A DNA stretch of 64,000 nucleotides. It comes from Kiloniellaceae bacterium. GTDB lineage: Bacteria > Pseudomonadota > Alphaproteobacteria > Kiloniellales > J153. This document shows positions 1 through 64,000 of the stretch, piece after piece (positions within the stretch are counted from its first letter, which is position 1; every line of letters starts with the position of its first letter). Both the position numbers and the translations under genes were made by a program. Under the pieces are notes generated by a model. The model was not told the origin of the DNA, ran no database searches, and was given only the letters and a program-made list of their open reading frames with translations. The stretch covers positions 665-64,664 of the forward strand of contig JAJFGN010000068.1 of assembly GCA_021776115.1 (NCBI GenBank), given 5' to 3'.

Positions 1-470
1 CAGCCAAACGATACGCCTATTATCTGACCTCGCAGGGATTTGCTGAGAAGAGCCGGCTCGTTGCCGAATACTTGGAAGTCTCGCTCGATTTCTTCCGGAG
101 CGCACGTCGCGAATATGGCGAGTTGTTTGAGCGCGCCGAAAGCTGCGGATTGAAGCGCTTGGCTCTGGTCGGCAGCGGTGAACTGGCAGAGATCGCGATT
201 ATGGCGGCAGCAGAGACGAAAGTGGTTCTTGTTGCTGTTGTTGATGATCAGACCACCCGTGGCCAGTTATTCGGTTTGCAGGTTTGTCGGTCTCTTGGCG
301 ATCTTCATAGGTTCGACGCTCTGGTCATTACGGACAGCGAAATGCCGCAGGCGACCTTCGATCATTTGATTTCGAAATTTGCGGCTAACCGTGTTCTCGC
401 GCCGGCATTGTTGCGCATCCTCAGAGACCCCGATGGGGCGCCGGCGCATGCCCGAAAGGTGGCCCGGTGA
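1..470 (+). CDS. Partial (5' end outside window) winged-helix regulator resembling EPS-associated MarR-type proteins, with a C-terminal Rossmann-like domain
   Basis: Frame 3 is open from the window edge (AKRYAYYLTSQGFAEKSRLVAEYLEVSLDFF...), so the ORF-track TTG start at 72 is probably internal. It has an RYxYxLTxxGxxxK wing-like motif followed by KRLALVGSGELAEIA (glycine-rich beta-alpha-beta). The stop TGA at 468-470 overlaps the next gene start. Confidence 0.4.
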   Translation, partial: AKRYAYYLTSQGFAEKSRLVAEYLEVSLDFFRSARREYGELFERAESCGLKRLALVGSGELAEIAIMAAAETKVVLVAVVDDQTTRGQLFGLQVCRSLGDLHRFDALVITDSEMPQATFDHLISKFAANRVLAPALLRILRDPDGAPAHARKVAR

Positions 471-970
471 TGAGCACTTGGTATGTGGCCAGTACGCGGC
501 CACATCAGGAATCTCGCGCCGAACTTAATCTTCGTCGGCAGGGTTTCGACGCGTGGTTGCCGCGCCTGCGCCGAAAGCGCCGGCATGCGCGGCGTACTGG
601 CACGGTATTTGCTCCACTTTTCCCAGGCTATCTATTTGTTCGAATCGACCCAGAGAGACAGCCCTGGCGGGCAATCAATAGCACCTATGGCGTGCGGCAC
701 TTGATTTGCCAGGATTCCCGTCCGGCGCCAGTGCCGGAAGATTTCATCAGTTCGCTTCGCGGCAGCCTTGACGAGGATGGGGTTGTCGCGGTGGAGGATG
801 ACGGCCTTAAGCCCGGCGTGCAGGTGCGCCTTCTTAGTGGCCCCTTCTTCGATTGCATCGGTAAGTTGCTGGAAATTGCTGACCGAGAGCGCGTATCTTT
901 GTTGCTGAGTATTCTAGGTAGAGAAGTCAAGACGACTGTTTCTCGGCGGATCGTTGCACTTGTGGACTAG
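467..970 (+). CDS. NusG-family paralog (RfaH/LoaP-like specialised transcription antiterminator candidate)
   Basis: 167 aa. NGN-like N-terminus (WYVASTRPHQESRAELNLRRQGFDAWLP...FPGYLFVRI) and KOW-like C-terminus (GVQVRLLSGPFFDCIGKLLEI). GTG 467 / ATG 470 overlaps the upstream stop (GTGATG). It is not in the housekeeping secE-nusG-rplK context. Confidence 0.7.
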   Translation: MMSTWYVASTRPHQESRAELNLRRQGFDAWLPRLRRKRRHARRTGTVFAPLFPGYLFVRIDPERQPWRAINSTYGVRHLICQDSRPAPVPEDFISSLRGSLDEDGVVAVEDDGLKPGVQVRLLSGPFFDCIGKLLEIADRERVSLLLSILGREVKTTVSRRIVALVD

Positions 971-1275
971 GTAGGGCTAAATGCAGCTTTGCTGCGAAGG
1001 TTGAAGCGATCTGCGTGCTTCATCACTTCAAAAGTCATTTCTGTTCTTAACGGGGCAACGCTTTTTCTCCGATTCTTATCTGGTTCCCCGGTTTCTTCGG
1101 GTGAATCCCTAATGCGCTCCGGCAGGTATGGACAGCGGAACATCTTGTCGATGACGCAGGCGCGCGCATTGCGCCGGTTTGTCATTAGATTTGATCGAGG
1201 TACGAAGAGCATCTGCCTGAGATTCTTCTTCCGGGCGATTTTTATTGTCGTGATTCCGGGAACGAGATAGATGGT

Positions 1276-2280
1276 GTGTCCTTAACAATTTGGCAGAGTC
1301 AGAACTGGCTGGAGCGAGGCTTGAGTAGCTCAAAGACCTACAGTCTCAAGGGCAAACGTGTCTGGGTTGCCGGCCAGAATGGCATGGTCGGGCGTGCCCT
1401 CGTGCACTGCCTAGAGCGGGAAGATTGCGTCATCCTTTTTTTGGATCGCCATCGGCTTGATCTGCGGCGGCAAGCTGATGTCGAGGCTTGGTTGGCAAGC
1501 GCCGAGCCGCAGGTGGTGGTCCTGGCGGCGGCACGTGTTGGCGGGATTCATGCCAACAATACTTACCCGGCGGACTTCATTTACGACAACCTGGCCATCG
1601 AGACGAACATCATCCAGGCCGCCCATCTTGCGGGTGTCGAAAAGCTCTTGTTCCTTGGCTCATCCTGCGTCTATCCACGCGAAGCGCCCCAGCCCATTTC
1701 CGAAAACGCACTGCTGAGCGGCCCTTTGGAGCCAACCAATGAATGGTATGCGATCGCGAAGATCGCAGGCATCAAGATGTGCCAAGCCTACCGGCGGCAA
1801 TATAACTGCGACTTCATATCGGTAATGCCGTCTAATCTTTTCGGGCCAGGGGATAACTTCCATCCCGAGAACAGTCATGTGCCGGCCGCACTTCTGCTCC
1901 GTTTTCATGAGGCTAAGGTCGCGGGACGGGACGAGGTCGTCGTCTGGGGCACCGGCAAGCCGAGGCGGGAATTCCTCTATTTAGACGACTTAGCTGACGC
2001 CTGTGTCTTTTTGCTCAAGCACTATTCTGACGAACAGCCCGTTAACATTGGCACTGGTTTTGATTTGCCCATTTCCGAATTCGCGGCAAAAGTCGCCCGC
2101 ATTGTCGGATTTAGGGGACGCATCGCTTACGACCCATCACGTCCCGACGGCACGCCAGCAAAGCTGTTGGATGTCCGAGTTATAAACGAGATGGGTTGGG
2201 CTGCGCCAACGTCTTTGGAGCGCGGTCTTGAGCTCTACTATGAGTGGTTTCTTGGCAATATTGCCGAATTGCGCAGCTAG
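1276..2280 (+). CDS. fcl: GDP-L-fucose synthase (GDP-4-keto-6-deoxy-D-mannose 3,5-epimerase/4-reductase)
   Basis: KRVWVAGQNGMVGRAL Rossmann motif, GSSCVYP, YAIAKIAG (YxxxK), and C-terminal GTPAKLLDV typical of Fcl/WcaG. TTG at 1321, preceded by GGAG, is a plausible alternative start. Confidence 0.9.
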   Translation: MSLTIWQSQNWLERGLSSSKTYSLKGKRVWVAGQNGMVGRALVHCLEREDCVILFLDRHRLDLRRQADVEAWLASAEPQVVVLAAARVGGIHANNTYPADFIYDNLAIETNIIQAAHLAGVEKLLFLGSSCVYPREAPQPISENALLSGPLEPTNEWYAIAKIAGIKMCQAYRRQYNCDFISVMPSNLFGPGDNFHPENSHVPAALLLRFHEAKVAGRDEVVVWGTGKPRREFLYLDDLADACVFLLKHYSDEQPVNIGTGFDLPISEFAAKVARIVGFRGRIAYDPSRPDGTPAKLLDVRVINEMGWAAPTSLERGLELYYEWFLGNIAELRS

Positions 2281-2495
2281 ATTGACTGCCTGGCCAAGCC
2301 GCCGAAAGGGGCGATACCGTGAGAATCGAGCTGCATCGACGTCTTGAGGTTCGAACCTGCCGGAACACATCTGCCGTGCTTTTGCGCCGACTGATTTGGC
2401 CGGCTCACCTATCGCGAATTAACGGCACGATTTTGATCTATTTGGGTGCAAGAGTGATGTCCTAAGCCGGAGGAGGTCGCAATATCGAGACCCAG

Positions 2496-3557
2496 TCAAG
2501 CCTTCACTTGCTCCAACTCCGCCAGGTCTGAACTGACCATCTCGCGCACGAGTTCGTGGAAAGTAGTTTTTGGCTTCCAGCCCAATACGTCGCGAGCCTT
2601 CGTGGCGTCTCCGCATAGGGTGCTTACTTCGGTCGGCCGGAAGTAACGGGGATCTATCGCGACCAGCGCGTCTCCGCTCTCCGCGTCGACCCCTGTTTCC
2701 TCTATACCCGCGCCGCGCCACTCGATCCGGCGTCCTACGTGTACGAACGCGAGCTCGACGAATTCGCGAACTGTGTGCTTCTCACCAGTGGCAAGAACGT
2801 AATCATCGGGCTCTGGCTGCTGCAGCATGAGCCACATGCCTTCCACATAGTCCCTGGCGTGCCCCCAATCTCTCTCTGCATCCAAATTTCCCAGATGTAG
2901 CCTTTGCTGCAAGCCGCGCTGAATGGCAGCCACAGCGCGGGTAATTTTGCGAGTAACGAAGGTCTCGCCCCGCGTCGGTCCTTCGTGATTGAAGAGAATT
3001 CCGTTGGAGGCATGAAGCCCATAAGCCTGTCGATAGTTAACGGTAATCCAGTATGCGTAAAGCTTGGCAGCTGCATAAGGGCTTCGCGGCCGAAACGGCG
3101 TTGTCTCCCGCTGCGGCTCTTCCGCCACGTCGCCATAGAGTTCCGAAGTGGAGGCCTGATAAAACTTCACGGTCTGCTCCATCCCCAAGATGCGGATGGC
3201 TTCCAGTAGTCGCAGGGTGCCGAGAGCATCGGCGTTCGCCGTGTATTCCGGAGTCTCGAAACTCACCTGAACGTGGCTCTGGGCAGCTAGGTTGTAAATC
3301 TCGGTGGGCTGAGTCTCCTGTACCAAGCGAATCAAATTTGTAGCGTCGGTAAGGTCGCCGTAGTGCATCGAAAAGGGAGGCCCTTCTTCGTGAATATCGT
3401 GATATAGATGATCCACACGCCCCGTGTTGAAAGACGAGGAACGCCGCTTCACGCCGTGGACCACATATCCTTTTTCAAGAAGGAATTCGGCCAAAAGCGC
3501 GCCATCTTGCCCAGTAATACCGGTGATCAATGCGACCTTCGTTTTCGAGCGTATCAT
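2496..3557 (-). CDS. gmd: GDP-mannose 4,6-dehydratase (long form)
   Basis: 353 aa. [48 protein letters not shown] and [17 protein letters not shown] give a near-canonical Gmd. Confidence 0.95.
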
Positions 3558-3750
3558 CTCAAGTACCCATTCGAACTGATGTTATTGAGCATAAGCCTTC
3601 CCGGCTCCCGTTCATCTTAAACACGCAGGCCTGCCCGTCCGAGATAGGAAGGCCTCAGGGCAGCTATTAAGAATGCGTTTCATGCGGCCATGAGGGTCTG
3701 GTTGTCATACCCTTGGCAGTTTGGCTGAAACCACAGGGAAAATGGGGCAA

Positions 3751-4641
3751 CTAGCCGTTTAATCTGGCAGCTGCCCGAATGCGCGTGGCCCGTGAGAAGG
3801 ATAAAAGTCGGCGATAGAGTGCCATAAAAACCGTTTGAGGAAGGGTCGAATGCGCCAAATAATAAATGAAATAGAGTAGCAGAAAACGGTTGGAGGGGAT
3901 GCTGCGCCATTCAACCCAGACCCGTATTAGAGAGCCAAGCGAATAGAAGTCCTTATGCTTTGCCTGTATTCCCGACCAAAGCTCGGCATAGAGATCCGAT
4001 GACACACTTTGCAGCATTCCTGTCGTTGCGACCTGATAATGGAAAAGTGGCTCAGGGATGGCCAAGCCATAAAAACCTGAAGTACCTAGGCGCAAATTGA
4101 ACTCCCAGTCCTCGCAACCTCGCCTCATAGACTCGTCATAACCGCCGGCTTGTTCCCAAACCTGCTTGCGGATGAATATGCAGTAGGGAACGTGATTTAA
4201 GAAAAGTTGCTCGAAGAAGTTGTAGGTCTTTTTAAGAACACCTGCCTCATTCCCTTCCAGGGAGATATGTGCGAAGGCATAGGCCCGGTCCGGGTTAGCC
4301 TCAAGAAGGGCGATTGCCTTGGCCAAGAACGTCGGCTCGATCCAATCATCGCAGTCGAGAGGCAACACGAACTCTCCAAGAGCCTCTCGAAAGCCCGTGT
4401 TACGGGCCCCCGGTAGGCCCCGGTTTTCCTGGTGAACCAACCTCACATCGTCGCCAAGGGTTTGCAAATAGGCGAGTGTGTCCGGTTCTGTTGACCCATC
4501 ATTCACGACGACAATTTCAAAGTCCCGAAAGGTTTGGGTGCGGACGCTATCCAATGCGCGACCGAGAAAGGCGTGAGCATTGTAACAGGGAATGATGACG
4601 CTGACATTCGGGGACTGAGCGTAGTTTCCAGCATAACTCAT
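3751..4641 (-). CDS. Glycosyltransferase family 2 (GT-A)
   Basis: VSVIIPCYNAHAFLGRALDSVRTQTFRDFEIVVVNDGS and LPLDCDD (DxD). Start moved from 4671 to ATG 4641, which forms an ATGA overlap with the upstream stop at 4638-4640. Confidence 0.85.
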   Translation of the reverse strand: MSYAGNYAQSPNVSVIIPCYNAHAFLGRALDSVRTQTFRDFEIVVVNDGSTEPDTLAYLQTLGDDVRLVHQENRGLPGARNTGFREALGEFVLPLDCDDWIEPTFLAKAIALLEANPDRAYAFAHISLEGNEAGVLKKTYNFFEQLFLNHVPYCIFIRKQVWEQAGGYDESMRRGCEDWEFNLRLGTSGFYGLAIPEPLFHYQVATTGMLQSVSSDLYAELWSGIQAKHKDFYSLGSLIRVWVEWRSIPSNRFLLLYFIYYLAHSTLPQTVFMALYRRLLSFSRATRIRAAARLNG

Positions 4642-5402
4642 GGTCGGCAGTCTGCCCAGATCTCGCCCCAACGCAACACTACCTCGACCGGTTTGAGACC
4701 GGCCGCTGAGATCTCATCCTCGAACTGCTTGAATGTGTGTTCGATATAGTGTGTTGGATCGGAGAAGTAATTGACACCCAACTCGGCGCGTAAGGGGTTA
4801 TGCCAATGGCGCTCGAAGAGAGGCACGCGGACAAGCAGCTTTCCAGCGTCCGTTCGAGAGATCACGTTCATGAGGAAGTCGACGCGCTGATCTATGTGCT
4901 CCAAAATATTGGATAGAACAACCACGTCCCAATGGTCCGAAGGAAGGTCCTTGAGCACATCGCCCAGCACAAATTTCAGATTTGCCGGGTTCTCGGCCGC
5001 AATAGCCTGGCTAAGACGTGGTTGATCCAGATCGATCCCGGTCACTTCGACGCCACGTACACGTTGCGCGATGCTGCGCGCGACCGCTCCGTATCCACAG
5101 CCAATATCCAGGACGGTACTTCCAGGGGAGATGCGATCGACGAAAAAGTCGTGATATGCCATTAGGCGATGCTTTGGGTGTTCGCCATTTCCATACGCTA
5201 CGGCCCGCTCATTGATCACTAAGTCTAGCCGGTCTTGAAGCATAAACAGGCGTTTAAGTGCGCTTGCCGGATCGTCCACGCGCGATTCCAGGATGAATTG
5301 CCCAAAGATCAGCGTTTCACGCAACCGGTATGGAATGAGCCGGTATAGGCACGCAACGAGCGCCGCAAGTTTGAGCAGGAGGGTCTTGCGCACGGCCATC
5401 AT
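4638..5402 (-). CDS. Class I SAM-dependent methyltransferase
   Basis: SAM motif I VLDIGCGYGAVARSIA and VVVLSNILEHI. Start moved to ATG 5402 (ATGA overlap with the upstream stop at 5399-5401). Confidence 0.8.
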   Translation of the reverse strand: MMAVRKTLLLKLAALVACLYRLIPYRLRETLIFGQFILESRVDDPASALKRLFMLQDRLDLVINERAVAYGNGEHPKHRLMAYHDFFVDRISPGSTVLDIGCGYGAVARSIAQRVRGVEVTGIDLDQPRLSQAIAAENPANLKFVLGDVLKDLPSDHWDVVVLSNILEHIDQRVDFLMNVISRTDAGKLLVRVPLFERHWHNPLRAELGVNYFSDPTHYIEHTFKQFEDEISAAGLKPVEVVLRWGEIWADCRP

Positions 5403-6520
5403 CTCCGTTGCTGCAAGAGTTGACGGAAAATCTGGTCGTGATGGCTGAGCCAATCGCGGATATCGAAATGCGATACGGCGCGGGCCCTGGCCGCGCCGGA
5501 CATTTCGCCGGCACGTTCGGCAATCCGGAGCATGCCGTTGGCAATATCACTGGCCGATGGGACCTGGGGGCGTTCCCAATCCTCGTCGCAGTTCAGGGCG
5601 ACGCCGGCCTCGCTGCCTACCAGTTCCGGGACTCCGCCTGTATTGGAATAGAGAACCGGCAACCCACATGCCAGGGCTTCCAGGACCGCGTTGGGGCACG
5701 GATCCTGGTGCTTGGTCGTGACATATGCTTGCGCCGAAGCATAGAGCAAGGGCGCTTCGGTTTGGCTATATGGCCCGACGATCCGAATGCAGCCGTCGAG
5801 CTTGAGATCGGCGATCAATTGCCGAGTGACATTCTGCGCGGCCGAATCTAAGCCTCCGGCAATCACGAGCTTAGCCTCAAGGCCACGCTTGCGTGCTTCG
5901 GCGAGGCCTTGCAGCGTGGACTGCAGTCGATAGAACAAATGGGCGCCGATTTTCCCGGTGAGCAGGAACGTTATTCCGTCCAAGCACTCTCTAGCCGCAT
6001 CGGATTGGGGACGGAACCGCTTCGTATCGACGGCGTTATAAAGAATCTCTCCCGGTCCGTCTCTCACGCCCAGAAAACGATGCGCGACCTTGCGGCAAAA
6101 TTCGCTTTGGTAGAAGACATGATCCGCGCAATGAAAAGTCCGTGCCATGCGCCGGTTCTGATACTGCCAGTCACCCTCGTACCAAGCAGGGTAAAACACG
6201 CCATTCTGATTATGAACGATGGGAATGCCGCGAGCCTTTAGGAGAGTGACCGCCAGATCGGGAAGGTAGGGTGCATTGCTTAGGACATAAGCGATATTAT
6301 AGCGCCAAAGGTGTTCGGCAAATTGCGCGCTCAACCGCTGAATTTTAACCAGAGGCCCGCCTTGGTCGCCAGAGCGCGCACCGCCATAGAACAACAGCGG
6401 CGCCGTGCCATGTCCGCTGCTTGGGATCGACGCAAGGGCGTGGGCCCCAAGGGCGCCCGAATAGGCAGCCCGTCCTACCCGCTTGGCAAGATGGTCACGG
6501 TGTAAGTGCGACGTCATCAC
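5399..6520 (-). CDS. Glycosyltransferase, GT-B fold (GT4-like)
   Basis: C-terminal GT-B signature QDPCPNAVLEALACGLPVLYSNTGGVPELVG. GTG 6520 / ATG 6517 overlaps the upstream stop. Confidence 0.8.
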   Translation of the reverse strand: MMTSHLHRDHLAKRVGRAAYSGALGAHALASIPSSGHGTAPLLFYGGARSGDQGGPLVKIQRLSAQFAEHLWRYNIAYVLSNAPYLPDLAVTLLKARGIPIVHNQNGVFYPAWYEGDWQYQNRRMARTFHCADHVFYQSEFCRKVAHRFLGVRDGPGEILYNAVDTKRFRPQSDAARECLDGITFLLTGKIGAHLFYRLQSTLQGLAEARKRGLEAKLVIAGGLDSAAQNVTRQLIADLKLDGCIRIVGPYSQTEAPLLYASAQAYVTTKHQDPCPNAVLEALACGLPVLYSNTGGVPELVGSEAGVALNCDEDWERPQVPSASDIANGMLRIAERAGEMSGAARARAVSHFDIRDWLSHHDQIFRQLLQQRR

Positions 6521-7626
6521 ATGAGGGGCCGGTATACCTGCTCGTAGTGCTGGCGCGCGATGTGACGCCAGTCAAATCCCTGCACGACGGTTTCGCGGGC
6601 CTTCAAGGCACGCGCGGTACGTTGCTCGGGTGTGGCGGCCAAGAGGGCCGAGGCCTGCTCGCACATAGTTTTCACGTCGTCGACTTCGACCAGGCCATTG
6701 AGCGCGGTGTTGGGAATGAGGTCCTCGGCTTGGCCCACTCTAGTCGAAACGACCGGCACGTGGGTTGCCATGCTTTCCATTAGCGCCATTGGGCCACCTT
6801 CCTCGCGGGAGGTGACAAGGTACAGGTCTAGGGCATGGTAATAGCGAACCATATCACGGTAATCGCTGAGAAAATCGTGGCGATAGGGGATCCCATGCCG
6901 TTCGAGCCCAAGCCGGACATAGCCGCGTGCGGGCCCCGTCAGCAGAACGAATATGGGGATGCGCTCGGCAAGACTGCGGACGGCTTCTATGAAGACGTCC
7001 GGCCCCTTGATTAACTTCGGCTCTACGCCATCTCCCCAGCCAACACCGTCCTTCTGAAACGAGCCGATGCATGTACGGTCGTCTGGGATTCCAAGTCGCG
7101 TTCGTGCATTGCGCCGCTGCTCAGGCGTGGGCGGAAGAAACAGACTGGTGTCGCAGCCGATTGGAATCTTGACCAGCTTCTCCCGGGGGACTCCCCAGTC
7201 GAGCAGTCGCCGTTCGACGAGGCTGGCGCCGGTTACGATTTTACTCAGCTGCGGAACACTTTTGACAAACATATCAATGTGTCTGGCTACGTCCGGGCCG
7301 TCCTCCGGCTTGCCGTGGAAAAATGACGTCACAAAACGGTTCGACCTCGCCATGTGGGAACCCCACGTTAGCCACATGTACTGCGATCCGAAATGGACCA
7401 CCCGATCGACAATGGGTGCGGGATTTGTAGTGATCGCGGCCGTCCCCGGGTGTTCGGCTTCAATGCCGTCGCATACATAGTTTCCGACCCAGTGGATTGC
7501 CCAATCCGCGCGCTCAACGACAAAATTGACCGGTGGGAACTTTGCATCATGCAAACCAAGACAGCGCAGGACGGAATAGCCCTGGCAGGTACCGGCGCGG
7601 GCGATATCTCGAACGAAGGTCTTCAT
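6517..7626 (-). CDS. Glycosyltransferase, GT-B fold (GT4-like)
   Basis: SREEGGPMALMESMATHVPVVSTRVGQAEDLI. ATGA overlap with the upstream gene at 7623-7626. Confidence 0.75.
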   Translation of the reverse strand: MKTFVRDIARAGTCQGYSVLRCLGLHDAKFPPVNFVVERADWAIHWVGNYVCDGIEAEHPGTAAITTNPAPIVDRVVHFGSQYMWLTWGSHMARSNRFVTSFFHGKPEDGPDVARHIDMFVKSVPQLSKIVTGASLVERRLLDWGVPREKLVKIPIGCDTSLFLPPTPEQRRNARTRLGIPDDRTCIGSFQKDGVGWGDGVEPKLIKGPDVFIEAVRSLAERIPIFVLLTGPARGYVRLGLERHGIPYRHDFLSDYRDMVRYYHALDLYLVTSREEGGPMALMESMATHVPVVSTRVGQAEDLIPNTALNGLVEVDDVKTMCEQASALLAATPEQRTARALKARETVVQGFDWRHIARQHYEQVYRPLM

Positions 7627-8618
7627 TGGGCAGTCAGATCACTTGTATCGGGCATACCCCGTTCCGCATCGATCATGGCCGCCACCACATCGAGCATCCT
7701 TTTTTGTGCCTGCCAACCAAGAATTTTCTGGGCGCGCGAGGCATCGCCAACTCCGCATTGGATCTCTGAGGGCCGGAACAGAGCCTTGTCGATGTCCACG
7801 TGGTCGCGCCAATCGAGGCCCAACTGAGAAAATGCCGTCGCGACGAAGTCTTCCAAGGAGTTGGCCTGTCCGGTGGCAATGACTAGGTCTTCCGGTTGGT
7901 CCAACTGCATCATTCGCCACATGGCGTCGACATACTCAGGAGCCCAACCCCAGTCCCGACGAATTGAGAGATTTCCAAGCGTCAGGCGCTCTTTACTTCC
8001 CGCCGCGATACGGGTCGCTGAGGCGACGACCTTGCGTGTCACAAAACGCGCAGGACGTAACGGGGATTCGTGATTGAAAAGAATACCGGAGCAAGAGAAA
8101 GAGCCATAAGCTTGCCGATATAGAGAGACCAGCCAGCGCGTCGCGGCCTTAGCCACCGCATAGGGGCTGCACGGTTTGAATGCCGTGTCTTCATTGGCTG
8201 CAATGCCTTCCGTGTCGCCAAAGCATTCGCCAGAACTAGCATTGTACAATCGCATATTGCCGCCGATTGTGCGCAGTGCCTCTAAGATGTTGAGCGTGCC
8301 TTGTGTGATGCTTTCCATGGTTTCCGTTGGCTGTTCGAAAGACAGGCCAACGGAGCTTTGCCCGCTGAAATTATAGATCTCGTCGGGCTCCGCCCGTTCG
8401 ATAGTTTGCAGGACGCTCCGGAAATCGGCCATCGCCGTCGACGAAATGGAAACCCGATCTCGGAGGCCCAGTTTCTTCAGGTTTGCGAAACTCGCCATCT
8501 CGGCATCGCGAGAGGTTCCGTAGACCGCATAGTTTTTCTTGAGTAGCAGGGCGGAAAGATATGCGCCATCTTGGCCTGAGATGCCAAATATGAGGGCGCG
8601 CTTTTTGCTGTTAGCCAC
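7623..8618 (-). CDS. Second GDP-mannose 4,6-dehydratase-like SDR (short form, divergent)
   Basis: 331 aa. ALIFGISGQDGAYLSALLLKKNYAVYG, SPYAVAK, GILFNHESPLRPARFVTRKV and RRDWGWAPEYVDAMW. The catalytic segment reads ASSGE instead of the ASTSE seen in the gmd at 2496-3557. Confidence 0.75.
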   Translation of the reverse strand: MANSKKRALIFGISGQDGAYLSALLLKKNYAVYGTSRDAEMASFANLKKLGLRDRVSISSTAMADFRSVLQTIERAEPDEIYNFSGQSSVGLSFEQPTETMESITQGTLNILEALRTIGGNMRLYNASSGECFGDTEGIAANEDTAFKPCSPYAVAKAATRWLVSLYRQAYGSFSCSGILFNHESPLRPARFVTRKVVASATRIAAGSKERLTLGNLSIRRDWGWAPEYVDAMWRMMQLDQPEDLVIATGQANSLEDFVATAFSQLGLDWRDHVDIDKALFRPSEIQCGVGDASRAQKILGWQAQKRMLDVVAAMIDAERGMPDTSDLTAQ

Positions 8619-9462
8619 GTGGTCCGCCCGTCGCCCGGCTTACTACGGCGTATCCTGAAGGCAGGAACGGCAATAGGCGATCCATTCGCAGGGCGCCATG
8701 CAGCAGGACCGCATAGAGTTCCGGAAATTGCTTGCGCAGCGATATGCGCAGCAGGAGTTCGGGAACGGTTATGAAGATGAAGTGAACCAGAAAGCAGGCT
8801 GCCCCACCAAGCTTATAAACCTGGGTGTATTGTCCGGTAAACCGCGCGGCAATCGCGCCCCGGCCATATTGCCGGTAACCGTGCCAGAGATATAGGAACA
8901 GGGCCCAAGTGGACGGAACCAAATGAACCTGCATCCCGTGCTGCGCGAGAAGAGTCTGCAAACGCGCGATCAACCTGCGGTCGTCTGGGATGTGTTCGAG
9001 AGCTGAGTTGGAAACGATAAGGTCAAAACCCGGCTCCAAATCGAGCTTGTGGGCATCGCCCAGGACGAAATCGATCGTGAAGGTGCCGCCTTGCCATCTG
9101 GCGCCATCAAAGCGGTCCTGCACGTCTACACCGATATATTGCCCGCCGTATCCGGCTTTGGCTAGAAGGTCCGACATCCGGCCGCTGCCGCAGCCGATGT
9201 CCAGAACCCGGAGGCGCCGCGGCGCTGTAAGCTTGGGTAACTCATAAAGAATAAAGGCTTCTCCGAGAATCCGTGCCGGAGATGTCGCGTGGATATCATG
9301 ATCTTTTAGAACTCTGCGTGGAAGCGCCCATCGCTGCATGGAAACGGGACCCGCAAAGCCGCCAATATTGCACAGCATGTTTCGCACGACATAACGGATG
9401 CGCCGGAAAGCGGGCATCGGGGCGTCGCCGTTGATCTCCATTGTGTCGACGAGGCGCATCAT
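8611..9462 (-). CDS. Class I SAM-dependent methyltransferase
   Basis: RVLDIGCGSGRMSDLLAKAGYGGQYIGVDV and LIVSNSALEHI. Confidence 0.8.
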   Translation of the reverse strand: MMRLVDTMEINGDAPMPAFRRIRYVVRNMLCNIGGFAGPVSMQRWALPRRVLKDHDIHATSPARILGEAFILYELPKLTAPRRLRVLDIGCGSGRMSDLLAKAGYGGQYIGVDVQDRFDGARWQGGTFTIDFVLGDAHKLDLEPGFDLIVSNSALEHIPDDRRLIARLQTLLAQHGMQVHLVPSTWALFLYLWHGYRQYGRGAIAARFTGQYTQVYKLGGAACFLVHFIFITVPELLLRISLRKQFPELYAVLLHGALRMDRLLPFLPSGYAVVSRATGGPRG

Positions 9463-9512
9463 GGCCGATTATTACTTGTCCGCATGTCAGGAAAATCGCT
9501 CAGCGCACTCGA

Positions 9513-10316
9513 TCAGCCATGCCTAGCGGGTTTGCGGGCGACGGCCATGATCATATGGCTGAATACCATGCCAGGCAGAATAGGGGCCAGCAGGGCACTG
9601 AGGGCCCGGGTGACGGCCCACTTGTACGACAAGCCGAATTCGTGATGTAGGCACCGTAGGACTCCCTGGCGCTTGTGAATCGGCTTAATATTCAAGACTT
9701 GAAATCCGCCAAGTCGCAAGTAATCCCTAAGTTCCCCACGGGTCAAGCGCCACTGATAAAATCGCATCGGCTGATGATTTGGTTCCGTCTCGCGCTTTGC
9801 ATCGAAAGCCTTGATCAGAGACTGGCGCAGGTTGTCGAAGGGCACGGTGATGAAAAGATAGCCGCCCGGTTTCAAGACGCGGAACGCTTCGGCCACACAG
9901 CGATCCAGACCTTCCTCGAAGTGCTCGAAGGTGCCCCAAGAGAAATAGCCGTCAAAGCTTTCTGCCGGCAGTCCCGTGTCGCGGATGTCGCCAACGGCGA
10001 AGTCCGAATCTGGAAACAGTGATTTTAACTTTGCCACGGTGTCACGGCTGATGTCGAGTCCAAGGGTGGGCATCTCGTTTCGGCTCAAATAGAGTGTCCA
10101 ATCCCCTAAGCCACAGCCCCCGTCCAGAAGATATGCGCCTTTGGGAAGCTGGTCCAAATAGGGGCGCATGATCCGGAATTCGGGCTTCCTCGGAATCTGA
10201 CCTACGGCGCCCTTGGGGCCACCTTCCTGTTGCCAGACTCGGGTCCAGTACGCCTCGACGAACGCGGTTTCATCCCCGCCGCCCGATACCGTATCGACTG
10301 TGAAATCCTTTCGCAT
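9513..10316 (-). CDS. Class I SAM-dependent methyltransferase
   Basis: YLLDGGCGLGDWTLYL, FSWGTFEHF and LKPGGYLFITVP. Confidence 0.8.
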   Translation of the reverse strand: MRKDFTVDTVSGGGDETAFVEAYWTRVWQQEGGPKGAVGQIPRKPEFRIMRPYLDQLPKGAYLLDGGCGLGDWTLYLSRNEMPTLGLDISRDTVAKLKSLFPDSDFAVGDIRDTGLPAESFDGYFSWGTFEHFEEGLDRCVAEAFRVLKPGGYLFITVPFDNLRQSLIKAFDAKRETEPNHQPMRFYQWRLTRGELRDYLRLGGFQVLNIKPIHKRQGVLRCLHHEFGLSYKWAVTRALSALLAPILPGMVFSHMIMAVARKPARHG

Positions 10317-10372
10317 TCAAATAGTCCTGGCGCTCTTTCAGGTTATCTTTAAGGGATGCGTATCTCTGTCTA

Positions 10373-11398
10373 TCAAAGCGGAATCTGGTTGCGGATATAC
10401 AGCCAGGGCGAGCGAAATACCTTGCGTCGTTTGCCATATTCTTCGCGGCGGGAAAAGAGAGTTTCGACAAGATTGAGCCAGTTACCAGTCATGCGCTCAG
10501 CCGTATTGGGGTAGGAGCCCATCCGCTCAGCGAGCGCATTGTAGTCCGACGTTAGTTGATTCAGCGCGGCCTCGAACGTTTCAGGACTAAACGGAACGCC
10601 AAAGCCGGCGCAGTACTCAGGCAGACAGCCGCTTTCACGGTAGAGAAGCGGCAGGCCGCACAGGGCTCCTTCATTCTGGTGATTCCCGCCTGGCTCATTT
10701 ATGGATGCCGTAATGTAGGCGTGATGGCTACGCAGCTCGTCAGCCAAGGCCTCCCCGGTCAGAGGTTCGATGTGACAGGCATGGCGAAACCGGAAGCCCT
10801 TCGGAAGGTTGCCGACATAGGTAAAGCGGATACGGTTTCCCCAGGAATCACTAGCCAGCATGGCATCGAGACGCTCATAGATGTCGAAGCCCTTCAACCG
10901 GTTGCCCCCCCAGTGATGCGTGACCAGCTTCAGGGGGTCATTGCCATTCCATGGCGCGAACCCCTGGGCATTGAACGTCCTGGTATCGGCGCCGTTCAGA
11001 ATAACGCTGCTCTCGGCCGGCGGTGCCGATTGCCAGGCCGCCAATTCGCGCAACCACGATCCGACGAACACAGTGTGGTCGGCACAATAGTTGGCGCGTG
11101 TGAGAAGCCTATTCATGTGGCGAGTATTCTTACGCTCGTCGCATTCGTTGACACGGTGGATGGCGACGGCCTTAGGATTCCGAAATGCCAAATACCGAAG
11201 GATAGCGCCAGCGCCGAATCTGAAAATGGGTAGACGGGAACGGGGGTCCATGAGGAGAATGATATCAATATCGCCATCGGCCAGATCGAACACGGCCGAA
11301 TGGCCCGCTTGCTCTAGCGCTTCCGTTAGGGCGGAAACGAAGCGGTTTCCACCACCCCAGGGGCCGGACTGAAGTCGGTAGCCGATGGCGACTTTCAT
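10373..11398 (-). CDS. Putative glycosyltransferase (GT-B-like)
   Basis: MKVAIGYRLQSGPWGGGNRFVSAL N-terminus and INEPGGNHQNEGALCGLPLLY, which resembles the GT-B donor-binding motif. Start moved to ATG 11398, just after the upstream stop at 11400-11402. Confidence 0.5.
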   Translation of the reverse strand: MKVAIGYRLQSGPWGGGNRFVSALTEALEQAGHSAVFDLADGDIDIILLMDPRSRLPIFRFGAGAILRYLAFRNPKAVAIHRVNECDERKNTRHMNRLLTRANYCADHTVFVGSWLRELAAWQSAPPAESSVILNGADTRTFNAQGFAPWNGNDPLKLVTHHWGGNRLKGFDIYERLDAMLASDSWGNRIRFTYVGNLPKGFRFRHACHIEPLTGEALADELRSHHAYITASINEPGGNHQNEGALCGLPLLYRESGCLPEYCAGFGVPFSPETFEAALNQLTSDYNALAERMGSYPNTAERMTGNWLNLVETLFSRREEYGKRRKVFRSPWLYIRNQIPL

Positions 11399-11399
11399 A

Positions 11400-12206
11400 C
11401 TACGGGGTTTCGCCATTCACGGGAATATTCCCAGGGGATTTCCTCAACACAAGAGTCTGCGTCGTGCAGCATCGCCACAGACCGAGCTTCTGCCGAAAAG
11501 GGTTGCGTCCTAGGAGCGTAGCGATATTGACCAAAAGTCTGGCGACCCGGCTGACCCACCGCTGATCGATGGTCACCAGTTCGTACCAAAAGATCGGATG
11601 CGTCTCGTACACATGGATGGGTGAGCCGAATATCTTGCTGCAAAGCTCGACGAACTCGCCCGTAAACCACTCTTGCACATGCATTGGATCCACGGGCTGG
11701 TGCGAAAACCGAATCGGAGTCGTGATTACGAGATGTCCCCCGGGGAGCAGGACCCGGCGAATCTCGGAGAGCATCGTGAGCGGCTCCTGAACGTGCTCGA
11801 TGACATCCGAGCAGACAACTGCGTCATAGCCGTTCTCCGGCTCGCCCGTGCCGTATCCGGCTACGCATTTGAATTGCCCTTCCAGGCCGCGCAGAGCAAA
11901 GGCCTTGCGCGCCAAGTCGATCGCCAACGAACTGGCATCCACCCCGGTGACGGATCGTCCCAGGTCTTGTCGAATCAGTCCGCTGAGTGCGCCGTCGCCG
12001 CACCCGACATCGAGAATCCGTGCCTCCGGCGCAAGAGCGAGATCCTTCAGGCAGTCCAGAGCCAGATCGTAACGGGCTCTGGTGTAGGCGTTCATTCGCA
12101 TCAGCCCGCCGGAATAGTCGGCCCAATGATAGGCACCCTTTTTTTCGTATTTCTCGAACTGGATCTCGCTCACCAGCCGCGGTCCCAAACTATGCATGGC
12201 GGACAC
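11400..12206 (-). CDS. Class I SAM-dependent methyltransferase
   Basis: RILDVGCGDGALSGLI, DAVVCSDVIEHV and LLPGGHLVITTP. Confidence 0.8.
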   Translation of the reverse strand: MSAMHSLGPRLVSEIQFEKYEKKGAYHWADYSGGLMRMNAYTRARYDLALDCLKDLALAPEARILDVGCGDGALSGLIRQDLGRSVTGVDASSLAIDLARKAFALRGLEGQFKCVAGYGTGEPENGYDAVVCSDVIEHVQEPLTMLSEIRRVLLPGGHLVITTPIRFSHQPVDPMHVQEWFTGEFVELCSKIFGSPIHVYETHPIFWYELVTIDQRWVSRVARLLVNIATLLGRNPFRQKLGLWRCCTTQTLVLRKSPGNIPVNGETP

Positions 12207-12332
12207 CGATAGAGTGTTTTATCGAGAGGCATCGCTTCGCCGCGCTTCGGTTCGAAGAATAGTGCTGCGCGTGCACACAAACCTCGCACCGACGAATTCC
12301 ACCCGACAAGACTGGCGACAAGGAAAGCCATG

Positions 12333-13445
12333 CTAGGAGCTGGCGGGATTGGCGTTGAGGAGATGTGCGACCCTTGTGGACAAGGCGTCGATGTTAAGTT
12401 CCCTTTCCACCGTTTGCCGTGCCTTGGCACCAAGTCGCGCACACGCCGCCGGGTCGCCGAGTGATCGCTCGATGGATGCCTGCAGGCCCGCTATGGACCC
12501 GGGCGGTACGAGCAGGCAATTCTCGTCATCGCGGATCAAGTCACGATCCCATATCCCCTTGATGTCACTGATGATAACCGCCTTGCCGCAGGCCATGGCC
12601 TGCAGGCAGGCACTTTGCCCGGACGGTTGAATCGTATCCAGGATTGGCAGCACGACAAACAATGCGCCTTGCATCAGGATCCGGATCCGCTCGTCGCTCA
12701 ACATTTGCCGATGCCAGTCGCCGGAAATGACAGCGACGTTGGTGGGAATGGATGCTGCCGGTATCCGCCGTTTGGTGACGATTGTGAGCCGGGGATAGTC
12801 CTGCTTCCAGGCGCGCAAGAGGGTCGCATAGTCTCGGTGCCGATCGTTGCCGATGCTCAGCACGTAAGGGCCGTCTGGCGCTGTCTCAGGTGCCGTGCCG
12901 GTGGGCTGCCAGAATCGCGTATCGACGCCAAACGGCAGATAGTCGATCGCTACGCCGGGCAGCCGATCCTTGAGGTATGCCACTTCCGGTCGACCGAGCG
13001 ACAGAACGGGCACATGACGGAACACGGTACGATACATCAGAAGGATGCGCTTCGGGGTCGCGAAGTCAACCAACCCCATGGCGACAAAGATCAAGCGTGG
13101 CCTGCACAGGCCGAGGCGTTTGAGCACGGCAAGGGCGATTCCGAAGGCATTCGTGGTGACAAAGATCGCATCGTATCTTTGCAGAAGTGCCCGTGCGTCG
13201 CGCCAAGCCAGTCGGTACGTTGCCCACAAGGGAAGGCCCAGGACGGCCCAGGCTAGGTGATTAACGGCACGCCATAGCCGAGAGGGGCTCTTGTCCAGAC
13301 CGAAATCGTTGTCTTGCCATAGATCGATATCGAGGCCCGACTCGCGCAGTTGCGGATAGCCGAAAAAGAATTCCGTCGGCCCGTCCGCGGTGTCATTCCC
13401 AAGCCGTTCTTTGCGGCCGGATTTGAAAAGGTAGGCAAACGTCAT
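12333..13445 (-). CDS. Glycosyltransferase, GT-B fold (GT4-like)
   Basis: QPSGQSACLQAMACGKAVIISDIKGIWD in the C-terminal half. Confidence 0.7.
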   Translation of the reverse strand: MTFAYLFKSGRKERLGNDTADGPTEFFFGYPQLRESGLDIDLWQDNDFGLDKSPSRLWRAVNHLAWAVLGLPLWATYRLAWRDARALLQRYDAIFVTTNAFGIALAVLKRLGLCRPRLIFVAMGLVDFATPKRILLMYRTVFRHVPVLSLGRPEVAYLKDRLPGVAIDYLPFGVDTRFWQPTGTAPETAPDGPYVLSIGNDRHRDYATLLRAWKQDYPRLTIVTKRRIPAASIPTNVAVISGDWHRQMLSDERIRILMQGALFVVLPILDTIQPSGQSACLQAMACGKAVIISDIKGIWDRDLIRDDENCLLVPPGSIAGLQASIERSLGDPAACARLGAKARQTVERELNIDALSTRVAHLLNANPASS

Positions 13446-13511
13446 GACCGGCTATACGGGTATCCGGCCGCGGCCATTTTTGAGCACCAAATTGCCGGTC
13501 TCGAAGGCGCA

Positions 13512-14096
13512 CTACCGCCGCGCCGCTGCCGCACAACGCGCCTCCACCTTCTCGCAGATGTAGTGATAGAGATTGATATGAACTTCTTGAATGCGCGGCG
13601 TTTGGCGCGACGGCACGGCGAGTAGGACGTGGCACAGCGGCGCCATGGCGCCGCCGCCCTCGCCGGTCAAACCGATGACGGTCATGCCCATATCGCGGGC
13701 GCGATGACAGGCTGCGACCACGTTGGCGGAATTTCCGCTAGTGCTGATGGCAAAGAGGACGCCTCCCGCCTCCCCATAGGCCTCAACCTGCCGGGCGAAG
13801 ACGGTTTCATATTGGTAGTCGTTGCTCCATGCCGTCAAAATGGCTGTGTTCGACCCGAGGTCGATGACCTTGAGGCCCGGCCGCTCCACCAAGAATCGCG
13901 CCACAAGCTCGCCGGCGATATGCATGGCATCCGTCGCCGACCCGCCATTGCCGCAGACAAGCACCGGCAAGCGGCGGTCAAGCGCCGGAGCCATGGCTTC
14001 GATAGCAGCCTCGACGCGTGCATCCAGCTCAGCCGACCGAGTCTTCTCCAGTAGCGTGGCGGACTGAGCGAGATAGTCGGAAAAACTTTCAGCCAT
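13512..14096 (-). CDS. SIS-domain sugar-phosphate isomerase, GmhA (sedoheptulose-7-P isomerase)-like
   Basis: PVLVCGNGGSATDAMHIAGELV and FAISTSGNSANV. Start moved to ATG 14096 (MAESFSDYL), giving about 194 aa, the typical GmhA size. Confidence 0.7.
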   Translation of the reverse strand: MAESFSDYLAQSATLLEKTRSAELDARVEAAIEAMAPALDRRLPVLVCGNGGSATDAMHIAGELVARFLVERPGLKVIDLGSNTAILTAWSNDYQYETVFARQVEAYGEAGGVLFAISTSGNSANVVAACHRARDMGMTVIGLTGEGGGAMAPLCHVLLAVPSRQTPRIQEVHINLYHYICEKVEARCAAAARR

Positions 14097-14107
14097 GGCT
14101 ATCGCCC

Positions 14108-15574
14108 CTAGTCTTGATGGGCGCATGCCGAGGCGCGCCCTAATGAAAAGCCGGAATCCGGAACCGGCTGTTCAAATGGCGCCCGTAACGATGCGCGCGC
14201 CCCTCGGGATGGTGGGGCGAGGCTCTCGACGAAATCGCACAGCCGTTCCGAATATGGTCGATCAAACGGCTCAACGAAAAAGCGACTGACTTCCTTTAGC
14301 CGCTTCGAAATCGAACCGTTACCCACATTCGACATAAGTTCGCGAAGAGTGGGGACAAAATCATCGCTGCCGTTGGCTTTCAAGAATTCTGGCATCTGGT
14401 ACATGTCTTCAAAATGAATCAGAGACGCCGCCCGTTGAAAATGGTCGGCGGACTCTTCTTCTGTTGGCAAGAAGCAAGCGACCGGCTTTCCGTGCAAGGC
14501 ACCCTCGATGATGATTGTTGACAACGGGGAGACCAAAGCGTCGATGGAACAAAGCAGGTCATGCGTCCGCTCATAGGGCGGCAGAGATTTTCCCTTGTGG
14601 CCCGCCTTCACCGCCTCGAGATAGCCACGCATGCTATTTTCCAGGCGAACATGGCGCCATGGATGATCGAGCAGACACTCTCCTCCCTTTCCGCCACCAC
14701 CCCATGGATGGGGGCGGTAGACAACCGCCATACTGGGGAGGCGGCCAGTGTCGATGGCGTCTTCGATCGTACAAAGGTGGCTGAACTCATTGCTCTCCTT
14801 GCTCGAACCGGCATACATAAGAACTGGAAGAGCGGGATCAATGTTGTGTTCGCGGCAGAATTCGGTTCGGGAAATGGTGGGTGGATTGCGAAAAAGGTCG
14901 AACTGCGCCGCACCAAACTTGATAGCCCGATCCGTGCTTATGCCAACGTATTCGACGGCATGCCGCTTGGTTTGCTCACCCCACACGAGCAGCCAGTCCG
15001 GGACTCCGACCATAGCTCGCTTTGTGCTCGGATTGTCCCAAGAATTCATAATCGTAACGAATGGAATGGTACGTTTGGACGCCGCTTCCATCAGATCGTT
15101 GATATAGACCCCCTCAAGCACGCACGGATGGATGAGCGCATCGGGTCGATATTTGTCAAGCAGCGCGGCCAAATCGTGATAGGGCCGTTCGGCAAGCTTA
15201 CGTTCAAGGAAATGTCGAACTAGAGTAAACACGCCGGGCAAACTGGCCACTCGGTACAGTGCTGCTGCCTTTGCCCCAATGGCGCCGGTATAAATCCTGC
15301 GAACGACCTTCCATTGCCGACCGGGCCGCCACCTGAGCTGGTCGATCTGGAACAGCGGCTTCCACAGGCGCTGGCGACCCTGATGGACCGTGAGGTGGGT
15401 ATAGTCCGCGCCACAGAGATCCAGTTGGCCGATCTTGACATCGCCCATCCGCTTGTATCCGGGCTCGGGGAACACAAACGTCACGTCGTGCTTGTTGATG
15501 AGATCGGCGAACACCAGGCTATGGAGGAAATGGCGGGCGACCACATCTACCTCAATGAAAATCAGGATCTTCAA
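14108..15574 (-). CDS. GT-B-like protein with HP motif; candidate CMP-ulosonate transferase
   Basis: VVYRPHPWGG followed about 60 aa later by SPLSTIIIEGALHGKPV. Start moved to TTG 15574, which forms a TTGA overlap with the upstream stop (15571-15573) and gives N-terminus (M)KILIFIEVD. Function is inferred, not recognised. Confidence 0.4.
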   Translation of the reverse strand: MKILIFIEVDVVARHFLHSLVFADLINKHDVTFVFPEPGYKRMGDVKIGQLDLCGADYTHLTVHQGRQRLWKPLFQIDQLRWRPGRQWKVVRRIYTGAIGAKAAALYRVASLPGVFTLVRHFLERKLAERPYHDLAALLDKYRPDALIHPCVLEGVYINDLMEAASKRTIPFVTIMNSWDNPSTKRAMVGVPDWLLVWGEQTKRHAVEYVGISTDRAIKFGAAQFDLFRNPPTISRTEFCREHNIDPALPVLMYAGSSKESNEFSHLCTIEDAIDTGRLPSMAVVYRPHPWGGGGKGGECLLDHPWRHVRLENSMRGYLEAVKAGHKGKSLPPYERTHDLLCSIDALVSPLSTIIIEGALHGKPVACFLPTEEESADHFQRAASLIHFEDMYQMPEFLKANGSDDFVPTLRELMSNVGNGSISKRLKEVSRFFVEPFDRPYSERLCDFVESLAPPSRGARASLRAPFEQPVPDSGFSLGRASACAHQD

Positions 15575-16299
15575 TTGTGGTCTCCACTCCGCATTCTTTG
15601 TTGGCGCGAAAGAATGAAATCCACCAGACTCAGATCCCATTCAGTATCGATGCTGACAAAATTCCCCTCCAGAACCAGCGCGCTCGTGCGACGCCCCTTG
15701 ATTGTTTTCTGTTCGAGAATGCATTCGCGAGTCATTGCGTAACAAATGCCGTTTCGGTGATACACCGGCGTTAATTGCTGGCGCGCTATGATATTTGCTC
15801 CCGCCGGGTCGTAGTATTCAAGCTTGCCATCGGCCACGGTCAGTTGCTTGAGTGGGTGTCCTTTCGAATCGGTTTCTGACACGCTCCATACGGCGTCCCA
15901 ATTTCCGTTGATGAGCATTTCGATGCACGCCGTCACATGGTCGGCTCGGCGCAAAGGCGAAGTGGGTTGCAGCAGGACGATGACGTCATATGTAGTGTCA
16001 TCGATGCGCTCCATCTCGATCAGCGTATGGGTCAGCACGTCGATATCGCCGATGCGGTCGCCGGATATTTCCGGAGGACGACGGAAGGGCGCGGCAAGAC
16101 CAGACTCTTCGGCGACACGCGCGATTTCCTCGTGGTCGGTCGAGACCACTGCCTGATCGATTATGGGAATCTGACGTATGAGGCACCCGACCCGCGCCAC
16201 CATCGGCATCCCGCAGACCGGTCGCAGGTTTTTCAAGGGGATCCCTTTGCTGCCACCACGCGCCGGCACCACGGCGAGGACACGCTTGCTTCCGATCAT
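15571..16299 (-). CDS. Acylneuraminate cytidylyltransferase family (CMP-ulosonic acid synthetase) #1
   Basis: VLAVVPARGGSKGIPLKNLRPVCGMPMVA and LLQPTSPLR. ATGA overlap at 16296-16299. Confidence 0.85.
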   Translation of the reverse strand: MIGSKRVLAVVPARGGSKGIPLKNLRPVCGMPMVARVGCLIRQIPIIDQAVVSTDHEEIARVAEESGLAAPFRRPPEISGDRIGDIDVLTHTLIEMERIDDTTYDVIVLLQPTSPLRRADHVTACIEMLINGNWDAVWSVSETDSKGHPLKQLTVADGKLEYYDPAGANIIARQQLTPVYHRNGICYAMTRECILEQKTIKGRRTSALVLEGNFVSIDTEWDLSLVDFILSRQQRMRSGDHN

Positions 16300-16976
16300 G
16301 TGCGGCTCTTGGCTTTCATGAACTTGGGCATCTGTCCTTCGCGATACCTCGAAATCTTCTCGATCGTTGCGGGAAGTCGCTTCAAGTCCTTTAGGATAGG
16401 AACTGGGCTGGCAATCCCGTCCGGGCAGTCAAATACCGGTACGAAATGACAGCCAATCTGATCGGCCGCCGCATAGTCGTCAGCGCCGTCGCCGACAACG
16501 ACGAGTTCCAGAGGCGGTATGCCTAAAAGGTTCTGTACACGCAGCAGGTTCTCGACTTTAGTGGCCGGGCCGCCGAAGATCCCGGCTAGTAACTGGCCGA
16601 TTTTGCGCGTCTGGACGATGGGCCGAAGCTCGGATTCTGGCGTTGCGGAATTGATGAAGAGCCGGCATTGCTGCGCGTGCAGCGCCTCCATCGCGCTTTC
16701 GGCTCCCGGCATATCGGGGCAAGCGGTGATGAGGGCCCTGCATCGATCGCTGTACTGCTGAGCCAGATTCTCATGCAACCCGGAAGCAAGGCCGGCCATC
16801 CTAGAGAATTGCTCGAACACGGCATAGCGGTCGCCGCGGTCGGGAGCGGAGAGGACTCGTTCCATGATATCCCGGCCATCCGGAATGGCGTCGACGACAG
16901 CGAAAAAGCTGTCCCGTTTGATGTGGTTTGAGTCAACTAAGGTGCCATCGAAGTCAAACACGACGCAGCGGATCAT
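16296..16976 (-). CDS. HAD-superfamily hydrolase (phosphatase candidate)
   Basis: MIRCVVFDFDGTLVDSN (DxDGT motif I) and VVVGDGADD. Start moved from 17114 to ATG 16976 (ATGA overlap with the upstream stop). Confidence 0.75.
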   Translation of the reverse strand: MIRCVVFDFDGTLVDSNHIKRDSFFAVVDAIPDGRDIMERVLSAPDRGDRYAVFEQFSRMAGLASGLHENLAQQYSDRCRALITACPDMPGAESAMEALHAQQCRLFINSATPESELRPIVQTRKIGQLLAGIFGGPATKVENLLRVQNLLGIPPLELVVVGDGADDYAAADQIGCHFVPVFDCPDGIASPVPILKDLKRLPATIEKISRYREGQMPKFMKAKSRT

Positions 16977-17845
16977 CGGGGCATTCCAGTGACGACGGCG
17001 ATAACCGCATCGCTGTGCCCTGCGGCTTCTAGGCTCTGCATATAGCCGAAATCGACCGGGGCAAAGATCCGCGTGTACTCTGCGTTGCCGCCGGGTTTTC
17101 CACACTGTAGCCAATTGAGATGGTTTTCCAAGCCATACCGCTGGTGTGTCATCATGGCTTCGATCCTAAAACCGTGCGAACGGAGCAATCGCTCCAGCGA
17201 AGCTTTCGAGTAGTAGTAGGGGTGCTGCTTCTGAAAGCAGTAGTCGGCATACGCCGGCACCTCATAGAGGCCAAGCAAAGGGTCGTCCAGAGAAGGCACT
17301 TCCATCACTAGATGTCCGTCCGGTGCCAGCAATGACGCACAAACGGAAAGAAAGGAAGCCGGCTCTACGATGTGCTCCAAGACATGGAAAAAGCAGATAA
17401 GGTCCCAACTCCCTACTGGCGCTTGCGAAAGGTTTTCATAGTGAGTCAACCCAGCGATTTGCTCGCGCAGCGACCGCCTTGTCGTATCCGGTTCGACGCA
17501 GGCTAAATCAAGGTGGGGATGCCGTTCGCGGATTAGCGCGAGAAAGCCACCATCGCCGGCGCCAATCTCGAGCACGCGGCCAACCGATGAGAACCATGCA
17601 GCCAGCTTTTCGTGCCGGCGCTCGTAAGTACCGATCTTCTTCTTGTATTCCTGGAGACCAAGCGCTGCGGCCCGGGGCTTGTACCGGCTGTAATCCGTTT
17701 CCGGAATGGGATGGAGGACGGCAAAGTCACCCGCACGATTGACGTATACTTCGGTGTCGGCATCATCGTAGATGCCACGGCGTAGCCGCACGAACTCCTC
17801 GTCACAGAACGGAGCCGGCAGGATGGATTCATCGAGTCCAGTCAT
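16973..17845 (-). CDS. Class I SAM-dependent methyltransferase
   Basis: RVLEIGAGDGGFLALI and DLICFFHVLEHI. Start moved from 18106 to ATG 17845 (ATGA overlap with the upstream stop). Confidence 0.75.
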   Translation of the reverse strand: MTGLDESILPAPFCDEEFVRLRRGIYDDADTEVYVNRAGDFAVLHPIPETDYSRYKPRAAALGLQEYKKKIGTYERRHEKLAAWFSSVGRVLEIGAGDGGFLALIRERHPHLDLACVEPDTTRRSLREQIAGLTHYENLSQAPVGSWDLICFFHVLEHIVEPASFLSVCASLLAPDGHLVMEVPSLDDPLLGLYEVPAYADYCFQKQHPYYYSKASLERLLRSHGFRIEAMMTHQRYGLENHLNWLQCGKPGGNAEYTRIFAPVDFGYMQSLEAAGHSDAVIAVVTGMPR

Positions 17846-19389
17846 GCCGTCGGCTTGCCTACCATGTCCGGCAACTGAAATCGCCCCCAGTGATCGACGA
17901 TGGTCTTGCGCTCCGCTCGGTCCAGCTTGTTGATCGTCGGGTCGCGATAGACCGAATCGTCGTTGAAATGCGTGGTGGAAACTTCCTCGAACACGCAACC
18001 GGATTCGCTCCAGAAGTGATGCCAGACGCCCGGCATGACAAGCTGCGTGTCGCCGGGTTGTAGGACCTTGTGACGGCCATCGAGATCGGTATGCAGCTCG
18101 CCCCACAGTATCTGAAAGGTTTCTTCCTTGCGCCTGTGGTAGTGGGAGGGATGGGCCTGATGGGGCAATTGAACCAGGATCTTCTTGCAGTACTCTCGGT
18201 TGATGCAGTTGATGATTACGACGCCCGTTTCCCTGAAATTGCGAACGCCGTAGTGATGGGAGTATTCGACTTCGAATTCACTACTAAGCGGGATCCGCGC
18301 CAGGTTTAGGAGCGCCTTGACTTCATGAACTGCATGCTTGAGCACCTGGACATCGGGCGTGGGCGGAATTTCCACGGCCTCTACCATGACCGGGCCGTCG
18401 GCCGGAATATCGACAAGCGCCGGGATGTCGGTTTTCCATTGACCGCTGGATAACTGTCCCACGGTGAACGGCATCGCGAAGTAAACGTGGTCGCGTGTGA
18501 TGGTAGTGCCTTTTTCTATGGGCTCACGAGCGAAAACACCGCGCTGTAGGCCGGTGATGGCATCGCGTTCTTCTGGTGCCGGCGGCAGCCGGTCGTATGA
18601 CCCACACAGGACATGCGCCTTCTGCCATGCGCCAATCCACGCGTCGACTTGTCCGGGAGTGGAGGAATAGGCGTTGAGCGTGATCTTGTCCGTCGTCAGG
18701 CCGATGTGCCGCTCGAACATCTGTGCGCCTTTGGCAGTGGCAATCATCACCGGGCCGGTATCCGCCGGGTTCTCATGCGTGGACCACCCAATGGTGCAGT
18801 CCGGATAACGCTCTCGGAACGCTGTTACATTGCTGAGATTGCATTGCTTGTCCGGCGTCGGATAGATCGACACACAATGCATGATCGCGTGGTCGACCCC
18901 ACGATGATCGAAGAAGCTTTTCAGATCGTCGATCTGGTGTAATTCCAGTCCCCCCGTTGAGAAAATAACCGGTTTGCCCGTGACTGCGATCGCTTCGAGT
19001 AGAGGCCAGTCAATCGCCGAGCAACTGGCCACTTTGAGGACGTCAAAACCCATGTCGACGACGACATCGACGGAGTCTTCGTCAAACGGTGTACAGACAG
19101 CGACAAGTCCTTGCGCACGAACCTCGTTCAAAAGGGTCTGAAATGCGGCGCGATCGAGTTGCGTACCGAGAAACCGAGGAATGTGTTTGTTGGCGCTGCC
19201 GACCTTGTGGCTCGGGTGCACGAAGCTGTCCAGTTGGCGGAACTGGAATTTTATCGCGCCACGCACCTGTCGCACCTTTAAGACGGCGCCGTGTTGTCTG
19301 ATGATGTTCAGTCCGTGTTCGACATCGCCTTGGTGATTGTTAGCAAGGTCGAGGACGAATAGATCCTTGAAGTCGAAGCGCGATTCCAT
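17842..19389 (-). CDS. NeuB-family PEP-condensing ulosonic acid synthase fused to a C-terminal D-lyxose-isomerase-like cupin (no SAF domain)
   Basis: N-terminal half: FVLDLANNHQGD, AIKFQ, CTPFDEDSVDVVVDMGFDVLKVASCS, GKPVIFSTGG and MHCVSIYPTP (NeuB/PseI-like TIM barrel). C-terminal approx 130 aa: LPHQAHPSHYHRRKEETFQILWGEL...PGVWHHF (cupin metal-site pattern). Start taken at ATG 19389 (MESRFDFKDLFVLD). Confidence 0.7.
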   Translation of the reverse strand: MESRFDFKDLFVLDLANNHQGDVEHGLNIIRQHGAVLKVRQVRGAIKFQFRQLDSFVHPSHKVGSANKHIPRFLGTQLDRAAFQTLLNEVRAQGLVAVCTPFDEDSVDVVVDMGFDVLKVASCSAIDWPLLEAIAVTGKPVIFSTGGLELHQIDDLKSFFDHRGVDHAIMHCVSIYPTPDKQCNLSNVTAFRERYPDCTIGWSTHENPADTGPVMIATAKGAQMFERHIGLTTDKITLNAYSSTPGQVDAWIGAWQKAHVLCGSYDRLPPAPEERDAITGLQRGVFAREPIEKGTTITRDHVYFAMPFTVGQLSSGQWKTDIPALVDIPADGPVMVEAVEIPPTPDVQVLKHAVHEVKALLNLARIPLSSEFEVEYSHHYGVRNFRETGVVIINCINREYCKKILVQLPHQAHPSHYHRRKEETFQILWGELHTDLDGRHKVLQPGDTQLVMPGVWHHFWSESGCVFEEVSTTHFNDDSVYRDPTINKLDRAERKTIVDHWGRFQLPDMVGKPTA

Positions 19390-19417
19390 ATGGACGGCCC
19401 TTGTGCGTGACGATGGC

Positions 19418-20512
19418 TTACCGGGTGCTAAGCGCATCTGGGGTGTATCCCTTGGCATAGTCGATTCTTATCGACCGGCGCTCTTGGTGGGAAAGGTGTA
19501 TCGCCGCGACCACCAGCATAGTATCCAATCCGCGTTCAACACCGATGTGCGGAGGCAGGTTCTCCAAGGCCAGGGCATGTTCAATGTGCCGCAACTCCCG
19601 GATGAAGTCCTGTGGGCGAGTCTTTTCGATCAGTGTCGTGGATGATTCCGCGCCACCGACTTGATGGATGACCGCGTCGCACCCAGATTTGAAGCCGCAG
19701 TGCCACTCGGCAAAACCTTGATCGCCTTGGATGCGGGCCCATTTGCGAGGCGGTTGCGTGACCACATCCTGAACGATGCGCCCGGTCAGGCCGGATTGTG
19801 TCGTTACATTGGCAAGGCACAACCGATCGTAATCGACCGTTCCGTCTCGCACAAAGTCGAGTGTGGCAACAACATCGATAATTCTTCCGCCGCCGCACGC
19901 ATGGGCGAAATGCTGCCAAAGGTTAATGGCGTGGGAGTGCTCACCGCTGGCGCCGCCGCCGCGATTCGAATATCCAAGATACGAATCCTGCGGGCCATCG
20001 AGCCAGGGGTGAGCGTTGAATATTCCGCCCCAGTACTCACGGAACTCTACGTCAATGGTGGAGACCGTGCCGACAGCGCCTTCCGTCAGGATCGTGGAAG
20101 TTTGCTCCACAGCTTTGCCAACGACGTGATCGTACCCGGTGAATACGGCAACCCCAAGATCTCGGCTTAGATCATAGAGTTTCTGCGCGTCGGCCAAGTC
20201 TGGCGTGCACAGTGGCTTCTCGATCAGCACCGCCCTAGGTTTTTCCGCCAATGCGGCTAGGCCGAGGGGGATGTGGCTGTCCGGCGGCGTGCCGACGCAA
20301 ATCAGGTCATATTCTCCGGTCGGGGCTTTCGAGGCCTCGAACAGCCGAATGTCGTCATCCCACGCCGCATAGCGGTTTGGATAAATCTGGTTTCTCGTGC
20401 GCTCGAGGGCGGCAGTGTCCACATCGCACAGATCCACACTCCAGCCAAGCTGGCGTGCGGCGTTAGATAGATGATTGCCGATCGAGCCGGCGCCAATGAC
20501 TTTAACTCTCAT
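19418..20512 (-). CDS. Gfo/Idh/MocA-family NAD(P)-dependent sugar oxidoreductase
   Basis: MRVKVIGAGSIGNHL Rossmann N-terminus and the family-typical AVLIEKPLC (EKP) motif. Confidence 0.7.
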   Translation of the reverse strand: MRVKVIGAGSIGNHLSNAARQLGWSVDLCDVDTAALERTRNQIYPNRYAAWDDDIRLFEASKAPTGEYDLICVGTPPDSHIPLGLAALAEKPRAVLIEKPLCTPDLADAQKLYDLSRDLGVAVFTGYDHVVGKAVEQTSTILTEGAVGTVSTIDVEFREYWGGIFNAHPWLDGPQDSYLGYSNRGGGASGEHSHAINLWQHFAHACGGGRIIDVVATLDFVRDGTVDYDRLCLANVTTQSGLTGRIVQDVVTQPPRKWARIQGDQGFAEWHCGFKSGCDAVIHQVGGAESSTTLIEKTRPQDFIRELRHIEHALALENLPPHIGVERGLDTMLVVAAIHLSHQERRSIRIDYAKGYTPDALSTR

Positions 20513-20594
20513 GAGAGTCCAGACTGGGTCTGTTAAAAGTGGGTGATTTAGAAGCCGTGCCGGAAGAAGCGAACCCTACTGTGGGGCGGGTAAT

Positions 20595-21338
20595 TCAGCT
20601 GCTTTCCCAGAACGCCCGTGCTTTGCGCAGATCGTCCTCTGTACCAAACTCCAGCAGTGCACTAACCTCATGTACGTTGGTAGGCTCTTCTTTCATATAG
20701 CGGGTGACGATATCAGTCGTAATGTCGCCAAGTGTTCCCTTCCGCGCAAGTGAATACGCCAATTCCTTCAGTAACAGGGTATTGGAAAAGACGAAAAATC
20801 CAACCACGCCATTGTCTATCTGGGCAATAGGTTGTGGCGTTTCCAATGCGGTAATTTTTTGGGCGACACCGTTCTTCGTTTCGACTGAGTGGCGATAGGT
20901 TCCCAACACGCCTTTGGTCGCCAGTGTCGCAACGAATATTGAGCTGTCGGTGACTATAGGATTGCTCAACATGATCAGGTCGCAAAAAGAAACGACTGTT
21001 CCATAGCGACTGTCGATATGATCGAGAGCGTAAAGGAGAGAAAAAGCATTGTTGCGGATATCGTTTATGGATTCGCGAGAGAATTCAATCTTTTGATTTG
21101 GGTAGCGCCCGGCAATATAACTTTCCAACAAATCTCCATGCCATCCCGTTCCGATTACTATCTTATGTGATATCAGCAGGAATTTACTAATCAGGAGATC
21201 GATTGCGCGCTGCGAGCCAATCTTGGACAGGGCCTTCGGAATGTGTTCTGAGGCGCTCCCCATCCGGGTGCTCAAACCTCCCGCAAGGATGATGACATTG
21301 TAGCTCCGGCCTTTGTCGGAGATGAACTGACCAAGCAT
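20595..21338 (-). CDS. Sugar-phosphate nucleotidyltransferase (NTP_transferase fold)
   Basis: YNVIILAGGLSTRMGSASEHIPKALSKIG. The gene is markedly lower in G+C than its flanks. Confidence 0.7.
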   Translation of the reverse strand: MLGQFISDKGRSYNVIILAGGLSTRMGSASEHIPKALSKIGSQRAIDLLISKFLLISHKIVIGTGWHGDLLESYIAGRYPNQKIEFSRESINDIRNNAFSLLYALDHIDSRYGTVVSFCDLIMLSNPIVTDSSIFVATLATKGVLGTYRHSVETKNGVAQKITALETPQPIAQIDNGVVGFFVFSNTLLLKELAYSLARKGTLGDITTDIVTRYMKEEPTNVHEVSALLEFGTEDDLRKARAFWESS

Positions 21339-21347
21339 TTTATGTCC

Positions 21348-23063
21348 CTAATTCAGCAAATCTGAGTGCTTGCGAAGAAATGCTGCCGACACCAGGCCGG
21401 TTGAGCCATAGCCCACTTGGTATGGCGCAAACATGCTGTGAAACCGCCTCTGCAATTCCTCGTCCTCGCTGGTTTTCTGATAACGTCCGTCCAGTCGCTC
21501 GACCAGCTCACGGGTTGCGTCAATCAGATCTTCCGCGGTGTTATGAACCAGCCTAAAGCGGCCCCTCTCACAATCCTTAGAGAATGAGAAAAGATGATTG
21601 AAATAGAGCCATTCCGAGAAAGAGAGATATCGACCCTCATCTTGATCAAATGCCAATTTCGGCACAAAGATGCTCTGCGTTGTCTTGTTCGAAGAATATA
21701 TGGTGTTTCGGATAAGGAAGAGATCTGAAACTACGGTCGGTCGATCAAATGCGGCCGCCCCCGAAAACAGGCCAGTATCTCCCGCTAAGAGAAATCTGTA
21801 GCGCGAGAATAGATAGACGTCAAGTTCGTCGCTGCGCCCGGTTTGTGCGTAGTCAAACACCAATGGGTGGCAATCGCCAGGCAAGGGTTCGGTAACGCTC
21901 AAACCCATCCGTACGACTTGATAGCCTCGGTCGGCCCAGTAATGGGCGAAGCCTACGTACGGAAGGATCTGCGGGCAACGGTGCTCGGTATCGTCCCGCA
22001 CGCCCGCTGATGGGCCAGATCCCATCACCGTGCCGTAAAATTTATAGTAGGCCATGTCGCGCAAGCCGAACCCAATGATCGGTTTCTCTGGGTCAATGCC
22101 CATGTGAGCCAACTGCTTCTCCGCCGCGCGCGCGGCGCGATCCGGAAAGCAAAGAACCGGCGGGCCGCCCATATAGTCATCCTTGATGCGACGATAGTCC
22201 GTGCTGAGACTGAGATTGCGTCCGACCCGCTCAATAACGGAAAACCCGATGCGGATGAGCTTTCTTGATAATGTCCCGGTCGTTCTCACCAGGCGACAGT
22301 GTCTGGAATACAAACGCATCAACGTTTCGTTCGGGTAGCCGTCGAAATACAGAGCGATCAATAAGGGCGGTTTCTGGCCGCCAGCACTGTCCCGCAATCG
22401 CCGGAGCATGGGGTCGATGCGGTCTACGATGTCGGCCAGGCGGGTAAAGTTTCCCAACGACGCAACGCGAATATCGCGCCGCCTATATCGTAACCTCACC
22501 AAGGCGAGAAAGCAGATGGCGATAAGGTCGAATAAGCGGAAACAAATCTTAGATCCGATCATTCTTGCCCAGAGACGTGCACGGACACCCGCAGGCAGTC
22601 GTAGGTTTGCGCTGAACAAGCGGGTCAGAGGAAAGTGGCCAATCACCTTCAATGGCACCTTGGACAGGATCCCGACCGGATCGTCACGAATCACCGTTTC
22701 CGACAACAGCGTGCGAATATTGGTTTGGTCGATGGCGGTCCCATTAGAGATATCATCAAACGCAGCAATCAATTGTAGCATGGCGGGCGGATCGGGATCG
22801 GCGTCCAATATGTCGCGGACAGCCTGCAGGGCCTCTTTGGGTCGGCCCAGGGCCGCAAGAGTAAGGCACTGTTCCAACCGCCACGGATAAGTTGGGCTTG
22901 TAATTTTCTGGCAACGCTCCAGCGTTCGCAGTGATATGTCCGGCCGGCCAATCACCCTTAAATCACGCGCCGTAGCTATCAGTGACTTTGCGTCATGCAA
23001 ATTCTCCGCTCGCCGTGCCAGGCTCCGCGCATCGCGTACCTTCTCTGGTCTCAATTCAGTCAT
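21348..23063 (-). CDS. Hypothetical protein: N-terminal helical/TPR-like region plus a large C-terminal domain (possible glycosyltransferase)
   Basis: 571 aa. The N-terminal approx 110 aa is a helical repeat-like region (...LEQCLTLAALGRPKEALQAVRDILDADPDPPAMLQLIAAF...). The C-terminal part loosely recalls an uncharacterised putative-GT family. No catalytic motif was identified by eye. Confidence 0.3.
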   Translation of the reverse strand: MTELRPEKVRDARSLARRAENLHDAKSLIATARDLRVIGRPDISLRTLERCQKITSPTYPWRLEQCLTLAALGRPKEALQAVRDILDADPDPPAMLQLIAAFDDISNGTAIDQTNIRTLLSETVIRDDPVGILSKVPLKVIGHFPLTRLFSANLRLPAGVRARLWARMIGSKICFRLFDLIAICFLALVRLRYRRRDIRVASLGNFTRLADIVDRIDPMLRRLRDSAGGQKPPLLIALYFDGYPNETLMRLYSRHCRLVRTTGTLSRKLIRIGFSVIERVGRNLSLSTDYRRIKDDYMGGPPVLCFPDRAARAAEKQLAHMGIDPEKPIIGFGLRDMAYYKFYGTVMGSGPSAGVRDDTEHRCPQILPYVGFAHYWADRGYQVVRMGLSVTEPLPGDCHPLVFDYAQTGRSDELDVYLFSRYRFLLAGDTGLFSGAAAFDRPTVVSDLFLIRNTIYSSNKTTQSIFVPKLAFDQDEGRYLSFSEWLYFNHLFSFSKDCERGRFRLVHNTAEDLIDATRELVERLDGRYQKTSEDEELQRRFHSMFAPYQVGYGSTGLVSAAFLRKHSDLLN

Positions 23064-23107
23064 ACAGTGGGGCCAAGTGATTTTTCTGGGCTAGCTCTAC
23101 TGTGACG

Positions 23108-23992
23108 TCACAACTCCCGAGACGGAGTTGTCACGTGCAGAGGGATGAATAGCTCGGACGGAAAGGCAGGCTTGCTACATGGTATGCCAGTCAGCTCGTC
23201 AATAAAGACGATTTTACCTTCCGCCCACTCAAGCATCATGCGGTAATAGAGTGTCTCTGAGTACTCGGTGAGAAGGAACCGCGCTAAAATCTCGTTGAAG
23301 GTTCTTCTGCCAAGGTCCTTTTTCATCAACCGCTGAAAACGTACCGATGGATCAACACACAGGAAGAAGATATTTTTCAGCTGAGTAAGCAAGAAGGGCG
23401 GCCCAAAAATCGCACCCTCGTAGAGGAGGGTGCCGGTGGCTGGAATATCTAGATCGGCGCCATATTCCCCCGTCGACCGATCGTAGGGTCCGGATACTTT
23501 GATCGGTATTCCTGCTTGCAGGCTCTCCAGGTCGCTTAAGATAGCGCCCCAGTCCCACCAATTGAACTGGTTCGCCGCATCCTTATAACTGTCGACCGAA
23601 CGCATATGTTTTTGGGAGAGCAGCAACTTCCGCTCCTCGGAGGTGCCGATGAATGCATAATCGGCGGAATAGACGCTGCATCGTATTTCCCGAGCAAGCC
23701 AATTGGCAGTATAAGACTTACCAGCGCCGGCGGGGCCCGTAATTCCGTAGGTGCCTGGGCCGCTACCGAGAATTAAGTTTGTTATGACATCGCGGCGGGG
23801 GGCTGTTTCCGATGACAACGTCTTGTTTGCTCCTGTGCAAGAATTTACCGAGAGTAGGTTTCGGCACAAATTTCGCGGAAATTTGCCAAGAATAGAAATG
23901 CGAACAATGGCCTGTTCTTGAAAAAAACCACTCCAGCTAAGGCACGGAATGGTTCTCAGAATACATATCTTTGGTACCCAGTACCTCCGCAA
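23108..23992 (-). CDS. P-loop NTPase, uridine-kinase/PRK-like small-molecule kinase candidate
   Basis: Walker A YGITGPAGAGKSYTANWLA. The first approx 60 residues of the ORF look non-protein-like, so the true start is probably downstream of 23992. Confidence 0.45.
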   Translation of the reverse strand: MRRYWVPKICILRTIPCLSWSGFFQEQAIVRISILGKFPRNLCRNLLSVNSCTGANKTLSSETAPRRDVITNLILGSGPGTYGITGPAGAGKSYTANWLAREIRCSVYSADYAFIGTSEERKLLLSQKHMRSVDSYKDAANQFNWWDWGAILSDLESLQAGIPIKVSGPYDRSTGEYGADLDIPATGTLLYEGAIFGPPFLLTQLKNIFFLCVDPSVRFQRLMKKDLGRRTFNEILARFLLTEYSETLYYRMMLEWAEGKIVFIDELTGIPCSKPAFPSELFIPLHVTTPSREL

Positions 23993-24008
23993 ATGAAAGG
24001 GAACTAAA

Positions 24009-24848
24009 TTGTCTAGCGCATTCGGTCTCGTTCTTCGGGTTATTCGGAAACACAGTGGTAAGCCGATCGGCCGTGCAATTCAGCGCCTCTCGTACGCCAT
24101 TTACCGTGCAAGCAACAATCCTGGCTATCATTTTGCAGATAACGGTGAACTGCATACTCTTCAAGCATTTAGTGCTGTTCAAGGTCACAAGACTGTATTG
24201 GATGTTGGCGCAAACCACGGCGAATGGTCTAGGGCTTGCCTTAATCTATTGGGCAACAGGGCAAAGGTGTACGCATTTGAGCCAAGCAATTCATCTTTCG
24301 AAAAGCTACGGCTAAACACGAAGGACCTGGGAAACATTTTCCCGTTTCAGATGGGCTTGTCGGCCACCGATTGCGAATTGGACATTCTGGTCAGCGACAG
24401 CGTTCCGCAAAAATCCAGCGTTGAGGCGGAATCCGCGAAGGCAACGTCTCCGCAAATTGATGACTACCGCAAAGAAAGGCAACGCTTTGTCCGCGGGGAA
24501 GTTTTTTGCCGGGACCAGGGCTTAGAGCACATTCATTTTCTCAAGGTTGATACCGAAGGCCACGACCTTCAGGTGTTGGCCGGTTTCGAACGCATGATCG
24601 CCAACGGCAGTGTCGATGTCATTCAGTTTGAGTACAATAGATTGAATATTTTTACCAAATACACGCTCCATGATTTTTACAATATGTTGAATGAAAATTT
24701 TACCCAGTGCGGGTATTCGATTGGGCGCATATATCCAAGTGGCGTTCTTTTCAAGTCATACAGCGTATACGACGAAAATTTCGTCGACGGGAACTTCCTT
24801 GCTGTGCGGACCGCGTTGCCGGACCTTGTCGCGACGTTCAGAATTTAG
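24009..24848 (+). CDS. FkbM-family methyltransferase
   Basis: VLDVGANHGEWS, FEPSNSSFEKL and LKVDTEGHDLQVLAGF. One of only two plus-strand genes inside the island, with low G+C (one 60-nt line counted at 35%). Confidence 0.85.
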   Translation: MSSAFGLVLRVIRKHSGKPIGRAIQRLSYAIYRASNNPGYHFADNGELHTLQAFSAVQGHKTVLDVGANHGEWSRACLNLLGNRAKVYAFEPSNSSFEKLRLNTKDLGNIFPFQMGLSATDCELDILVSDSVPQKSSVEAESAKATSPQIDDYRKERQRFVRGEVFCRDQGLEHIHFLKVDTEGHDLQVLAGFERMIANGSVDVIQFEYNRLNIFTKYTLHDFYNMLNENFTQCGYSIGRIYPSGVLFKSYSVYDENFVDGNFLAVRTALPDLVATFRI

Positions 24849-24914
24849 GGGCCCGCGGGCAAATTTCTTCACCTACGACTGGATGCTGTTGCATAGCCAC
24901 CTTTCGCGGCCGCG

Positions 24915-25505
24915 TTAGGTTTGTTCGCCGATCGACTCAGCGTCGGGCCTTTCGGCGCTCAGTTCACCGAGTGGACCGAGGCGGAACCGATGGAACGAGC
25001 CCGCCTCTATCGCCGGTAACCGGTCCGCCTCAGCGCCAGGGAAAGCTAGGGCCAAGGCAGCCTGAATTACGCCTTTATGAGTTACAGCAATGATCGGTTT
25101 CCCGTTCGCCGCCAGTTCGGCCAGCCAGGGTTTGATCCGGCCTTGGACACTGTGGCCACTCTCTCCGCCCGGCGGACAAAATTCAATGTTGGGATAGTCA
25201 ATTCCCGGGATATCCCGTCCCAGTGACCGACGGATATCCGTCAACGCTATTCCTTCCCAATCGCCCCAGTCGGCTTCGATTAGGCGGTCCTCGATGAGGG
25301 GACTTGCGCCCAGGAGGCGTGCGGTCTCCTGGGCGCGCCCAAGAGGACTGGAGACCCATATCGCCTCAGCCATATCGGCTGTAGGCCGCACGGTCTTGGC
25401 CTGACGCCGACCTCGTTCGCTTAGCGGCACGTCCGTCCGCCCCTGTAACCGACCTTCCTCATTCCATGCCGTCCGGAAATGCCGAATGAGAGTCAGGTTA
25501 ATCAT
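24915..25505 (-). CDS. Histidine phosphatase family protein (phosphoglycerate-mutase-like)
   Basis: MINLTLIRHFRTAWNEEGRLQGRTDVPLSERGRRQA (RH catalytic motif) and IIAVTHKGVI. Confidence 0.8.
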   Translation of the reverse strand: MINLTLIRHFRTAWNEEGRLQGRTDVPLSERGRRQAKTVRPTADMAEAIWVSSPLGRAQETARLLGASPLIEDRLIEADWGDWEGIALTDIRRSLGRDIPGIDYPNIEFCPPGGESGHSVQGRIKPWLAELAANGKPIIAVTHKGVIQAALALAFPGAEADRLPAIEAGSFHRFRLGPLGELSAERPDAESIGEQT

Positions 25506-25524
25506 AAGCCGGCATGTCGAGCGT

Positions 25525-26229
25525 CTATTTGAAACGAATCGCGGCTTGAAGCTCGCTGAAGGCGAAGTACTCGAACTCGTCCTCGCTAAAGACTTCCATC
25601 AGGGCGCGGTATTCATGACGTCGCCAATTGGGGTAGCCATACAGCTCATCAAACAATATGACCGTTCCACTCACACAGCGATCTTTAACAGTCTCAAGGG
25701 CAAACTTTGTCGGCGTGTAGGTATCCATATCACAGTGTATGAATGAAATTGGTTCATCAAGATGGGTGTCCAAGAAATCCTGTAAGGTCTCCTGCACCCA
25801 ACCTTTAATCAACTGAACGTTGCCTGGCACATCGGGCAACTTTCCGCCGGTGCTAAAGTTTGTTTTGAACACACCAACCTGCCCGGTCCAGTCTTCTTCC
25901 AGGCCCTCGAATGAATCAAAGCCGAAAACAGTTCTGTTGTCGTCGCGGTCAGTAAGATTTTTGGCGAATAGCCTAGTTGAAGACCCCGTATAAACGCCAA
26001 ACTCAAGGATCAGACCATCTGGATTGATGTCGCGAAATGCGAAGGTCCTTATCTTGGAGATTGAACGGAATAGGGCGATATTATCCAGCTTGGATTCCAG
26101 GAAGTCGGCACTGTCCTGCCGCGCCCTTTCGTTAAGAATCTCCAGAATTGTCAACTCTCTGCCGGTGGTCAGAGATTCATGCCAAAGCTTCCCGATACGC
26201 CGGACAAACTTTCTAGCTACTTCCTTCAT
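25525..26229 (-). CDS. TylF/macrocin-O-methyltransferase-like SAM methyltransferase
   Basis: ILEFGVYTGSSTRLFA, FGFDSFEGL and IHCDMDTYTPT. Confidence 0.65.
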   Translation of the reverse strand: MKEVARKFVRRIGKLWHESLTTGRELTILEILNERARQDSADFLESKLDNIALFRSISKIRTFAFRDINPDGLILEFGVYTGSSTRLFAKNLTDRDDNRTVFGFDSFEGLEEDWTGQVGVFKTNFSTGGKLPDVPGNVQLIKGWVQETLQDFLDTHLDEPISFIHCDMDTYTPTKFALETVKDRCVSGTVILFDELYGYPNWRRHEYRALMEVFSEDEFEYFAFSELQAAIRFK

Positions 26230-26276
26230 GTCACCAACGCAAAGCTGTCTGAATGTTGCAGGTTCGCATCGCTATG

Positions 26277-28091
26277 CTAGCTGACCATCCGGCGATACAG
26301 GTCGGATTTCTCCAGGAGAAGGTTGTGGGAGCCTCGGGCGTCCAAGCGGCCATTTTCGAAAACCCATATCTCATCGCAACTTCGCACCAAGCCAAGGCGA
26401 TGAGAAACGATAATCGTTGTAACCACGCCATGCAATTTCTCGATAGACTCCGCGATTTCGCGTTCGACAAGGGTATCGAGCGAACTCGTCGCCTCATCGA
26501 GAATAAGAATGTCGGCGCCGCGATAGAGCGCGCGGGCAATGGCAACACGTTGCCGCTCTCCGCCCGAAAGCAAGTTGCCTTGCTCTCCCAGTCGGGAAGA
26601 AAGACCCTTCGGCAGCCGGTCGACAACCTGTTCTAAGCGTGCGAGCGCGATGGAGCGGGTGAGGCGTGCTTCATCGGCCTTTGCGGTCGACCGGAATACG
26701 ACGTTTTCCCGCATCGATGCATCGAGCAAGAATGGGCGTTGCGATACGTAGCTAAACCGCCTTCGCCAGGCTCGTTTGTTATCGGCCTCTAGGGGATGCC
26801 CATCAACACTAACGACACCTTCCGAGGGATCGAGTAATCCCGCGATCAAGTCTATGACCGTGCTCTTTCCCGCACCGGATGGCCCGACCGCGCCATAGGA
26901 TTTCCCCTGTTCAATATTCAAGGAAACAGCCGAAACGGCCCTACTTTTCGTATCGGTGTAACTGAGAGAGACTTTATCGAGGCGGATCTCTCGCCATGGC
27001 TGTGGTTTCAAATCATCTGGTGGTGCCAACTCCGTTTTTCCGGTGTCGGCGATCAACTGCTCCAGATCGTCGATGATCGGAAAGGAGCTCAAGAGGGTGG
27101 TTAGACCAGAAACAACAGTTGAGAAAATTGGCATGAGGCGAAGTGCCGAAAGCCCATACAGCAGCATAAGTCCGGCCAGTTCAACGCTTTGCGCCTCGAA
27201 TATGACAACAAATACGCTCATGCCGACGAGTGCCCCGTAAGCAAGTGACTCGAGAACGATACGCGGAATTTGTGCCCATTGTTGTCCTTTCGCATCCCCT
27301 TGCGCATAGAGCGTGACCTGATCGTCGAACAGCGAGCCAAAATGATCCTCAACGCCAGCCATCTTGACTTCCTTGATGCCGAGTACGGCTTCCATGCTAA
27401 CGCTGCTCGCCTTGAGTATCGCGCGCCTCTTTACCACGGCAAGACGCAGTAGTTCCGGTCGCACAAATACGAAAATCGCCATAGCAAAAACTGAAACGAA
27501 TGTTGCGACAATTAGACCCGATACTGGATTTGCCCAGATCAGTACGGCAACGACGATGCCTGCAAACATAAGATCGTTAAGCAATTGCAATAGTGACCGG
27601 ATGAACTGCCGCGACCATGTCGTAACAAATCCGAATAGAAGTTCCCGCAAGCGAGCGGAATTTTGCCGGACGAGCCAGGAGTACTGTGACGTGAGAATTT
27701 GCTTCATAAGAAGCGATTTGAGCCGCACCTCGCAGGCAGCAGAGAATCTTGACATCCACCCCGCATGGAGCCAACTGAAGACGGCCTTAAAGAGGATCAG
27801 AGCGGCAATACTACCCGCAAGCGTCAGTAGAACCTGTCTTCCCTCAATTTCACCGAATATGGGCTGCAGCCATGCCAGAATCTTACCGGTAGATGATCCT
27901 TTGGGATCCATCATAAACTGGACCAGGGGAACAATAGATACGAGCAAGGCGGTCTGCAGGAGGGCATGGAACATCGATGAGGCTACGAGGTAGAGCATTC
28001 GTTGGCGTTCTTGCACTGTCATCAGCGCGAGGCCTTTCTTAATTCCTCCGATCTGGCCACTGACACGCAGAAAAAAGTCACGCCGGTTCAT
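26277..28091 (-). CDS. ABC exporter, fused permease/ATPase half-transporter (MsbA/PglK-like)
   Basis: 604 aa. N-terminal approx 300 aa is hydrophobic. Walker A GPSGAGKST, signature LSGGERQRVAIARAL and Walker B ILILDEATSSLD. Confidence 0.9.
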   Translation of the reverse strand: MNRRDFFLRVSGQIGGIKKGLALMTVQERQRMLYLVASSMFHALLQTALLVSIVPLVQFMMDPKGSSTGKILAWLQPIFGEIEGRQVLLTLAGSIAALILFKAVFSWLHAGWMSRFSAACEVRLKSLLMKQILTSQYSWLVRQNSARLRELLFGFVTTWSRQFIRSLLQLLNDLMFAGIVVAVLIWANPVSGLIVATFVSVFAMAIFVFVRPELLRLAVVKRRAILKASSVSMEAVLGIKEVKMAGVEDHFGSLFDDQVTLYAQGDAKGQQWAQIPRIVLESLAYGALVGMSVFVVIFEAQSVELAGLMLLYGLSALRLMPIFSTVVSGLTTLLSSFPIIDDLEQLIADTGKTELAPPDDLKPQPWREIRLDKVSLSYTDTKSRAVSAVSLNIEQGKSYGAVGPSGAGKSTVIDLIAGLLDPSEGVVSVDGHPLEADNKRAWRRRFSYVSQRPFLLDASMRENVVFRSTAKADEARLTRSIALARLEQVVDRLPKGLSSRLGEQGNLLSGGERQRVAIARALYRGADILILDEATSSLDTLVEREIAESIEKLHGVVTTIIVSHRLGLVRSCDEIWVFENGRLDARGSHNLLLEKSDLYRRMVS

Positions 28092-28255
28092 TGAGTATTA
28101 AGTCCAGAAATGACGCCTGAGCCACCCAAACAATTTAGGGCGCCAATATAGATGTAAGGCGAAATGCACAGAAGCAGTGTTGTAACAAGAAACGGTGGTT
28201 CACTAGAGCTGGTCGCTCAAAAAACAGCAATATGAAATTCCGGAAGGCCGTGGGA

Positions 28256-29104
28256 CTAAACTTTTCGCATCACCGCTTGGGTCCATTGTGGCGACCCGTG
28301 TTCCGAAAGGTCTCGGAAGGTTTCGACTTTCAGCCCCCCTAAACTCGCTATAAGTTCGCAGAAGTCGCGCGCTTTGGTCCAGTGCATAGTGTCGTGGTTA
28401 CCCACCGCAAAACCTTCTTCGTAACCATATACGATGTCTGCGACGAATAGGCCTTCCGCTTTGAGGACGCGGCGTATCTCCGACAAAATCTTGTCGAGAT
28501 CCCAGGCATGATCGAGGCAATTCATATAGACGCAATCGACCGAGTCATCGGCGAAATTGAGGGCATGGAAATCGCCGACAACGACGAACTCAGGAGCCGC
28601 CCCGGGATTAAGGTCTATGCCAATGGCGAAATGGCCAAGTTCTATGAAAGCTTTGACTTCTTCTCCTCGCCGCGCCCCTAGACAAAGAACCGACCCATGC
28701 GGCGTCAACTGATCGATGAGTTCGAATCGCTTGCGGAAAAGCCGTACCGCTTTTTCGGCATTTACGAAAGCCTCGCCACCCAGACTATCCAATTTGTCAA
28801 CTTGATGGGCAGTGTACTCGTCGTAGTCGGCATAACGACGCTTGGAGATGGTGCCGTCATGGCCCCAGTTGTCGCTCTGAAATTCTTCCCGTTGCGCCTT
28901 CATTCTTGCGGCAAATGCCGCCAATTTTTCGGCCGACGGCGTTGGGTCCTTGAAGAGGCTGAAAAACTGGCGCCACCCCTTGGATGTAAGCACCATGAAG
29001 ATTTTCGAAGGGGATCGAGACAGAATCGACCATGATCGACTCATTGCGTGGCTGATCTGCGGTCTAGTCATGAGTTTCTCTACAAAACGATTTGGCGACA
29101 GCAA
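28256..29104 (-). CDS. SAM-dependent methyltransferase (class I-like)
   Basis: VLCLGARRGEEVKAFIELGHFAIGIDLNP, VDCVYMNCLDHA and LKAEGLFVADI. Start uncertain. Confidence 0.6.
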   Translation of the reverse strand: MLSPNRFVEKLMTRPQISHAMSRSWSILSRSPSKIFMVLTSKGWRQFFSLFKDPTPSAEKLAAFAARMKAQREEFQSDNWGHDGTISKRRYADYDEYTAHQVDKLDSLGGEAFVNAEKAVRLFRKRFELIDQLTPHGSVLCLGARRGEEVKAFIELGHFAIGIDLNPGAAPEFVVVGDFHALNFADDSVDCVYMNCLDHAWDLDKILSEIRRVLKAEGLFVADIVYGYEEGFAVGNHDTMHWTKARDFCELIASLGGLKVETFRDLSEHGSPQWTQAVMRKV

Positions 29105-29142
29105 TAGATCTGCGCTGAATTATCGGATGCGATAAGCGATGG

Positions 29143-30174
29143 CTATTTACGAATGGCCACCACCGGGCCTGCGTTGAACTGGACTTTCTGAGGAATGTCC
29201 TTCGTCTCAAAAACGACGTGGAACCCAAGCTTCTCAATATGTTTTATCCTTCCGGTGAAGTATCCGGCGCGCCGAATGTACGCGCGCGCATGCTTGTTCA
29301 CATTGTAGTCGCGCCACGGCTCGACCAGCACAATGGCGCGGTCGGCTACGCGGACAATTTCGTTGAGCGCCTGTTCGCGAATCTGTTCCATTTGCTCGAG
29401 AGCGAGCCGAGTGTAGACAAGGTCAAAGGACCGGTCCGAATATGGCAACGCCCTTGCATCGCCGACACGCAAATCGGCCCTTTGGTGGGCGCTCAGGTCG
29501 CATGCCGGCAGCGGCGAGTTGTTGGCTATCCCAGGGGGCAATTCGGTTAGCTTCTGGATCTCTTGCGCGACTTTGACACCGGAGGGCGTCAATTCAACGC
29601 CCGAAAACGAAACCTGTGGAAAACGGGCGGCCAGCGTTAGGATCGTATTGCCATTGCCACACCCGACTTCCAGGACCCTCTTCGCATCGATGGCTTCTAT
29701 CGCATTCATTATATAAAGGATGTGCACTTGGCGCAGTATCTGGGGTGAAGCAATAAGACCGCGTTGGCGCCATTCAATAGCGAAACTGCGATCATTGAGA
29801 CCTTCAACATACTGTTCGAGCGAATCAGCCGATGTCCAGTGGTTCTCATAGGCCTTGCGGACATCGGTCTGTGCCGCCGCGTTTCGGCCCGTATGAAACA
29901 TGCGTCGCAACCACTGTCGCTTTCCGAGTGCACGGTTGCTGATCCCGTGAGCCGCGCGTTCCCGCCACGCCGGATCACAAATATTGAACTCTTCACGGAT
30001 ATGGGGCGCGATGAGCGAGTCGATAAGTGTGTCATCGACTGCGAACTCATTGCCGAGAGGCGTTTTGGTTGAGAGTTTCTCGGAAACGCTAGGCATTGTC
30101 GTCTTCCTGCCGTCTATTGGCCTGCGCGAGGCTTTGGCCAAACTGGGAACGAAATCTGATGGCGGTTGGTTCAA
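29143..30174 (-). CDS. Class I SAM-dependent methyltransferase
   Basis: RVLEVGCGNGNTILTLAARF and DLVYTRLALEQM. The TTG start at 30174 forms a TTGA overlap with the upstream stop (30171-30173). ATG at MPSVSEKL is an alternative. Confidence 0.75.
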   Translation of the reverse strand: MNQPPSDFVPSLAKASRRPIDGRKTTMPSVSEKLSTKTPLGNEFAVDDTLIDSLIAPHIREEFNICDPAWRERAAHGISNRALGKRQWLRRMFHTGRNAAAQTDVRKAYENHWTSADSLEQYVEGLNDRSFAIEWRQRGLIASPQILRQVHILYIMNAIEAIDAKRVLEVGCGNGNTILTLAARFPQVSFSGVELTPSGVKVAQEIQKLTELPPGIANNSPLPACDLSAHQRADLRVGDARALPYSDRSFDLVYTRLALEQMEQIREQALNEIVRVADRAIVLVEPWRDYNVNKHARAYIRRAGYFTGRIKHIEKLGFHVVFETKDIPQKVQFNAGPVVAIRK

Positions 30175-31151
30175 TCCACGAACATCAGGGCATTCGGCTC
30201 GCTGAGCTTGATGCCTTCGAGCAACCCGCGAGTGACGTGTAGGTGCCCACCCTTGACAACCCTCTTGGCCGGGTATGCCGGCAGAGCGTCCGGGCGTGGC
30301 ACATACTGAAACTGAAAGACCAGTCTAGGCCGCTCCGTCGCGCGACTTCCTTGGTGCAGGCACCGGCTCGTATCGACAAAGAGGCCGCTGCCAGCGGGGC
30401 CGTTTGCGATGATCGCGTGTTTCTCGGAAACAGTGCGATAGACATCGTAATCCCTAAGCGTCTTTAGCAATCCGCCGTGACGAAGCGGCCGCGACGTTAG
30501 GGTCTTAGGGAAAAAGGTCAGGCCACCACTCCCTGGCCCTACATCCCAGATGTTGATGAAACACTTTACCTGATTCAAGGCATCGCCATCGACATGATAC
30601 ATTTGGCTGCCGTCGATGGTGTCGTTTACCGCCGAATAGAAGACCCCCAAGGAATGAAGCCGCGGCACCTGACCAAGGTACCCTGTTACGGTTTCAGTGA
30701 CTGCGGCGCTCAACGCAAAATCGGCCAGGATTGGATGCGCGCGCAGATCGTCATCGGTCAAGATGTTGTAGAAATAGTGTTTGTTTACCGGCCTAAGCCC
30801 AATCTCGTGCGCATGTCGCGTGTATATATCCTGGCATGCGGCGACGATTGCAGACGCTTCTTGGAATGTATCGTCAGAAAACAGCCTGTATCCGGAATCC
30901 CGCGGTACAAATGCGGACCAGCGCGAAGTGGTGCGGAGTTTTCGGGCATTGCGGCGGGCAGCGAGGTGCGCTGCCGGCCGCGTTGCCACGCGCCTGGCCT
31001 CGATGAGATAAAGAGCGAGGAGGGGCCATCCGGTGCGAAATCCTTTTCGCAGGACACGGCGGTCCAGGCGCTGACCGATCGAGAGATCAGGCATGCGCCG
31101 GACCCATGAACCCGGAAAGAGGCCGGAAATCGTCGAAACCCATGCACACAA
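30171..31151 (-). CDS. Hypothetical protein, possible Fe(II)/2-oxoglutarate (PhyH-like) oxygenase
   Basis: Candidate facial triad HxD (MYHVDGD) plus a distal His (TSRCLHQGS). Weak call, start uncertain (MPDLSIGQ at about 31094 is possible). Confidence 0.35.
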   Translation of the reverse strand: MCAWVSTISGLFPGSWVRRMPDLSIGQRLDRRVLRKGFRTGWPLLALYLIEARRVATRPAAHLAARRNARKLRTTSRWSAFVPRDSGYRLFSDDTFQEASAIVAACQDIYTRHAHEIGLRPVNKHYFYNILTDDDLRAHPILADFALSAAVTETVTGYLGQVPRLHSLGVFYSAVNDTIDGSQMYHVDGDALNQVKCFINIWDVGPGSGGLTFFPKTLTSRPLRHGGLLKTLRDYDVYRTVSEKHAIIANGPAGSGLFVDTSRCLHQGSRATERPRLVFQFQYVPRPDALPAYPAKRVVKGGHLHVTRGLLEGIKLSEPNALMFVD

Positions 31152-31249
31152 ATACCTTCCCTACGCCGGCGCGAGAATGAGCTGGTAGGCCCCGGCCGCT
31201 ACCGGGGGGCGCGCTTTTCATTTCCGCCAGAATCCTTCAAGATATTCTC

Positions 31250-32014
31250 ATGGCATCAAAATCAACATCCACGCAATTCCCGCAGATGTTTTCCCTGTAC
31301 GGCCAAAGCGCCATCGTTACCGGTGCCTCGCGCGGTATCGGGTGGGCACTGGCGGAAGGCCTCTCCCAGGCTGGTGCCTCGGTAGTTGCCGTTGCTCGCT
31401 CCAGGCGTCCCGTAGAACCATTCTCCGCGAGCGTCAGATACCAGTCCTGTGATGTGCTCGATATCGCCGCATTCGAAAAATGTCGAGACGCCGCGATTGA
31501 ACTCGACGGCCGTCTCGACGTGCTGGTCAACTGTGCTGGCATCAGTATTTCCGGTTACGAAATGGACGCATTCGACCAAACGATGGCGACCAATCTGCGC
31601 GGACCCTATCAGTGCGTTCGTGCCGTTACCGGGGCGATGCGGGAAAGGGGCCGTGGTTCGATCATCAACGTCACCAGCTTGGCTGCCTTCAAGGGCTTCC
31701 CCGACAACCCCGGTTACATCGCCGCCAAGGGTGGCTTGAGCCAGCTGACCCGGGCGCTTGCCTACGACCTTGGGCCGGCCGGTATTCGGGTCAACAACCT
31801 GGTGCCGGGCTATATCGCCACGGACATGACGGCGGCGACCAACTCGGATTCCATTGCCCACGATCAAAGAAGCCGGCATACAATGCTGGGTCGATGGGGT
31901 GACCCCGCCGATCTTGTCGGCGCCGCGATCTTTCTCGCCTCCGATGCTTCCGCATATGTAACGGGCCAAGACATTGTCGTCGATGGCGGCTGGCTCGCGA
32001 AAGGACTCATTTAA
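31250..32014 (+). CDS. Short-chain dehydrogenase/reductase (SDR)
   Basis: AIVTGASRGIGWALAEGL (TGxxxGxG), NCAG and YIAAKGG (YxxxK). Plus strand; its stop lies 2 nt from the stop of the convergent exonuclease gene. Confidence 0.9.
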   Translation: MASKSTSTQFPQMFSLYGQSAIVTGASRGIGWALAEGLSQAGASVVAVARSRRPVEPFSASVRYQSCDVLDIAAFEKCRDAAIELDGRLDVLVNCAGISISGYEMDAFDQTMATNLRGPYQCVRAVTGAMRERGRGSIINVTSLAAFKGFPDNPGYIAAKGGLSQLTRALAYDLGPAGIRVNNLVPGYIATDMTAATNSDSIAHDQRSRHTMLGRWGDPADLVGAAIFLASDASAYVTGQDIVVDGGWLAKGLI

Positions 32015-32016
32015 CA

Positions 32017-32634
32017 CTAGAGCCGGCCCGCGGCGCGCCAAGCCGAAAACGCCGCGGCAATCGCTTTGCAATCGTGCAAGGCTGAATGGGCACGGCCGTG
32101 GACACGGATACCAGCCAGATCCGGCAAGTCCGAAGAAATGAGTTCCTGTTGCGGCACATTTAGAGTTTGGGCAAGCAAGGGGCGGAAGTTGTACCAGCGG
32201 TCTCCTCCCCATCGGAATGCGACGCCATTCATCGCGCAGTTTTCCCGAAGAATCGCGCCGTCATAACCGTTGAAGACGACCAGATCAGCTGCAGAAAAGA
32301 GGCTAGAGAGATCGTCCAGCGCCTCGGTGAACTGTCGAGCCTTGGATACCAGATGTTCTTGCGTGATCCCGGTCAGGGACACGAAGTACTCGGACAGAAC
32401 CGGGTTGCGGGTGGGCTGCATCAAGATCTCTATGCCATCCGTGGCGGCAAAGGCCCGTCCCGCGTCAACAAGTAAAACGCCTACCTGAACAATCTCACGC
32501 CACTCCCAGGGTTCGCTCCATTGTCGTTTTGCCGATCCCTCCCAGGCGGTGTATTCGAGGTCCAGAATTCCGATCAGGCCCCGGTCCGGCCAAGTGACGA
32601 GCGGTGGATCGTCGGGTACGGTCAGCGTAGGCAT
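32017..32634 (-). CDS. DEDDh-type 3'-5' exonuclease domain protein
   Basis: ExoI ILDLEYT (DxE), ExoII VVFNGYDGAIL and ExoIII HSALHDCKAIA (Hx4D). Starts 5 nt after the stop of the radical SAM gene. Confidence 0.6.
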   Translation of the reverse strand: MPTLTVPDDPPLVTWPDRGLIGILDLEYTAWEGSAKRQWSEPWEWREIVQVGVLLVDAGRAFAATDGIEILMQPTRNPVLSEYFVSLTGITQEHLVSKARQFTEALDDLSSLFSAADLVVFNGYDGAILRENCAMNGVAFRWGGDRWYNFRPLLAQTLNVPQQELISSDLPDLAGIRVHGRAHSALHDCKAIAAAFSAWRAAGRL

Positions 32635-32639
32635 ACCGC

Positions 32640-34127
32640 TCAGGCCAAACTCCCCGACCGCTTAAGTGCGGATAGGGAATCAAGGCCTTCACGTACGAGG
32701 CGGACAAAATTCTGCTTGTAAAACGCTAGCACGCTAGCCGATAGAACGGAGTGGTGCGTCATCGTGCGCAGCTGGCTGTCGAGGTCGTATTCGTAGTCGA
32801 GGAAATAATCTTTCTTGGCGCCTTGGCGCTGTTGTTCAGTTCCAAGATAGGGCGAGAAGAAAGCAACGGTCACATTATCCGGATCCAAGGCCTGGTTGAA
32901 GGTTATCGTTTCCAGAATAGATTCCTCAGTTTGGTCAGGAATACCGATAATGTTGTATGCCGTTCGGCGGATCTCTGCCTCGCGAAGCAACATGAAGGCC
33001 CGCACGATGGCGCTCTGATTGCTGAATCGGTTCAAAATATCCTCTCGGAATCCCTGGGTAGACAATTCGATACCCATACCGACGCCATCGACTCTTAGGC
33101 GTTTCAGCAGCGGGATAGTTGAGGGGTTAATGCCTTCAGGTCGAGTTTCTATATAGAGCCGTATCGGCATTTCGTTCGCATCAAAGAGGTCTGCTAGCTC
33201 CAGCAACGTCGACTTCTCGATAGTCAGGAAGTTTGTGTCCTGGCAACGGAACAGTGTAATGCCATACTCGTTGTGCAAGGTCACAATCTCTTCAAAAACG
33301 CGTTTCGCGCTCTTGTGCCGAAGATAGCGATTGAACTCGCGCAGCGCGCCGCGTGGCGTCGTCTCTTCAAAGCCGTAGTAGCGCTGAATCACCGTTTCAA
33401 CGCAGTAGCTACAGGTGAATGGGCAGCCGCGCGACAGCTCGTAGTCGACCGCCCTAACAACCTCACCGCAATAGGGGCGCAGGAACGTCTGGTCGTCGAA
33501 CAGGCTGTAGTCGTAGGGGCCGATGGCGTCGAGATCGGAGATAATTTGCTGGCGGGGGGCCTCGATGATATCAGTGCCATCGCGGCTGATCAGGCCGGGA
33601 ATCCGGTCGAGGCCTTCGCCCGATTGCCATGCGTCGACAAAGTCTTGGAGGACAAATTCGGATTCGCCGCCGATGAAATAGTCGACACCGGAAAAGCGTA
33701 TCGCCGTCTCGCCGGCGGACGCTGTCGGTTGCAGGCCCCCGCAAACCTTAATCGCCGGGCATGAGGTTTGAGCTATCAAGTCGTGACCGAATTGGATGGC
33801 GGCGTATTCGCCCTCGCCGTGGATATGGGCCGATATTGCCGCCCAGAAAATAATGTCTGGCGCAAACTCGTCGAGCTTGGCCTGGAGCGCGGTCGTGACC
33901 GGTGTGTCGCTAAACCTCACCAGGCTCTCGTACGCAGAAGGTTGGTACTGCAGGTTGGCCGTGTTGAAGGCGTTTTCGTTTTGCGCCCAGTCGCGAAAAA
34001 AGGTCGCATCGAACAAGGCGACCTCGTGGCCGCGGGATTTCAGCACGGCAGTATGGCTTGCAATCCAGATGGGGGTAATGCCGCGCCCCCAACGACTTGG
34101 GTTTAACAATAGCACCCGTGCCATCAT
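32640..34127 (-). CDS. B12-binding-domain radical SAM enzyme (class B, methyltransferase candidate)
   Basis: N-terminal Rossmann-like B12-binding region (MMARVLLLNPSRW...KSRGHEVALFD) and the radical SAM cluster motif SRGCPFTCSYC (CxxxCxxC). Confidence 0.8.
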   Translation of the reverse strand: MMARVLLLNPSRWGRGITPIWIASHTAVLKSRGHEVALFDATFFRDWAQNENAFNTANLQYQPSAYESLVRFSDTPVTTALQAKLDEFAPDIIFWAAISAHIHGEGEYAAIQFGHDLIAQTSCPAIKVCGGLQPTASAGETAIRFSGVDYFIGGESEFVLQDFVDAWQSGEGLDRIPGLISRDGTDIIEAPRQQIISDLDAIGPYDYSLFDDQTFLRPYCGEVVRAVDYELSRGCPFTCSYCVETVIQRYYGFEETTPRGALREFNRYLRHKSAKRVFEEIVTLHNEYGITLFRCQDTNFLTIEKSTLLELADLFDANEMPIRLYIETRPEGINPSTIPLLKRLRVDGVGMGIELSTQGFREDILNRFSNQSAIVRAFMLLREAEIRRTAYNIIGIPDQTEESILETITFNQALDPDNVTVAFFSPYLGTEQQRQGAKKDYFLDYEYDLDSQLRTMTHHSVLSASVLAFYKQNFVRLVREGLDSLSALKRSGSLA

Positions 34128-34856
34128 TTACTCTCCACGCATCCGTCGGTTCGCCTCGGCAAGTTCGATCTCGTAGTCGATGTCGATCGATTCACGATCG
34201 AGGCAGAAAGGCAAAATGTTATCACCGGTCAGAGACCTCTTCTCGAAAATCGTCGCCGGACGGGTGATGTCGATAAATCCGTCCTGCTGATAAACGGTTG
34301 GCAGCATTTGACGGGCTTGATTGTAAGGTTCGTCGATATCCGGAAGGCTGAGTAGGGAAGACAAGAAACCACCGTCCGAAAGCCGCCACATCTTGTAGGG
34401 TGAGAAGCAGGCGGCGGTTACGGCGCGCAGCGAATCCGCCTCCGGCCGTTCGGCAATCAGCCTAATCGCGCGGTCAATCTGGTCGATATCCCGAATGGGC
34501 GTTGTCGGCCGCAACTGGACGACCAGATCGGGTGCATACCGTTCGTTGTCGCGCAACCAGGTCAAGGCGTGGTGGACGAACTCATAGTCGCTGCTCAGGT
34601 CCTGGGCAAACTCGCTGGGTCGAAGGAATGGAACCTCGGCGCCTGCGGCCCGGCCGACTTCGGCGATCTCCGGCTCGTCGGTCGTCAAAATGACCCGTGT
34701 GATGCAGGAGGCACGGCGTGCGTGCTCGATTGCGTGGACCACCAGCGGTTTTCCACCAACCTCGCGCAGATTCTTGCGCGGCATGCTTTTCGATCCGCCG
34801 CGCGCCGGCACTAGGGCCAGAACCTCCAAGCCGGCGCCCTTGTTCGACCCGGTCAT
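34128..34856 (-). CDS. Acylneuraminate cytidylyltransferase family (CMP-ulosonic acid synthetase) #2
   Basis: VLALVPARGGSKSMPRKNLREVGGKPLVVHAIE and VVQLRPTTPIR. Confidence 0.85.
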   Translation of the reverse strand: MTGSNKGAGLEVLALVPARGGSKSMPRKNLREVGGKPLVVHAIEHARRASCITRVILTTDEPEIAEVGRAAGAEVPFLRPSEFAQDLSSDYEFVHHALTWLRDNERYAPDLVVQLRPTTPIRDIDQIDRAIRLIAERPEADSLRAVTAACFSPYKMWRLSDGGFLSSLLSLPDIDEPYNQARQMLPTVYQQDGFIDITRPATIFEKRSLTGDNILPFCLDRESIDIDYEIELAEANRRMRGE

Positions 34857-35365
34857 TTGGCGTGTTCTTCCGGATTAGCAGGGGCATACACCAGGCCCAA
34901 AACGTTTTCGGCCAGTTCACGCGCAGCGCCGTCGCCGCCCTTGGATGTCAGCACCGTACGGGCGGCGGCCAATACCGTGAGGTGAGCGTCGGCGACCGCG
35001 ACGGGAAACCCCACCGATGCCATGGCGGTCAGGTCGTTCAGATCGTTACCCACGAAAATCACCCGGCCGAGATCGATGCCTGCTTGTCGGCAATGCTGGA
35101 CCAAGGCCTGCTTCTTATCCCTGACATTCTGCAGCACGGGGGTGTGCAGTTTCTCGGCGCGCCGCGCCACGACCGCATTGCGTTCCGTGGAGAAAATCAT
35201 AACCGGAATACCGGCCAAACGGAACATGTCGAACCCGAGACCGTCGGCACGATTGCACACGACGCCCTCACGCCCATCTTCCAAGACGATTACACGGTTG
35301 TCCGTGAGCACGCCGTCAAAGTCGAAGACGATCAAGTCGATAGAGTTGCGACTAATGGGTTCCAT
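34853..35365 (-). CDS. KdsC-family HAD-IIIA phosphatase (ulosonate-phosphate phosphatase)
   Basis: IDLIVFDFDGVLTDNRV, DGLGFDMFRLAGIPVMIFSTE and FVGNDLNDL. 170 aa. ATGA overlap at 34853-34856. Confidence 0.8.
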   Translation of the reverse strand: MEPISRNSIDLIVFDFDGVLTDNRVIVLEDGREGVVCNRADGLGFDMFRLAGIPVMIFSTERNAVVARRAEKLHTPVLQNVRDKKQALVQHCRQAGIDLGRVIFVGNDLNDLTAMASVGFPVAVADAHLTVLAAARTVLTSKGGDGAARELAENVLGLVYAPANPEEHAK

Positions 35366-35373
35366 TCCAGAGA

Positions 35374-36558
35374 TTAACGTTCTAGCCCGCAGAAAAGCGA
35401 TTCAGCCGTATGATTGAATAGTCGGGCCTGTGCCCTCATTTGCTGACGCGCCGCACCGAAGCGGCCGCGGATATCGTTGGGATCGGAGAGCACACGATCT
35501 ATCATTGCCGTCAGGCGATCCGCCATGTCGGCGTCGAAGGCGTCGACGGCTAGATCGGAGATGCCGATATTCGCCAGGAAATCGCTCATTCTGTTCTGAG
35601 TCGTCAGCGGAATCATTGGTGTGCCAAGACCGATGCTGGGTGACATTGAATGAACGCGCATGCTGATGATCAAGTCAGCTTTGCGATAGCGTCCATAGAA
35701 ATGCCGACTCCCTGAGATCCGAGCTAGGCCGGTTGAAATCATCCTCTGATGCGCCAGGGCCGGTTTGCACATGTCGATGAAGTCGGCAATCATCCGCAAA
35801 TCATCGAAATAATGGGGGACGAGAATAAGGTTGACATCCCAACGTACTAACATCCGCTCGACTGCGACGACGATCTCCCGTAGCATTTTCGCCCGGCGCT
35901 CGGAGCTGCCGTAGCGAAATTCCGCGTCCTCATCATTGAACGCCAGCAAAACGTTCGAGCGACCGCGCTCAAACTCTGGATACTCTGTATCCTCTTCTGC
36001 CGGCAAGAATACACCGGGATCCGGAATGACGTGAAGGTTGTCTCCAGAGATCCCGAACCGCGAGGAGAGCCACTCCCGCGTGCCGTCGTTGCGCAGTGCC
36101 AAGAGCATGTTACGCCGACCGAGAATGTGATCGATGGTCCAGCACAAATTATCTGCATGATGATACGGTTGATTATCCCAGTGTCGGTACGAGATGCCGT
36201 AGAATACCAAAGGCGCTTCAATCTGTGACCATAACGGTCTTGGCAGATTGAAGCGCATGCCGGCGTCGGCATAGAATTCACGGCCATTGATGGCAACGGC
36301 CCCGCCGACGAGCATGCCATCCGATCGATCGTTGATTAGCGAGACGAATTTCTGATCGAATTGCTTGAGACCGAAAGTGTAGTCATCCCAAGGTTCGCGG
36401 GACCATTTAATAGGGCGCGCGAAATCTTCCTCGATAACTCGCTCGGCCCCTTCCGTTAACGCGCCGTTTCCTACGTTCGCGCTGTTTCCGTTGACTAAAT
36501 GAATCAGCGATAGCGTGGATTTCCGGGTGGACATTCTCCGTCTTTCCATTGCCTGCAA
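35374..36558 (-). CDS. Polysaccharide pyruvyl transferase family protein (WcaK/CsaB-like)
   Basis: General resemblance only: N-terminal NSANVGNGAL and C-terminal DLIISMRVHSMSPSIGLGTPMIPL. Confidence 0.55.
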   Translation of the reverse strand: MQAMERRRMSTRKSTLSLIHLVNGNSANVGNGALTEGAERVIEEDFARPIKWSREPWDDYTFGLKQFDQKFVSLINDRSDGMLVGGAVAINGREFYADAGMRFNLPRPLWSQIEAPLVFYGISYRHWDNQPYHHADNLCWTIDHILGRRNMLLALRNDGTREWLSSRFGISGDNLHVIPDPGVFLPAEEDTEYPEFERGRSNVLLAFNDEDAEFRYGSSERRAKMLREIVVAVERMLVRWDVNLILVPHYFDDLRMIADFIDMCKPALAHQRMISTGLARISGSRHFYGRYRKADLIISMRVHSMSPSIGLGTPMIPLTTQNRMSDFLANIGISDLAVDAFDADMADRLTAMIDRVLSDPNDIRGRFGAARQQMRAQARLFNHTAESLFCGLER

Positions 36559-36560
36559 CG

Positions 36561-37436
36561 TTACCCAACTCGGCGAAGTTTGCTTTTGATCGGCACCTCA
36601 TCGGCCAACACGCGTTTGACACCATCGCCGTGGACGACAGGCCACATCGCGATATACTTCGACAGAAGGTCCATCCCTCGTGGCTCTAAGCTTGCCGCTT
36701 GGTCGCTGCCCCACATCGCTCTGTCCAGCGTGATATGCCGTTCGACAGCGCAGGCGCCGAACCCAGTTACGGCCATAATGGACGGCATAACGCCGACTTC
36801 ATGGCCGCTATAACCGAGCGGAAGGTTGTATCTTTCACGTAATGTATTGATCACTGACAGGTTGAGTTCATGGTCTTTAGATGGGTATGTCGACGTCGTG
36901 TGCATCAGCACCAGGTTCGCGCCGCGCAGTAATTCCACAGCATGATCGATCTCGTCTATGGTGCTCATACCGGTCGATAGAATGATCGGACGGCCGGTCG
37001 CCTTGATCCGTTTCAAAAGCCCATCGTCGGTTAGGCTCGCCGATGCGATCTTGTAGCAAACCGGATCGAAGGGTTCGAGAAAATCGACGCTGGTCTCATC
37101 CCATGGTGAGCAAAACCAATCGATCCCCTTTTCGCGGCAGTATCGGTCGATCTCCATATATTCGTCTTTCCCGAACTCCAAACCATGCTTGAGATCCCCG
37201 TTTGTCGTCCCAAACGGCGATTCGCGCGAGCGTGCGAGATCCTCCGGCGTGAAGACGATTTCTATGGTACGCTTCTGGAACTTGACGGCGCTGAACTTGT
37301 GCTCGACGGCCTTATCGATAAGTCGCCGGGCGATGTCGATGTCGCCGTTGTGATTAATGCCGATTTCTCCAATGAGATAGCAGGGTTCGCCGGGGCCGAC
37401 GCGCCGACCGCCAATTGTAATCGCTTTCTGCGTCAT
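36561..37436 (-). CDS. NeuB-family ulosonic acid (phosphate) synthase, short form lacking a SAF domain
   Basis: 291 aa. CYLIGEIGINHNGDIDIARRLIDKAVEHKFSAVKFQ, FCSPWDETSVDFL, YKIASASLTD, GRPIILSTGMSTIDEI and LMHTTSTYPS. The protein ends about 50-60 aa short of SAF-containing NeuB/PseI. Confidence 0.8.
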   Translation of the reverse strand: MTQKAITIGGRRVGPGEPCYLIGEIGINHNGDIDIARRLIDKAVEHKFSAVKFQKRTIEIVFTPEDLARSRESPFGTTNGDLKHGLEFGKDEYMEIDRYCREKGIDWFCSPWDETSVDFLEPFDPVCYKIASASLTDDGLLKRIKATGRPIILSTGMSTIDEIDHAVELLRGANLVLMHTTSTYPSKDHELNLSVINTLRERYNLPLGYSGHEVGVMPSIMAVTGFGACAVERHITLDRAMWGSDQAASLEPRGMDLLSKYIAMWPVVHGDGVKRVLADEVPIKSKLRRVG

Positions 37437-37482
37437 TTCCGTATCTCGCTTTCTAGAATGAATCTTCTCCCGATACCTTGCG

Positions 37483-38910
37483 CTAAAGCGCGAGCTTTTC
37501 AGGCGGAACTCGATGGCTGTGGCTGAGGCCGGTTAACTCTTGCATTAGGGCCTGGCGGACGCGTTCACTGGATTTTCCATCCGCATTCCCCGTCCACTTG
37601 GCAAGGGCGGCAAGAGCTGCCGGACCAAGCTGCTCACGGATCGAGCTTGGCGATTGACAGTGACGCTCAATGCGGGCGACCAGATCCTCCACCGAACTCG
37701 CGTGTTCCACGGCGTCATGGAGTTCCACATTGAACCCATGATAACGAGGATCAAGGGCCTCTCCGAAATGCGGTACAACGACCGGCTTGTTGACGGCCAG
37801 TGCCTCAAGCAGAACCGTCGTATTGTGGCCGCAAACGACCCAACTGGCTTCAAGTAGCGGTGTCGCCTCGCCCGCTGCGACAATCCGGAGGTTCTTAGGG
37901 CGCTTTCCTTCCTGATCGAGCAAGGCCGCGACCTCGTCACGCTCATGGACACGAGGACGAACGATGACGTCGTAGGTGGGGTTTCTTTCCGCCAATAGGA
38001 TGGCCGCGCGGTAGGTGCCCCGGCAGAGTTCGTCCCATGCCAGGTCGCTGTCGATCCCAGAATAGCTGGGGAGGAAGTTGTTCGGTAGAAAGGCCAGCAG
38101 CAACACCGTCGGTTGTGGCGAGCGGAGGGGGACACTCCCCGCGGCGGCTAGCCGGCGCCATTTATGATTGCGATCGAGACGCGGCATGCCCACGATGGTG
38201 ATCTGATCGGGGCGGGCGATATACCCTTCGATTTGGTGATCGCGCTCCGACTCGTGGTAAACGAGCACCCGCCGACCAGTAAATTGCCCGCGTTCCTTGC
38301 GAAACAGTTCCCGCAGCATCTTACTTCTCTCTGGCGGCTTAATGCCTTCCTTGTGTAGCACGACGAATGGCGTTCCATTCGCTTCGAGCTCACTGGCAAG
38401 TTCGCGTTCCGCCCAATAACACCAGTTACCCGTCAGGACAGCGTCGTACCTCGACACCATCGACATATATCGCCAGATTTTCTTCCATAGCTTGCGATAG
38501 CGTTGCTTCGCCCGCGTGGCAGCAGGATCGTCGGAGATATAGGCATCGTCACCGCAAATGGTACGTGGCAATATGCCCAGTGCCAGCGACTTTAGTACCG
38601 CGCGCCTCACGCCAAACGCTTGAATCTCCTTCGCTTCGCCGAGGACTTCCAGCACATCTTCGACAAACACCGCCTTTTCAATTACCAGAACACGATGTGG
38701 TGCCGGGCCGCCGGTCAGTGGGCGGATCGTCTTGTGTATTAGGTACGCAGCCGGAAGCGCGAGCCCAAGCTTCGCCAGGATTGGCAACAGCGGCAATGCC
38801 ACGTCAAAACTGCTGCGCGCCTTGGCCAGCACCTTGATGAGGCGGTAGTAGTTCGTAAGCCTTTCGGCAATGTGGCTGAGACGAGGCGTCATCGATCGAT
38901 CGGCCTTCAT
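37483..38910 (-). CDS. GT-B-like hypothetical protein (degenerate HP motif)
   Basis: VIVRPRVHER followed by VVCGHNTTVLLEALAVNKPVV. Start moved from 39048 to ATG 38910 (MKADRSMT), which removes the overlap with the upstream gene. Confidence 0.35.
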   Translation of the reverse strand: MKADRSMTPRLSHIAERLTNYYRLIKVLAKARSSFDVALPLLPILAKLGLALPAAYLIHKTIRPLTGGPAPHRVLVIEKAVFVEDVLEVLGEAKEIQAFGVRRAVLKSLALGILPRTICGDDAYISDDPAATRAKQRYRKLWKKIWRYMSMVSRYDAVLTGNWCYWAERELASELEANGTPFVVLHKEGIKPPERSKMLRELFRKERGQFTGRRVLVYHESERDHQIEGYIARPDQITIVGMPRLDRNHKWRRLAAAGSVPLRSPQPTVLLLAFLPNNFLPSYSGIDSDLAWDELCRGTYRAAILLAERNPTYDVIVRPRVHERDEVAALLDQEGKRPKNLRIVAAGEATPLLEASWVVCGHNTTVLLEALAVNKPVVVPHFGEALDPRYHGFNVELHDAVEHASSVEDLVARIERHCQSPSSIREQLGPAALAALAKWTGNADGKSSERVRQALMQELTGLSHSHRVPPEKLAL

Positions 38911-38930
38911 GTCGTGTGCGGTGTGTGGTG

Positions 38931-40709
38931 TCAAACCGGCTGCAGTACGGCCGCGGATTTGCGGTCGCACTGGCTGTCCATCTGTCTCGGCACGGGAACG
39001 TGATTGCTGCCGTCCGCGGCAATGAATTCTCCCTGACGGGCCACCCACTCATCTTCGGAGCACGCCAAGGCGTCAATGAAGGGGAGGTAGCGTTCGATCC
39101 GGGCGGAACGAATCAGCTTGTGCAAGGGTTGTTCCCGCACGCTTGAGGGCTTGTGGTAGGGGAACGGCCATTGCATGACGAAGTGAAAAATGAAATGGAA
39201 CAGAGCCGCCTCCTTCGCCGCCTCCTGTTCGAACGGCGGAACTTCCGGCAATGCGGCGAGTCGGCGCAAGTGCGCGAAATACGCATCGGTCGATTCGCTA
39301 TCTACGGTAAAGCCCCGCCGACTGTAGTAGACAGTCGCACCGACCACGGCCGTCCTGCCCAGCATCGCCATTTCCATTCCGGTCGTCGAGGAAAAGACGA
39401 CACCAAACTGGCACTTCTCGATCAGGTTGTAGGTGTTCACGGCCTGATCTCCGGGAATCATGGTGAGTCGCTCATGCCCGTTGAAATCCGCAAGGGTTGC
39501 TTCACTACGCTCTTTGCCACCATAGGAGGCGGCTTCCCCGGGATGGGCCCGCACAACCACATGAATGTCGGTTTGCGTCAGCAAAAAGCGAACCGTTTGC
39601 AGTAGCCACTCTCTCATGCTGGGGAAAAGGCCCAGCAACGTGGAGTAACCGGCATCGTAAGGGACGTTGGTGCAGACCAGAACAAAGCGCCGGCCGTCCT
39701 CGACACCCGCAGCGCGCAACGTTTCCTCGAGGGTCTGATCGGGCGATTTCTGCAAAGCCCAACCCCAGTTGGCGGTGGAGGCGTGGCGGCGTTCGTCCAG
39801 CAAAGTCAGAGCGCGATTCACGGCGAAGCTTCGAAAAGGCTCGTTGTGATAGCCAAGCTCCTTGCGATGCCGCCAAGCGGCATCCACGTCGTTGAAGGCC
39901 AGAAAGTGATCGCCGTGGTTGAGCACTCTCACGCCCCGAAAGTCAAACTTCTCAAAGGCATTCACGGGCAGGCCCAGGGCCTTGGCCGTCTGACAGAATT
40001 GCGCCGTCTCGAAGGTGGCGCCATTGGGGACCAGGACCATATCGAAGTCGACCCGATGTCGTGATAAGTACGCCATGGCGATGGCTCGGGTATTGCGGGC
40101 CTGCGTCTTGTAGTAGGTCCATGCCGTCCTCACATCCGGGTCAGTCATATCGATGGTTTCGCGGCGGGTGTACATTATTGTGTCGCTGAGCACCTGCGCG
40201 TTTAGGACCTCTTTGTCGATCGAGATGTTCTCGACCGGGATGTCCGAGAGGTCGACGCAACGTAATCTGCCGCCACTCAGTCGTTTGACACGGCCGAGAA
40301 CTGCCCGCAGGTAGGGCTTCGCGCTCGGATGATCCTCGAGAGGTGGTTTGATGGGACTTTGCAATTTGGGCAGGTAGCCCATGGTAACGCTGTGTCCGCG
40401 CCAGGCCAGAAGAATGGCGACCATGAAATCGTGGGTGAACTGAATCCGGTAGGCGGTAAACAGAAAGATGCGCTTGGGCGGCGGCAACGGATAGGCGGGC
40501 GCCGCATTGAGAGCGCTCAGCCATGCCGGAAGGTGTGCGCTGAGCGACCACTTATCGTTTGGGGTCAGGCGGGTCACGACCGGCGCGAGCGCGAATATCA
40601 AACGCCGCGCAATCGGGCCCGGGTGGCGGTGGGCATAGATGTGGTCGGGAAGCCACTCCAGCCCTTGCCGCAGTCGACGCGCCAATCTTTGGGTGATGGT
40701 CAGGGACAC
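38931..40709 (-). CDS. GT-B-like protein with HP motif; candidate CMP-ulosonate transferase
   Basis: 592 aa. HVVVRAHPGEA followed about 55 aa later by VVFSSTTGMEMAMLGRTAVVGATVYY, which resembles the capsule-synthesis (KpsC/KpsS-type) C-terminal motif. Confidence 0.4.
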   Translation of the reverse strand: MSLTITQRLARRLRQGLEWLPDHIYAHRHPGPIARRLIFALAPVVTRLTPNDKWSLSAHLPAWLSALNAAPAYPLPPPKRIFLFTAYRIQFTHDFMVAILLAWRGHSVTMGYLPKLQSPIKPPLEDHPSAKPYLRAVLGRVKRLSGGRLRCVDLSDIPVENISIDKEVLNAQVLSDTIMYTRRETIDMTDPDVRTAWTYYKTQARNTRAIAMAYLSRHRVDFDMVLVPNGATFETAQFCQTAKALGLPVNAFEKFDFRGVRVLNHGDHFLAFNDVDAAWRHRKELGYHNEPFRSFAVNRALTLLDERRHASTANWGWALQKSPDQTLEETLRAAGVEDGRRFVLVCTNVPYDAGYSTLLGLFPSMREWLLQTVRFLLTQTDIHVVVRAHPGEAASYGGKERSEATLADFNGHERLTMIPGDQAVNTYNLIEKCQFGVVFSSTTGMEMAMLGRTAVVGATVYYSRRGFTVDSESTDAYFAHLRRLAALPEVPPFEQEAAKEAALFHFIFHFVMQWPFPYHKPSSVREQPLHKLIRSARIERYLPFIDALACSEDEWVARQGEFIAADGSNHVPVPRQMDSQCDRKSAAVLQPV

Positions 40710-40715
40710 CGAGGG

Positions 40716-42518
40716 TCAGCCTGCGTTCCGAAAATAGCCGGTCTTGATATTCGCGGCATAACTCGACGACGGTTCGGCCAACCATGCGCCTAGGCATTCG
40801 CGCTCGCGCGCCAGCGCCGGATCTCTCTCGCCATAGCGGTGTAGAATATCTTTGTAGAGGACCGGTCCGCTGGAATCACAGCGCATTTCGATTAGGCCAG
40901 CATCGGTCGGCGTTGGGGCTAGGGCAAGGGAGATCAGCGCCAGGGCGCGCTGGCGCCCCGCTTCATCCGGCGCTGGCAGGTCGTCAGCTGTCCGCAACAG
41001 CCGGATGTAGTCTTCTCGGGATACGGCTTGCTGAACGAAACCCCAATTGCCGTAGAAGCTGCGGTCAGCGGCGATTACGGGAAGTCCGTGCGCGGCAGCC
41101 TCGAGGCCCACTGTGCCATGCACTGTGACGACGATGTCGGCGGCGGTTAGGGCGGTGAGCGAATCCGTGTCCCGGGGGGCGAGGCGCACGTGCGACGGCA
41201 GATCGCCCACCATATCCTGCAGCCGGAAGCCCCCGTACCAGCTCTCGGCGGGATGCGGTTTCAAGACCCAGTCGATATCCGGGGCGGCGCACACTTCCGC
41301 CATGGTCAGGTGCATCCAGTCTAGGAAGTCCGTGAAGTTGCGCATGGCGAAAGTGTGCGGAAAATCGAACCAGACATGTGAATAGATGACGGCAAGCTTG
41401 CGTGCGCCGGTCACACCGAGGGCACGGCGTGCCTCGGCGCGCGAAGGCGCCTTAGAGTGCAGGCGGAACGCATAGCGGACGTTGATGTCCGTGCCCTGGC
41501 CCGACTCACGCCGCGCCAGGTACCGCGCCCCTTCCTCGGACAGCCTTTGCCGCACAATTGCGGGCAAAGCCTCAAATTCGCTTAGGCTCAGGTGCTCCAC
41601 CGGGGTTGCATAGTCGTTGGTATTGAAGAAACGACGAATGCGAATACCCTCGCAGTATCCAGTTAGGTGATGGGCGGGCACGCCGTGGGTCAGGGCTGCC
41701 CACATCAAGGTGGCGAACTCGTTCTTCCAGGGGTGGCTCACGATCACCTGGGCGACCGGCGCCGTTTCCAGCAAGTCCTGATAGATGGCGCAGTTCCGCA
41801 AGCACTCCGCCAGGGTGCGCTCCCATAACGGGTTGCCCAGCGCAGGCTGCGGGTGGCGCGCCAGCTTCAATACGGTGTCGTAGTAGGTATAGGCAGGCAG
41901 CCCCTCGGGTAGTGGCAGGGCCAGAACGTCGGCATGACAACGGACACCGGCAAGCAAAGCGCGGGCCTGGGGCCGAAAGGCCTCGGTGCGATGGCGCGGA
42001 TGGTCTTCGATGGCAATGAACTCAGTAAAGCCCAAGCTTTCCAGCGCCGGTCGGGTGCGGTCGCCGGTCCGGCCAAGAACACCGATCAAGCGCGTGGTCT
42101 CGATGCCAGGGAGGGCCTCAAGAAAAAGGCGCAATCGAAAGAAATGATTCGGGTTGTCCCACAATCCGTCCGCCACGACGGTCTGCGGTCCGGCGCCATT
42201 GGTGACGGGGCCGAGCTTGTCGTAGAGGTGGTTGACTCGTTGCCGATACCATTCTGTGTGCCACTGCCGTGCGAGCCGGGTTCCGGCTCGCGCCCAGGCC
42301 CCAGGGCTGGTGATCTTAGCCAGGATCCGGGTCATGCGGGCACGGCTGTCTGCAGTCGGCCGCGACAGCCATAGGCCCGGCTCATTGCGGCGAAGGCGGT
42401 CTCCTTGCCCTTCAACCCGCAGGGAGGCGGGAAGATGAATCTGGTCGCCAAGCCGCGGTGGAATGCTGGAGGGCTCACCCATTTGTCCGAATCTACTTGT
42501 CGTTGCGCCGGTCGACAA
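40716..42518 (-). CDS. GT-B-like protein with HP motif; candidate CMP-ulosonate transferase
   Basis: About 600 aa. [10 protein letters not shown] followed by [33 protein letters not shown]. Start uncertain (ATG at 42482 is an alternative). Confidence 0.4.
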
Positions 42519-43569
42519 AATCGAATTTCAGCGCCGTTCCGCGCTTGATCGACTGTGCCGCCCTTCGGCCGAGAACATCGCGCAAGTGCTTTGGCGCCAG
42601 GCCATAGCCGGGCCGGATGGAGCGGACATTGCGTGCCGTGAACGCCTCGCCCGCTGCAATATCTTCAACCACGTATAGCGAGCGGCGGAAGATTACATTC
42701 TGATGCTCGCTCTTCTTTCTCGTGTAGCCGGCCGTGCCCAGCGCATCCCAGGCGGTGCGGCAGTCACGCGCGAGGTCGGCCAGTTCGTCCTGCTCAAGCG
42801 AGAAGGTGGCATCTGGTCCGCCGTCAGCGCGGGACAGGGTGAAGTGCTTTTCGATGACGCAGGCACCCAGCGCAATAGCAGCCACGGATACCGCCGTGCC
42901 AAGGGTGTGATCGGATAGGCCGGTCAGGGTGTCGAAACGTCGTGTCATGTCCGGAATGGTTGTGAGGTTGTAATCCTCCGGCGGGGCCGGGTAGCCGCTG
43001 ACGCAATGCAGCAGGACGATGTTGGCGCATCCGGCGTCGCGCGCCACTCCCACGGCCTCGCTGATTTCCGTCTCGTCGGCCATGCCGGTGGAAATAATCA
43101 GGGGTTTCCCGGTCGCCGCGGCCTTGGCGATGAGCGCGTGGTCGATGGCCTCGAAGGAGGCAATTTTGTAGGCTGGCGCATCCAGGGACTCCAGGAAATC
43201 GACGGCCGTCTCATCGAAGGGACTGCTGAAGACCGTGATGCCTAGATCGCGTCCCTTGGCGAACAATGCCTCGTGCCATTCCCAGGGCGTGTGCGCCTCC
43301 TGATACAAATCGTAAAGCGTGCGCCCGTCCCACAGGCCGCCCTGTATCCGGAATTCTGGTCCGTCATGGTCGATGGTCAGGGTGTCGGCGGTATAGGTTT
43401 GCAGCTTGACCGCATTGGCCCCGGCGGCCTTTGCCGCGTCCATGAGGGCAAAGGCGCGATGGATATCACCATTGTGATTGCCCGACATCTCGGCGATGAC
43501 GTAGGGCGAATATCCTGGTCCGATCGGGCGGCCGTCGATCGCAATCGCGATGTCTTTATCGTTTCTCAC
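42493..43569 (-). CDS. pseI: Pseudaminic acid synthase
   Basis: [58 protein letters not shown] and [11 protein letters not shown], plus a C-terminal SAF-like segment ([27 protein letters not shown]). GTG start with GTGA overlap at 43566-43569. Confidence 0.85.
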
Positions 43570-45056
43570 GGCATTGGCCGGGGTTCGCTAACATAATGGC
43601 TGGCATCGACGGGGCGGTAGCCGGCACGCTTGAACAACCTATGCGATGCTGCGTTGCCGGGCAGCACTTCTGCCACCAGGCGCGCGCCGGGAAAAAGCGC
43701 GCGCCCCAGCGACAACGCGGCGGTGGCGATGCCGAGGCCATATTTGTCCGGATCGACGAGGACCGAGACCTCGTAGATATCGGAGTCTTCCGCCCGGTCC
43801 AAGCGCAGCACGCCAGCAGGTGCCCGATCATGCAGGACGAGGCACAGGACACGGTTTGGGTCGCCTAAGGATGCCTGCACCCAGGCCTTGTGCTCGTCGT
43901 TGGTTGGCGATCGAGGCGTGCGAGCATAGTGCCGTGTCTGGTCGGCGGCTTGCCAGCGAAACATGACCTCGGTATCCGCTGCCAAGGCCAAGCGCAGCGA
44001 CACGACGTTCCCGTCACGGGCGCGCGTAGTGGGCAGCAGCGCGCAAAGGGTTCTAAGCGTACCCCTGCCGTCACACAGCTGCGCCGCCCGTTCGCGCATG
44101 CCGAGAAGATCGCCGCTATCCGCGGCCAGATCGTTGATAGCGCGGGCAACCGCCGCCGGCGTCAAGGTATCGCTCCGCCCCAGGAGCCGTGCAGCACCAG
44201 TCCTCGCCAGTTCCTTGGCGGTCAGGTTCTGATTGTCGGCGGCGGTCACGACGAGGCTCGGCACGCCAAGGCAGCACCGCTCCCAAGTCGATATGCCGGC
44301 TGCGCCGATTGCGAGATCCGCGCGTATCATCAGGCCGGCCATATCCGTGACCTGGGCATGAAACTCGACGGCCTGCGCCATGGTATCGGCAAGGCTGCGC
44401 AAACCTTCGCCATGGGGCGAGGCCGCCCCAATCACCACATCCACGGCGGCGTCGATGCCGCTTTGGGCAATGCCTTCAAGAACGATCCTCGTAATGTTGT
44501 GCGGGTCGCTGGCGCCAAGACTCACAAGAATCTGCCGCATATACGGGCTTTCACGCCGCCGCCCCAGAGCTTGCGTCCGTGCCGCGGCAAACTGCGGGCG
44601 CAAAAGGGCGAACCGGGAGCCCAGAAGCAGGTAGCACCCGGTGGGAACGAGCGGCCGATAGTCGTCTTCCCGCCGTCCGGGAGCCTGGTCCAGAAGGAGA
44701 TCGCAATCGTGGCAACGATCAGCGAGATCGTCGATGACCATGATACGCTGTGCCCACGGCCGGCACGCGGTCTCGAATTTGGCATCGCGTTCGTAGTGAT
44801 CCACGATCATGAGATCGCATCCTTGTGGCCAACGACGGAACAGGGCCGCCGCTTCGTCGCCGAAGTCCGCATCAAGCTGGGCGATTTGGTGCTGGCCTTC
44901 TAACAAGGCTGGGATAACGACCGTAGTCTCTGCGGCGCAGGCAAACGCGCATGTCCAACCAGCCGCGCTCAGCGCGTCGGCGAGGGCAAGGCACCGCATC
45001 GCGTGTCCACCGCCGATGTGCGCGGAAGCTTCAACCCTTATAACCGCGAAGGGTAT
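43566..45056 (-). CDS. pseG: Fused PseG (UDP-2,4-diacetamido-2,4,6-trideoxy-beta-L-altropyranose hydrolase) / PseH-like GNAT acetyltransferase
   Basis: GT-B PseG-like body and a C-terminal GNAT ([19 protein letters not shown]...[13 protein letters not shown]). The first canonical ATG is at 44999. The frame stays open upstream and encodes the conserved PseG N-terminus (I)[18 protein letters not shown], so I place the start at ATA 45056 (see finding). End and frame are secure; the start is not. Confidence 0.75.
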
Positions 45057-45060
45057 GGCG

Positions 45061-45687
45061 CTATCCCTTCCTGAACAGCCACCACGTCAGATTGTCGAGG
45101 CCGGTCGCGCGCTTCCAGAAGAAGCCGTAGTCCAACAGCGTCAGGTCTGAGTGGCCAGTCATCCAGAAATCTCCGAAGTCCCGCCTGAACAATAATCCGG
45201 CATGACCGCGGTAGGGAATTTCCTCTTCCTTGTCGGAAAAGTACTCGCAGCACATGATGTACTTCGACGACACGCGGTGGATTTCCTTGCACGCCTGCGC
45301 GAGGTCGCCAGGTGCGATGTGGATCAGTACGCCGCTGGTGAAAGCCATATCGAACTCGCCGTCCGCGAAGGGCAAGTCGCCGGCCGCCGCATCGAAGACA
45401 GCCTCCTTCGGAAGAACCCCGTCGCCGACCAGCCGTTCGCGGGCGTCGGGATTGGGCTCGACGGCGGTCCGGCGCGCGGTGGTCAGCTGCTTCAGCGCCC
45501 GCATGTTGAGCCCGAGGTTGGCGCCGACCTCAAGAATACTTTTCGGTTCATCGCCGACGAGCGGGTCGAGAATGCGTGCCCACATACGCGCACGTGCGCA
45601 TAGCGCCACATCGTCGGCAACATTGCGCTTCGTATACTCATCACCGAAATCGCCGCGCCAAGCGTCCAATTGTTTGGTTCCGGTCAT
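45061..45687 (-). CDS. Pseudaminic-acid-biosynthesis-associated methylase family protein
   Basis: 208 aa. N-terminal QLDAWRGDFGDEYTKRN and ILEVGANLGLNMRAL match my recollection of the Pse-cluster-associated methylase family. Sits between the cytidylyltransferase and pseG. Confidence 0.65.
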   Translation of the reverse strand: MTGTKQLDAWRGDFGDEYTKRNVADDVALCARARMWARILDPLVGDEPKSILEVGANLGLNMRALKQLTTARRTAVEPNPDARERLVGDGVLPKEAVFDAAAGDLPFADGEFDMAFTSGVLIHIAPGDLAQACKEIHRVSSKYIMCCEYFSDKEEEIPYRGHAGLLFRRDFGDFWMTGHSDLTLLDYGFFWKRATGLDNLTWWLFRKG

Positions 45688-45699
45688 ACCGGTTCTCGC

Positions 45700-46440
45700 C
45701 TATGCTCTTGATATTGTGGTTCGGCCGCGATCGCCCATGTGCGCGTTGATCGCGGTGATTTCGGGGTGTTTGGCTATCACAGCCATGACCGCGTCGTATC
45801 CGGCGATGGCCGGGCCTGCCGGGAGGTGGGTAAACACCGTGCGAAAAAACTCCATATCCTCTGGAAAATCGAGAGTCCAGCGCATGAATTCCGTCTCGCC
45901 TCCCGGGCCGGGCAGGGCGGCGCGCTTGACCCCGGGCTGGGTACGTAGCCACGGAGTGACGTGTTCGCGCTCGTAGCAATCATTGGACTGCTGTGCCGCA
46001 CGGTCCAAGGCGCTGCGCGTGAACGCCTCGCAGTCGAGACCATGAGGCCAGGCGGGCGGCATGTTGTTGCATGCATAGTCGGCACCCTCCGCTGCGAGCA
46101 AATCCAAGACCCGGGCATTGATGTCCGGGTCACTCAATGGGCAATCGGAGGTGACGCGCATGATGATCGTAGCGCCGATAGCATCGGCAGCAACCTTGAA
46201 CCTGCCGAGTACATCGGTTTCGGAACCGCGCACCACCGTGGCGCCGCAGCGTTCCGCTTCCCGGGCGACACCGTCGGAGTCCTCGGTGTTCGGAATGGCG
46301 CAGCACACGTTGTCAATACCTCGAGTGACGCGACATCGCTCGATCACATGCGACAGCACGCTTCGGTCCGCAAGGTCTTTCAGCACTTTGCCGGGTAAAC
46401 GAGTGGATCCAAATCGCGCCTGTATGATGGCGGCCTGCAA
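45700..46440 (-). CDS. Cytidylyltransferase of the SpsF/COG1861 type (CMP-pseudaminic acid synthetase candidate)
   Basis: (M)QAAIIQARFGSTRLPGKVL, RVTSDCPL and RWTLDFPEDMEFF. Start moved from 46584 to TTG 46440, preceded by AGGA, which removes a 134-nt overlap with the upstream gene. Confidence 0.7.
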   Translation of the reverse strand: MQAAIIQARFGSTRLPGKVLKDLADRSVLSHVIERCRVTRGIDNVCCAIPNTEDSDGVAREAERCGATVVRGSETDVLGRFKVAADAIGATIIMRVTSDCPLSDPDINARVLDLLAAEGADYACNNMPPAWPHGLDCEAFTRSALDRAAQQSNDCYEREHVTPWLRTQPGVKRAALPGPGGETEFMRWTLDFPEDMEFFRTVFTHLPAGPAIAGYDAVMAVIAKHPEITAINAHMGDRGRTTISRA

Positions 46441-46450
46441 TGAGCCTATC

Positions 46451-47206
46451 CTAAATTCGCGTGGCAAAACCTTGTTCGCGCAGATACAGCTTGGCTTCGC
46501 ACGGCGTCTGCTCCGTGAAATGGAACATACTCGCTGCGGCCAGGGCCGATGCGCCGGCACGCAAGGCTTCCGCCATGTGCGCATAGTTACCAGCGCCGCC
46601 CGATGCGATTACCGGAATCGAAACCGCTTCCGCAACCTGCGAAATCAGGTCGACGTCATAGCCTTGCATCGTGCCATCCCTGTCCACCGAAGTGATGAGG
46701 ATCTCGCCGGCACCTAACGATTCGACACGCTGCGCCAGCGCGATCGGGCCAAGGCCGGTCGGCTGCGTGCCCGATTCAACGTAAACTTCGTAGCTCTCCT
46801 GGCCGTTTTTTTTGACATCGATCGACACCACCACGCATTGGCTTCCGAACTGTTTGGCAATCTCGCCGATTAGCTGCGGGCGACTCACCGCGGCTGTGTT
46901 CACGACAATTTTGTCGGCACCGACCTGGAGCAATTTACGCACATCGTCAAGGTTGCGGATGCCTCCGCCCACGGCGAGCGGCATGAAGCATTCGTCCGCC
47001 AAATCGTCGATGAGGTCGAAATCGGGGGCGCGCCCCTCGCGCGTCGCGGCGATATCTAGGAAGACCAGTTCGTCGACTTCGCGCATGTTGTAAACTTTCA
47101 CCGCCTGCATGGCGCTGCCGACCCGGCGCCAAGAGTCAAATCCGGCACCTTTGACAAGCGTCGTGTCCTTGTAGAGCAGTGTCGGCATGATTCGAGTCTT
47201 GAGCAT
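46451..47206 (-). CDS. HisF-like cyclase subunit (imidazole-glycerol-phosphate-synthase-like, glycan-cluster paralog)
   Basis: RIMPTLLYKDTTLVKG, DELVFLDI, PLAVGGGIRNLDDV and IPVIASGGAG. Confidence 0.85.
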   Translation of the reverse strand: MLKTRIMPTLLYKDTTLVKGAGFDSWRRVGSAMQAVKVYNMREVDELVFLDIAATREGRAPDFDLIDDLADECFMPLAVGGGIRNLDDVRKLLQVGADKIVVNTAAVSRPQLIGEIAKQFGSQCVVVSIDVKKNGQESYEVYVESGTQPTGLGPIALAQRVESLGAGEILITSVDRDGTMQGYDVDLISQVAEAVSIPVIASGGAGNYAHMAEALRAGASALAAASMFHFTEQTPCEAKLYLREQGFATRI

Positions 47207-47213
47207 CGAGACG

Positions 47214-47828
47214 TCACAACGCCAGGAAGTTTTGAATCAAACGAAAACCGGGCTTTTGGCTTTTCTCCGGGTGGAACTGGACGCCCATGATGTTCTTGTC
47301 CGCGACCACCGAAGTGAAACCGCCGCAGTACGGCGTTGTTCCGGCGACAAGGCGTGGGGCGCATTGGACGTAGTAGCTGTGGACGAAGTAGAAGTCGGCG
47401 CCAGGGCGTATCCCCTCGAAGATTGGCATGCCCTCAATCGCATTGACTTCGTTCCACCCGACGTGAGGAATGCGCTCTTCGGGCAATTGCGGCTTCATTT
47501 TCATGACCTTGGCGTTGATCCAGCCAAGTCCCTCAGCCTCTCCGCTTTCCTCCCCGCCTTGTGCAATCAGGTGCATGCCGAGACAGATACCCAGAAATGG
47601 AATCCCACGCTCGACGACACATTGTGAGAGCGCATCAGACATCCCGCTCTTGCGAAGGTTATTCATGGCTTCGCTAAATGCGCCGACCCCGGGCAGAACA
47701 ACTTTCGACGCCTGCCGCAAGGCCTTCGGATCGGCAGTGACAAATGGGTCGCCGCCGCAGTCTTCGATCGCTCGGGCGATCGAGTCCAGGTTACAGAGGC
47801 CATAGTCAATGATAACCGTTCGGGTCAC
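47214..47828 (-). CDS. HisH-like glutamine amidotransferase subunit (glycan-cluster paralog)
   Basis: VIIDYGLCNLDSIARAI, LPGVGAF, FLGICLGMHL (nucleophile Cys) and GVQFHPEKS. GTGA overlap at 47825-47828. Confidence 0.85.
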   Translation of the reverse strand: MTRTVIIDYGLCNLDSIARAIEDCGGDPFVTADPKALRQASKVVLPGVGAFSEAMNNLRKSGMSDALSQCVVERGIPFLGICLGMHLIAQGGEESGEAEGLGWINAKVMKMKPQLPEERIPHVGWNEVNAIEGMPIFEGIRPGADFYFVHSYYVQCAPRLVAGTTPYCGGFTSVVADKNIMGVQFHPEKSQKPGFRLIQNFLAL

Positions 47829-48985
47829 GGATTATCGTCGTTGAGTTTCATCAGATTCTCGCGAGCGTCCTTGATCAGCTTGCCGTCGTTGGCACAGCGA
47901 AACAGCTTTTTGTTGGTGAAGCGGTCGCAGATCTTAATGAACTCGTCGAGGGGCATGTCGATTTCGCCAAGAATTTCTTCGATACGGCGCCCCAAACAGC
48001 TCCAGGGAAACTTGCCGTCGTGAATTTGGACGAGCTGCAAAGCATCGGCGCGTGACAGCCTGCCCCGCCGAATGTGGTTGCAAGAGATGTCGGTAGCGCG
48101 GCCGAAGCCGAATTTCAGGTACTTGAAATAGTCGTGAATGCCGGTCTGGTAGTTGTCAAGATTCTCGTAGTTTGCGATGGATCCTTCCACAGGGTGCGGA
48201 AAGGTTTCGAACCCATGTCCCTGCGCTACAAGGGCATTGCTATATCCGTCCCAGGGAAAGAAGTGTCCGAGGAAAATACCAGTAACTCCAACTCGTTGGA
48301 GATCGCTGTCGCTGGGATATTGGTATTGAATCAGGTGACGCTTCTCTATTCCTTCATGCCCGATTAGGTCGGTAACCCGCATGCCTAGGAGTCCGCCGAA
48401 TTCTTCGAGCCAGCGACGATTAAGAGTCCGACTTTGCGTGGCTGCGGCGGGTCCGCCGTATTCATTCTGCGGGTTCTCACCCCAGACGATCAGCCGAATG
48501 TTGTGCTGAACGGCGATGCGCACAGGCACAGTGAATATCGCGATATGCTCCGGCCAGGATATATCCCCGACCTGCCGTAGGGCCAGTCGGTTAATCCGCC
48601 GGCGAATCCGCGGGTTCATGGTGACCTCGATGTAGTCGACACCAAGGCCCTTCAGGTTCTCTATGTTGCGCCGGCCAATATCCGACAGTGAATCCGTCAT
48701 ACCTGTGACGCACAAGGGATTTAGACCTTGCTCGAGCACCTTGATCACCTGGTAGGTGCTGTCCTTGCCGCCACTTACCGGGACTAGGCAGTCATAGTTG
48801 CTGCCGGCCTTTGAGCGATACTCGTCGACGATTTCGAGAAATTCTCGGTGGCGAATATCCCAGTTGACCTCCATGCGGTTCTGATAGGCACGACAAGCAC
48901 TGCATACGCTATCGTCATCAAATTGCAGGTCCGGCTTTGTGTCCGGATAAAGACAACGCGTGCAATAGCGGATCATGTTAGCCAT
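47825..48985 (-). CDS. N-acetyl sugar amidotransferase (PP-loop ATPase; WbuX/PseA-like)
   Basis: N-terminal Cys cluster YCTRCLYPDTKP...CSAC and the PP-loop VPVSGGKDST. Confidence 0.8.
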   Translation of the reverse strand: MANMIRYCTRCLYPDTKPDLQFDDDSVCSACRAYQNRMEVNWDIRHREFLEIVDEYRSKAGSNYDCLVPVSGGKDSTYQVIKVLEQGLNPLCVTGMTDSLSDIGRRNIENLKGLGVDYIEVTMNPRIRRRINRLALRQVGDISWPEHIAIFTVPVRIAVQHNIRLIVWGENPQNEYGGPAAATQSRTLNRRWLEEFGGLLGMRVTDLIGHEGIEKRHLIQYQYPSDSDLQRVGVTGIFLGHFFPWDGYSNALVAQGHGFETFPHPVEGSIANYENLDNYQTGIHDYFKYLKFGFGRATDISCNHIRRGRLSRADALQLVQIHDGKFPWSCLGRRIEEILGEIDMPLDEFIKICDRFTNKKLFRCANDGKLIKDARENLMKLNDDNP

Positions 48986-50204
48986 TTGGATATTTCAGAT
49001 CGAGAGCCGCTGCGAGACATTCGACAACGCGATCGGCATCGCCATCGCTCATGCTTGGGAACAGCGGCAGCGATAGGCAGCGGGCGTAGTAGGCATCGGC
49101 TCCAGGTAGGGTGGAGTCTCCGTAGCGCTGCCGATAGTATGGCTGATTATGCACTGGTATATAGTGAACTTGCGCGCCGATACCGCTTTCTTTCAGGTGA
49201 TTGATGACCGTCGCCCGCTCCACGCCTGCAGCCTCGAAGTCAATCAACACAACAAAGAGATGCCAGGCGGTTGTGCAGTTCGCCACCCGCCCGATCGGGC
49301 GAACCCGCGGGGCGAGCGGCGCCAATAGCGTGTCATAACGAGCTGCAAGTTCACGTCGCCGCGCGACGAACTTGTCCAGCTTGCCGAGTTGACTCAGCCC
49401 AAGAGCACAATTGATATCGCTGGCTCGGTAGTTGAAACCGGGTTCCAGCATCTCGTAATACCAGGGATTGGGTCCTCCATTGTGGTCGAACGCCAATTCG
49501 CGATTGAAAAATTTTTCAGGCGCGCGAGTCATCCCGTGGCTACGCAATGTGCGGAGCTTCTCGTAGAGGTCCGCGTCGTTGGTCGTCACCATGCCACCTT
49601 CGCCCATGGCAATCGTCTTAACCGGGTGAAAGGAAAAAACGGCCATGTCCGAGTGACGGCAGGACCCCACGGCAAACTGTTCGTTCCCCGCCCGATACGC
49701 CGTGCCGACGGCGTGACAGGCGTCCTCCACGATCGCCATATCGCGGTCACGGGCGATACGTGAAAGCGCCACCATGTCGACTGTCTGACCATTGAGATGC
49801 ACGGGAAACACGGCACGAGGCGTGGTAGTTAAGCCCTCCGCGGCCTCTCGCAGAGTGTCCGGCGACATCAAGCCGGTTTCCGGGTCGACATCGCAGAACG
49901 TGACTTCCCCGCCAACGTAGCGCGCGGCATTGGCTGTCGCAAGAAAAGTCATCGTTGGGACAATCACCTGGTCGCCTTCGCCAAGATCGAGGGCCAGTGC
50001 AGCAAGGTGCAGGCCCGCTGTTCCATTGGAACAGGCCACCGCATAGCGGGCACTGACCTTTTCGGCAAAGGCCGTCTCGAACTTTTCGATCGTCGGTCCG
50101 GTGGTGAGCCAGTCACTCCTAAGCACAGCAACAACTGCGGCTACGTCGTCGTCGTCAATACATTGACGGCCATATGGAAGAAACGAAGGGGGGGCTGTGT
50201 TCAA
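48978..50204 (-). CDS. pseC: UDP-4-amino-4,6-dideoxy-N-acetyl-beta-L-altrosamine transaminase (DegT/DnrJ/EryC1 family)
   Basis: FLPYGRQCIDDDDVAAVVAVLRSDWLTTGP, AVACSNGTAGLHLA and SFHPVKTIAMGEGG (PLP lysine). Start moved to TTG 50204 (TTGA overlap with the pseB stop at 50201-50203). Confidence 0.85.
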   Translation of the reverse strand: MNTAPPSFLPYGRQCIDDDDVAAVVAVLRSDWLTTGPTIEKFETAFAEKVSARYAVACSNGTAGLHLAALALDLGEGDQVIVPTMTFLATANAARYVGGEVTFCDVDPETGLMSPDTLREAAEGLTTTPRAVFPVHLNGQTVDMVALSRIARDRDMAIVEDACHAVGTAYRAGNEQFAVGSCRHSDMAVFSFHPVKTIAMGEGGMVTTNDADLYEKLRTLRSHGMTRAPEKFFNRELAFDHNGGPNPWYYEMLEPGFNYRASDINCALGLSQLGKLDKFVARRRELAARYDTLLAPLAPRVRPIGRVANCTTAWHLFVVLIDFEAAGVERATVINHLKESGIGAQVHYIPVHNQPYYRQRYGDSTLPGADAYYARCLSLPLFPSMSDGDADRVVECLAAALDLKYPNG

Positions 50205-51226
50205 ACAGTTGTTTCCTGCAACAGCTTCGCCAGAGCAATATCGTCCAGCCATTCGTCGTTCGTATTCGACGCATATCGAAAACCTTCGGGCACCAACGAG
50301 CAGTCTGAATAGTTATCGCTATTCCAGAATTTTAAAGCGGGCTGGATGACATAGCGGTCGGGTAGGTATCCCGTCGTTCGCGCATCATCCTCGGTGATCA
50401 TCACTTCGTGCATTTTTTCACCGGGCCGAATGCCGATTACCTTGATCGGCAAATTCGGGGCCATAACGCGAGCCATATCGGTGATTTTGGTGCTGGGGAT
50501 CTTCGGCACGAATATCTCGCCGCCGTGCATAATCGCGAGAGACGAGAGTACGAAATCGACGCCTTGGCGCAGGGTGATCCAGAATCGGGTCATGCGTTCA
50601 TCCGTGATCGGCAAGTGGTCGGCATGCTCCGCGATTAGACGGCGAAATAGAGGCACAATGCTGCCGCGCGAGCCAATGACATTGCCGTAGCGCACGACGG
50701 AGAACGCGGTGACGCCACCGCTCAGATTGTTGGCGGCAACGAAAATCTTGTCTGAGGCAAGCTTGCTGGCACCGTAAAGATTGATTGGACTTGCTGCCTT
50801 GTCTGTGGAGAGAGCCAGGACCTTGCTCACACCGCTCCGGATTGCGGCTTTTACGACGTTCTCGGCTCCCAGGACGTTTGTGTGAATGCATTCGAACGGG
50901 TTGTACTCGGCCGCCGGTACGTGTTTGAGAGCGGCGGCATGGACGACGAGATTCACGCCGCGCATGGCCATTTCCAGTCTGTCGACATCGCGCACGTCGC
51001 CGATGAAGTAGCGCATGCAGGGATGACGTGTGTCGTCGAACTCCTGCGCCATCTCGTACTGTTTCATCTCGTCGCGGGAGAAAACGATAAGCCTGGCCGG
51101 CTTGTGGTGCGACAAAACGGTTCGCACGAACGCGCGTCCAAAGGAGCCCGTTCCGCCAGTCACAAGAACTGACTTTCCGTTCAAATCGAGGTTGGCGTTG
51201 TTGAAGTCGCGAAAAGGAAACGTCAT
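50201..51226 (-). CDS. pseB: UDP-N-acetylglucosamine 4,6-dehydratase (inverting)
   Basis: LNGKSVLVTGGTGSFGRAFV, LIVFSRDEMKQYEM, GDVRD, VVHAAALKHVP and YGASKLASDK. Start moved from 51472 to ATG 51226 (MTFPFRDFNN). Confidence 0.9.
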   Translation of the reverse strand: MTFPFRDFNNANLDLNGKSVLVTGGTGSFGRAFVRTVLSHHKPARLIVFSRDEMKQYEMAQEFDDTRHPCMRYFIGDVRDVDRLEMAMRGVNLVVHAAALKHVPAAEYNPFECIHTNVLGAENVVKAAIRSGVSKVLALSTDKAASPINLYGASKLASDKIFVAANNLSGGVTAFSVVRYGNVIGSRGSIVPLFRRLIAEHADHLPITDERMTRFWITLRQGVDFVLSSLAIMHGGEIFVPKIPSTKITDMARVMAPNLPIKVIGIRPGEKMHEVMITEDDARTTGYLPDRYVIQPALKFWNSDNYSDCSLVPEGFRYASNTNDEWLDDIALAKLLQETTV

Positions 51227-52004
51227 GTCAGCTCGTCTTGAGTTCAGCTGCCGTTCCGAGTGCTGGGGTGCGTACTGTGGTGCGCAATTGCAAATGCGGC
51301 CAACCCCGTATCCCCCTGGTTTGTTCGGCGGGAGTTTCGGAGCGATAGCAGGAAAAAAATGGTGTATATCAGAATAGCTACCGCACTCTGAGTGAAATCC
51401 AAAATTTCGCCCGAGTGGTGCTCTAATAGATATCTGGCCCCCAAAATCGAGGGTGACGATCCAATATCTCAAGTATCAATAGATGGCAAGCCTATTGGTG
51501 CTAGGGCCCAGCTTGCGGCGGACACTAGCAGAAACTGGAGGAAATTACTGATAGATCCGCCCTGGATTGGAATAGAGTGGGTAGCTCACTTTATCTACCG
51601 GTTGCTCGAACTGGACCGGCCTTCTGTGTCAGCACGCCTATTGGAGTCGAACTGGATCTGCAGGAGCCGTAGATGTAGCGCGCCAGGGCGATCTCGACGC
51701 CCTGAACCGAGGATCTATAATGCCAGCGAGGGCCCCAACGGCACGTCCCGGATTTACCCCCTGGTCATCCCCTCACTCGCAAGTAGCACGCACGCCCCGC
51801 TAGGCCCCCGGGGTATTTTGCCCCTCTTCGCCCCCTTCCGCCCCCCTGTGCCGGCGGCTTTTCCGCCCGCCTGGTACCTGGGGCGTACTCTTGCGGATAT
51901 TTTGCCGGGCGAACCGAAATTGAATGACAGGGCTGCCGCGGGATGCCAATTAAACCTCTACGCCTTTTTGCCCGATGGCCAGCCCGGTTTTCAGCGCATA
52001 TTGC
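51227..52004. promoter_or_regulatory. About 780-bp divergent non-coding region between pseB and the FAD oxidoreductase; should hold the promoter(s) of the pse-led operon
   Basis: No convincing ORF in any frame. Contains an AT-richer stretch (about 51340-51620), a 10-bp direct repeat (51606-51615 / 51647-51656) and a C-run tract (51795-51846). No -35/-10 elements assigned. Confidence 0.4.
51606..51656. repeat. Direct repeat TCGAACTGGA x2, 41 bp start-to-start
   Basis: Exact 10-mers at 51606-51615 and 51647-51656 (GCTCGAACTGGACC / AGTCGAACTGGATC). Confidence 0.8.
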
Positions 52005-53117
52005 ATGACAGATATAGTTGATTGCGTTGTTGTGGGGGCCGGTGTTGTGGGCTTGGCCGTTGCCCGGCAATTGGCGCGCGATGGCCGCGATGTCTTGGTC
52101 ATTGAAGCGGAAGACAGCATCGGCACGCAGACGAGCTCGCGCAATTCCGAGGTTATCCATGCCGGGATCTACTATCAGCCGGGTTCGTTGAAGGCGAGGT
52201 TTTGCCGGCGCGGCCGGGACCTGCTCTACGCCTTTTGCGACGACTATCATGTCGGATATCGCCGCTGTGGGAAGCTAATCGTCGTCACGGCGCCGGAGCA
52301 ACTCGACACGCTGCGGGAGTTGCTGGCGCGCGGCGAGGCCAATGGTGTCGAGGACCTTTCGCTCGTCTCGCCCGAGGAGGTCCAGGCGCTGGAGCCGGAA
52401 ATCCGCTGCCTGGCCGCGCTCCACTCGCCCTCTACCGGGTTAATCGATAGCCACGCGCTCATGATTGCGCTGCAAGGCGATGCCGAGGCGCACGGCGCCA
52501 TGATCGCCTTCTCCAGCCAGGTCCGAACGGCAGTCGTCACCCCCGAGGGTTTTGCGCTACAGGTTGCTGGCGGCGAAGAAATCGAGATCGTCGCGCGCAG
52601 CCTCGTGAATTGCGCTGGACTGGGAGCGGTAGACTTGGCGAACAAGATCGTGGGGCCGGCGAAAACACACATCCCCGGCCAAAGGCTCGCCAAGGGAAAC
52701 TATTTCCGGCTGTCGGCCCGCTCACCCTTCGATCATCTGATCTATCCGGTCCCCGAACCGGGAGGCCTGGGTGTTCACGTTACCCTGGACCTGGGCGGGC
52801 AGGCGCGCTTCGGACCGGACGTGCAATGGGTTGAGGATCTCGACTATGACGTGGATGCCGGCCGGGCCGAGGCCTTCCACGATCAGATACGTAAATATTG
52901 GCCGGGGCTCGAAGCGGGAAGTCTGGTGCCCGACTACGCCGGTATTCGGCCCAAGATCGTGGTGGGCGGCAATCTCCAAATCGACTTCATGATTTGCGGC
53001 GAAGAGCAGCACGGTGTCAGCGGCCTCGTCAATTTGTTCGGCATAGAATCTCCCGGCCTAACCTCGTGCCTAGCGATCGCGGAATATGTGGGAGCCCTTG
53101 TGGCCGGCCGGCGCTAG
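52005..53117 (+). CDS. FAD-dependent oxidoreductase (L-2-hydroxyglutarate-oxidase/DAO-like)
   Basis: MTDIVDCVVVGAGVVGLAVARQLA dinucleotide-binding motif and TSSRNSEVIHAGIYY. Start moved to ATG 52005. Confidence 0.8.
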   Translation: MTDIVDCVVVGAGVVGLAVARQLARDGRDVLVIEAEDSIGTQTSSRNSEVIHAGIYYQPGSLKARFCRRGRDLLYAFCDDYHVGYRRCGKLIVVTAPEQLDTLRELLARGEANGVEDLSLVSPEEVQALEPEIRCLAALHSPSTGLIDSHALMIALQGDAEAHGAMIAFSSQVRTAVVTPEGFALQVAGGEEIEIVARSLVNCAGLGAVDLANKIVGPAKTHIPGQRLAKGNYFRLSARSPFDHLIYPVPEPGGLGVHVTLDLGGQARFGPDVQWVEDLDYDVDAGRAEAFHDQIRKYWPGLEAGSLVPDYAGIRPKIVVGGNLQIDFMICGEEQHGVSGLVNLFGIESPGLTSCLAIAEYVGALVAGRR

Positions 53118-53319
53118 CGCCGCCGCCCATTCATGGCGAGGCGGCGTCACGCCCTTCTATGCGCCAGCCCAGAAGCGGCGCGCCGGGCGCACCAGGGCCT
53201 CGGCGGCGGGCGAATGGCGCCGGCCGACCCTGAGATCCTCGAGCGAGCGCATCCGCGCCCACGGAACCATGTCATAGCCGCCTCTTACCGGCAGTCTTGC
53301 CCGCATCCACCGGCCTGAC

Positions 53320-53357
53320 GGCTCCGAGTCTTTATGGACACGGAGCCGTTCTTGTTG
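53320..53357 (+). terminator. Candidate intrinsic terminator or attenuator hairpin
   Basis: GGCTCCG (53320-53326) pairs with CGGAGCC (53341-53347) around a 14-nt loop, followed by GTTCTTGTTG. It lies about 200 nt after the oxidoreductase stop and about 50 nt before the ATP-grasp start. Confidence 0.3.
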
Positions 53358-53404
53358 GATTATCGCTCTATGAGCGCAGCCCACGTCTTCGCCGGCGGTA
53401 AATC

Positions 53405-54859
53405 TTGAGCGCGGCCGTCAACCCATCGGTCCTGGCCGGGTACGATCCGGGGCCGCACTATTGCGAAATGCTGGGCCTACCCGGCCATTTGTCGGGCCAC
53501 GCAGCGCCAATCCGCGACCGGCTATCCCATCTGACCTTCGAGGCGTTGCAACAGCGCACGCAAGCGGCGGAGCGCGAGCTCTATAACCTGGGTATCACCT
53601 TCACGCTTTACTCCGGCGCAACTTCGATCGACCGAATCTTGCCCTTCGATGTCATCCCGCGAGTCATCTCGCCCGAAGATTGGCGCATCATCGAGACCGG
53701 CGTGATTCAGCGAATCACCGCGCTCAATCTTTTTCTGCACGATATTTATCACGACCGGAAAATTCTCAAGGACGGTGTCGTGCCGAGCGATCTTGTGCTG
53801 GGCAACTCGGCCTACCGGCCGGAGATGGTGGGCGTCGACGTGCCATTCGGTACCTACATCCATATTTGCGGCACCGACATCGTGCGCGACGAGACCGGTC
53901 GCTTCCTGGTCTTGGAGGATAACGGGCGGACGCCTTCTGGCGTTTCTTACGTGGTCGAAAATAGGCGCATGATGTTGCGCGCATTTCCGGATCTAACGGA
54001 AGGCGTCGCCTTGCGCCCGGTTAGCGACTATGGCCCGCGCTTGCAGGAAGCGATGATGGAGGTCGCACCCCAAGGTAACGACGACCCGGAGGTCGTTTTG
54101 TTGTCGCCGGGGGTCTTTAACTCGGCTTATTTCGAGCACGTGTTCCTCGCGCGCGAGATGGGCGTGCCCTTGGTCGAGGGCCAGGACCTTTTCGTCGGTG
54201 AGGACGACCGGGTCTATATGAAGACGACTGCTGGGCCCGCGCTGGTCGAGGTCATTTACCGGCGCTTGAACGACGACTTTTTGGACCCGGAAGTGTTTCG
54301 GCCGGACAGCCAACTGGGCGTTCCCGGCTTATTGCGCGCCTGCCGGGCGGGTAAGGTCACGCTGGCTAACGCGGTCGGGACCGGGCCAGCCGACGACAAA
54401 GCGGTTTATGCCTATGTTCCCCGGATCATCAAATACTACCTCGGTGGGGAGGCGATCCTGGCGAACGTGGAAACCAACATATGCCGCGAGGACGAGGGCC
54501 TAAAATACACTCTGGACAACCTAGAGAAACTGGTAGTAAAGCCAGTCAATGAGTCGGGCGGCTACGGCATTACCGTCTGCCCGAAGGCAAACAAGTCGCA
54601 AATCGCCGATTGCCGGGAAAAGCTTTTGGCGGACCCTAAGAATTACATTAGCCAGCCTATGATCGACCTTTCCGTCTGCCCAACGCTGATCGGCGACAAG
54701 GTCGAGCCGCGCCACGTCGACTTGCGTCCCTTTATCGTTACCGGGCGGGACTCTTGGGTCTTGCCGGGCGGTCTAACCCGGGTTGCCCTGCCACGCGGGT
54801 CGATCGTGGTGAACTCCTCACAAGGCGGCGGGTCGAAGGATACCTGGGTCCTTGAGTGA
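53405..54859 (+). CDS. Circularly permuted ATP-grasp type 2 protein
   Basis: 484 aa. ITFTLYSGATSIDRILPFDVIPRVISPEDWRIIETGVIQRITALNLFLHDIY is typical of this family. TTG start. Confidence 0.8.
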   Translation: MSAAVNPSVLAGYDPGPHYCEMLGLPGHLSGHAAPIRDRLSHLTFEALQQRTQAAERELYNLGITFTLYSGATSIDRILPFDVIPRVISPEDWRIIETGVIQRITALNLFLHDIYHDRKILKDGVVPSDLVLGNSAYRPEMVGVDVPFGTYIHICGTDIVRDETGRFLVLEDNGRTPSGVSYVVENRRMMLRAFPDLTEGVALRPVSDYGPRLQEAMMEVAPQGNDDPEVVLLSPGVFNSAYFEHVFLAREMGVPLVEGQDLFVGEDDRVYMKTTAGPALVEVIYRRLNDDFLDPEVFRPDSQLGVPGLLRACRAGKVTLANAVGTGPADDKAVYAYVPRIIKYYLGGEAILANVETNICREDEGLKYTLDNLEKLVVKPVNESGGYGITVCPKANKSQIADCREKLLADPKNYISQPMIDLSVCPTLIGDKVEPRHVDLRPFIVTGRDSWVLPGGLTRVALPRGSIVVNSSQGGGSKDTWVLE

Positions 54860-55844
54860 TCTCCTCGCCCGATTCGCGGAATGCGCCTTCTGGCTGGCTC
54901 GCTATCTCGAACGGGCTGAAAACCTGGCCCGCATCATCGACGTCAACGAGTCGTTGGCTCAGGAAAGCCGGCGCGCCGAGGAATGGCTGCCGATCGTCAA
55001 GATCCACACCGATGAGGATGTATTCTTCGCCAAGCACGCGTCCGCGACCGCCGAGGCGGTGATCGATTTTTATATTCTCGATCGCGACAATCCCAATTCG
55101 GTCGCTTCCGCAGTTCACATGGCGCGGGAGAACGCACGCATGTTGCGCCACCTGATCAGCACCGAGATGTGGACCCACATCAATGTCTTTCACAACGAGT
55201 TGCGCGAACTCACGCCCTCAGATCTGCGATTAGGCAAGCTGTCCGCCTTGTGCTTTCAAATAAAGGTGCATTGCCAAACCCACGCCGGGATTACCGAAGG
55301 CACCCTCTATCGCGATCAGGTCTGGTCATTCCACGAACTGGGCAAGTGCATCGAGCGCGCCGATCAGACAACTCGCCTGCTGGATATCAAGTATCATCAT
55401 CTGCTGCCGTCGCCCGAACTGGTTGGCTCGCCGATCGATGCCGGGCAGTGGAACGCCTTATTGCGCTCGGCCGCCGGATATCATGCCTTCCGCCGGGTTC
55501 ACCCGCGCGGCATGAACCCGGCCACCGTCGCCGGCTTCCTGTTGTTCAATCGATATTTTCCGCGCTCGGTCTTTGTGTCGCTCGATCTGGCGTGTGGCCT
55601 GGTTGAGAGATTGGAGGACCGCTTCGCTCTTACCGGGGGCGGTTCCGTGGCGTCATTGAAAAAACTGCGCGGCGGGCTCGAATCGGCCGATATCGCGGAA
55701 GTGATCAAGTGCGGACTGCACGAGTACCTGGATTCCCTCCAACGCCGTATCATTGCGATCACCGATGAGCTTGGCAGCAACTATTTCGGCCACGGTGGAG
55801 GGGCCGTTGGCGCGCGGAAACAGAATCAATGCCAGCCCGCCTGA
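54852..55844 (+). CDS. Alpha-E domain protein
   Basis: LLARFAECAFWLARYLERAENLARIIDVN, the characteristic N-terminus. Overlaps the upstream gene by 8 nt. Confidence 0.75.
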   Translation: MSDLLARFAECAFWLARYLERAENLARIIDVNESLAQESRRAEEWLPIVKIHTDEDVFFAKHASATAEAVIDFYILDRDNPNSVASAVHMARENARMLRHLISTEMWTHINVFHNELRELTPSDLRLGKLSALCFQIKVHCQTHAGITEGTLYRDQVWSFHELGKCIERADQTTRLLDIKYHHLLPSPELVGSPIDAGQWNALLRSAAGYHAFRRVHPRGMNPATVAGFLLFNRYFPRSVFVSLDLACGLVERLEDRFALTGGGSVASLKKLRGGLESADIAEVIKCGLHEYLDSLQRRIIAITDELGSNYFGHGGGAVGARKQNQCQPA

Positions 55845-56734
55845 CCGTCAAACACATAACGACTTATCGCTACAACCGGCCGGTGACTTTTAACGAGCAC
55901 CGGCTGATGCTGCGGCCGCGCGACAGCCACGATCTGCGCCTTGTGTCGACCCGGCTAGTCATTACCCCGGCCGCGCAGGTGCGCTGGATGCACGACGTAT
56001 TCGGCAACTCGATTGCCATCGCGACTTTCAGCGAGGCGGCCGATACCCTGCGATTCGAAAGTACCGTCACCGTGGAGCATTTCGGCGTCGAGGAACCCGA
56101 GTTTCCCATCGAGTCCTATGCCCGCACTGTGCCGTTTAGTTATTCGCAGGACGAAGTTCCTGATTTGGGCCGTACCATCGAGCGCCACTGTCCGGACCCC
56201 AAGCACAAGGTCGATACTTGGGTGCGCCGCTTCCTCTCGCCCGATGGTTGGACCGAGACCGACTCTTTGCTGATCAACATGACCCAGTCGATCAAGCAGA
56301 ACTTCACCTATTGTGCACACGAGGACAAGACCCAGGAGCCGGTCGAGACCCTGGCGCGTATGGCCGGCACCTGCCGCGATTTCGCGCTTCTGCTGATGGA
56401 GGCGGCGCGCAGCCTGGGCATGGCCGCGCGCTTCGTCAGCGGCTATCTCTACGATCCGGCCCTCGACGACGCCGGGCCGGGGATGGTCGGCGCCGGCGCG
56501 ACCCATGCTTGGACTCAAGTCTATCTACCGGGTAGCGGCTGGGTCGAGTTCGATCCCACCAACGGTCTGGTCGGCGGGCGCAATCTAATCCGCGTTGCGG
56601 TTGCCCGCGATCCGTCGCAGGCGATACCGGTGCAAGGCAGTTACGCCGGCACGGCCGGGGATTTCCTAGACATGAACATCGAGGTTGCGGTGACCTCCGA
56701 TCCCACGGACCGAGGCGATGCTGGACTCCGATAG
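55829..56734 (+). CDS. Transglutaminase-family protein (Bact_transglu_N + transglutaminase core)
   Basis: LTVKHITTYRYNRPVTFNEHRLMLRPR, catalytic Cys context GTCRDFALL, and HAWTQVYLPGSGWVEFDPTNG (His/Asp). Confidence 0.85.
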   Translation: MPARLTVKHITTYRYNRPVTFNEHRLMLRPRDSHDLRLVSTRLVITPAAQVRWMHDVFGNSIAIATFSEAADTLRFESTVTVEHFGVEEPEFPIESYARTVPFSYSQDEVPDLGRTIERHCPDPKHKVDTWVRRFLSPDGWTETDSLLINMTQSIKQNFTYCAHEDKTQEPVETLARMAGTCRDFALLLMEAARSLGMAARFVSGYLYDPALDDAGPGMVGAGATHAWTQVYLPGSGWVEFDPTNGLVGGRNLIRVAVARDPSQAIPVQGSYAGTAGDFLDMNIEVAVTSDPTDRGDAGLR

Positions 56735-57281
56735 CCCGGCCCCGATCAGGGACATCCTTGGCTTCTGCTTCGCGGAGGGGCCGTCGTGCAGGTGGTTCGT
56801 CAAGGATCCGGCCTTCGATGCCGAGGTCCGCGCGCGTTTGGCCGATTTGCATGAGATGGCCGCGACGGGCGCTTTCGATCGCTGGCGAGAGACCCCGGCA
56901 GGCTGCCTTGCCTTGTGTATTCTGCTCGATCAGGCGCCGCGCAATCTGTTCCGGGGCGATGCGCGATCCTATGCCAGCGACACCGCAGCACGCGAAGTGA
57001 CCCGGTACGCGCTAGCGCGAGACCTGGACCACGGTCTGGCGCGGGAGCAACGGCTGTTCTTGTACCTGCCGCTCGAGCACAGCGAAAACCTCGCGGACCA
57101 AGAGCTTTCCGTGCAGCTGTTCGCCGGCCTGGACGAGAACCCGGAGTGGCTCGACTATGCCGTGCGGCACCGCGATATCATTGCACGCTTCGGGCGATTT
57201 CCACACCGCAACGCCGTTCTCGGCCGCGCGAGCACGCCGGAAGAAACGGAGTTTCTGACCCAACCTGGGTCATCGTTTTGA
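56718..57281 (+). CDS. DUF924 family protein
   Basis: LCILLDQAPRNLFRGDARSYASD and RFGRFPHRNAVLGRASTPEE. Confidence 0.7.
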   Translation: MLDSDSPAPIRDILGFCFAEGPSCRWFVKDPAFDAEVRARLADLHEMAATGAFDRWRETPAGCLALCILLDQAPRNLFRGDARSYASDTAAREVTRYALARDLDHGLAREQRLFLYLPLEHSENLADQELSVQLFAGLDENPEWLDYAVRHRDIIARFGRFPHRNAVLGRASTPEETEFLTQPGSSF

Positions 57282-57304
57282 GCCCAATCCAGGTGAATCG
57301 CAAG

Positions 57305-58333
57305 ATGGCGTCGTCCTTGCGCATCGCGACCTTCAATCTCGAAAATCTCGACGAGGGGCCAGGTGTTGCCGTGCCGCTGGAGCGGCGAATTGAGATCCTA
57401 CGGCCGCAATTGGAGCGTCTTGAGGCGGATGTGTTGTGCCTGCAGGAGGTCAATGGTCAGCGGCCCCCCGGTGGTGGCCCGCGCCAGCTGATCGCGCTCG
57501 ATCGCGTCCTCGCCGGAACCGTCTACGCGGACTTTCACCGGGCGGCGACGTCGCGGGTATCCGGACCGGAGCCGAAAGCCGGCACGGCGCGCGGTGCGGA
57601 TTCGGTGCACAATCTAGTCATTCTCAGCCGTTATCCGTTCAACGCGGTGCGGGAGTTTCGCCACACCCTTGTCGTCCCGCCGCGTTACCGTCCGGCGACG
57701 GCGCGCCCTGCTGCCAAATCGGCTGAAGCGGTGGCGTGGGACCGGCCGGTTCTTTGCGCGTCCATCGAACTGCCGGGCGGGCGCCGGCTGCACGTCCTCA
57801 ACTTGCATCTGCGCGCATCTTTGGCGGCGCCGGTGCCGGGTCAGAAGGCGGACCCCTTTACCTGGAAAAGCGTGGCGGGTTGGGCTGAGGGATTTTACCT
57901 CGCAACGATGAAGCGCACGGGTCAGGCGGTTGAAGTCCGATTGCTGATCGACACGCTCTTCGACGAAGATCCGGACACGTTCATCGCCGTGTGCGGTGAC
58001 TTCAACGCGGAGGAGCGGCAAACGCCTCTGCGGACCATCCGCGGCGATCCAGACGATACCGGCAATCCCGCGCTGGCCCGGCGCGCCATGATCCCGCTCG
58101 ACGCCACCCTGCCGGACTCCCGGCGTTTCTCCGTCGTCCATGGGGGGCGTCGCGCGATGCTGGACCACGTTCTGGTCTCGCAAGCGCTCTTCGCCCGTTA
58201 CCGGGCGGTCGAGGTTTTCAACGAGGATCTGCCCGACGAATTGGCTGACGTCGGCCCGCAATCCCATCATGCGCCCTTGGCCGCAAGTTTCGACCTTAGC
58301 TTAGGGCAAAAAACCATGGGGTCGGCAACCTAA
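57305..58333 (+). CDS. Endonuclease/exonuclease/phosphatase (EEP) family protein
   Basis: MASSLRIATFNLENL, DVLCLQEV, GDFNAE and MLDHVLVS. Start moved from 56915 to ATG 57305. Confidence 0.7.
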   Translation: MASSLRIATFNLENLDEGPGVAVPLERRIEILRPQLERLEADVLCLQEVNGQRPPGGGPRQLIALDRVLAGTVYADFHRAATSRVSGPEPKAGTARGADSVHNLVILSRYPFNAVREFRHTLVVPPRYRPATARPAAKSAEAVAWDRPVLCASIELPGGRRLHVLNLHLRASLAAPVPGQKADPFTWKSVAGWAEGFYLATMKRTGQAVEVRLLIDTLFDEDPDTFIAVCGDFNAEERQTPLRTIRGDPDDTGNPALARRAMIPLDATLPDSRRFSVVHGGRRAMLDHVLVSQALFARYRAVEVFNEDLPDELADVGPQSHHAPLAASFDLSLGQKTMGSAT

Positions 58334-58389
58334 CGTCGAATTTGTGATGATCACCGCTTTATGCCACCATAGCTTGCAACCGGAACAAG

Positions 58390-58417
58390 TTATCTGGGAA
58401 ATTTTATCTGGGAAATT
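58390..58417. repeat. Perfect tandem duplication TTATCTGGGAAATT x2 in the promoter/leader of the OmpA-family gene
   Basis: 58390-58403 and 58404-58417 are identical 14-mers. They end 26 nt before the ATG at 58444, and a GAGGGGA SD-like element follows. Confidence 0.9.
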
Positions 58418-58443
58418 CCAATATAAATTGAGGGGATATAGGG

Positions 58444-59301
58444 ATGTTCAAGTATGCAAGGGTTATAGTGCCATTGTCCGGCGCGCTGTTACTAAGTGCC
58501 TGTGCCGGCTTCCAACTTGGAGAGGCGCAGAAGGCAACGCCGTCGGGATCGGACTTTAACGCCGCCCTATACAGCGGCTACTTGGAGCTTGCCGATTCCG
58601 AGTTCCGGGAGGCTGACTACCCCGATTCGGATGTGTTCGCGGGCCGCGCGATGCAGGCCGCTTCGAATGAGTCGGTTCAGCCGGAGGCGATTGCGGCGCG
58701 AGACCTGCCGGCGGACAAGGTTGGCGAACTTTCCAGCGCCCGCGAACAGTTGGTCGCGGCGCTTGGCGCCGGTGCGGCCGATCTAAAGCCGGCCGAGGCG
58801 GCGCGCGCCCAGGTCATGTTCGACTGCTGGATGCAGGAGCAGGAGGAGAACAGGCAACCTAAGGACATCGAGAGCTGCCGCGCCGGTTTTAGCACGGCTC
58901 TTGCTCAGATCCAGCAGGCGCCGAAAGTCGCCGCTGCGGCGCCTGCCCCGCAACCGGCGCCTGCACTCCCGGGGCCATACGTCGTTTTCTTCGATTTCGA
59001 TAAGGACGACTTGACCTCGGATGCCAAGTCAGTGCTTGCAAAGGTCGTCAGCGACGCAAAAAAGGCCGACGTCACCATGGTGTTGGCCAGCGGTCATGCC
59101 GACCGCGCGGGGGATCAGGCTTATAACGACAGCCTGGCGAAGCGCCGGGCCGATGCCGTCATGTCCTTCCTTCTCGAAAGCGGGCTTGCGAAGGGTAAGG
59201 TCTTGACCGACGCCTACGGCGAGAACCTGCCTGTCGTTAGTACCGACGACGGTATGCAGGAAGGGCGTAACCGCCGGGTCGAGATCAAGTTCGCGAAATA
59301 A
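58444..59301 (+). CDS. OmpA-family peptidoglycan-binding lipoprotein
   Basis: Lipoprotein signal with lipobox LLLSAC|AG. C-terminal OmpA-like domain (VVFFDFDKDDLTSDA...GHADRAGDQAYNDSLAKRRADAV...NRRVEIKF). Confidence 0.85.
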   Translation: MFKYARVIVPLSGALLLSACAGFQLGEAQKATPSGSDFNAALYSGYLELADSEFREADYPDSDVFAGRAMQAASNESVQPEAIAARDLPADKVGELSSAREQLVAALGAGAADLKPAEAARAQVMFDCWMQEQEENRQPKDIESCRAGFSTALAQIQQAPKVAAAAPAPQPAPALPGPYVVFFDFDKDDLTSDAKSVLAKVVSDAKKADVTMVLASGHADRAGDQAYNDSLAKRRADAVMSFLLESGLAKGKVLTDAYGENLPVVSTDDGMQEGRNRRVEIKFAK

Positions 59302-59314
59302 AACCGACGAAAGA

Positions 59315-59346
59315 TGGCCCCGTCGCCGGTAGGGGTGGCGGGGCCA
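59315..59346. terminator. Stable hairpin between convergent OmpA-family gene and greB (candidate bidirectional terminator)
   Basis: TGGCCCCG (59315-59322) pairs perfectly with CGGGGCCA (59339-59346), and the inner loop can pair further. The U-tract is weak (CTATTCTTC). Confidence 0.4.
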
Positions 59347-59387
59347 CTATTCTTCGCGGCCGGGGCGGCGGTAGGCCCGGGTCGCGG

Positions 59388-59942
59388 TCAAGACCCACCG
59401 TAAGAAATCTTGATGACTTCGATTTGCTCCGGGCCGTTCGGGGTGCGGACTTCCACCGTGTCGCCCACACACGCTTTTAGGAGCGCCCGCGCGATGGGGG
59501 AAATCCAACTCACCGCGCCGGGTTCGCCGCGTGTTTCGTCGACACCTACGATGCGCAGAGTGCATTCCGTGTCATGCATATCGGCATAGGTAACGGTGGC
59601 GCCAAAGAACACCTGATCGTGCTTGGTTTGCCGTGCCGGATCCACGACATGGGCGACCTCCAGGCGCTGCCGCAGGAAGCGTACACGCCGGTCGATCTCA
59701 CGCAGCCGCTTCTTGCCGTAGATATAGTCGCCATTCTCCGAGCGATCGCCGTTTCCCGCCGCCCAAGAGACGGTTTCAACCACCTTGGGGCGTTCAACCG
59801 TCCACAAGTGTTGAAGTTCGTCTTGAAGCCGCGCGAGGCCCCGGGGTGTGATGTAGTTCTTCATACCCGCCGGCAGAGAATCGGGCGCCTCGGGCTCGTC
59901 TTCTAACTCGCCGTCCGTTTCCTTGGTGAAAGCTTTACTCAT
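59388..59942 (-). CDS. greB: Transcription elongation factor GreB
   Basis: NYITPRGLARLQDELQHLW, WAAGNGDRSENGDYIYGKKRLREIDRRVRFL and VSWISPIARALL. Start moved from 60197 to ATG 59942 (MSKAFTKE). Confidence 0.85.
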   Translation of the reverse strand: MSKAFTKETDGELEDEPEAPDSLPAGMKNYITPRGLARLQDELQHLWTVERPKVVETVSWAAGNGDRSENGDYIYGKKRLREIDRRVRFLRQRLEVAHVVDPARQTKHDQVFFGATVTYADMHDTECTLRIVGVDETRGEPGAVSWISPIARALLKACVGDTVEVRTPNGPEQIEVIKISYGGS

Positions 59943-59976
59943 CGCAGTCTCAAATGCTGCCGTCGCAGACGGCCTT

Positions 59977-62523
59977 TTAAGTTGCCGGATCGGGGGTCGT
60001 ATCTGTGTTCCCCTGAGGCTGAGCCGACGGCTCGGTACCGGCGGCCGCCATGCGTTGGCGCTGGGCTTGGTCCAAGCCGCTAGCGCTGCGAATATGCAGG
60101 TCGCGCTGTGGGAAGGGGATCTCAATATTCGCATCGCGGAAGGCACGCTCGATCGCCAAGCATAGATCGCTGACCACGGTAATACGTGCCGTGACATTGC
60201 CGATATAGCCGCGCGCCTCTAGGTCGAGCGAAGATTCTCCGAACCGGCGAAACAGGACATAGGGCTCTGGCCAAGGCAGGATCTGCTCGTGGTCCTGCAG
60301 GCATTTCTTCAGGACAGCAATGGCCTGCTCGACGTCTGAGCCATAGGCGACACCGATCGGGATTTCAACGCGGCCATAACGGTCCTTGTGCGTCCAGTTG
60401 GTTACGGCGCCGGTGATCAATTCGCTGTTGGGCACGATGATCGACGCGCGTTGGAACGTCTCGATCTCGGTCGCGCGCACATTTATCCGCTTCACCGTTC
60501 CCTCGTGACCGCCGGCCACGATCCAATCGCCGACCTTTATGGGCCGTTCGATCAGTAAGATCAGGCCGGAGACGAAGTTGTTTATGATCGCCTGAAGCCC
60601 AAAACCGATGCCGACCGAGAGCGCGCCCGCGATCAGGGCGATGTTGGAAAGGTCGAGACCGATCGCCGATATGGCAAGCATCACGGCGACCGCCAGGCCG
60701 ACGTATCCGAACCCGGAAGACAGGGAGTTTTGAACCCCGACATCCAGGTTCGTTTGAGGAAAGACATGGTCTGTCAGGGCGCGCTGTGCCGCGCGGGTCG
60801 CGGTCATGGCGGCGACGAAGACAAAGACGGCGACGACGATGTCGGTGAGAGAGATCGTGACGTTGCCGATCGTGAATTCCTGCAAGACGCCCCGCGACCA
60901 GGCGTAGATGTCTTCACCCGGCACGCCCCAGACGATGAGCAGGACCACCGCGCCGCCAAGCTTGATCGAGATGTCCAGCAACGCGCGCAGCCAGAACTTG
61001 TAGCGCTGCCGTGTCTTGTGCGGGATGGCTAGCTGGGCCTGCAGGACCCGCGAGCGCAGCGCGGCGCCGATCAGCTCTCGTATCAGGCCGCGGACCAAGA
61101 ACAGAATACCGATCGCCATGCCGCTGATGACCAAGTTTTCGATGACATAGCGGCTAAGATTGGCGTAACCAACTACTGCACTTGCGACCGCGGCGAGCGC
61201 AAGCAGGCCGATGACCCGGCGCAACGCTGGCCAGAAGCGCCAACGCCGCGCCCGTTCCGGTTCGCCGACTTCGGCAGCGATTGTGTCGGTGGTGCGTGAG
61301 TCATCTGGCTCCCAGGCCCACAACCGGCCTTGGGTGAGGAGCAGGATACCGGCCACCTCAAACGCGCTCGCGACTAGCGTGTAAAGCGAGTTCAACTGGT
61401 CCGTGAGGTCCATCTGACGCGTCGTGACAACGAGAAATATGTCGACCGCGAACACAGCCGCCAGATAGGTAATCCGCCGGCTTATGATCCGGGCGTGCCT
61501 CGCGGAGAAGGGAATCAGGCGCCATGCCGGAAGGTCGGGCGCCAGCACGGCCCGGGGCAGGGCCCATGCCAGTATGACCATGATGGCCACGGCGCAGGCC
61601 GCTATCGCCATCTGGGCGAAGAGCCCGCTTATAAGGCTGGTATCCGCGTTGACCCGCCAAATGATCACCGCCAAAATGAAGGACGGCACGATACCGTGGG
61701 CTAGACCCTCCGCGATGGCGCCGGTCAGACGGCGCATATAGGTCGGGTGCTGGATTTCCGGGTCGCGGCCAAAGAAGCGCAACAACGCCCGGCGCAGGAG
61801 CCATGCCAGGATGAGCGCGGGCAGCAGGAACAAGGCAATGCGAGAGACGAATCTTTGTTGGTCGTCCTCGGTCAGCGCTTGCCACCACTCGGCCGGCGCC
61901 GTGGTCATTGTGGCCAATAACCGGAAGAACTCAGGTACCGCTTCGGCGATCGTGCTAGGCGCCACCGGCAAGGGAAACGCCTTGATCAGAAGTCGGATCG
62001 AGCGTGACAAGGCCAATTCGTTAATCTGCACCGTCAGGTCCTTAACCCGGGTCGAGGTCAGGTCGGCCTGTTTGATGCGCGCTTCGTAATCGGCGATATC
62101 TTCCACGATTTTCGTACGCTGCGCCGTGATCTCGGGCGCCTCAGGTTGCGTATCTTCGGCCGGGGCGGGGCCCAGCGCTTCGAGCTGAACCCTCAAAGGA
62201 TCGAGAGCGCTTCGCGCGTTCTGGCGAATCTCCTCCGCTTCCGTGTCGATGTCGGCGAGCGATCCTTTCAGCGTGTTGGCGCGCGCCGGGCTGATTTCCC
62301 CCCTGTCGATCTCCTGCGCGATGGCGTCGAAGGCCCGGTTCCACTGCTCGACCACGGCACTGAATGGCCGTTGCGGCTTCGGAATCTGGGCCGCCGCATC
62401 GGGAAGATAGAAGAGCAGACTCAGCAGGCAAAAAAAGCCGGCGGCAAGATAACGTGGCAAGGCGAAAATCCCGCGAAGGTCGATCGGTCGCGGTACTCTA
62501 GCACGCCCGAGCCGCTTCGACAC
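59977..62523 (-). CDS. Large mechanosensitive channel, MscK/KefA-like (MscS family)
   Basis: 848 aa. N-terminal coiled region, multiple TM segments and an MscS core (GALSVGIGFGLQAIINNFVSGLILLIERPIKVGDWI...VRATEIETF). Confidence 0.85.
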   Translation of the reverse strand: MSKRLGRARVPRPIDLRGIFALPRYLAAGFFCLLSLLFYLPDAAAQIPKPQRPFSAVVEQWNRAFDAIAQEIDRGEISPARANTLKGSLADIDTEAEEIRQNARSALDPLRVQLEALGPAPAEDTQPEAPEITAQRTKIVEDIADYEARIKQADLTSTRVKDLTVQINELALSRSIRLLIKAFPLPVAPSTIAEAVPEFFRLLATMTTAPAEWWQALTEDDQQRFVSRIALFLLPALILAWLLRRALLRFFGRDPEIQHPTYMRRLTGAIAEGLAHGIVPSFILAVIIWRVNADTSLISGLFAQMAIAACAVAIMVILAWALPRAVLAPDLPAWRLIPFSARHARIISRRITYLAAVFAVDIFLVVTTRQMDLTDQLNSLYTLVASAFEVAGILLLTQGRLWAWEPDDSRTTDTIAAEVGEPERARRWRFWPALRRVIGLLALAAVASAVVGYANLSRYVIENLVISGMAIGILFLVRGLIRELIGAALRSRVLQAQLAIPHKTRQRYKFWLRALLDISIKLGGAVVLLIVWGVPGEDIYAWSRGVLQEFTIGNVTISLTDIVVAVFVFVAAMTATRAAQRALTDHVFPQTNLDVGVQNSLSSGFGYVGLAVAVMLAISAIGLDLSNIALIAGALSVGIGFGLQAIINNFVSGLILLIERPIKVGDWIVAGGHEGTVKRINVRATEIETFQRASIIVPNSELITGAVTNWTHKDRYGRVEIPIGVAYGSDVEQAIAVLKKCLQDHEQILPWPEPYVLFRRFGESSLDLEARGYIGNVTARITVVSDLCLAIERAFRDANIEIPFPQRDLHIRSASGLDQAQRQRMAAAGTEPSAQPQGNTDTTPDPAT

Positions 62524-62536
62524 GGGGGCGGGATAT

Positions 62537-63523
62537 TTATGCCGCGGGCAGGCGCTCTCGTCCGTGCGGCGCCGAATAGTCGATGTCCGGCCCCTTGGGC
62601 ACGATGCCGCTTGGGTTCACCATGGTGTGGCTGCCGTAGTAGTGCCGCTTGATGTGTGTGAAATTCACGGTCTCGGCCACGCCGGGCACCTGATAGAGCT
62701 CCCGTGTATAGGCCCCTAGGTTCGGGAATTCGTCCAGGTGGCGCTTGTTGCACTTAAAGTGGCCAAAGTACACCGCATCGAAACGCACCAGGGTGGTGAA
62801 GAGACGCCAGTCGGCCTCGGTCAGGCGCTCGCCCGCAAGGTAGCGTTGGCGCTCCAGACGCGCCTCGATTTCCTCTAGTGACGCAAAAAGCGCGTCGAAT
62901 GCGTCTTCGTAAGCCTCCTGCGTGGTCGCGAAGCCGGCCCTATAGACGCCGTTGTTGATGTTGCCGTAAACCAGTTCGTTAACCGCGTCGATCTCGGCCC
63001 GCAGTTCGGTGGGGTAGAAGTCGAGCCCGGTATCGCCCCAGGCGTCGAAGGCGCTGTTGAACATGCGGATGATGTCGGCCGATTCGTTGCTGACGATGGT
63101 CGCGCGCCGCTTGTCCCAAAGCACGGGCACGGTGACCCGCCCGGTATAGTCGGTCTTGGCGCGGGTATAGACCTGGTGCAGATAGCGCGCGCCGTTCACC
63201 GTGTCCGGCGTCGCGCCCTCTCCTTCGCGGAACTCCCAGCCATTCTCGCCCATGTGCCAGTGCGCGACCGAGACCGAGATCAGGTCGTTCAGCCGTTTCA
63301 GCTTGCGGAAGATTAAGGTCCGGTGGGCCCAGGGGCAGGCGAGCGAGACGTAGAGGTGATAGCGTCCCGGCTCCGCCTTGAAGCCGGCCTCGCCGCTCGG
63401 GCTTGGGGCGCCGTCCACGGTGACCCAGTTGCGAAAGGCACTCTCGCTGCGCTCGAAGCGGCCGCCGCTTTTTTTGGTGTCGTACCACTTGTCGTGCCAT
63501 TTACCGTCGATCAGTAGCCCCAT
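62537..63523 (-). CDS. yqjG: Glutathionyl-hydroquinone reductase (Xi-class GST, YqjG/ECM4-like)
   Basis: GRYHLYVSLACPWAHRTLIFRKLK (CPWA motif); 328 aa. Confidence 0.85.
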   Translation of the reverse strand: MGLLIDGKWHDKWYDTKKSGGRFERSESAFRNWVTVDGAPSPSGEAGFKAEPGRYHLYVSLACPWAHRTLIFRKLKRLNDLISVSVAHWHMGENGWEFREGEGATPDTVNGARYLHQVYTRAKTDYTGRVTVPVLWDKRRATIVSNESADIIRMFNSAFDAWGDTGLDFYPTELRAEIDAVNELVYGNINNGVYRAGFATTQEAYEDAFDALFASLEEIEARLERQRYLAGERLTEADWRLFTTLVRFDAVYFGHFKCNKRHLDEFPNLGAYTRELYQVPGVAETVNFTHIKRHYYGSHTMVNPSGIVPKGPDIDYSAPHGRERLPAA

Positions 63524-63562
63524 ATCTTCCTCTTTGACCTTGGGTTGCGCGCGGCGCCGGCG

Positions 63563-64000
63563 TCAAAACTCCCGGCCGAGGGCGCGGTCCACCGACATCT
63601 CGCCGCCGCCGCGGAATGCGATGGCCAAGGCGATCAAACCCCACAGCAGGGGATACTCGTAGCCGCCGTTGGTCCAAAAGAATCCGTTACCCAGATGAAC
63701 CTTGAATACGGCCACGGCCATGAGGATCGCGACCCCGACGGCCGCCGGGCGGGTCAGGATCCCGAGCGCGATTAAGAGACCGCCGAAGAACTCTGTCGCG
63801 CCGACCAGCGCGGCCCAGAAGATGCCGGGCTCCAGCCCCAGGTTCTGCGCGAAGAATCCGCCGGTTCCTTCCAGGCCATAACCGCCGAACCAGCCGAACA
63901 GCTTCTGCGCGCCGTGCGGCATGAGGATCAGCCCGGTGAAGAAGCGTACCATCGGGTAGGACAGCGGCGACAGGCGCTCGTAGAGCGGCGCCAGGGCGGG
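63563..64000 (-). CDS. DoxX-family membrane protein (5' end probably beyond the window edge)
   Basis: ILMPHGAQKLFGWFGG and hydrophobic helices. The frame stays open upstream of the ATG at 63952 to the window end (PALAPLYERLSPLSYP...). Confidence 0.7.
   Translation of the reverse strand, partial: PALAPLYERLSPLSYPMVRFFTGLILMPHGAQKLFGWFGGYGLEGTGGFFAQNLGLEPGIFWAALVGATEFFGGLLIALGILTRPAAVGVAILMAVAVFKVHLGNGFFWTNGGYEYPLLWGLIALAIAFRGGGEMSVDRALGREF

Follow-up and report, generated by a model that had tools for sequence, protein, structure and literature searches.

A 49-kb surface-sugar island in the DNA analysed here (a stretch of 64,000 nucleotides, the window) most likely carries four genes, A to D, for enzymes that join three sialic-acid-like sugars to a glycan. 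All four products are probably CMP-ulosonate transferases, with B and C predicted to be retaining, D predicted to be inverting, and A an uncertain case. Our favoured reading, held with moderate confidence, is that they are cytoplasmic GT-B enzymes that take donors with a CMP leaving group and install the island's three CMP-nonulosonic acids (NulOs) on a lipid-linked glycan. The four genes are unstudied, and the resemblance of two of them, B and C, to the capsule enzyme KpsC is an expected kind of find and a useful one. The genes and their neighbours are listed below; coordinates follow the public gene calls, which differ slightly from those of an earlier sequence-only reading of this DNA.

37483 to 38892, minus strand: gene A (469 aa; the open reading frame reaches 39048), a divergent relative with a KpsC-like C-terminal domain, without the HP histidine and the nucleophile Asp
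38931 to 40709, minus strand: gene B (592 aa), KpsC-like, a candidate for a retaining ulosonate transferase, with additional helical regions at both termini
40716 to 42482, minus strand: gene C (588 aa; the open reading frame reaches 42518), KpsC-like candidate retaining CMP-Pse transferase
14108 to 15574, minus strand: gene D (488 aa), GT-B protein of canonical type, a candidate for the first cassette's inverting CMP-nonulosonate transferase
42493 to 51472, minus strand: Pse cassette, by Pfam and NCBIfam matches PseB, PseC, WbuX amidotransferase, HisH-like, HisF-like, CMP-transferase, methyltransferase, PseG-PseH fusion and PseI
42493 to 43569: PseI of the Pse cassette
32017 to 37436, minus strand: second cassette, with a 291-aa NeuB without SAF domain, pyruvyl-transferase-like, CMP-transferase, radical SAM and RNase_T-like genes
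36561 to 37436: the second (291-aa) NeuB
13512 to 21338, minus strand: first cassette, around D, with SIS isomerase, D, CMP-transferase, HAD phosphatase, methyltransferase, NeuB-cupin fusion, GFO/IDH/MocA oxidoreductase and NTP-transferase
15571 to 16299: CMP-transferase gene upstream of D
20595 to 21338: NTP-transferase of the first cassette
26277 to 28091, minus strand: fused TMD-NBD ABC exporter (Pfam ABC_membrane and ABC_tran)

In the Pse cassette, PseI, PseG and WbuX exceed their own curated cutoffs. The gene positions had been read correctly: C, B and A lie between PseI and the second NeuB, and D lies in the first cassette, where it overlaps the stop of the CMP-transferase gene by 4 nt. 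Three NeuB and three CMP-transferase genes were counted in the island, and synteny pairs C with Pse, D with the NeuB-cupin fusion and A with the 291-aa NeuB; the proposed count, one transferase for each activated sugar and one more, agrees with this. In other genomes, too, each transferase is paired with one sugar cassette, and B comes after C.

The sequence-only reading placed the four proteins in one family by a common C-terminal layout, an [RK]xHP element followed by a second element. All eight peptide strings that it quoted are present in the four minus-strand open reading frames, and the elements are arranged as follows.

Protein A: first element VIVRPRVHER at aa 315, second element at aa 358, 43 aa from start to start
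Protein B: first element VVVRAHPGEA at aa 384, second element at aa 437, 53 aa from start to start
Protein C: first element at aa 417, second element at aa 463, 46 aa from start to start
Protein D: first element VVYRPHPWGG at aa 284, second element at aa 349, 65 aa from start to start

The spacing had been given as 45 to 60 aa. Taken by itself, [RK]xHP is a weak signal, since 7 of the 56 window proteins contain it where about 3.3 would be expected, and one of the seven is an unrelated dioxygenase-like open reading frame; it is conservation within families that makes it meaningful. The His-Pro pair is invariant in 37 B-family, 45 C-family and 40 D-family sequences, and the second-element Glu does not vary within any of the four families. 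Profile comparison with hhalign bears out the common layout, relating B to C at 99.5% probability (E 3e-23), C to D at 95.0% (E 4e-8), C to A at 93.9% (E 1.6e-7) and B to A at 89.8%. The B-D and A-D comparisons were not significant on their own, and pairwise BLAST among the four was significant for B-C alone. Judged by their sequences, the four are remote relatives in a remote superfamily with at least two predicted mechanistic types rather than one family, the nucleophile Asp being present in B and C and missing in D and A. Against a profile of KpsC-N, KpsC-C and KpsS, hhalign gave 95.1% for C (E 3e-8), 84% for B, 77.5% for D and 76.6% for A. Six other GT-B proteins of the island, used as controls, reached at most 14% against the four families and 0.1-0.6% against the Kps profile, and a NeuC-type epimerase reached at most 0.9% against the four families.

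B and C resemble the KpsC/KpsS enzymes (GT107; PF05159, Capsule_synth), with which B shares a modified GT-B fold. A structure comparison with KpsC had been proposed, and the AlphaFold model of B (pLDDT 91.6) has KpsC entries as its first Foldseek matches in the PDB (8fux, 8fuw, 6mgc and 6mgb; target TM-score 0.53-0.56); other GT-B proteins reach at most 0.36 among the best 50 matches. Sialyltransferase structures of GT52, GT80 or GT38 are absent from the best 50 fold matches for B and for D. Matches to curated models are marginal or sub-threshold: PF05159 is matched by B at 20.6 bits and by C at 21.2 bits (cutoff 20), as well as by 17 of 45 C-family members, and NF046086, discussed below, is matched at 35-41 bits (cutoff 200). 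PDB sequences are matched only weakly by the profiles (E 0.017-0.11). The C family aligns to E. coli KpsC at 91.7% hhalign probability (E 7.6e-7), with its Asp on Asp160, KPHP on KVHP and HGTxGxE on TSQYGFE, and B alone gave 7-19% against single KpsC or KpsS sequences, which is not significant. The motifs of the two proteins are as follows.

41364 to 41378, minus strand: C, HVWFD (aa 369-373), equivalent of the KpsC QXXXD loop; D373, predicted nucleophile, aligns to KpsC Asp160
41250 to 41261, minus strand: C, KPHP (aa 408-411), CMP-phosphate motif by alignment to KpsC K192-V-H-P, 37 aa beyond the Asp
41100 to 41120, minus strand: C, HGTVGLE (aa 455-461), predicted start of the ribose/phosphate-binding helix, aligned to KpsC TSQYGFE
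39936 to 39953, minus strand: B, EKFDFR (aa 253-258); E253 is a candidate general base, counterpart of KpsC E66 in EDGFVRS
39654 to 39668, minus strand: B, NVPYD (aa 348-352), NxxxD form of QXXXD; D352 predicted nucleophile
39540 to 39551, minus strand: B, RAHP (aa 387-390); R387, H389 and P390 invariant
39372 to 39392, minus strand: B, SSTTGME (aa 440-446); G444 and E446 invariant, S440 and S441 at least 90% conserved

In the C family, D324, H361, P362 and E412 (alignment numbering) are invariant in all 45 sequences, H361 and P362 corresponding to H410 and P411 of the 588-aa gene call. In the B family, N348 and D352 are invariant (37 sequences), and NVPYD aligns to the Asp of the C-family WFD and is in register with KpsC IVLVVDQTFND. 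A predicted beta-strand (residues 383-387) ends in RAHP, SSTTGME aligns to the SSQMGFE/TSLSGFE region of KpsC, and (K/R)xHP lies 37 residues past the Asp in both B and C. When aligned to the Kps profile with hhalign, B E253 falls on KpsC E66; the family conserves E253, K254 and F255 to 90% or more and never varies F257, and E253 may have a catalytic role. The C-family residue opposite KpsC Glu66 is non-acidic, and a Glu 2-3 residues off is, as a guess, a candidate for the base.

B and C thus have in common with KpsC/KpsS the QXXXD-loop Asp, a (K/R)xHP about 35 residues on, and an S/T..G.E followed by G.PV....Y..WG, and B also matches the EDGF-like Glu loop. They differ from these enzymes in that the similarity is at the Pfam cutoff and QXXXD has lost its Gln, with Asn there in B and His (HxxxD) in C. 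Moreover, each consists of a single module with added helical regions, 588-592 aa in all, whereas KpsC has about 320 aa per module, and they are tied to Pse genes and have no kps export locus, with a donor that is probably not Kdo. KpsS1 of Acinetobacter baumannii, a KpsS relative and retaining Pse5Ac7Ac transferase (GT118), provides a precedent for a KpsS-like enzyme that uses CMP-Pse with retention (PMC12887879). By its description it falls in the superfamily of B and C, and its gene accompanies those for Pse biosynthesis. Its reported identity to KpsS is 30%; B and C stand much further from KpsS (7-75% hhalign probability). The retaining Kdo transferases WbbB (GT99) and KrkA (GT140) diverge so deeply that each founds a new GT family (PMC9587256, PMC12887879); neither is among the best 50 fold matches for B, and both act on Kdo and place the general base differently.

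From the observed fold, homology, motif conservation and synteny we infer donors, stereochemistry and catalytic roles. Published work identifies the QXXXD Asp as the nucleophile, the HP His as a contact of the CMP phosphate and a Glu as the general base (PMC10148158, PMC12887879). C and B would accordingly be placed in the KpsC/KpsS-type superfamily of retaining ulosonic-acid transferases (GT99, GT107, GT118, GT140) and would act by double displacement. The Asp of the [H/N]xxxD loop (D373 in C, D352 in B) would attack C2 of the CMP-sugar, with the (K/R)xHP His (H410 in C, H389 in B) and the S/T..G.E helix holding the CMP phosphate and ribose. An N-domain Glu (E253 in B) would then activate the acceptor hydroxyl, and displacement of the enzyme-sugar adduct would give net retention. 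C lies directly downstream of PseI here and in nine other genome loci, and Pse or WbuX-HisHF genes are found within 10 kb in all 15 C-anchored loci having upstream sequence; C is probably a transferase for CMP-Pse of the acetamidino type. B would add the next ulosonate, with Pse, another NulO or Kdo as possible donors; it also occurs where a Pse cassette is the only one visible (locus L017).

The motifs of D point to a different chemistry.

14705 to 14716, minus strand: D, RPHP (aa 287-290), aligned to C-family KPHP
14504 to 14530, minus strand: D, SPLSTIIIE (aa 349-357), second element, aligned to TarL DYSSLIYE and C-family HGTxGxE
15020 to 15046, minus strand: D, NSWDNPSTK (aa 177-185), N-domain acidic loop; D180 candidate general base

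Residues Y286 to G292 (YRPHPWG, including H289/P290), S349-I354 and E357 show no variation across 40 sequences. M176-N181 and K185 are likewise invariant, and D180, which is aligned with the Glu of the C-family YCEG, may be catalytic. The D model (pLDDT 88.2) matches generic GT-B folds (UDP-GlcNAc 2-epimerases, GT1), with TagF at rank 40. D has the HP and second motifs and a deletion at the place of the nucleophile loop; direct (inverting) displacement is predicted, as in the Tannerella forsythia Pse/Leg transferases and TagB/TagF-type enzymes. The T. forsythia model NF046086 (BFO_1060_trans), which covers the Pse- and Leg-derivative transferases Tanf_01245 and TFUB4_00887, is matched by 40/40 D-family members (best E 3e-14, below threshold) and by 35/39 of the A family. 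Pse or Leg addition in T. forsythia depends on its founding members, GT-B/TagB-like proteins that have an HP motif and whose genes lie directly beside CMP-NulO biosynthesis genes (PMC5420450). D shares their HP motif and A does not; D matches the N-terminal part of the model only and A the C-terminal part only, and at the bit scores given above neither is a member. In the window and in loci L002, L003, L025 and L026, D is at most two genes away from a CMP-transferase, with a NeuB close by. The NeuB-cupin fusion, oxidoreductase, CMP-transferase and D are kept together in L002, L003, L013, L020 and L025, L011 keeps this set except for the CMP-transferase, and L026 has D in a different (NeuB+NeuC) cassette type. 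The donor of D would likely be the product of the adjoining NeuB-cupin/CMP-transferase cassette.

A is the most divergent of the four in its motifs.

37948 to 37962, minus strand: A, VRPRV, at the (K/R)xHP position with Arg in place of His (R313 in the 469-aa call), aligned to B RAHP
37804 to 37830, minus strand: A, GHNTTVLLE, second element; T365 and E369 (numbered from the ATG at 38910) invariant

Its HP motif had been called degenerate, which understates the change: the position holds R-P-R or K-x-K (K-S-K or K-T-K) in 39/39 family members and His-Pro in none, and the QXXXD Asp is likewise absent from all 39. CMP-dependence of A is consequently read from gene context. The family has below-threshold matches to TIGR04396 (36/39), and A has a hydrophobic segment at aa 31-52, possibly an N-terminal helix. 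A abuts the 291-aa NeuB cassette in L001, L004/L010 (one contig) and L006, with the second-cassette gene order of the window following A in L004/L010 and NeuB and CMP-transferase kept in L006; in L005, a NeuB/NeuC/CMP-transferase cassette is flanked by two tandem A-type genes. A retains the fold and, in its N-domain, an invariant Glu; tentatively, it would serve the 291-aa NeuB cassette as its transferase, a basic residue making the phosphate contact in place of the His. The claim that the four are the island's CMP-ulosonate transferases is well supported for B and C by KpsC-like fold, Asp, HP, S/T..G.E and Pse-cassette synteny, and reasonably for D by the invariant RPHP, the matches to the genetically validated T. 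forsythia family and the CMP-transferase/NeuB neighbours; for A it comes from gene context.

Several other explanations merit consideration. B, and possibly C, might be true beta-Kdo transferases that use housekeeping CMP-Kdo to make a Kdo linker or cap for ABC-transporter export, independently of the island NulOs. Their nearest fold and profile matches are Kdo transferases, an ABC exporter is kept nearby, and L017 shows one NulO cassette, leaving B extra relative to cassette number. We nevertheless consider this unlikely, given that C adjoins PseI in nine other genomes, every informative C locus has Pse or amidotransferase genes, the Kdo-carboxylate-binding Gln is not retained, and the superfamily transfers Pse too, as KpsS1 illustrates (PMC12887879). 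In addition, the island lacks KpsM, KpsT, KpsE and KpsD genes, its ABC protein being a fused MsbA/PglK-type half-transporter, and beside B there was no sign of a kdsB or kpsF-type gene pair. D, for its part, has a layout like that of the CDP-glycerol/CDP-ribitol phosphotransferases TagF/TagB/TarL (PF04464), with (I/L)LYAx, xHP, an S-rich motif plus acidic residue and KP, and shares their CMP leaving group, so it could be a phosphotransferase adding a polyol- or sugar-phosphate from a CDP-activated donor. PF04464 (Glyphos_transf) is the sole recurrent Pfam match of the family, found weakly in 17/40 members (best E 6.7e-7), the second motif of the D profile matches TarL (E 0.012), TagF is among the fold matches, and the cassette has an NTP-transferase gene. 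Matches to CDP-glycerol glycerophosphotransferases had been named as evidence against CMP-ulosonate transfer; at the Pfam level the D family has them, but they do not discriminate, because CMP is released by TagF-like enzymes too, and the T. forsythia proteins proven to transfer NulOs are TagB-like (PMC5420450). The phosphotransferase assignment seems quite improbable to us: those enzymes move polyol-phosphate and no sugar, the window protein itself has no PF04464 match, hhalign to the E. coli TagF-like K2 polymerase gives 4.4% only, and no TagD, TarI or TarJ-type gene was recognised. All 40 D homologues match the NulO-transferase model, and five independent contexts, including L026, place D at most two genes from a CTP_transf_3 CMP-sugar synthetase and near NeuB.

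For A, a role outside CMP chemistry is possible if somewhat doubtful: it could be an NDP-sugar GT-B enzyme for an ordinary sugar, such as the NulO acceptor residue, or a non-catalytic, scaffolding paralogue of B and C. The missing His and Asp favour this, as do a second motif whose best PDB sequence match is GT1 CalG4 (E 0.0066), an NDP-sugar enzyme, and a distant locus (L027) with tandem A-type genes and no NulO genes within 7 kb. Yet the His position is always basic, family members match the BFO_1060 and TIGR04396 models, and A adjoins NulO cassettes in the window, L001, L004, L005, L006 and L028; high conservation, with an invariant N-domain K-E (K187/E188) among many further invariant residues, argues for an active enzyme. 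The view that the motifs amount to general GT-B features and HP dipeptides arising by chance, with no specific ulosonic-acid link, is already disfavoured and very hard to credit. The occurrence of [RK]xHP in non-GT proteins, the wide spread of the second motif (G.E...G.PV) among GT-B families and the isolated B-C BLAST match are what it would explain, but HP is invariant in three deep families, the four families reach 77-95% against the Kps profile where island GT-B controls stay at or below 0.6%, and the NeuB/CMP-transferase synteny holds in many taxa.

Returning to the NulO-transferase reading, the lipid-linked glycan bearing NulOs would be exported by the island's fused ABC transporter, which is likely the export step. 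Its homologue adjoins C, B or D family genes in L002, L003, L007, L011, L013-L018, L021 and L025-L028. The FlmG flagellin Pse/Leg transferases (TPR + GT-B) are alphaproteobacterial NulO transferases as well, whereas A to D have no TPR repeats. Separately, the island encodes at 21348-23063 a protein whose TPR + GT architecture is like that of FlmG.

A sequence-only reading had proposed four large genes in a surface-sugar island as one candidate family of CMP-ulosonate transferases that share an [RK]xHP motif. The underlying observation is borne out, as all four open reading frames are present on the minus strand with every quoted peptide inside them and the motifs are as described. With lengths taken from the public gene calls, these genes are as follows.

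37483-38892, minus strand: A, candidate CMP-ulosonate transferase, 469 aa
38931-40709, minus strand: B, candidate CMP-ulosonate transferase, 592 aa
40716-42482, minus strand: C, candidate CMP-ulosonate transferase, 588 aa
14108-15574, minus strand: D, candidate CMP-ulosonate transferase, 488 aa

The genes are tightly spaced, with gaps of 10 nt from PseI (of the pseudaminic acid, Pse, pathway) to C, 6 nt from C to B, 38 nt from B to A and 46 nt from A to a NeuB gene, while for D there is a 4-nt overlap with the stop of the CMP-transferase gene upstream of it. No plasmid matches to 37483-42518 were found by megablast. The first motif is kept as RAHP in B, KPHP in C and RPHP in D, with an invariant His-Pro, and the second motif follows at a start-to-start distance of 43 (A), 53 (B), 46 (C) or 65 (D) aa. 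By itself the [RK]xHP motif is weak evidence, given that it is present in 7 of the 56 window proteins against approximately 3.3 expected. One of these seven is a dioxygenase-like protein of 326 aa (30171-31151, minus strand) with no Pfam match and an HxD...H pattern, which is typical of PhyH-like 2-oxoglutarate dioxygenases. We considered its RAHP as the mark of a fifth transferase and rejected this, as the protein looks like a dioxygenase by its HxD signature and does not resemble the four families; the RAHP is a chance occurrence. PhyH-family genes also adjoin D homologues in two loci from other genomes (L002 and L003).

Our profile comparisons place A-D in a probable remote superfamily of CMP-releasing GT-B transferases together with KpsC/KpsS and, more distantly, TagF-like enzymes. 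For this comparison, the KpsC and KpsS sequences of E. coli CFT073 were taken from the annotated genome. Against a three-sequence KpsC-N/KpsC-C/KpsS profile, hhalign gave 95.1% for C (E 3e-8), 84% for B, 77.5% for D and 76.6% for A, compared to 0.1-0.6% for six further GT-B proteins of the island used as controls. The four families are also related to one another, with 99.5% for B against C (E 3e-23), 95.0% for D against C (E 4e-8, with the HP and second motifs in register), and 89.8% and 93.9% for A against B and C across the C-terminal domain. In the capsule-synthesis profile search proposed in the sequence-only reading, the KpsC/KpsS family PF05159 is matched by B (20.6 bits) and C (21.2 bits) by a small margin over the gathering cutoff of 20 and is not matched by A or D. 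PF05159 is also the sole recurrent Pfam family among the C-family members, found in 17 of 45 at E <= 0.01. The AlphaFold model of B (pLDDT 91.6, pTM 0.91) has four KpsC entries as its best Foldseek matches in the PDB (E ~1e-7, target TM-score 0.53-0.56), which span the entire ~320-residue KpsC module, whereas other GT-B structures reach a TM-score of at most 0.36. The D model (pLDDT 88.2) is a canonical GT-B fold without a specific nearest family. No GT38, GT52 or GT80 sialyltransferase structure is among the top 50 Foldseek matches for either model, and no sialyltransferase was found in profile-versus-PDB searches with A-D. A single-sequence phmmer search of the B C-terminal domain against the PDB gave chance matches only. 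Through its homology to the modelled B, C probably has a KpsC-like fold as well.

The alignments to KpsC identify candidate catalytic residues in B and C. KpsC works by double displacement, with the Asp of a QXXXD motif as nucleophile, Glu66 as base and the HP His acting on the CMP phosphate (PMC10148158). The (K/R)XHP motif is common to sialyltransferases and GT99/GT107 enzymes, and KpsS1 (GT118), a relative of KpsS, transfers Pse with retention (PMC12887879). In the alignment of the C family with KpsC-N (hhalign 91.7%, E 7.6e-7), an invariant Asp falls on Asp160 of QTFND, KPHP on K192-V-H-P, HGTxGxE on TSQYGFE, and a trailing Y..WGF on PWYAGWGL. The putative nucleophile-loop Asp is invariant in B (NVPYD, D352) and C (HVWFD, D373). 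The Gln of QXXXD is replaced by Asn in B and His in C, and the Asp-to-His distance is 37 residues in both families versus 34 in KpsC. In addition, E253 of B (EKFDFR) aligns with KpsC Glu66 (EDGFVRS); C has a Thr at the aligned position and a Glu close by. Where the general base sits differs among known retaining ulosonate-transferase families (PMC12887879). Taken together, B and C appear to carry the full catalytic signature of retaining ulosonate transferases, a group that comprises GT107 (KpsC/KpsS) and the related GT99, GT118 and GT140. These residues are conserved at depth. Among 37 B sequences the invariant positions are N348, D352, R387, H389, P390, G444 and E446, and the 151 scored B homologues, mostly from Alphaproteobacteria, share 42-91% identity across the full length, a few being labelled 'capsule polysaccharide biosynthesis protein'. 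For C, which has 2742 representative homologue clusters at E <= 1e-3 and its nearest genome match in a Rhizobiaceae MAG (62% identity), the invariants among 45 sequences are D324, H361, P362 and E412 in alignment numbering, corresponding to D373, H410, P411 and E461 of the 588-aa protein.

D shares part of this signature. It has 887 homologue matches, and the invariants among 40 aligned sequences are YRPHPWG, YAGSS, MNSWDN and SPLSTI..E, with H289 and D180 as candidate catalytic residues. A six-residue deletion falls exactly at WFDFPH of C. D thus appears to carry the CMP signature minus the nucleophile, and because a retaining nucleophile is missing, an inverting mechanism is predicted. Among its fold matches, UDP-GlcNAc 2-epimerases and GT1 enzymes come first and TagF is at rank 40, which raised the idea that D is a divergent NeuC/LegG-type 2-epimerase. 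This idea was rejected, given hhalign of 0.4% to a NeuC-like protein, no Epimerase_2 Pfam match in 40 members, and the absence of an HRxEN-type motif. The sequence-only reading had held that a best match to CDP-glycerol phosphotransferases would refute it. The TagF-like family PF04464 is indeed weakly matched by 17 of 40 D homologues; the D of the window itself has no match at E <= 1, D scores 4.4% in hhalign against the E. coli TagF-like polymerase, and no TagD or TarIJ-type genes for CDP-polyol supply were recognised in the window. Such a match does not discriminate, however, because CDP-glycerol phosphotransferases also release CMP, and the validated nonulosonic acid (NulO) transferases of T. 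forsythia are TagB-like. Deletion of these T. forsythia genes, BFO_1060, Tanf_01245 and TFUB4_00887, removes a terminal derivative of Pse or legionaminic acid (Leg), and their products are GT-B/TagB-like proteins with an HP motif (PMC5420450). The BFO_1060 family model NF046086 is matched, far under its cutoff of 200 bits, by all 40 D homologues (best E 3e-14) and by 35 of 39 A members (best E 1.4e-11); 36 of these 39 A members match TIGR04396. Given scores of 41 bits for D and 35 bits for A against the curated cutoff of 200, both are distant relatives of the BFO_1060 family and not members. D has both the HP motif and the adjacency to CMP-NulO genes that characterise BFO_1060, whereas A has the adjacency only.

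Most unusual in our finding is the A family, which lacks HP. A has 90 homologue matches, and none of the 39 family members compared has a His-Pro at the first motif, which reads V-R-P-R in close relatives and V-K-[STGV]-K in distant ones; the Arg at the His position is R313 of the 469-aa protein (R319 from the ATG at 38910). The nucleophile-Asp position holds Asn or Gly. A carries neither hallmark residue. The interpretation of all four proteins as CMP-ulosonate transferases is supported in part: it is weakened here, while the putative retaining-type signature of B and C and the CMP signature of D favor it. The second motif of A has a GT1 enzyme as its best match, and an invariant K187-E188 (numbered from the ATG at 38910; the Glu is E182 of the 469-aa protein) lies in an 'HKEGIK' loop that is the counterpart of the EDGF region. 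A also has a possible N-terminal hydrophobic helix; no plausible helix was found in B, C or D, and the idea of transmembrane anchoring was dropped.

The genomic neighborhood connects these families to NulO synthesis. The island is one minus-strand gene run (2496-51472) with a single plus-strand exception, and has in total three NeuB and three CMP-sugar synthetase genes, together with GT2 and GT4 enzymes and two GDP-mannose-dehydratase-like genes. Its Pse cassette is complete, with PseB, PseC, a WbuX amidotransferase, HisH/HisF-like proteins, a CMP-transferase, a PseG-PseH fusion and PseI; PseI, PseG and WbuX exceed their curated cutoffs. The second cassette (32017-37436, minus strand) is unusual in its make-up, as a short NeuB (291 aa) that lacks a SAF domain is combined with a polysaccharide pyruvyl-transferase-like protein, a CMP-transferase, a radical SAM enzyme and an RNase_T-like protein of exonuclease fold. 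The third comprises a NeuB-cupin fusion, a GFO/IDH/MocA oxidoreductase, an NTP-transferase, an HAD phosphatase, a CMP-transferase and a SIS isomerase. With HMMs built for the four families and for island marker genes, we scanned 18 C-anchored genome loci and nine others. C directly follows PseI in 9 other loci, and Pse or WbuX/HisHF genes lie within 10 kb in all 15 C-anchored loci having upstream sequence. The gene after C is B in 9 loci and D in 5. D accompanies the NeuB-cupin/oxidoreductase/CMP-transferase cassette in L002, L003, L013, L020 and L025, and the oxidoreductase and NeuB-cupin only in L011; in L026 it lies 1 nt past the CMP-transferase of a different NeuB+NeuC cassette. In L001, L004/L010 and L006, A adjoins the 291-aa NeuB cassette; L004/L010 has the same second-cassette gene order, with the CMP-transferase fused to an HAD phosphatase in L004. 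L005 has a NeuB/NeuC/CMP-transferase cassette with two tandem A-type genes at its flanks, L028 has an A-type gene close to a NeuB-cupin cassette, and no NulO genes were seen within 7 kb of the A-type genes in L027. Each of the four families is syntenic with NulO genes. The taxa of the C loci include Magnetovibrio blakemorei, Thalassospira povalilytica, Devosia, Xanthobacteraceae, Rhodoplanes, Telmatospirillum and Tagaea, as well as MAGs of Prochlorococcus, Nitrospiraceae, Sulfuritalea and Phycisphaerae. Of these, the culturable M. blakemorei MV-1 and T. povalilytica have C together with B or D. Relatives of the island, and the island itself, are found in Rhodospirillales, Hyphomicrobiales, Magnetovibrio, Thalassospira, and even Prochlorococcus and Nitrospiraceae MAGs.

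Given these pairings, C would transfer a Pse derivative, D the NeuB-cupin product and A the second-cassette product, and B may add a further ulosonate, whether Pse, another NulO or Kdo. The glycan would be assembled in the cytoplasm and then exported via an ABC transporter. A-D are new, uncharacterised representatives of known enzyme types. A bolder reading, which we regard as rather unlikely, is that the surface glycan has up to three different NulOs, each attached by its own dedicated, uncharacterised transferase lineage, and that these lineages found new CAZy families. B and C would each be a retaining family of the [N/H]xxxD...HP type, D would be an inverting family with HP, and A would be a class without HP, its Arg or Lys standing in for the 'universal' CMP-binding His.

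To our knowledge, much less is known about the enzymes that attach Pse, Leg and related acids than about the biosynthesis of these sugars, and genetic or biochemical support exists for only a few of them, namely Maf, FlmG, KpsS1 and the T. forsythia enzymes. The locus provides four conserved and widely distributed candidate families, each paired one to one with a particular NulO cassette in its gene neighborhood and with explicit candidate catalytic residues for mutation, making donor specificity and retention versus inversion directly testable. These families are a possible source of new catalysts for chemoenzymatic pseudaminylation, and most members are now labelled 'hypothetical' or 'capsule polysaccharide biosynthesis protein', so annotation would also gain. 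The finding extends known enzyme types; it establishes no new principle and is not conceptually surprising, and its use is in annotation and enzyme discovery.

Several further features of the island were observed. The NeuB-cupin fusion (17842-19458, minus strand, 538 aa), a NeuB-family synthase with a C-terminal cupin domain, is also found in L002, L003, L011, L013, L020, L025 and L028, and the equivalog models for NeuB and PseI both fail to match it. The oxidoreductase, HAD phosphatase and CMP-transferase are conserved with it, and the phosphatase suggests a pathway via a phosphorylated intermediate. Within the Pse cassette, the fusion of PseG, a UDP-sugar hydrolase, with a PseH-like GNAT acetyltransferase (43566-44999, minus strand, 477 aa) is kept in related loci. 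The WbuX-type N-acetyl-sugar amidotransferase and HisH/HisF-like glutamine amidotransferase/cyclase genes (46451-48985, minus strand) lie inside this cassette and point to an acetamidino (Pse5Am-type) derivative; all three are conserved beside C-family genes even in the Prochlorococcus and Sulfuritalea MAG loci (L014, L022). At least 11 SAM-dependent methyltransferase genes are found in this one glycan island (4638-30174, many genes), including those at 4638, 8611, 9513, 11400, 16973, 28256, 29143 and 45061, an FkbM type at 24009 that is the sole plus-strand gene, and a TylF-like one at 25525, and this number implies a heavily methylated glycan. A fused TMD-NBD ABC exporter of MsbA/PglK-like type (26277-28091, minus strand, 604 aa) is a conserved neighbor of the C, B and D families in most related loci, and we saw no export genes of the Wzx, Wzy, Wzm/Wzt or Kps types.

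FlmG, the alphaproteobacterial flagellin Pse/Leg transferase, has a TPR plus glycosyltransferase architecture. The same two-part architecture, N-terminal TPR repeats with a C-terminal TIGR04372-family glycosyltransferase domain (126 bits versus a cutoff of 45), is present in a 571-aa protein of the island (21348-23063, minus strand); no counterpart of its gene was seen in the related loci. The protein could be a candidate fifth NulO transferase, and it hints at protein glycosylation. Just beyond the island, and unrelated to A-D, lies a conserved plus-strand trio of a circularly permuted ATP-grasp, an alpha-E domain and a transglutaminase-like protein (53405-56734).

Follow-up and report, generated by a model that had tools for sequence, protein, structure and literature searches.

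The 64,000-nucleotide stretch of DNA analyzed here (the window; contig JAJFGN010000068.1 of a Kiloniellaceae bacterium) harbored a minus-strand run of genes with pseudaminic acid (Pse) context, which included PseC, PseI, and PseB equivalogs scoring above cutoff, a cytidylyltransferase gene scoring below the PseF cutoff, a Pse biosynthesis-associated methylase gene, WbuX/HisH/HisF genes, and a fused gene designated pseG–pseH (Table 1). PseG is UDP-2,4-diacetamido-2,4,6-trideoxy-beta-L-altropyranose hydrolase. The methylase gene and pseG–pseH were co-directional, with the proposed initiation codon of the latter, ATA, located 4 nt past the methylase stop. The protein deposited for pseG–pseH had 477 amino acids and began at an internal ATG (Met20 when ATA is counted as residue 1), so that it contained no strand beta-1, no Gly-rich loop, and no invariant His.

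Table 1. Features of the methylase–pseG–pseH junction and their coordinates in the window
Feature	Coordinates	Strand	Remarks
pseG–pseH CDS, re-annotated	43566..45056	-	496 codons plus stop; PseG about residues 1–340, GNAT residues 354–481
ATA, proposed pseG–pseH initiation codon (position 1)	45054..45056	-	in frame, 19 codons 5′ of the first ATG
Codons 2–19: beta-1 (residues 3–7), Gly-rich loop, and His18	45000..45053	-	pN/pS, 3HBM alignment, AF2 model
Gly-rich loop GGG	45014-45006	-	codons within 2–19
His18, invariant	45005-45003	-	aligned with His17 of 3HBM
ATG of Met20, first canonical start and gene-caller choice	44997..44999	-	internal family-conserved Met (H-x-M-R-C)
GGTGGA, Gly-loop codons, SD mimic	45011-45006	-	6 nt 5′ of the Met20 ATG
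Second in-frame ATA (codon 6)	45041-45039	-	CTC or TTC in relatives
Methylase TAG stop	45061..45063	-	ATA 4 nt further 3′
Intercistronic spacer CGCC, 4 nt	45057..45060	-	varies in relatives: CGCC, AGCC, TGCG, CGCG, CACG
AGGAAGGGA, SD-like purine run	45064..45072	-	last methylase codons (R-K-G), 7–12 nt 5′ of ATA
AGGAAGG within the SD-like run	45072-45066	-	9 nt 5′ of ATA
Pse biosynthesis-associated methylase gene	45061..45687	-	TIGR03587, 161 bits vs cutoff 112
In-frame TGA closing the pseG frame 5′	45087..45089	-	inside the methylase coding sequence

An earlier note on this DNA had placed the first ATG, GTG, or TTG of the pseG–pseH ORF at the Met20 ATG, had described the frame as open further upstream to the in-frame TGA with none of these three codons in between, and had set ATA 4 nt past the methylase TAG and 9 nt past AGGAAGG; all these placements held when checked on the minus strand of the sequence (Table 1).

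With ATA counted as residue 1, the predicted protein matched TIGR03590 (the NCBIfam PseG equivalog) at 265.1 bits versus a cutoff of 153.55, and profile positions 4–279 of 280 corresponded to its residues 5–282; the family N-terminus was therefore expected within one residue of ATA, in agreement with the earlier proposal that ATA sits where the start Met of PseG should be. The AF2 model of the 496-residue protein had a mean pLDDT of 93.2, and its N-terminus displayed a strand at residues 3–7 and a helix from residue 17 (pLDDT about 94). The fold was GT-B (MurG-like): top Foldseek matches were the Campylobacter jejuni PseG structures 3HBM and 3HBN, with MurG structures next in rank, and the best structural match was 3HBM with a TM of 0.80. 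The gene product and C. jejuni PseG shared the equivalog HMM, the fold, and the N-terminal strand-GxGH motif, while the gene studied here differed in its C-terminal GNAT fusion and its non-canonical start codon. The GNAT domain scored 26 bits versus the PseH equivalog cutoff of 93, and it was presumed to be PseH. His18 aligned to His17 of 3HBM, which starts 16 residues ahead of that His, and the His was found in the N-terminus of every relative listed; the PseG N-terminus described in the earlier note (beta-strand, Gly-rich loop, and His) was correct. A catalytic role for His17 was reportedly put forward in the 2009 paper on the C. jejuni PseG structure. The strand, loop, and His are retained in the product only if translation begins at or near ATA.

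The sequence comparison was then applied to the start region of relatives, all of them metagenome-derived. The alignment-based contig search returned relatives of at most 51% identity only, the search of genome contigs with a single protein gave no match, and the close clade was found by exact-protein look-ups. This close clade (clade A: the window, L001, L002, L003, L004, and L165) had 75–100% amino acid identity and a bootstrap of 100, and its codon homologous to ATA was ATA in the window and L001, ATC in L002 and L003, and ATT in L004 and L165; these variations need only about two third-position changes, and avoidance of ATG within clade A is therefore statistically undemonstrable. At this codon, L171 (58% identity) carried ATC. 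Clade B (L006 and L169; 64% identity to each other, about 47–49% to the window, bootstrap 100) likewise had ATC and no canonical start; its exact start was ambiguous because other in-frame ATH codons lay nearby (an ATA overlapping the stop, plus an ATC at codon 5 in L006), and the NCBI annotation of the L006 homologue MCR9137415.1 begins at the latter, downstream ATC. L167 and L168 (about 62–64% identity) had GTG exactly at the ATA-homologous codon. The codon at this site lay a few nucleotides past the preceding stop in each group: (i) TAG in clade A and L171 (spacing +4 in the window, L002, L003, L004, L165, and L171); (ii) TAA in clade B (+5 in L006/L169); and (iii) TGA in L167 and L168 (GTG at +6). 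Among distant relatives, 152 of 157 had a canonical start 14–30 codons ahead of the His (ATG 106, GTG 33, and TTG 13; mode 16–17), and ATA, at 17 codons ahead of the His, matched the modal relatives.

An all-ATH monophyletic group was recovered in 0/200 bootstraps, and AUH was kept in eight distinct sequences from three lineages (one ATA, five ATC, and two ATT; the duplicate L001 excluded). By these alignments, the AUH codon sits at the ancestral start position, and ATA/ATC/ATT is conserved in at least two separate clades. The pattern exceeds chance on the same comparative basis: AT[A/C/T] always fell at the start position of relatives, in three lineages.

Codons 2–19 displayed pS of 0.398 and pN of 0.078, giving pN/pS of 0.20 in the pseG frame, versus 6.96 and 1.51 when read in the two alternative frames; pN/pS was 0.31 over the remainder of PseG. 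Codons 2–5 (P-F-A-V) contained neither synonymous nor non-synonymous changes in clade A. Judged by these substitution patterns, the 19 N-terminal codons are translated and constrained.

It is very unlikely that the true start is Met20 or that the gene is decaying into a pseudogene; in both cases PseG would be devoid of its first strand (beta-1), Gly loop, and His. Met20 is the sole canonical start available, it is preceded at 6 nt by the SD-like GGTGGA, and every gene caller chose it; however, this motif is merely part of the codons for the GGGH loop, and Met20 was called likewise in L167, L168, and L170 although GTG/TTG starts plainly exist further 5′ in these loci, which points to a systematic annotation artefact. 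In the model, a Met20 start would also leave the N-terminal domain without its first strand and helix 1 without its N-cap, and it would delete the His common to all relatives listed. The suggestion that functional PseG proteins commonly begin at this position (MRCL) was contradicted by the 152 distant starts ahead of the His and by the N-terminus of the crystallised enzyme. A truncated, inactive gene, which the earlier note had listed as a possibility, was excluded by the purifying selection on codons 2–19, seen in the pseG frame only; these codons form beta-1 and the helix 1 N-cap in the confident model. Some initiation at Met20 may occur as well.

Non-canonical initiation at another codon of the open stretch, e.g., the ATA at codon 6, is judged highly improbable. 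Codon 6 is likewise ATA in this genome, and the NCBI pipeline took a downstream codon (ATC, codon 5) in the L006 homologue; however, close relatives have CTC or TTC at this position, which excludes it as a shared start, and starting there would discard most of strand beta-1 as well as the four preceding codons, which are invariant in clade A.

It is extremely unlikely that a programmed +1 frameshift close to the methylase 3′ end yields a methylase–PseG–PseH fusion in which ATA would be an internal Ile codon. Such a shift would fit with the pseG frame being open for 11 codons 5′ of ATA and overlapping the methylase 3′ end, with an SD-like run ahead of the stop as in prfB, with natural in-frame fusions of an upstream gene to PseG (PseF–PseG, L026/L027), and with a possible slippery site, A_AAG_GGC, seen by eye in the L169 overlap. 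Against it, (i) the offset varied: clade A and L171 had +1, clade B had -1, and in L167/L168 the two ORFs shared one frame (offset 0) interrupted by a stop; (ii) by eye, clade A had no recognised +1 shift site, and GGA-TAG re-pairs poorly; (iii) the L006 overlap was just 4 codons and contained no slippery site; and (iv) the constant feature was an ATH codon at the ancestral start, while a fusion gives no cause to keep Ile. Inspection of the junction sequences by eye across clades revealed no shared shift site.

That ATA is a miscall at its third base, 45054, for a true ATG has a negligible probability: this takes only one transition, and the window source is probably a metagenome-assembled genome, but an independent Logan assembly of SRR15505516 (L001) displayed the identical ATA, while seven other loci from different samples had ATC or ATT (ATC, ATC, ATT, ATT, and ATC in the five diverged relatives, which had 58–85% identity) and none had ATG, and the same miscall could not turn ATG into ATC or ATT, so that the G-to-A assembly error raised in the earlier note is excluded.

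It is considered highly probable that pseG–pseH is intact and starts at ATA as a near-cognate AUH codon, probably via termination–reinitiation after the methylase. Near-cognate initiation or re-initiation was the one option of the earlier note to gain support, which came from the ATH/GTG codons of relatives, the constraint on the N-terminus, and the exclusion of alternatives. Initiator tRNA would decode ATA as fMet despite a mismatch at the third base, and the product would be a 496-residue enzyme retaining strand beta-1, the Gly-rich loop, and the invariant His. With ATA located 4 nt past the methylase stop and 7–12 nt past the SD-like run, the most likely route would be re-initiation at ATA by ribosomes that have completed the methylase, or local recruitment of a 30S subunit there; PseG–PseH would then be made at a low level linked to translation of the methylase. 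Initiation probably takes place at ATA itself and would depend on coupling to the methylase, and weak or coupled expression of pseG–pseH may be under selection.

The promoter scan found no promoter-like sites between the methylase gene and pseG, with terminator-like sites at chance level, and the Rfam and tRNA scans returned nothing relevant. A survey for generally relaxed start use, covering a small sample of 56 long ORFs in the window, found no other gene with an in-frame ATH just past the preceding stop and a long open leader. Two further candidate features of the junction were considered. Firstly, the K-G C-terminus (AAGGG) was also present in methylases with no adjacent 3′ pseG; conservation of the SD-like run is thereby confounded, and selection for this run is inseparable from the conserved methylase C-terminus. 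Secondly, an RNA hairpin masking the SD and the start (GAAGGG/CCCTTC by RNAalifold) displayed no compensatory changes and was broken in 3/6 sequences; single-sequence folds of the junction gave z-scores of -1.4 to +1.9 and inconsistent structures, and the hairpin was rejected. A conserved RNA structure for unfolding-type coupling was not supported.

Initiation at AUA, AUC, and AUU in Escherichia coli runs at about 1–2% of that at AUG, and AUH codons are weak initiators there, with a span of roughly 0.02–3% (bioRxiv 10.1101/063800). By analogy, the closest counterpart of the pseG–pseH start is infC, whose AUU start in E. coli lies 3 nt past the thrS stop (PMC3592434). The two shared a conserved AUH codon a few nt past the preceding stop (UAA GGU AUU in infC versus UAG CGCC AUA here) and an SD (here an SD-like run) inside the 3′ end of the upstream gene (PMC3592434, PMC2830850, PMC5499595). 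They differed in that the AUU of infC is a sensor for IF3 autoregulation, whereas pseG–pseH encodes a sugar-pathway enzyme unlinked to the translation machinery, and in that close relatives of pseG interchange all three AUH codons. In Deinococcus, dnaA has an ATC start identified by N-terminal proteomics, and infC has an ATA start (PMC2830850). The AUU of E. coli pcnB and the ATC of Deinococcus dnaA resembled the present case in being starts of genes for non-translation factors, in being required for a conserved N-terminus, and in having been initially missed by annotation; AUH has also been suggested to limit or control expression, which is documented in the case of pcnB (PMC2830850; PMC3592434). 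Those two starts are backed by N-terminal proteomics and mutagenesis, whereas that of pseG–pseH is backed by comparative sequence evidence; the tight putative stop–start coupling is distinctive of pseG–pseH. Termination–reinitiation coupling is known for galT–galK and rplK–rplA at +3 nt spacing (PMC12548453). The methylase–pseG pair resembled these in being co-directional and in its spacing of +4 (+5/+6 in relatives), which is inside the efficient coupling range (PMC12548453), but the start codons are canonical in galT–galK and rplK–rplA, and at pseG no inhibitory RNA structure was found.

Conserved AUH starts are already known, and pseG–pseH adds another gene to them. It may serve as a clear comparative example of AUH being kept as the start of a gene unrelated to the translation machinery, and one that recurs in separate clades; the interchange of AUH codons, their recurrence, and their position just past a stop make it a convenient natural test of relaxed stringency in re-initiating ribosomes. 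A more specific proposal is that AUH is a selected, coupling-dependent start used solely or chiefly by ribosomes that come straight from termination on the methylase, and this is offered tentatively, as a possibility that is rather doubtful on present evidence. If it were true, PseG–PseH would be made in a small, constant proportion to the methylase, two or more separate Pse-locus lineages would have acquired or retained this state, always at +4 or +5 nt, and post-termination ribosomes would accept near-cognate starts that free, IF3-policed 30S subunits reject.

The comparison also exposed a systematic annotation error, in which many PseG proteins are called from an internal Met. The codons of the Gly-rich loop (GGN GGN GGN CAY, followed after 3 nt by ATG) look like a ribosome-binding site, which misleads gene-calling programs. 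Such internal-Met calls were found in 18 among the 120 best homologues. DNA was checked for 10 of these 18 (all except P0010, P0028, P0038, P0044, P0053, P0065, P0083, and P0109), and the 10 fell into two groups: (i) seven had AUH at the start position, and (ii) three had a missed GTG or TTG. Database sequences used for cloning or modelling of these enzymes are predicted to give dead protein.

The methylase-pseG junction in the window was read on the minus strand: the methylase ORF ended in CTG ACG TGG TGG CTG TTC AGG AAG GGA TAG, followed by the spacer CGCC and then by the pseG frame, which ran through the Gly-rich loop as ATA CCC TTC GCG GTT ATA AGG GTT GAA GCT TCC GCG CAC ATC GGC GGT GGA CAC GCG ATG CGG TGC. 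As the earlier note had claimed, this ATG (Met20) was the first canonical start of pseG-pseH, the frame was open back to an in-frame TGA with no ATG, GTG, or TTG between the two, and the ATA lay closely behind the methylase stop and an SD-like AGGAAGG; all three points were confirmed in the sequence. Judged from the comparisons below, the ATA would very probably be the real start of pseG-pseH.

Features of the Pse locus in the window
Feature	Position	Strand	Remarks
PseB ORF	50201-51472	minus	PseB match begins at residue 97 of first-start ORF
Cytidylyltransferase adjoining methylase	45700-46584	minus	PseF equivalog 20.9 bits vs cutoff 205.7 bits
Pseudaminic-acid-associated methylase ORF	45061-45687	minus	TIGR03587, 161 bits vs cutoff 112
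In-frame TGA closing pseG frame	45089-45087	minus	
Methylase stop TAG	45063-45061	minus	end of upstream ORF
ATA candidate start	45056-45054	minus	4 nt past TAG, 9 nt past AGGAAGG
Loop codons GGC GGT GGA CAC GCG with Met20 ATG	44997-45014	minus	SD-like GGTGGA 6 nt before conserved Met codon
First canonical start ATG (Met20)	44999	minus	
C-terminal GNAT domain of fusion	43614-43997	minus	PseH equivalog 26 bits vs cutoff 93; matches Pfam Acetyltransf_3
Three large ORFs	37483-42518	minus	521, 592, and 600 aa; immediately follow pseI; family assignment none or weak
Second NeuB/PseI-like ORF	36561-37436	minus	291 aa; under NeuB and PseI cutoffs; downstream of Pse genes

With ATA as residue 1, residues 5-282 matched positions 4-279 of the 280-position PseG equivalog profile, and F5...H17 of the Campylobacter jejuni PseG crystal structure 3HBM aligned with I6...H18, making the window protein longer by one residue than the experimentally studied enzyme. 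The AlphaFold2 model of the 496-residue protein was confident (pLDDT 93.2), placed the first strand at residues 3-7 and helix 1 from residue 17, and had 3HBM and 3HBN as best structural matches (TM 0.80). Starting at Met20 would cost the protein its first strand, its Gly-rich loop, and His18, a residue found in all alignable N-termini of relatives and reported to be catalytic in a 2009 structure paper on C. jejuni PseG. A common start of functional PseG proteins at the internal Met (MRCL), named in the earlier note as a refuting result, was not borne out: among distant relatives with alignable N-termini, 152/157 had a canonical start 14-30 codons before the His (ATG 106, GTG 33, and TTG 13; mode 16-17 codons), and the window ATA lay 17 codons before it.

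A protein search yielded a tight clade (75-85% identity) whose members were all called from the internal Met or further downstream, and their DNA was read at position 1, the codon homologous to the ATA: ATC in L002 (85% identity) and L003 (79%), and ATT in L004 (78%) and L165 (about 76%), while L001, from an independent Logan assembly, had the same ATA as the window. The more distant L171 (58%) also had ATC, 4 nt past TAG, in a frame without canonical start. L006 (2501-2560, JANSYK010000002.1, a 1.9-Mb MAG contig), which belongs to the five exceptions in the set of 157 distant relatives, had ATC 5 nt past the methylase TAA, likewise without canonical start, and L169 (64% identical to L006) had the same arrangement; in both, an in-frame ATA overlapped the TAA (ATAA; compare the common ATGA overlap). 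Canonical starts were missing at the expected place in three further loci: (i) L137 (about 100-170), with a likely start at CTG, 21 codons ahead of the His and 6 nt past AGGAG; (ii) L039 (about 2440-2504), with CTG at 22 codons or TTG at 34; and (iii) L051 (about 2420-2500), with a degenerate N-terminus without beta-1 sequence, which may be damaged.

In a neighbour-joining tree (200 bootstraps), the window and its close relatives (clade A: L001-L004 and L165) had 100% support, as did clade B (L006/L169), which fell outside a 94% group composed of clade A, L167/L168, L171/P0010, P0009 (ATG start), and P0038; monophyly of all sequences with AUH (AUA, AUC, or AUU) at position 1 was recovered in 0/200 replicates. 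Given these separate clades, AUH either had two or more origins or was retained for long with reversions. At about 62-64% identity, L167 and L168 belong to the well-supported group that includes the window; both had GTG at position 1, 6 nt past the methylase TGA, and the sequence comparison places AUH at the ancestral start position. The methylase stop lay 4-5 nt upstream of AUH in 8/8 AUH loci, while other loci with an adjacent methylase had ATG or GTG at spacings of -4 to +8; tight juxtaposition was thus ancestral, and AUH appeared within it.

A methylase-PseG fusion by frameshifting has a parallel in L026 (596-1470) and L027 (1676-2550), apparently in-frame PseF-PseG fusions by their sequence, but it fails: the frame offset between methylase and pseG varied by clade (+1, -1, or 0), no shared slippery site was seen in the junction sequences read by eye, and it would leave unexplained why AUH stays fixed where the ancestral start was. 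In L026 and L027 the PseG frame was open 291 codons upstream and cytidylyltransferase-like (VAVVVQARF.STRLPGK...); GTG at the PseG start position was present in L026 and lost in L027. The truncated, inactive gene offered by the earlier note was ruled out by constraint: across clade A, synonymous changes at third positions were frequent in codons 2-19 and replacements scarce (pS 0.398, pN 0.078, pN/pS 0.20), versus pN/pS of 6.96 and 1.51 in the other two frames. These codons are therefore translated in frame with pseG, under constraint like that on the remainder of PseG (0.31). Its G-to-A assembly error was ruled out by six distinct sequences, taken from different samples, that had among them three Ile-type codons at position 1 and in no case ATG, with L001 repeating the ATA.

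Initiator tRNA is able to decode all three AUH codons, which are selected against by IF3. For initiation at the ATA, post-termination ribosomes from the methylase would supply much of pseG initiation; that coupling is required seems somewhat doubtful, and no conserved hairpin making it obligatory was found at the junction. Selection for an SD role of the run ahead of ATA was not demonstrable. In Escherichia coli reporters AUA, AUC, and AUU gave ~1-2% of AUG (bioRxiv 10.1101/063800), near-cognate efficiency being strongly context-dependent (PMC5499595), and coupling works best where stop and start lie very close together, with classical examples at +3 nt (PMC12548453). Conserved AUH starts are known in infC, pcnB, and Deinococcus dnaA (PMC3592434, PMC2830850), and the infC junction (UAA GGU AUU) was the closest analogue (PMC3592434). 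Such starts being already known, pseG-pseH was a well-supported new member; limited full-text searches found no published mention of an AUH start in the PseG family. It offers a useful natural case for the study of near-cognate starts coupled to an upstream stop, and a recurrent PseG mis-annotation gets a concrete correction.

The internal Met of H-x-M-R-C was the called start in 18 of the best 120 homologous proteins (P0001-P0004, P0007, P0008, P0010, P0011, P0021, P0028, P0038, P0044, P0053, P0055, P0065, P0066, P0083, and P0109). DNA was read for ten of them: seven had AUH at position 1 (P0001-P0004, P0011, P0055, and P0066), and three had a missed GTG or TTG (P0007, P0008, and P0021); at locus level, L167, L168, and L170 had an overlooked GTG or TTG 19-22 codons upstream. 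These calls are a systematic gene-caller artefact, arising from the SD-like GGTGGA that the Gly-loop codons (GGN GGN GGN CAY) place 6 nt upstream of the Met. In L165 (2755-3001; P0005), the caller chose a TTG lying 63 codons past the internal Met, despite an intact frame that holds both the position-1 ATT and the Met20 ATG (database protein 414 aa vs 496). NCBI already annotates the L006 protein MCR9137415.1 (P0121) from a non-canonical ATC, but from the one at codon 5 (MFRADAG...) and not the position-1 ATC, so that the deposited protein probably lacks four residues.

The junction lies within an operon for Pse biosynthesis, with same-strand genes for PseB, PseC, a WbuX-type amidotransferase, HisH-like and HisF-like proteins, the cytidylyltransferase, the methylase, the PseG-GNAT fusion, and PseI; from this context the GNAT domain is presumably PseH. 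The cytidylyltransferase, far under the PseF cutoff, was closer to KdsB-type enzymes, and its first-start ORF (294 aa) was ~48 residues longer than in close relatives, where 246-248 aa are called. The true start of PseB probably lies downstream of the listed TTG, and the ORF as listed overlapped pseC by ~50 nt. For the second NeuB/PseI-like ORF, the match went no further than position 277 of the 329-position profile, and the C-terminal SAF region is therefore apparently absent. The three large ORFs, with weak assignments including surface carbohydrate biosynthesis protein and Capsule_synth, occupy conserved places in L002, L004, and L165; they may be the transferases using CMP-Pse. In L004 (4449-5500), a frameshift or assembly error in that contig breaks pseI into separate ORFs of 206 and 151 aa, each of which matched NeuB.
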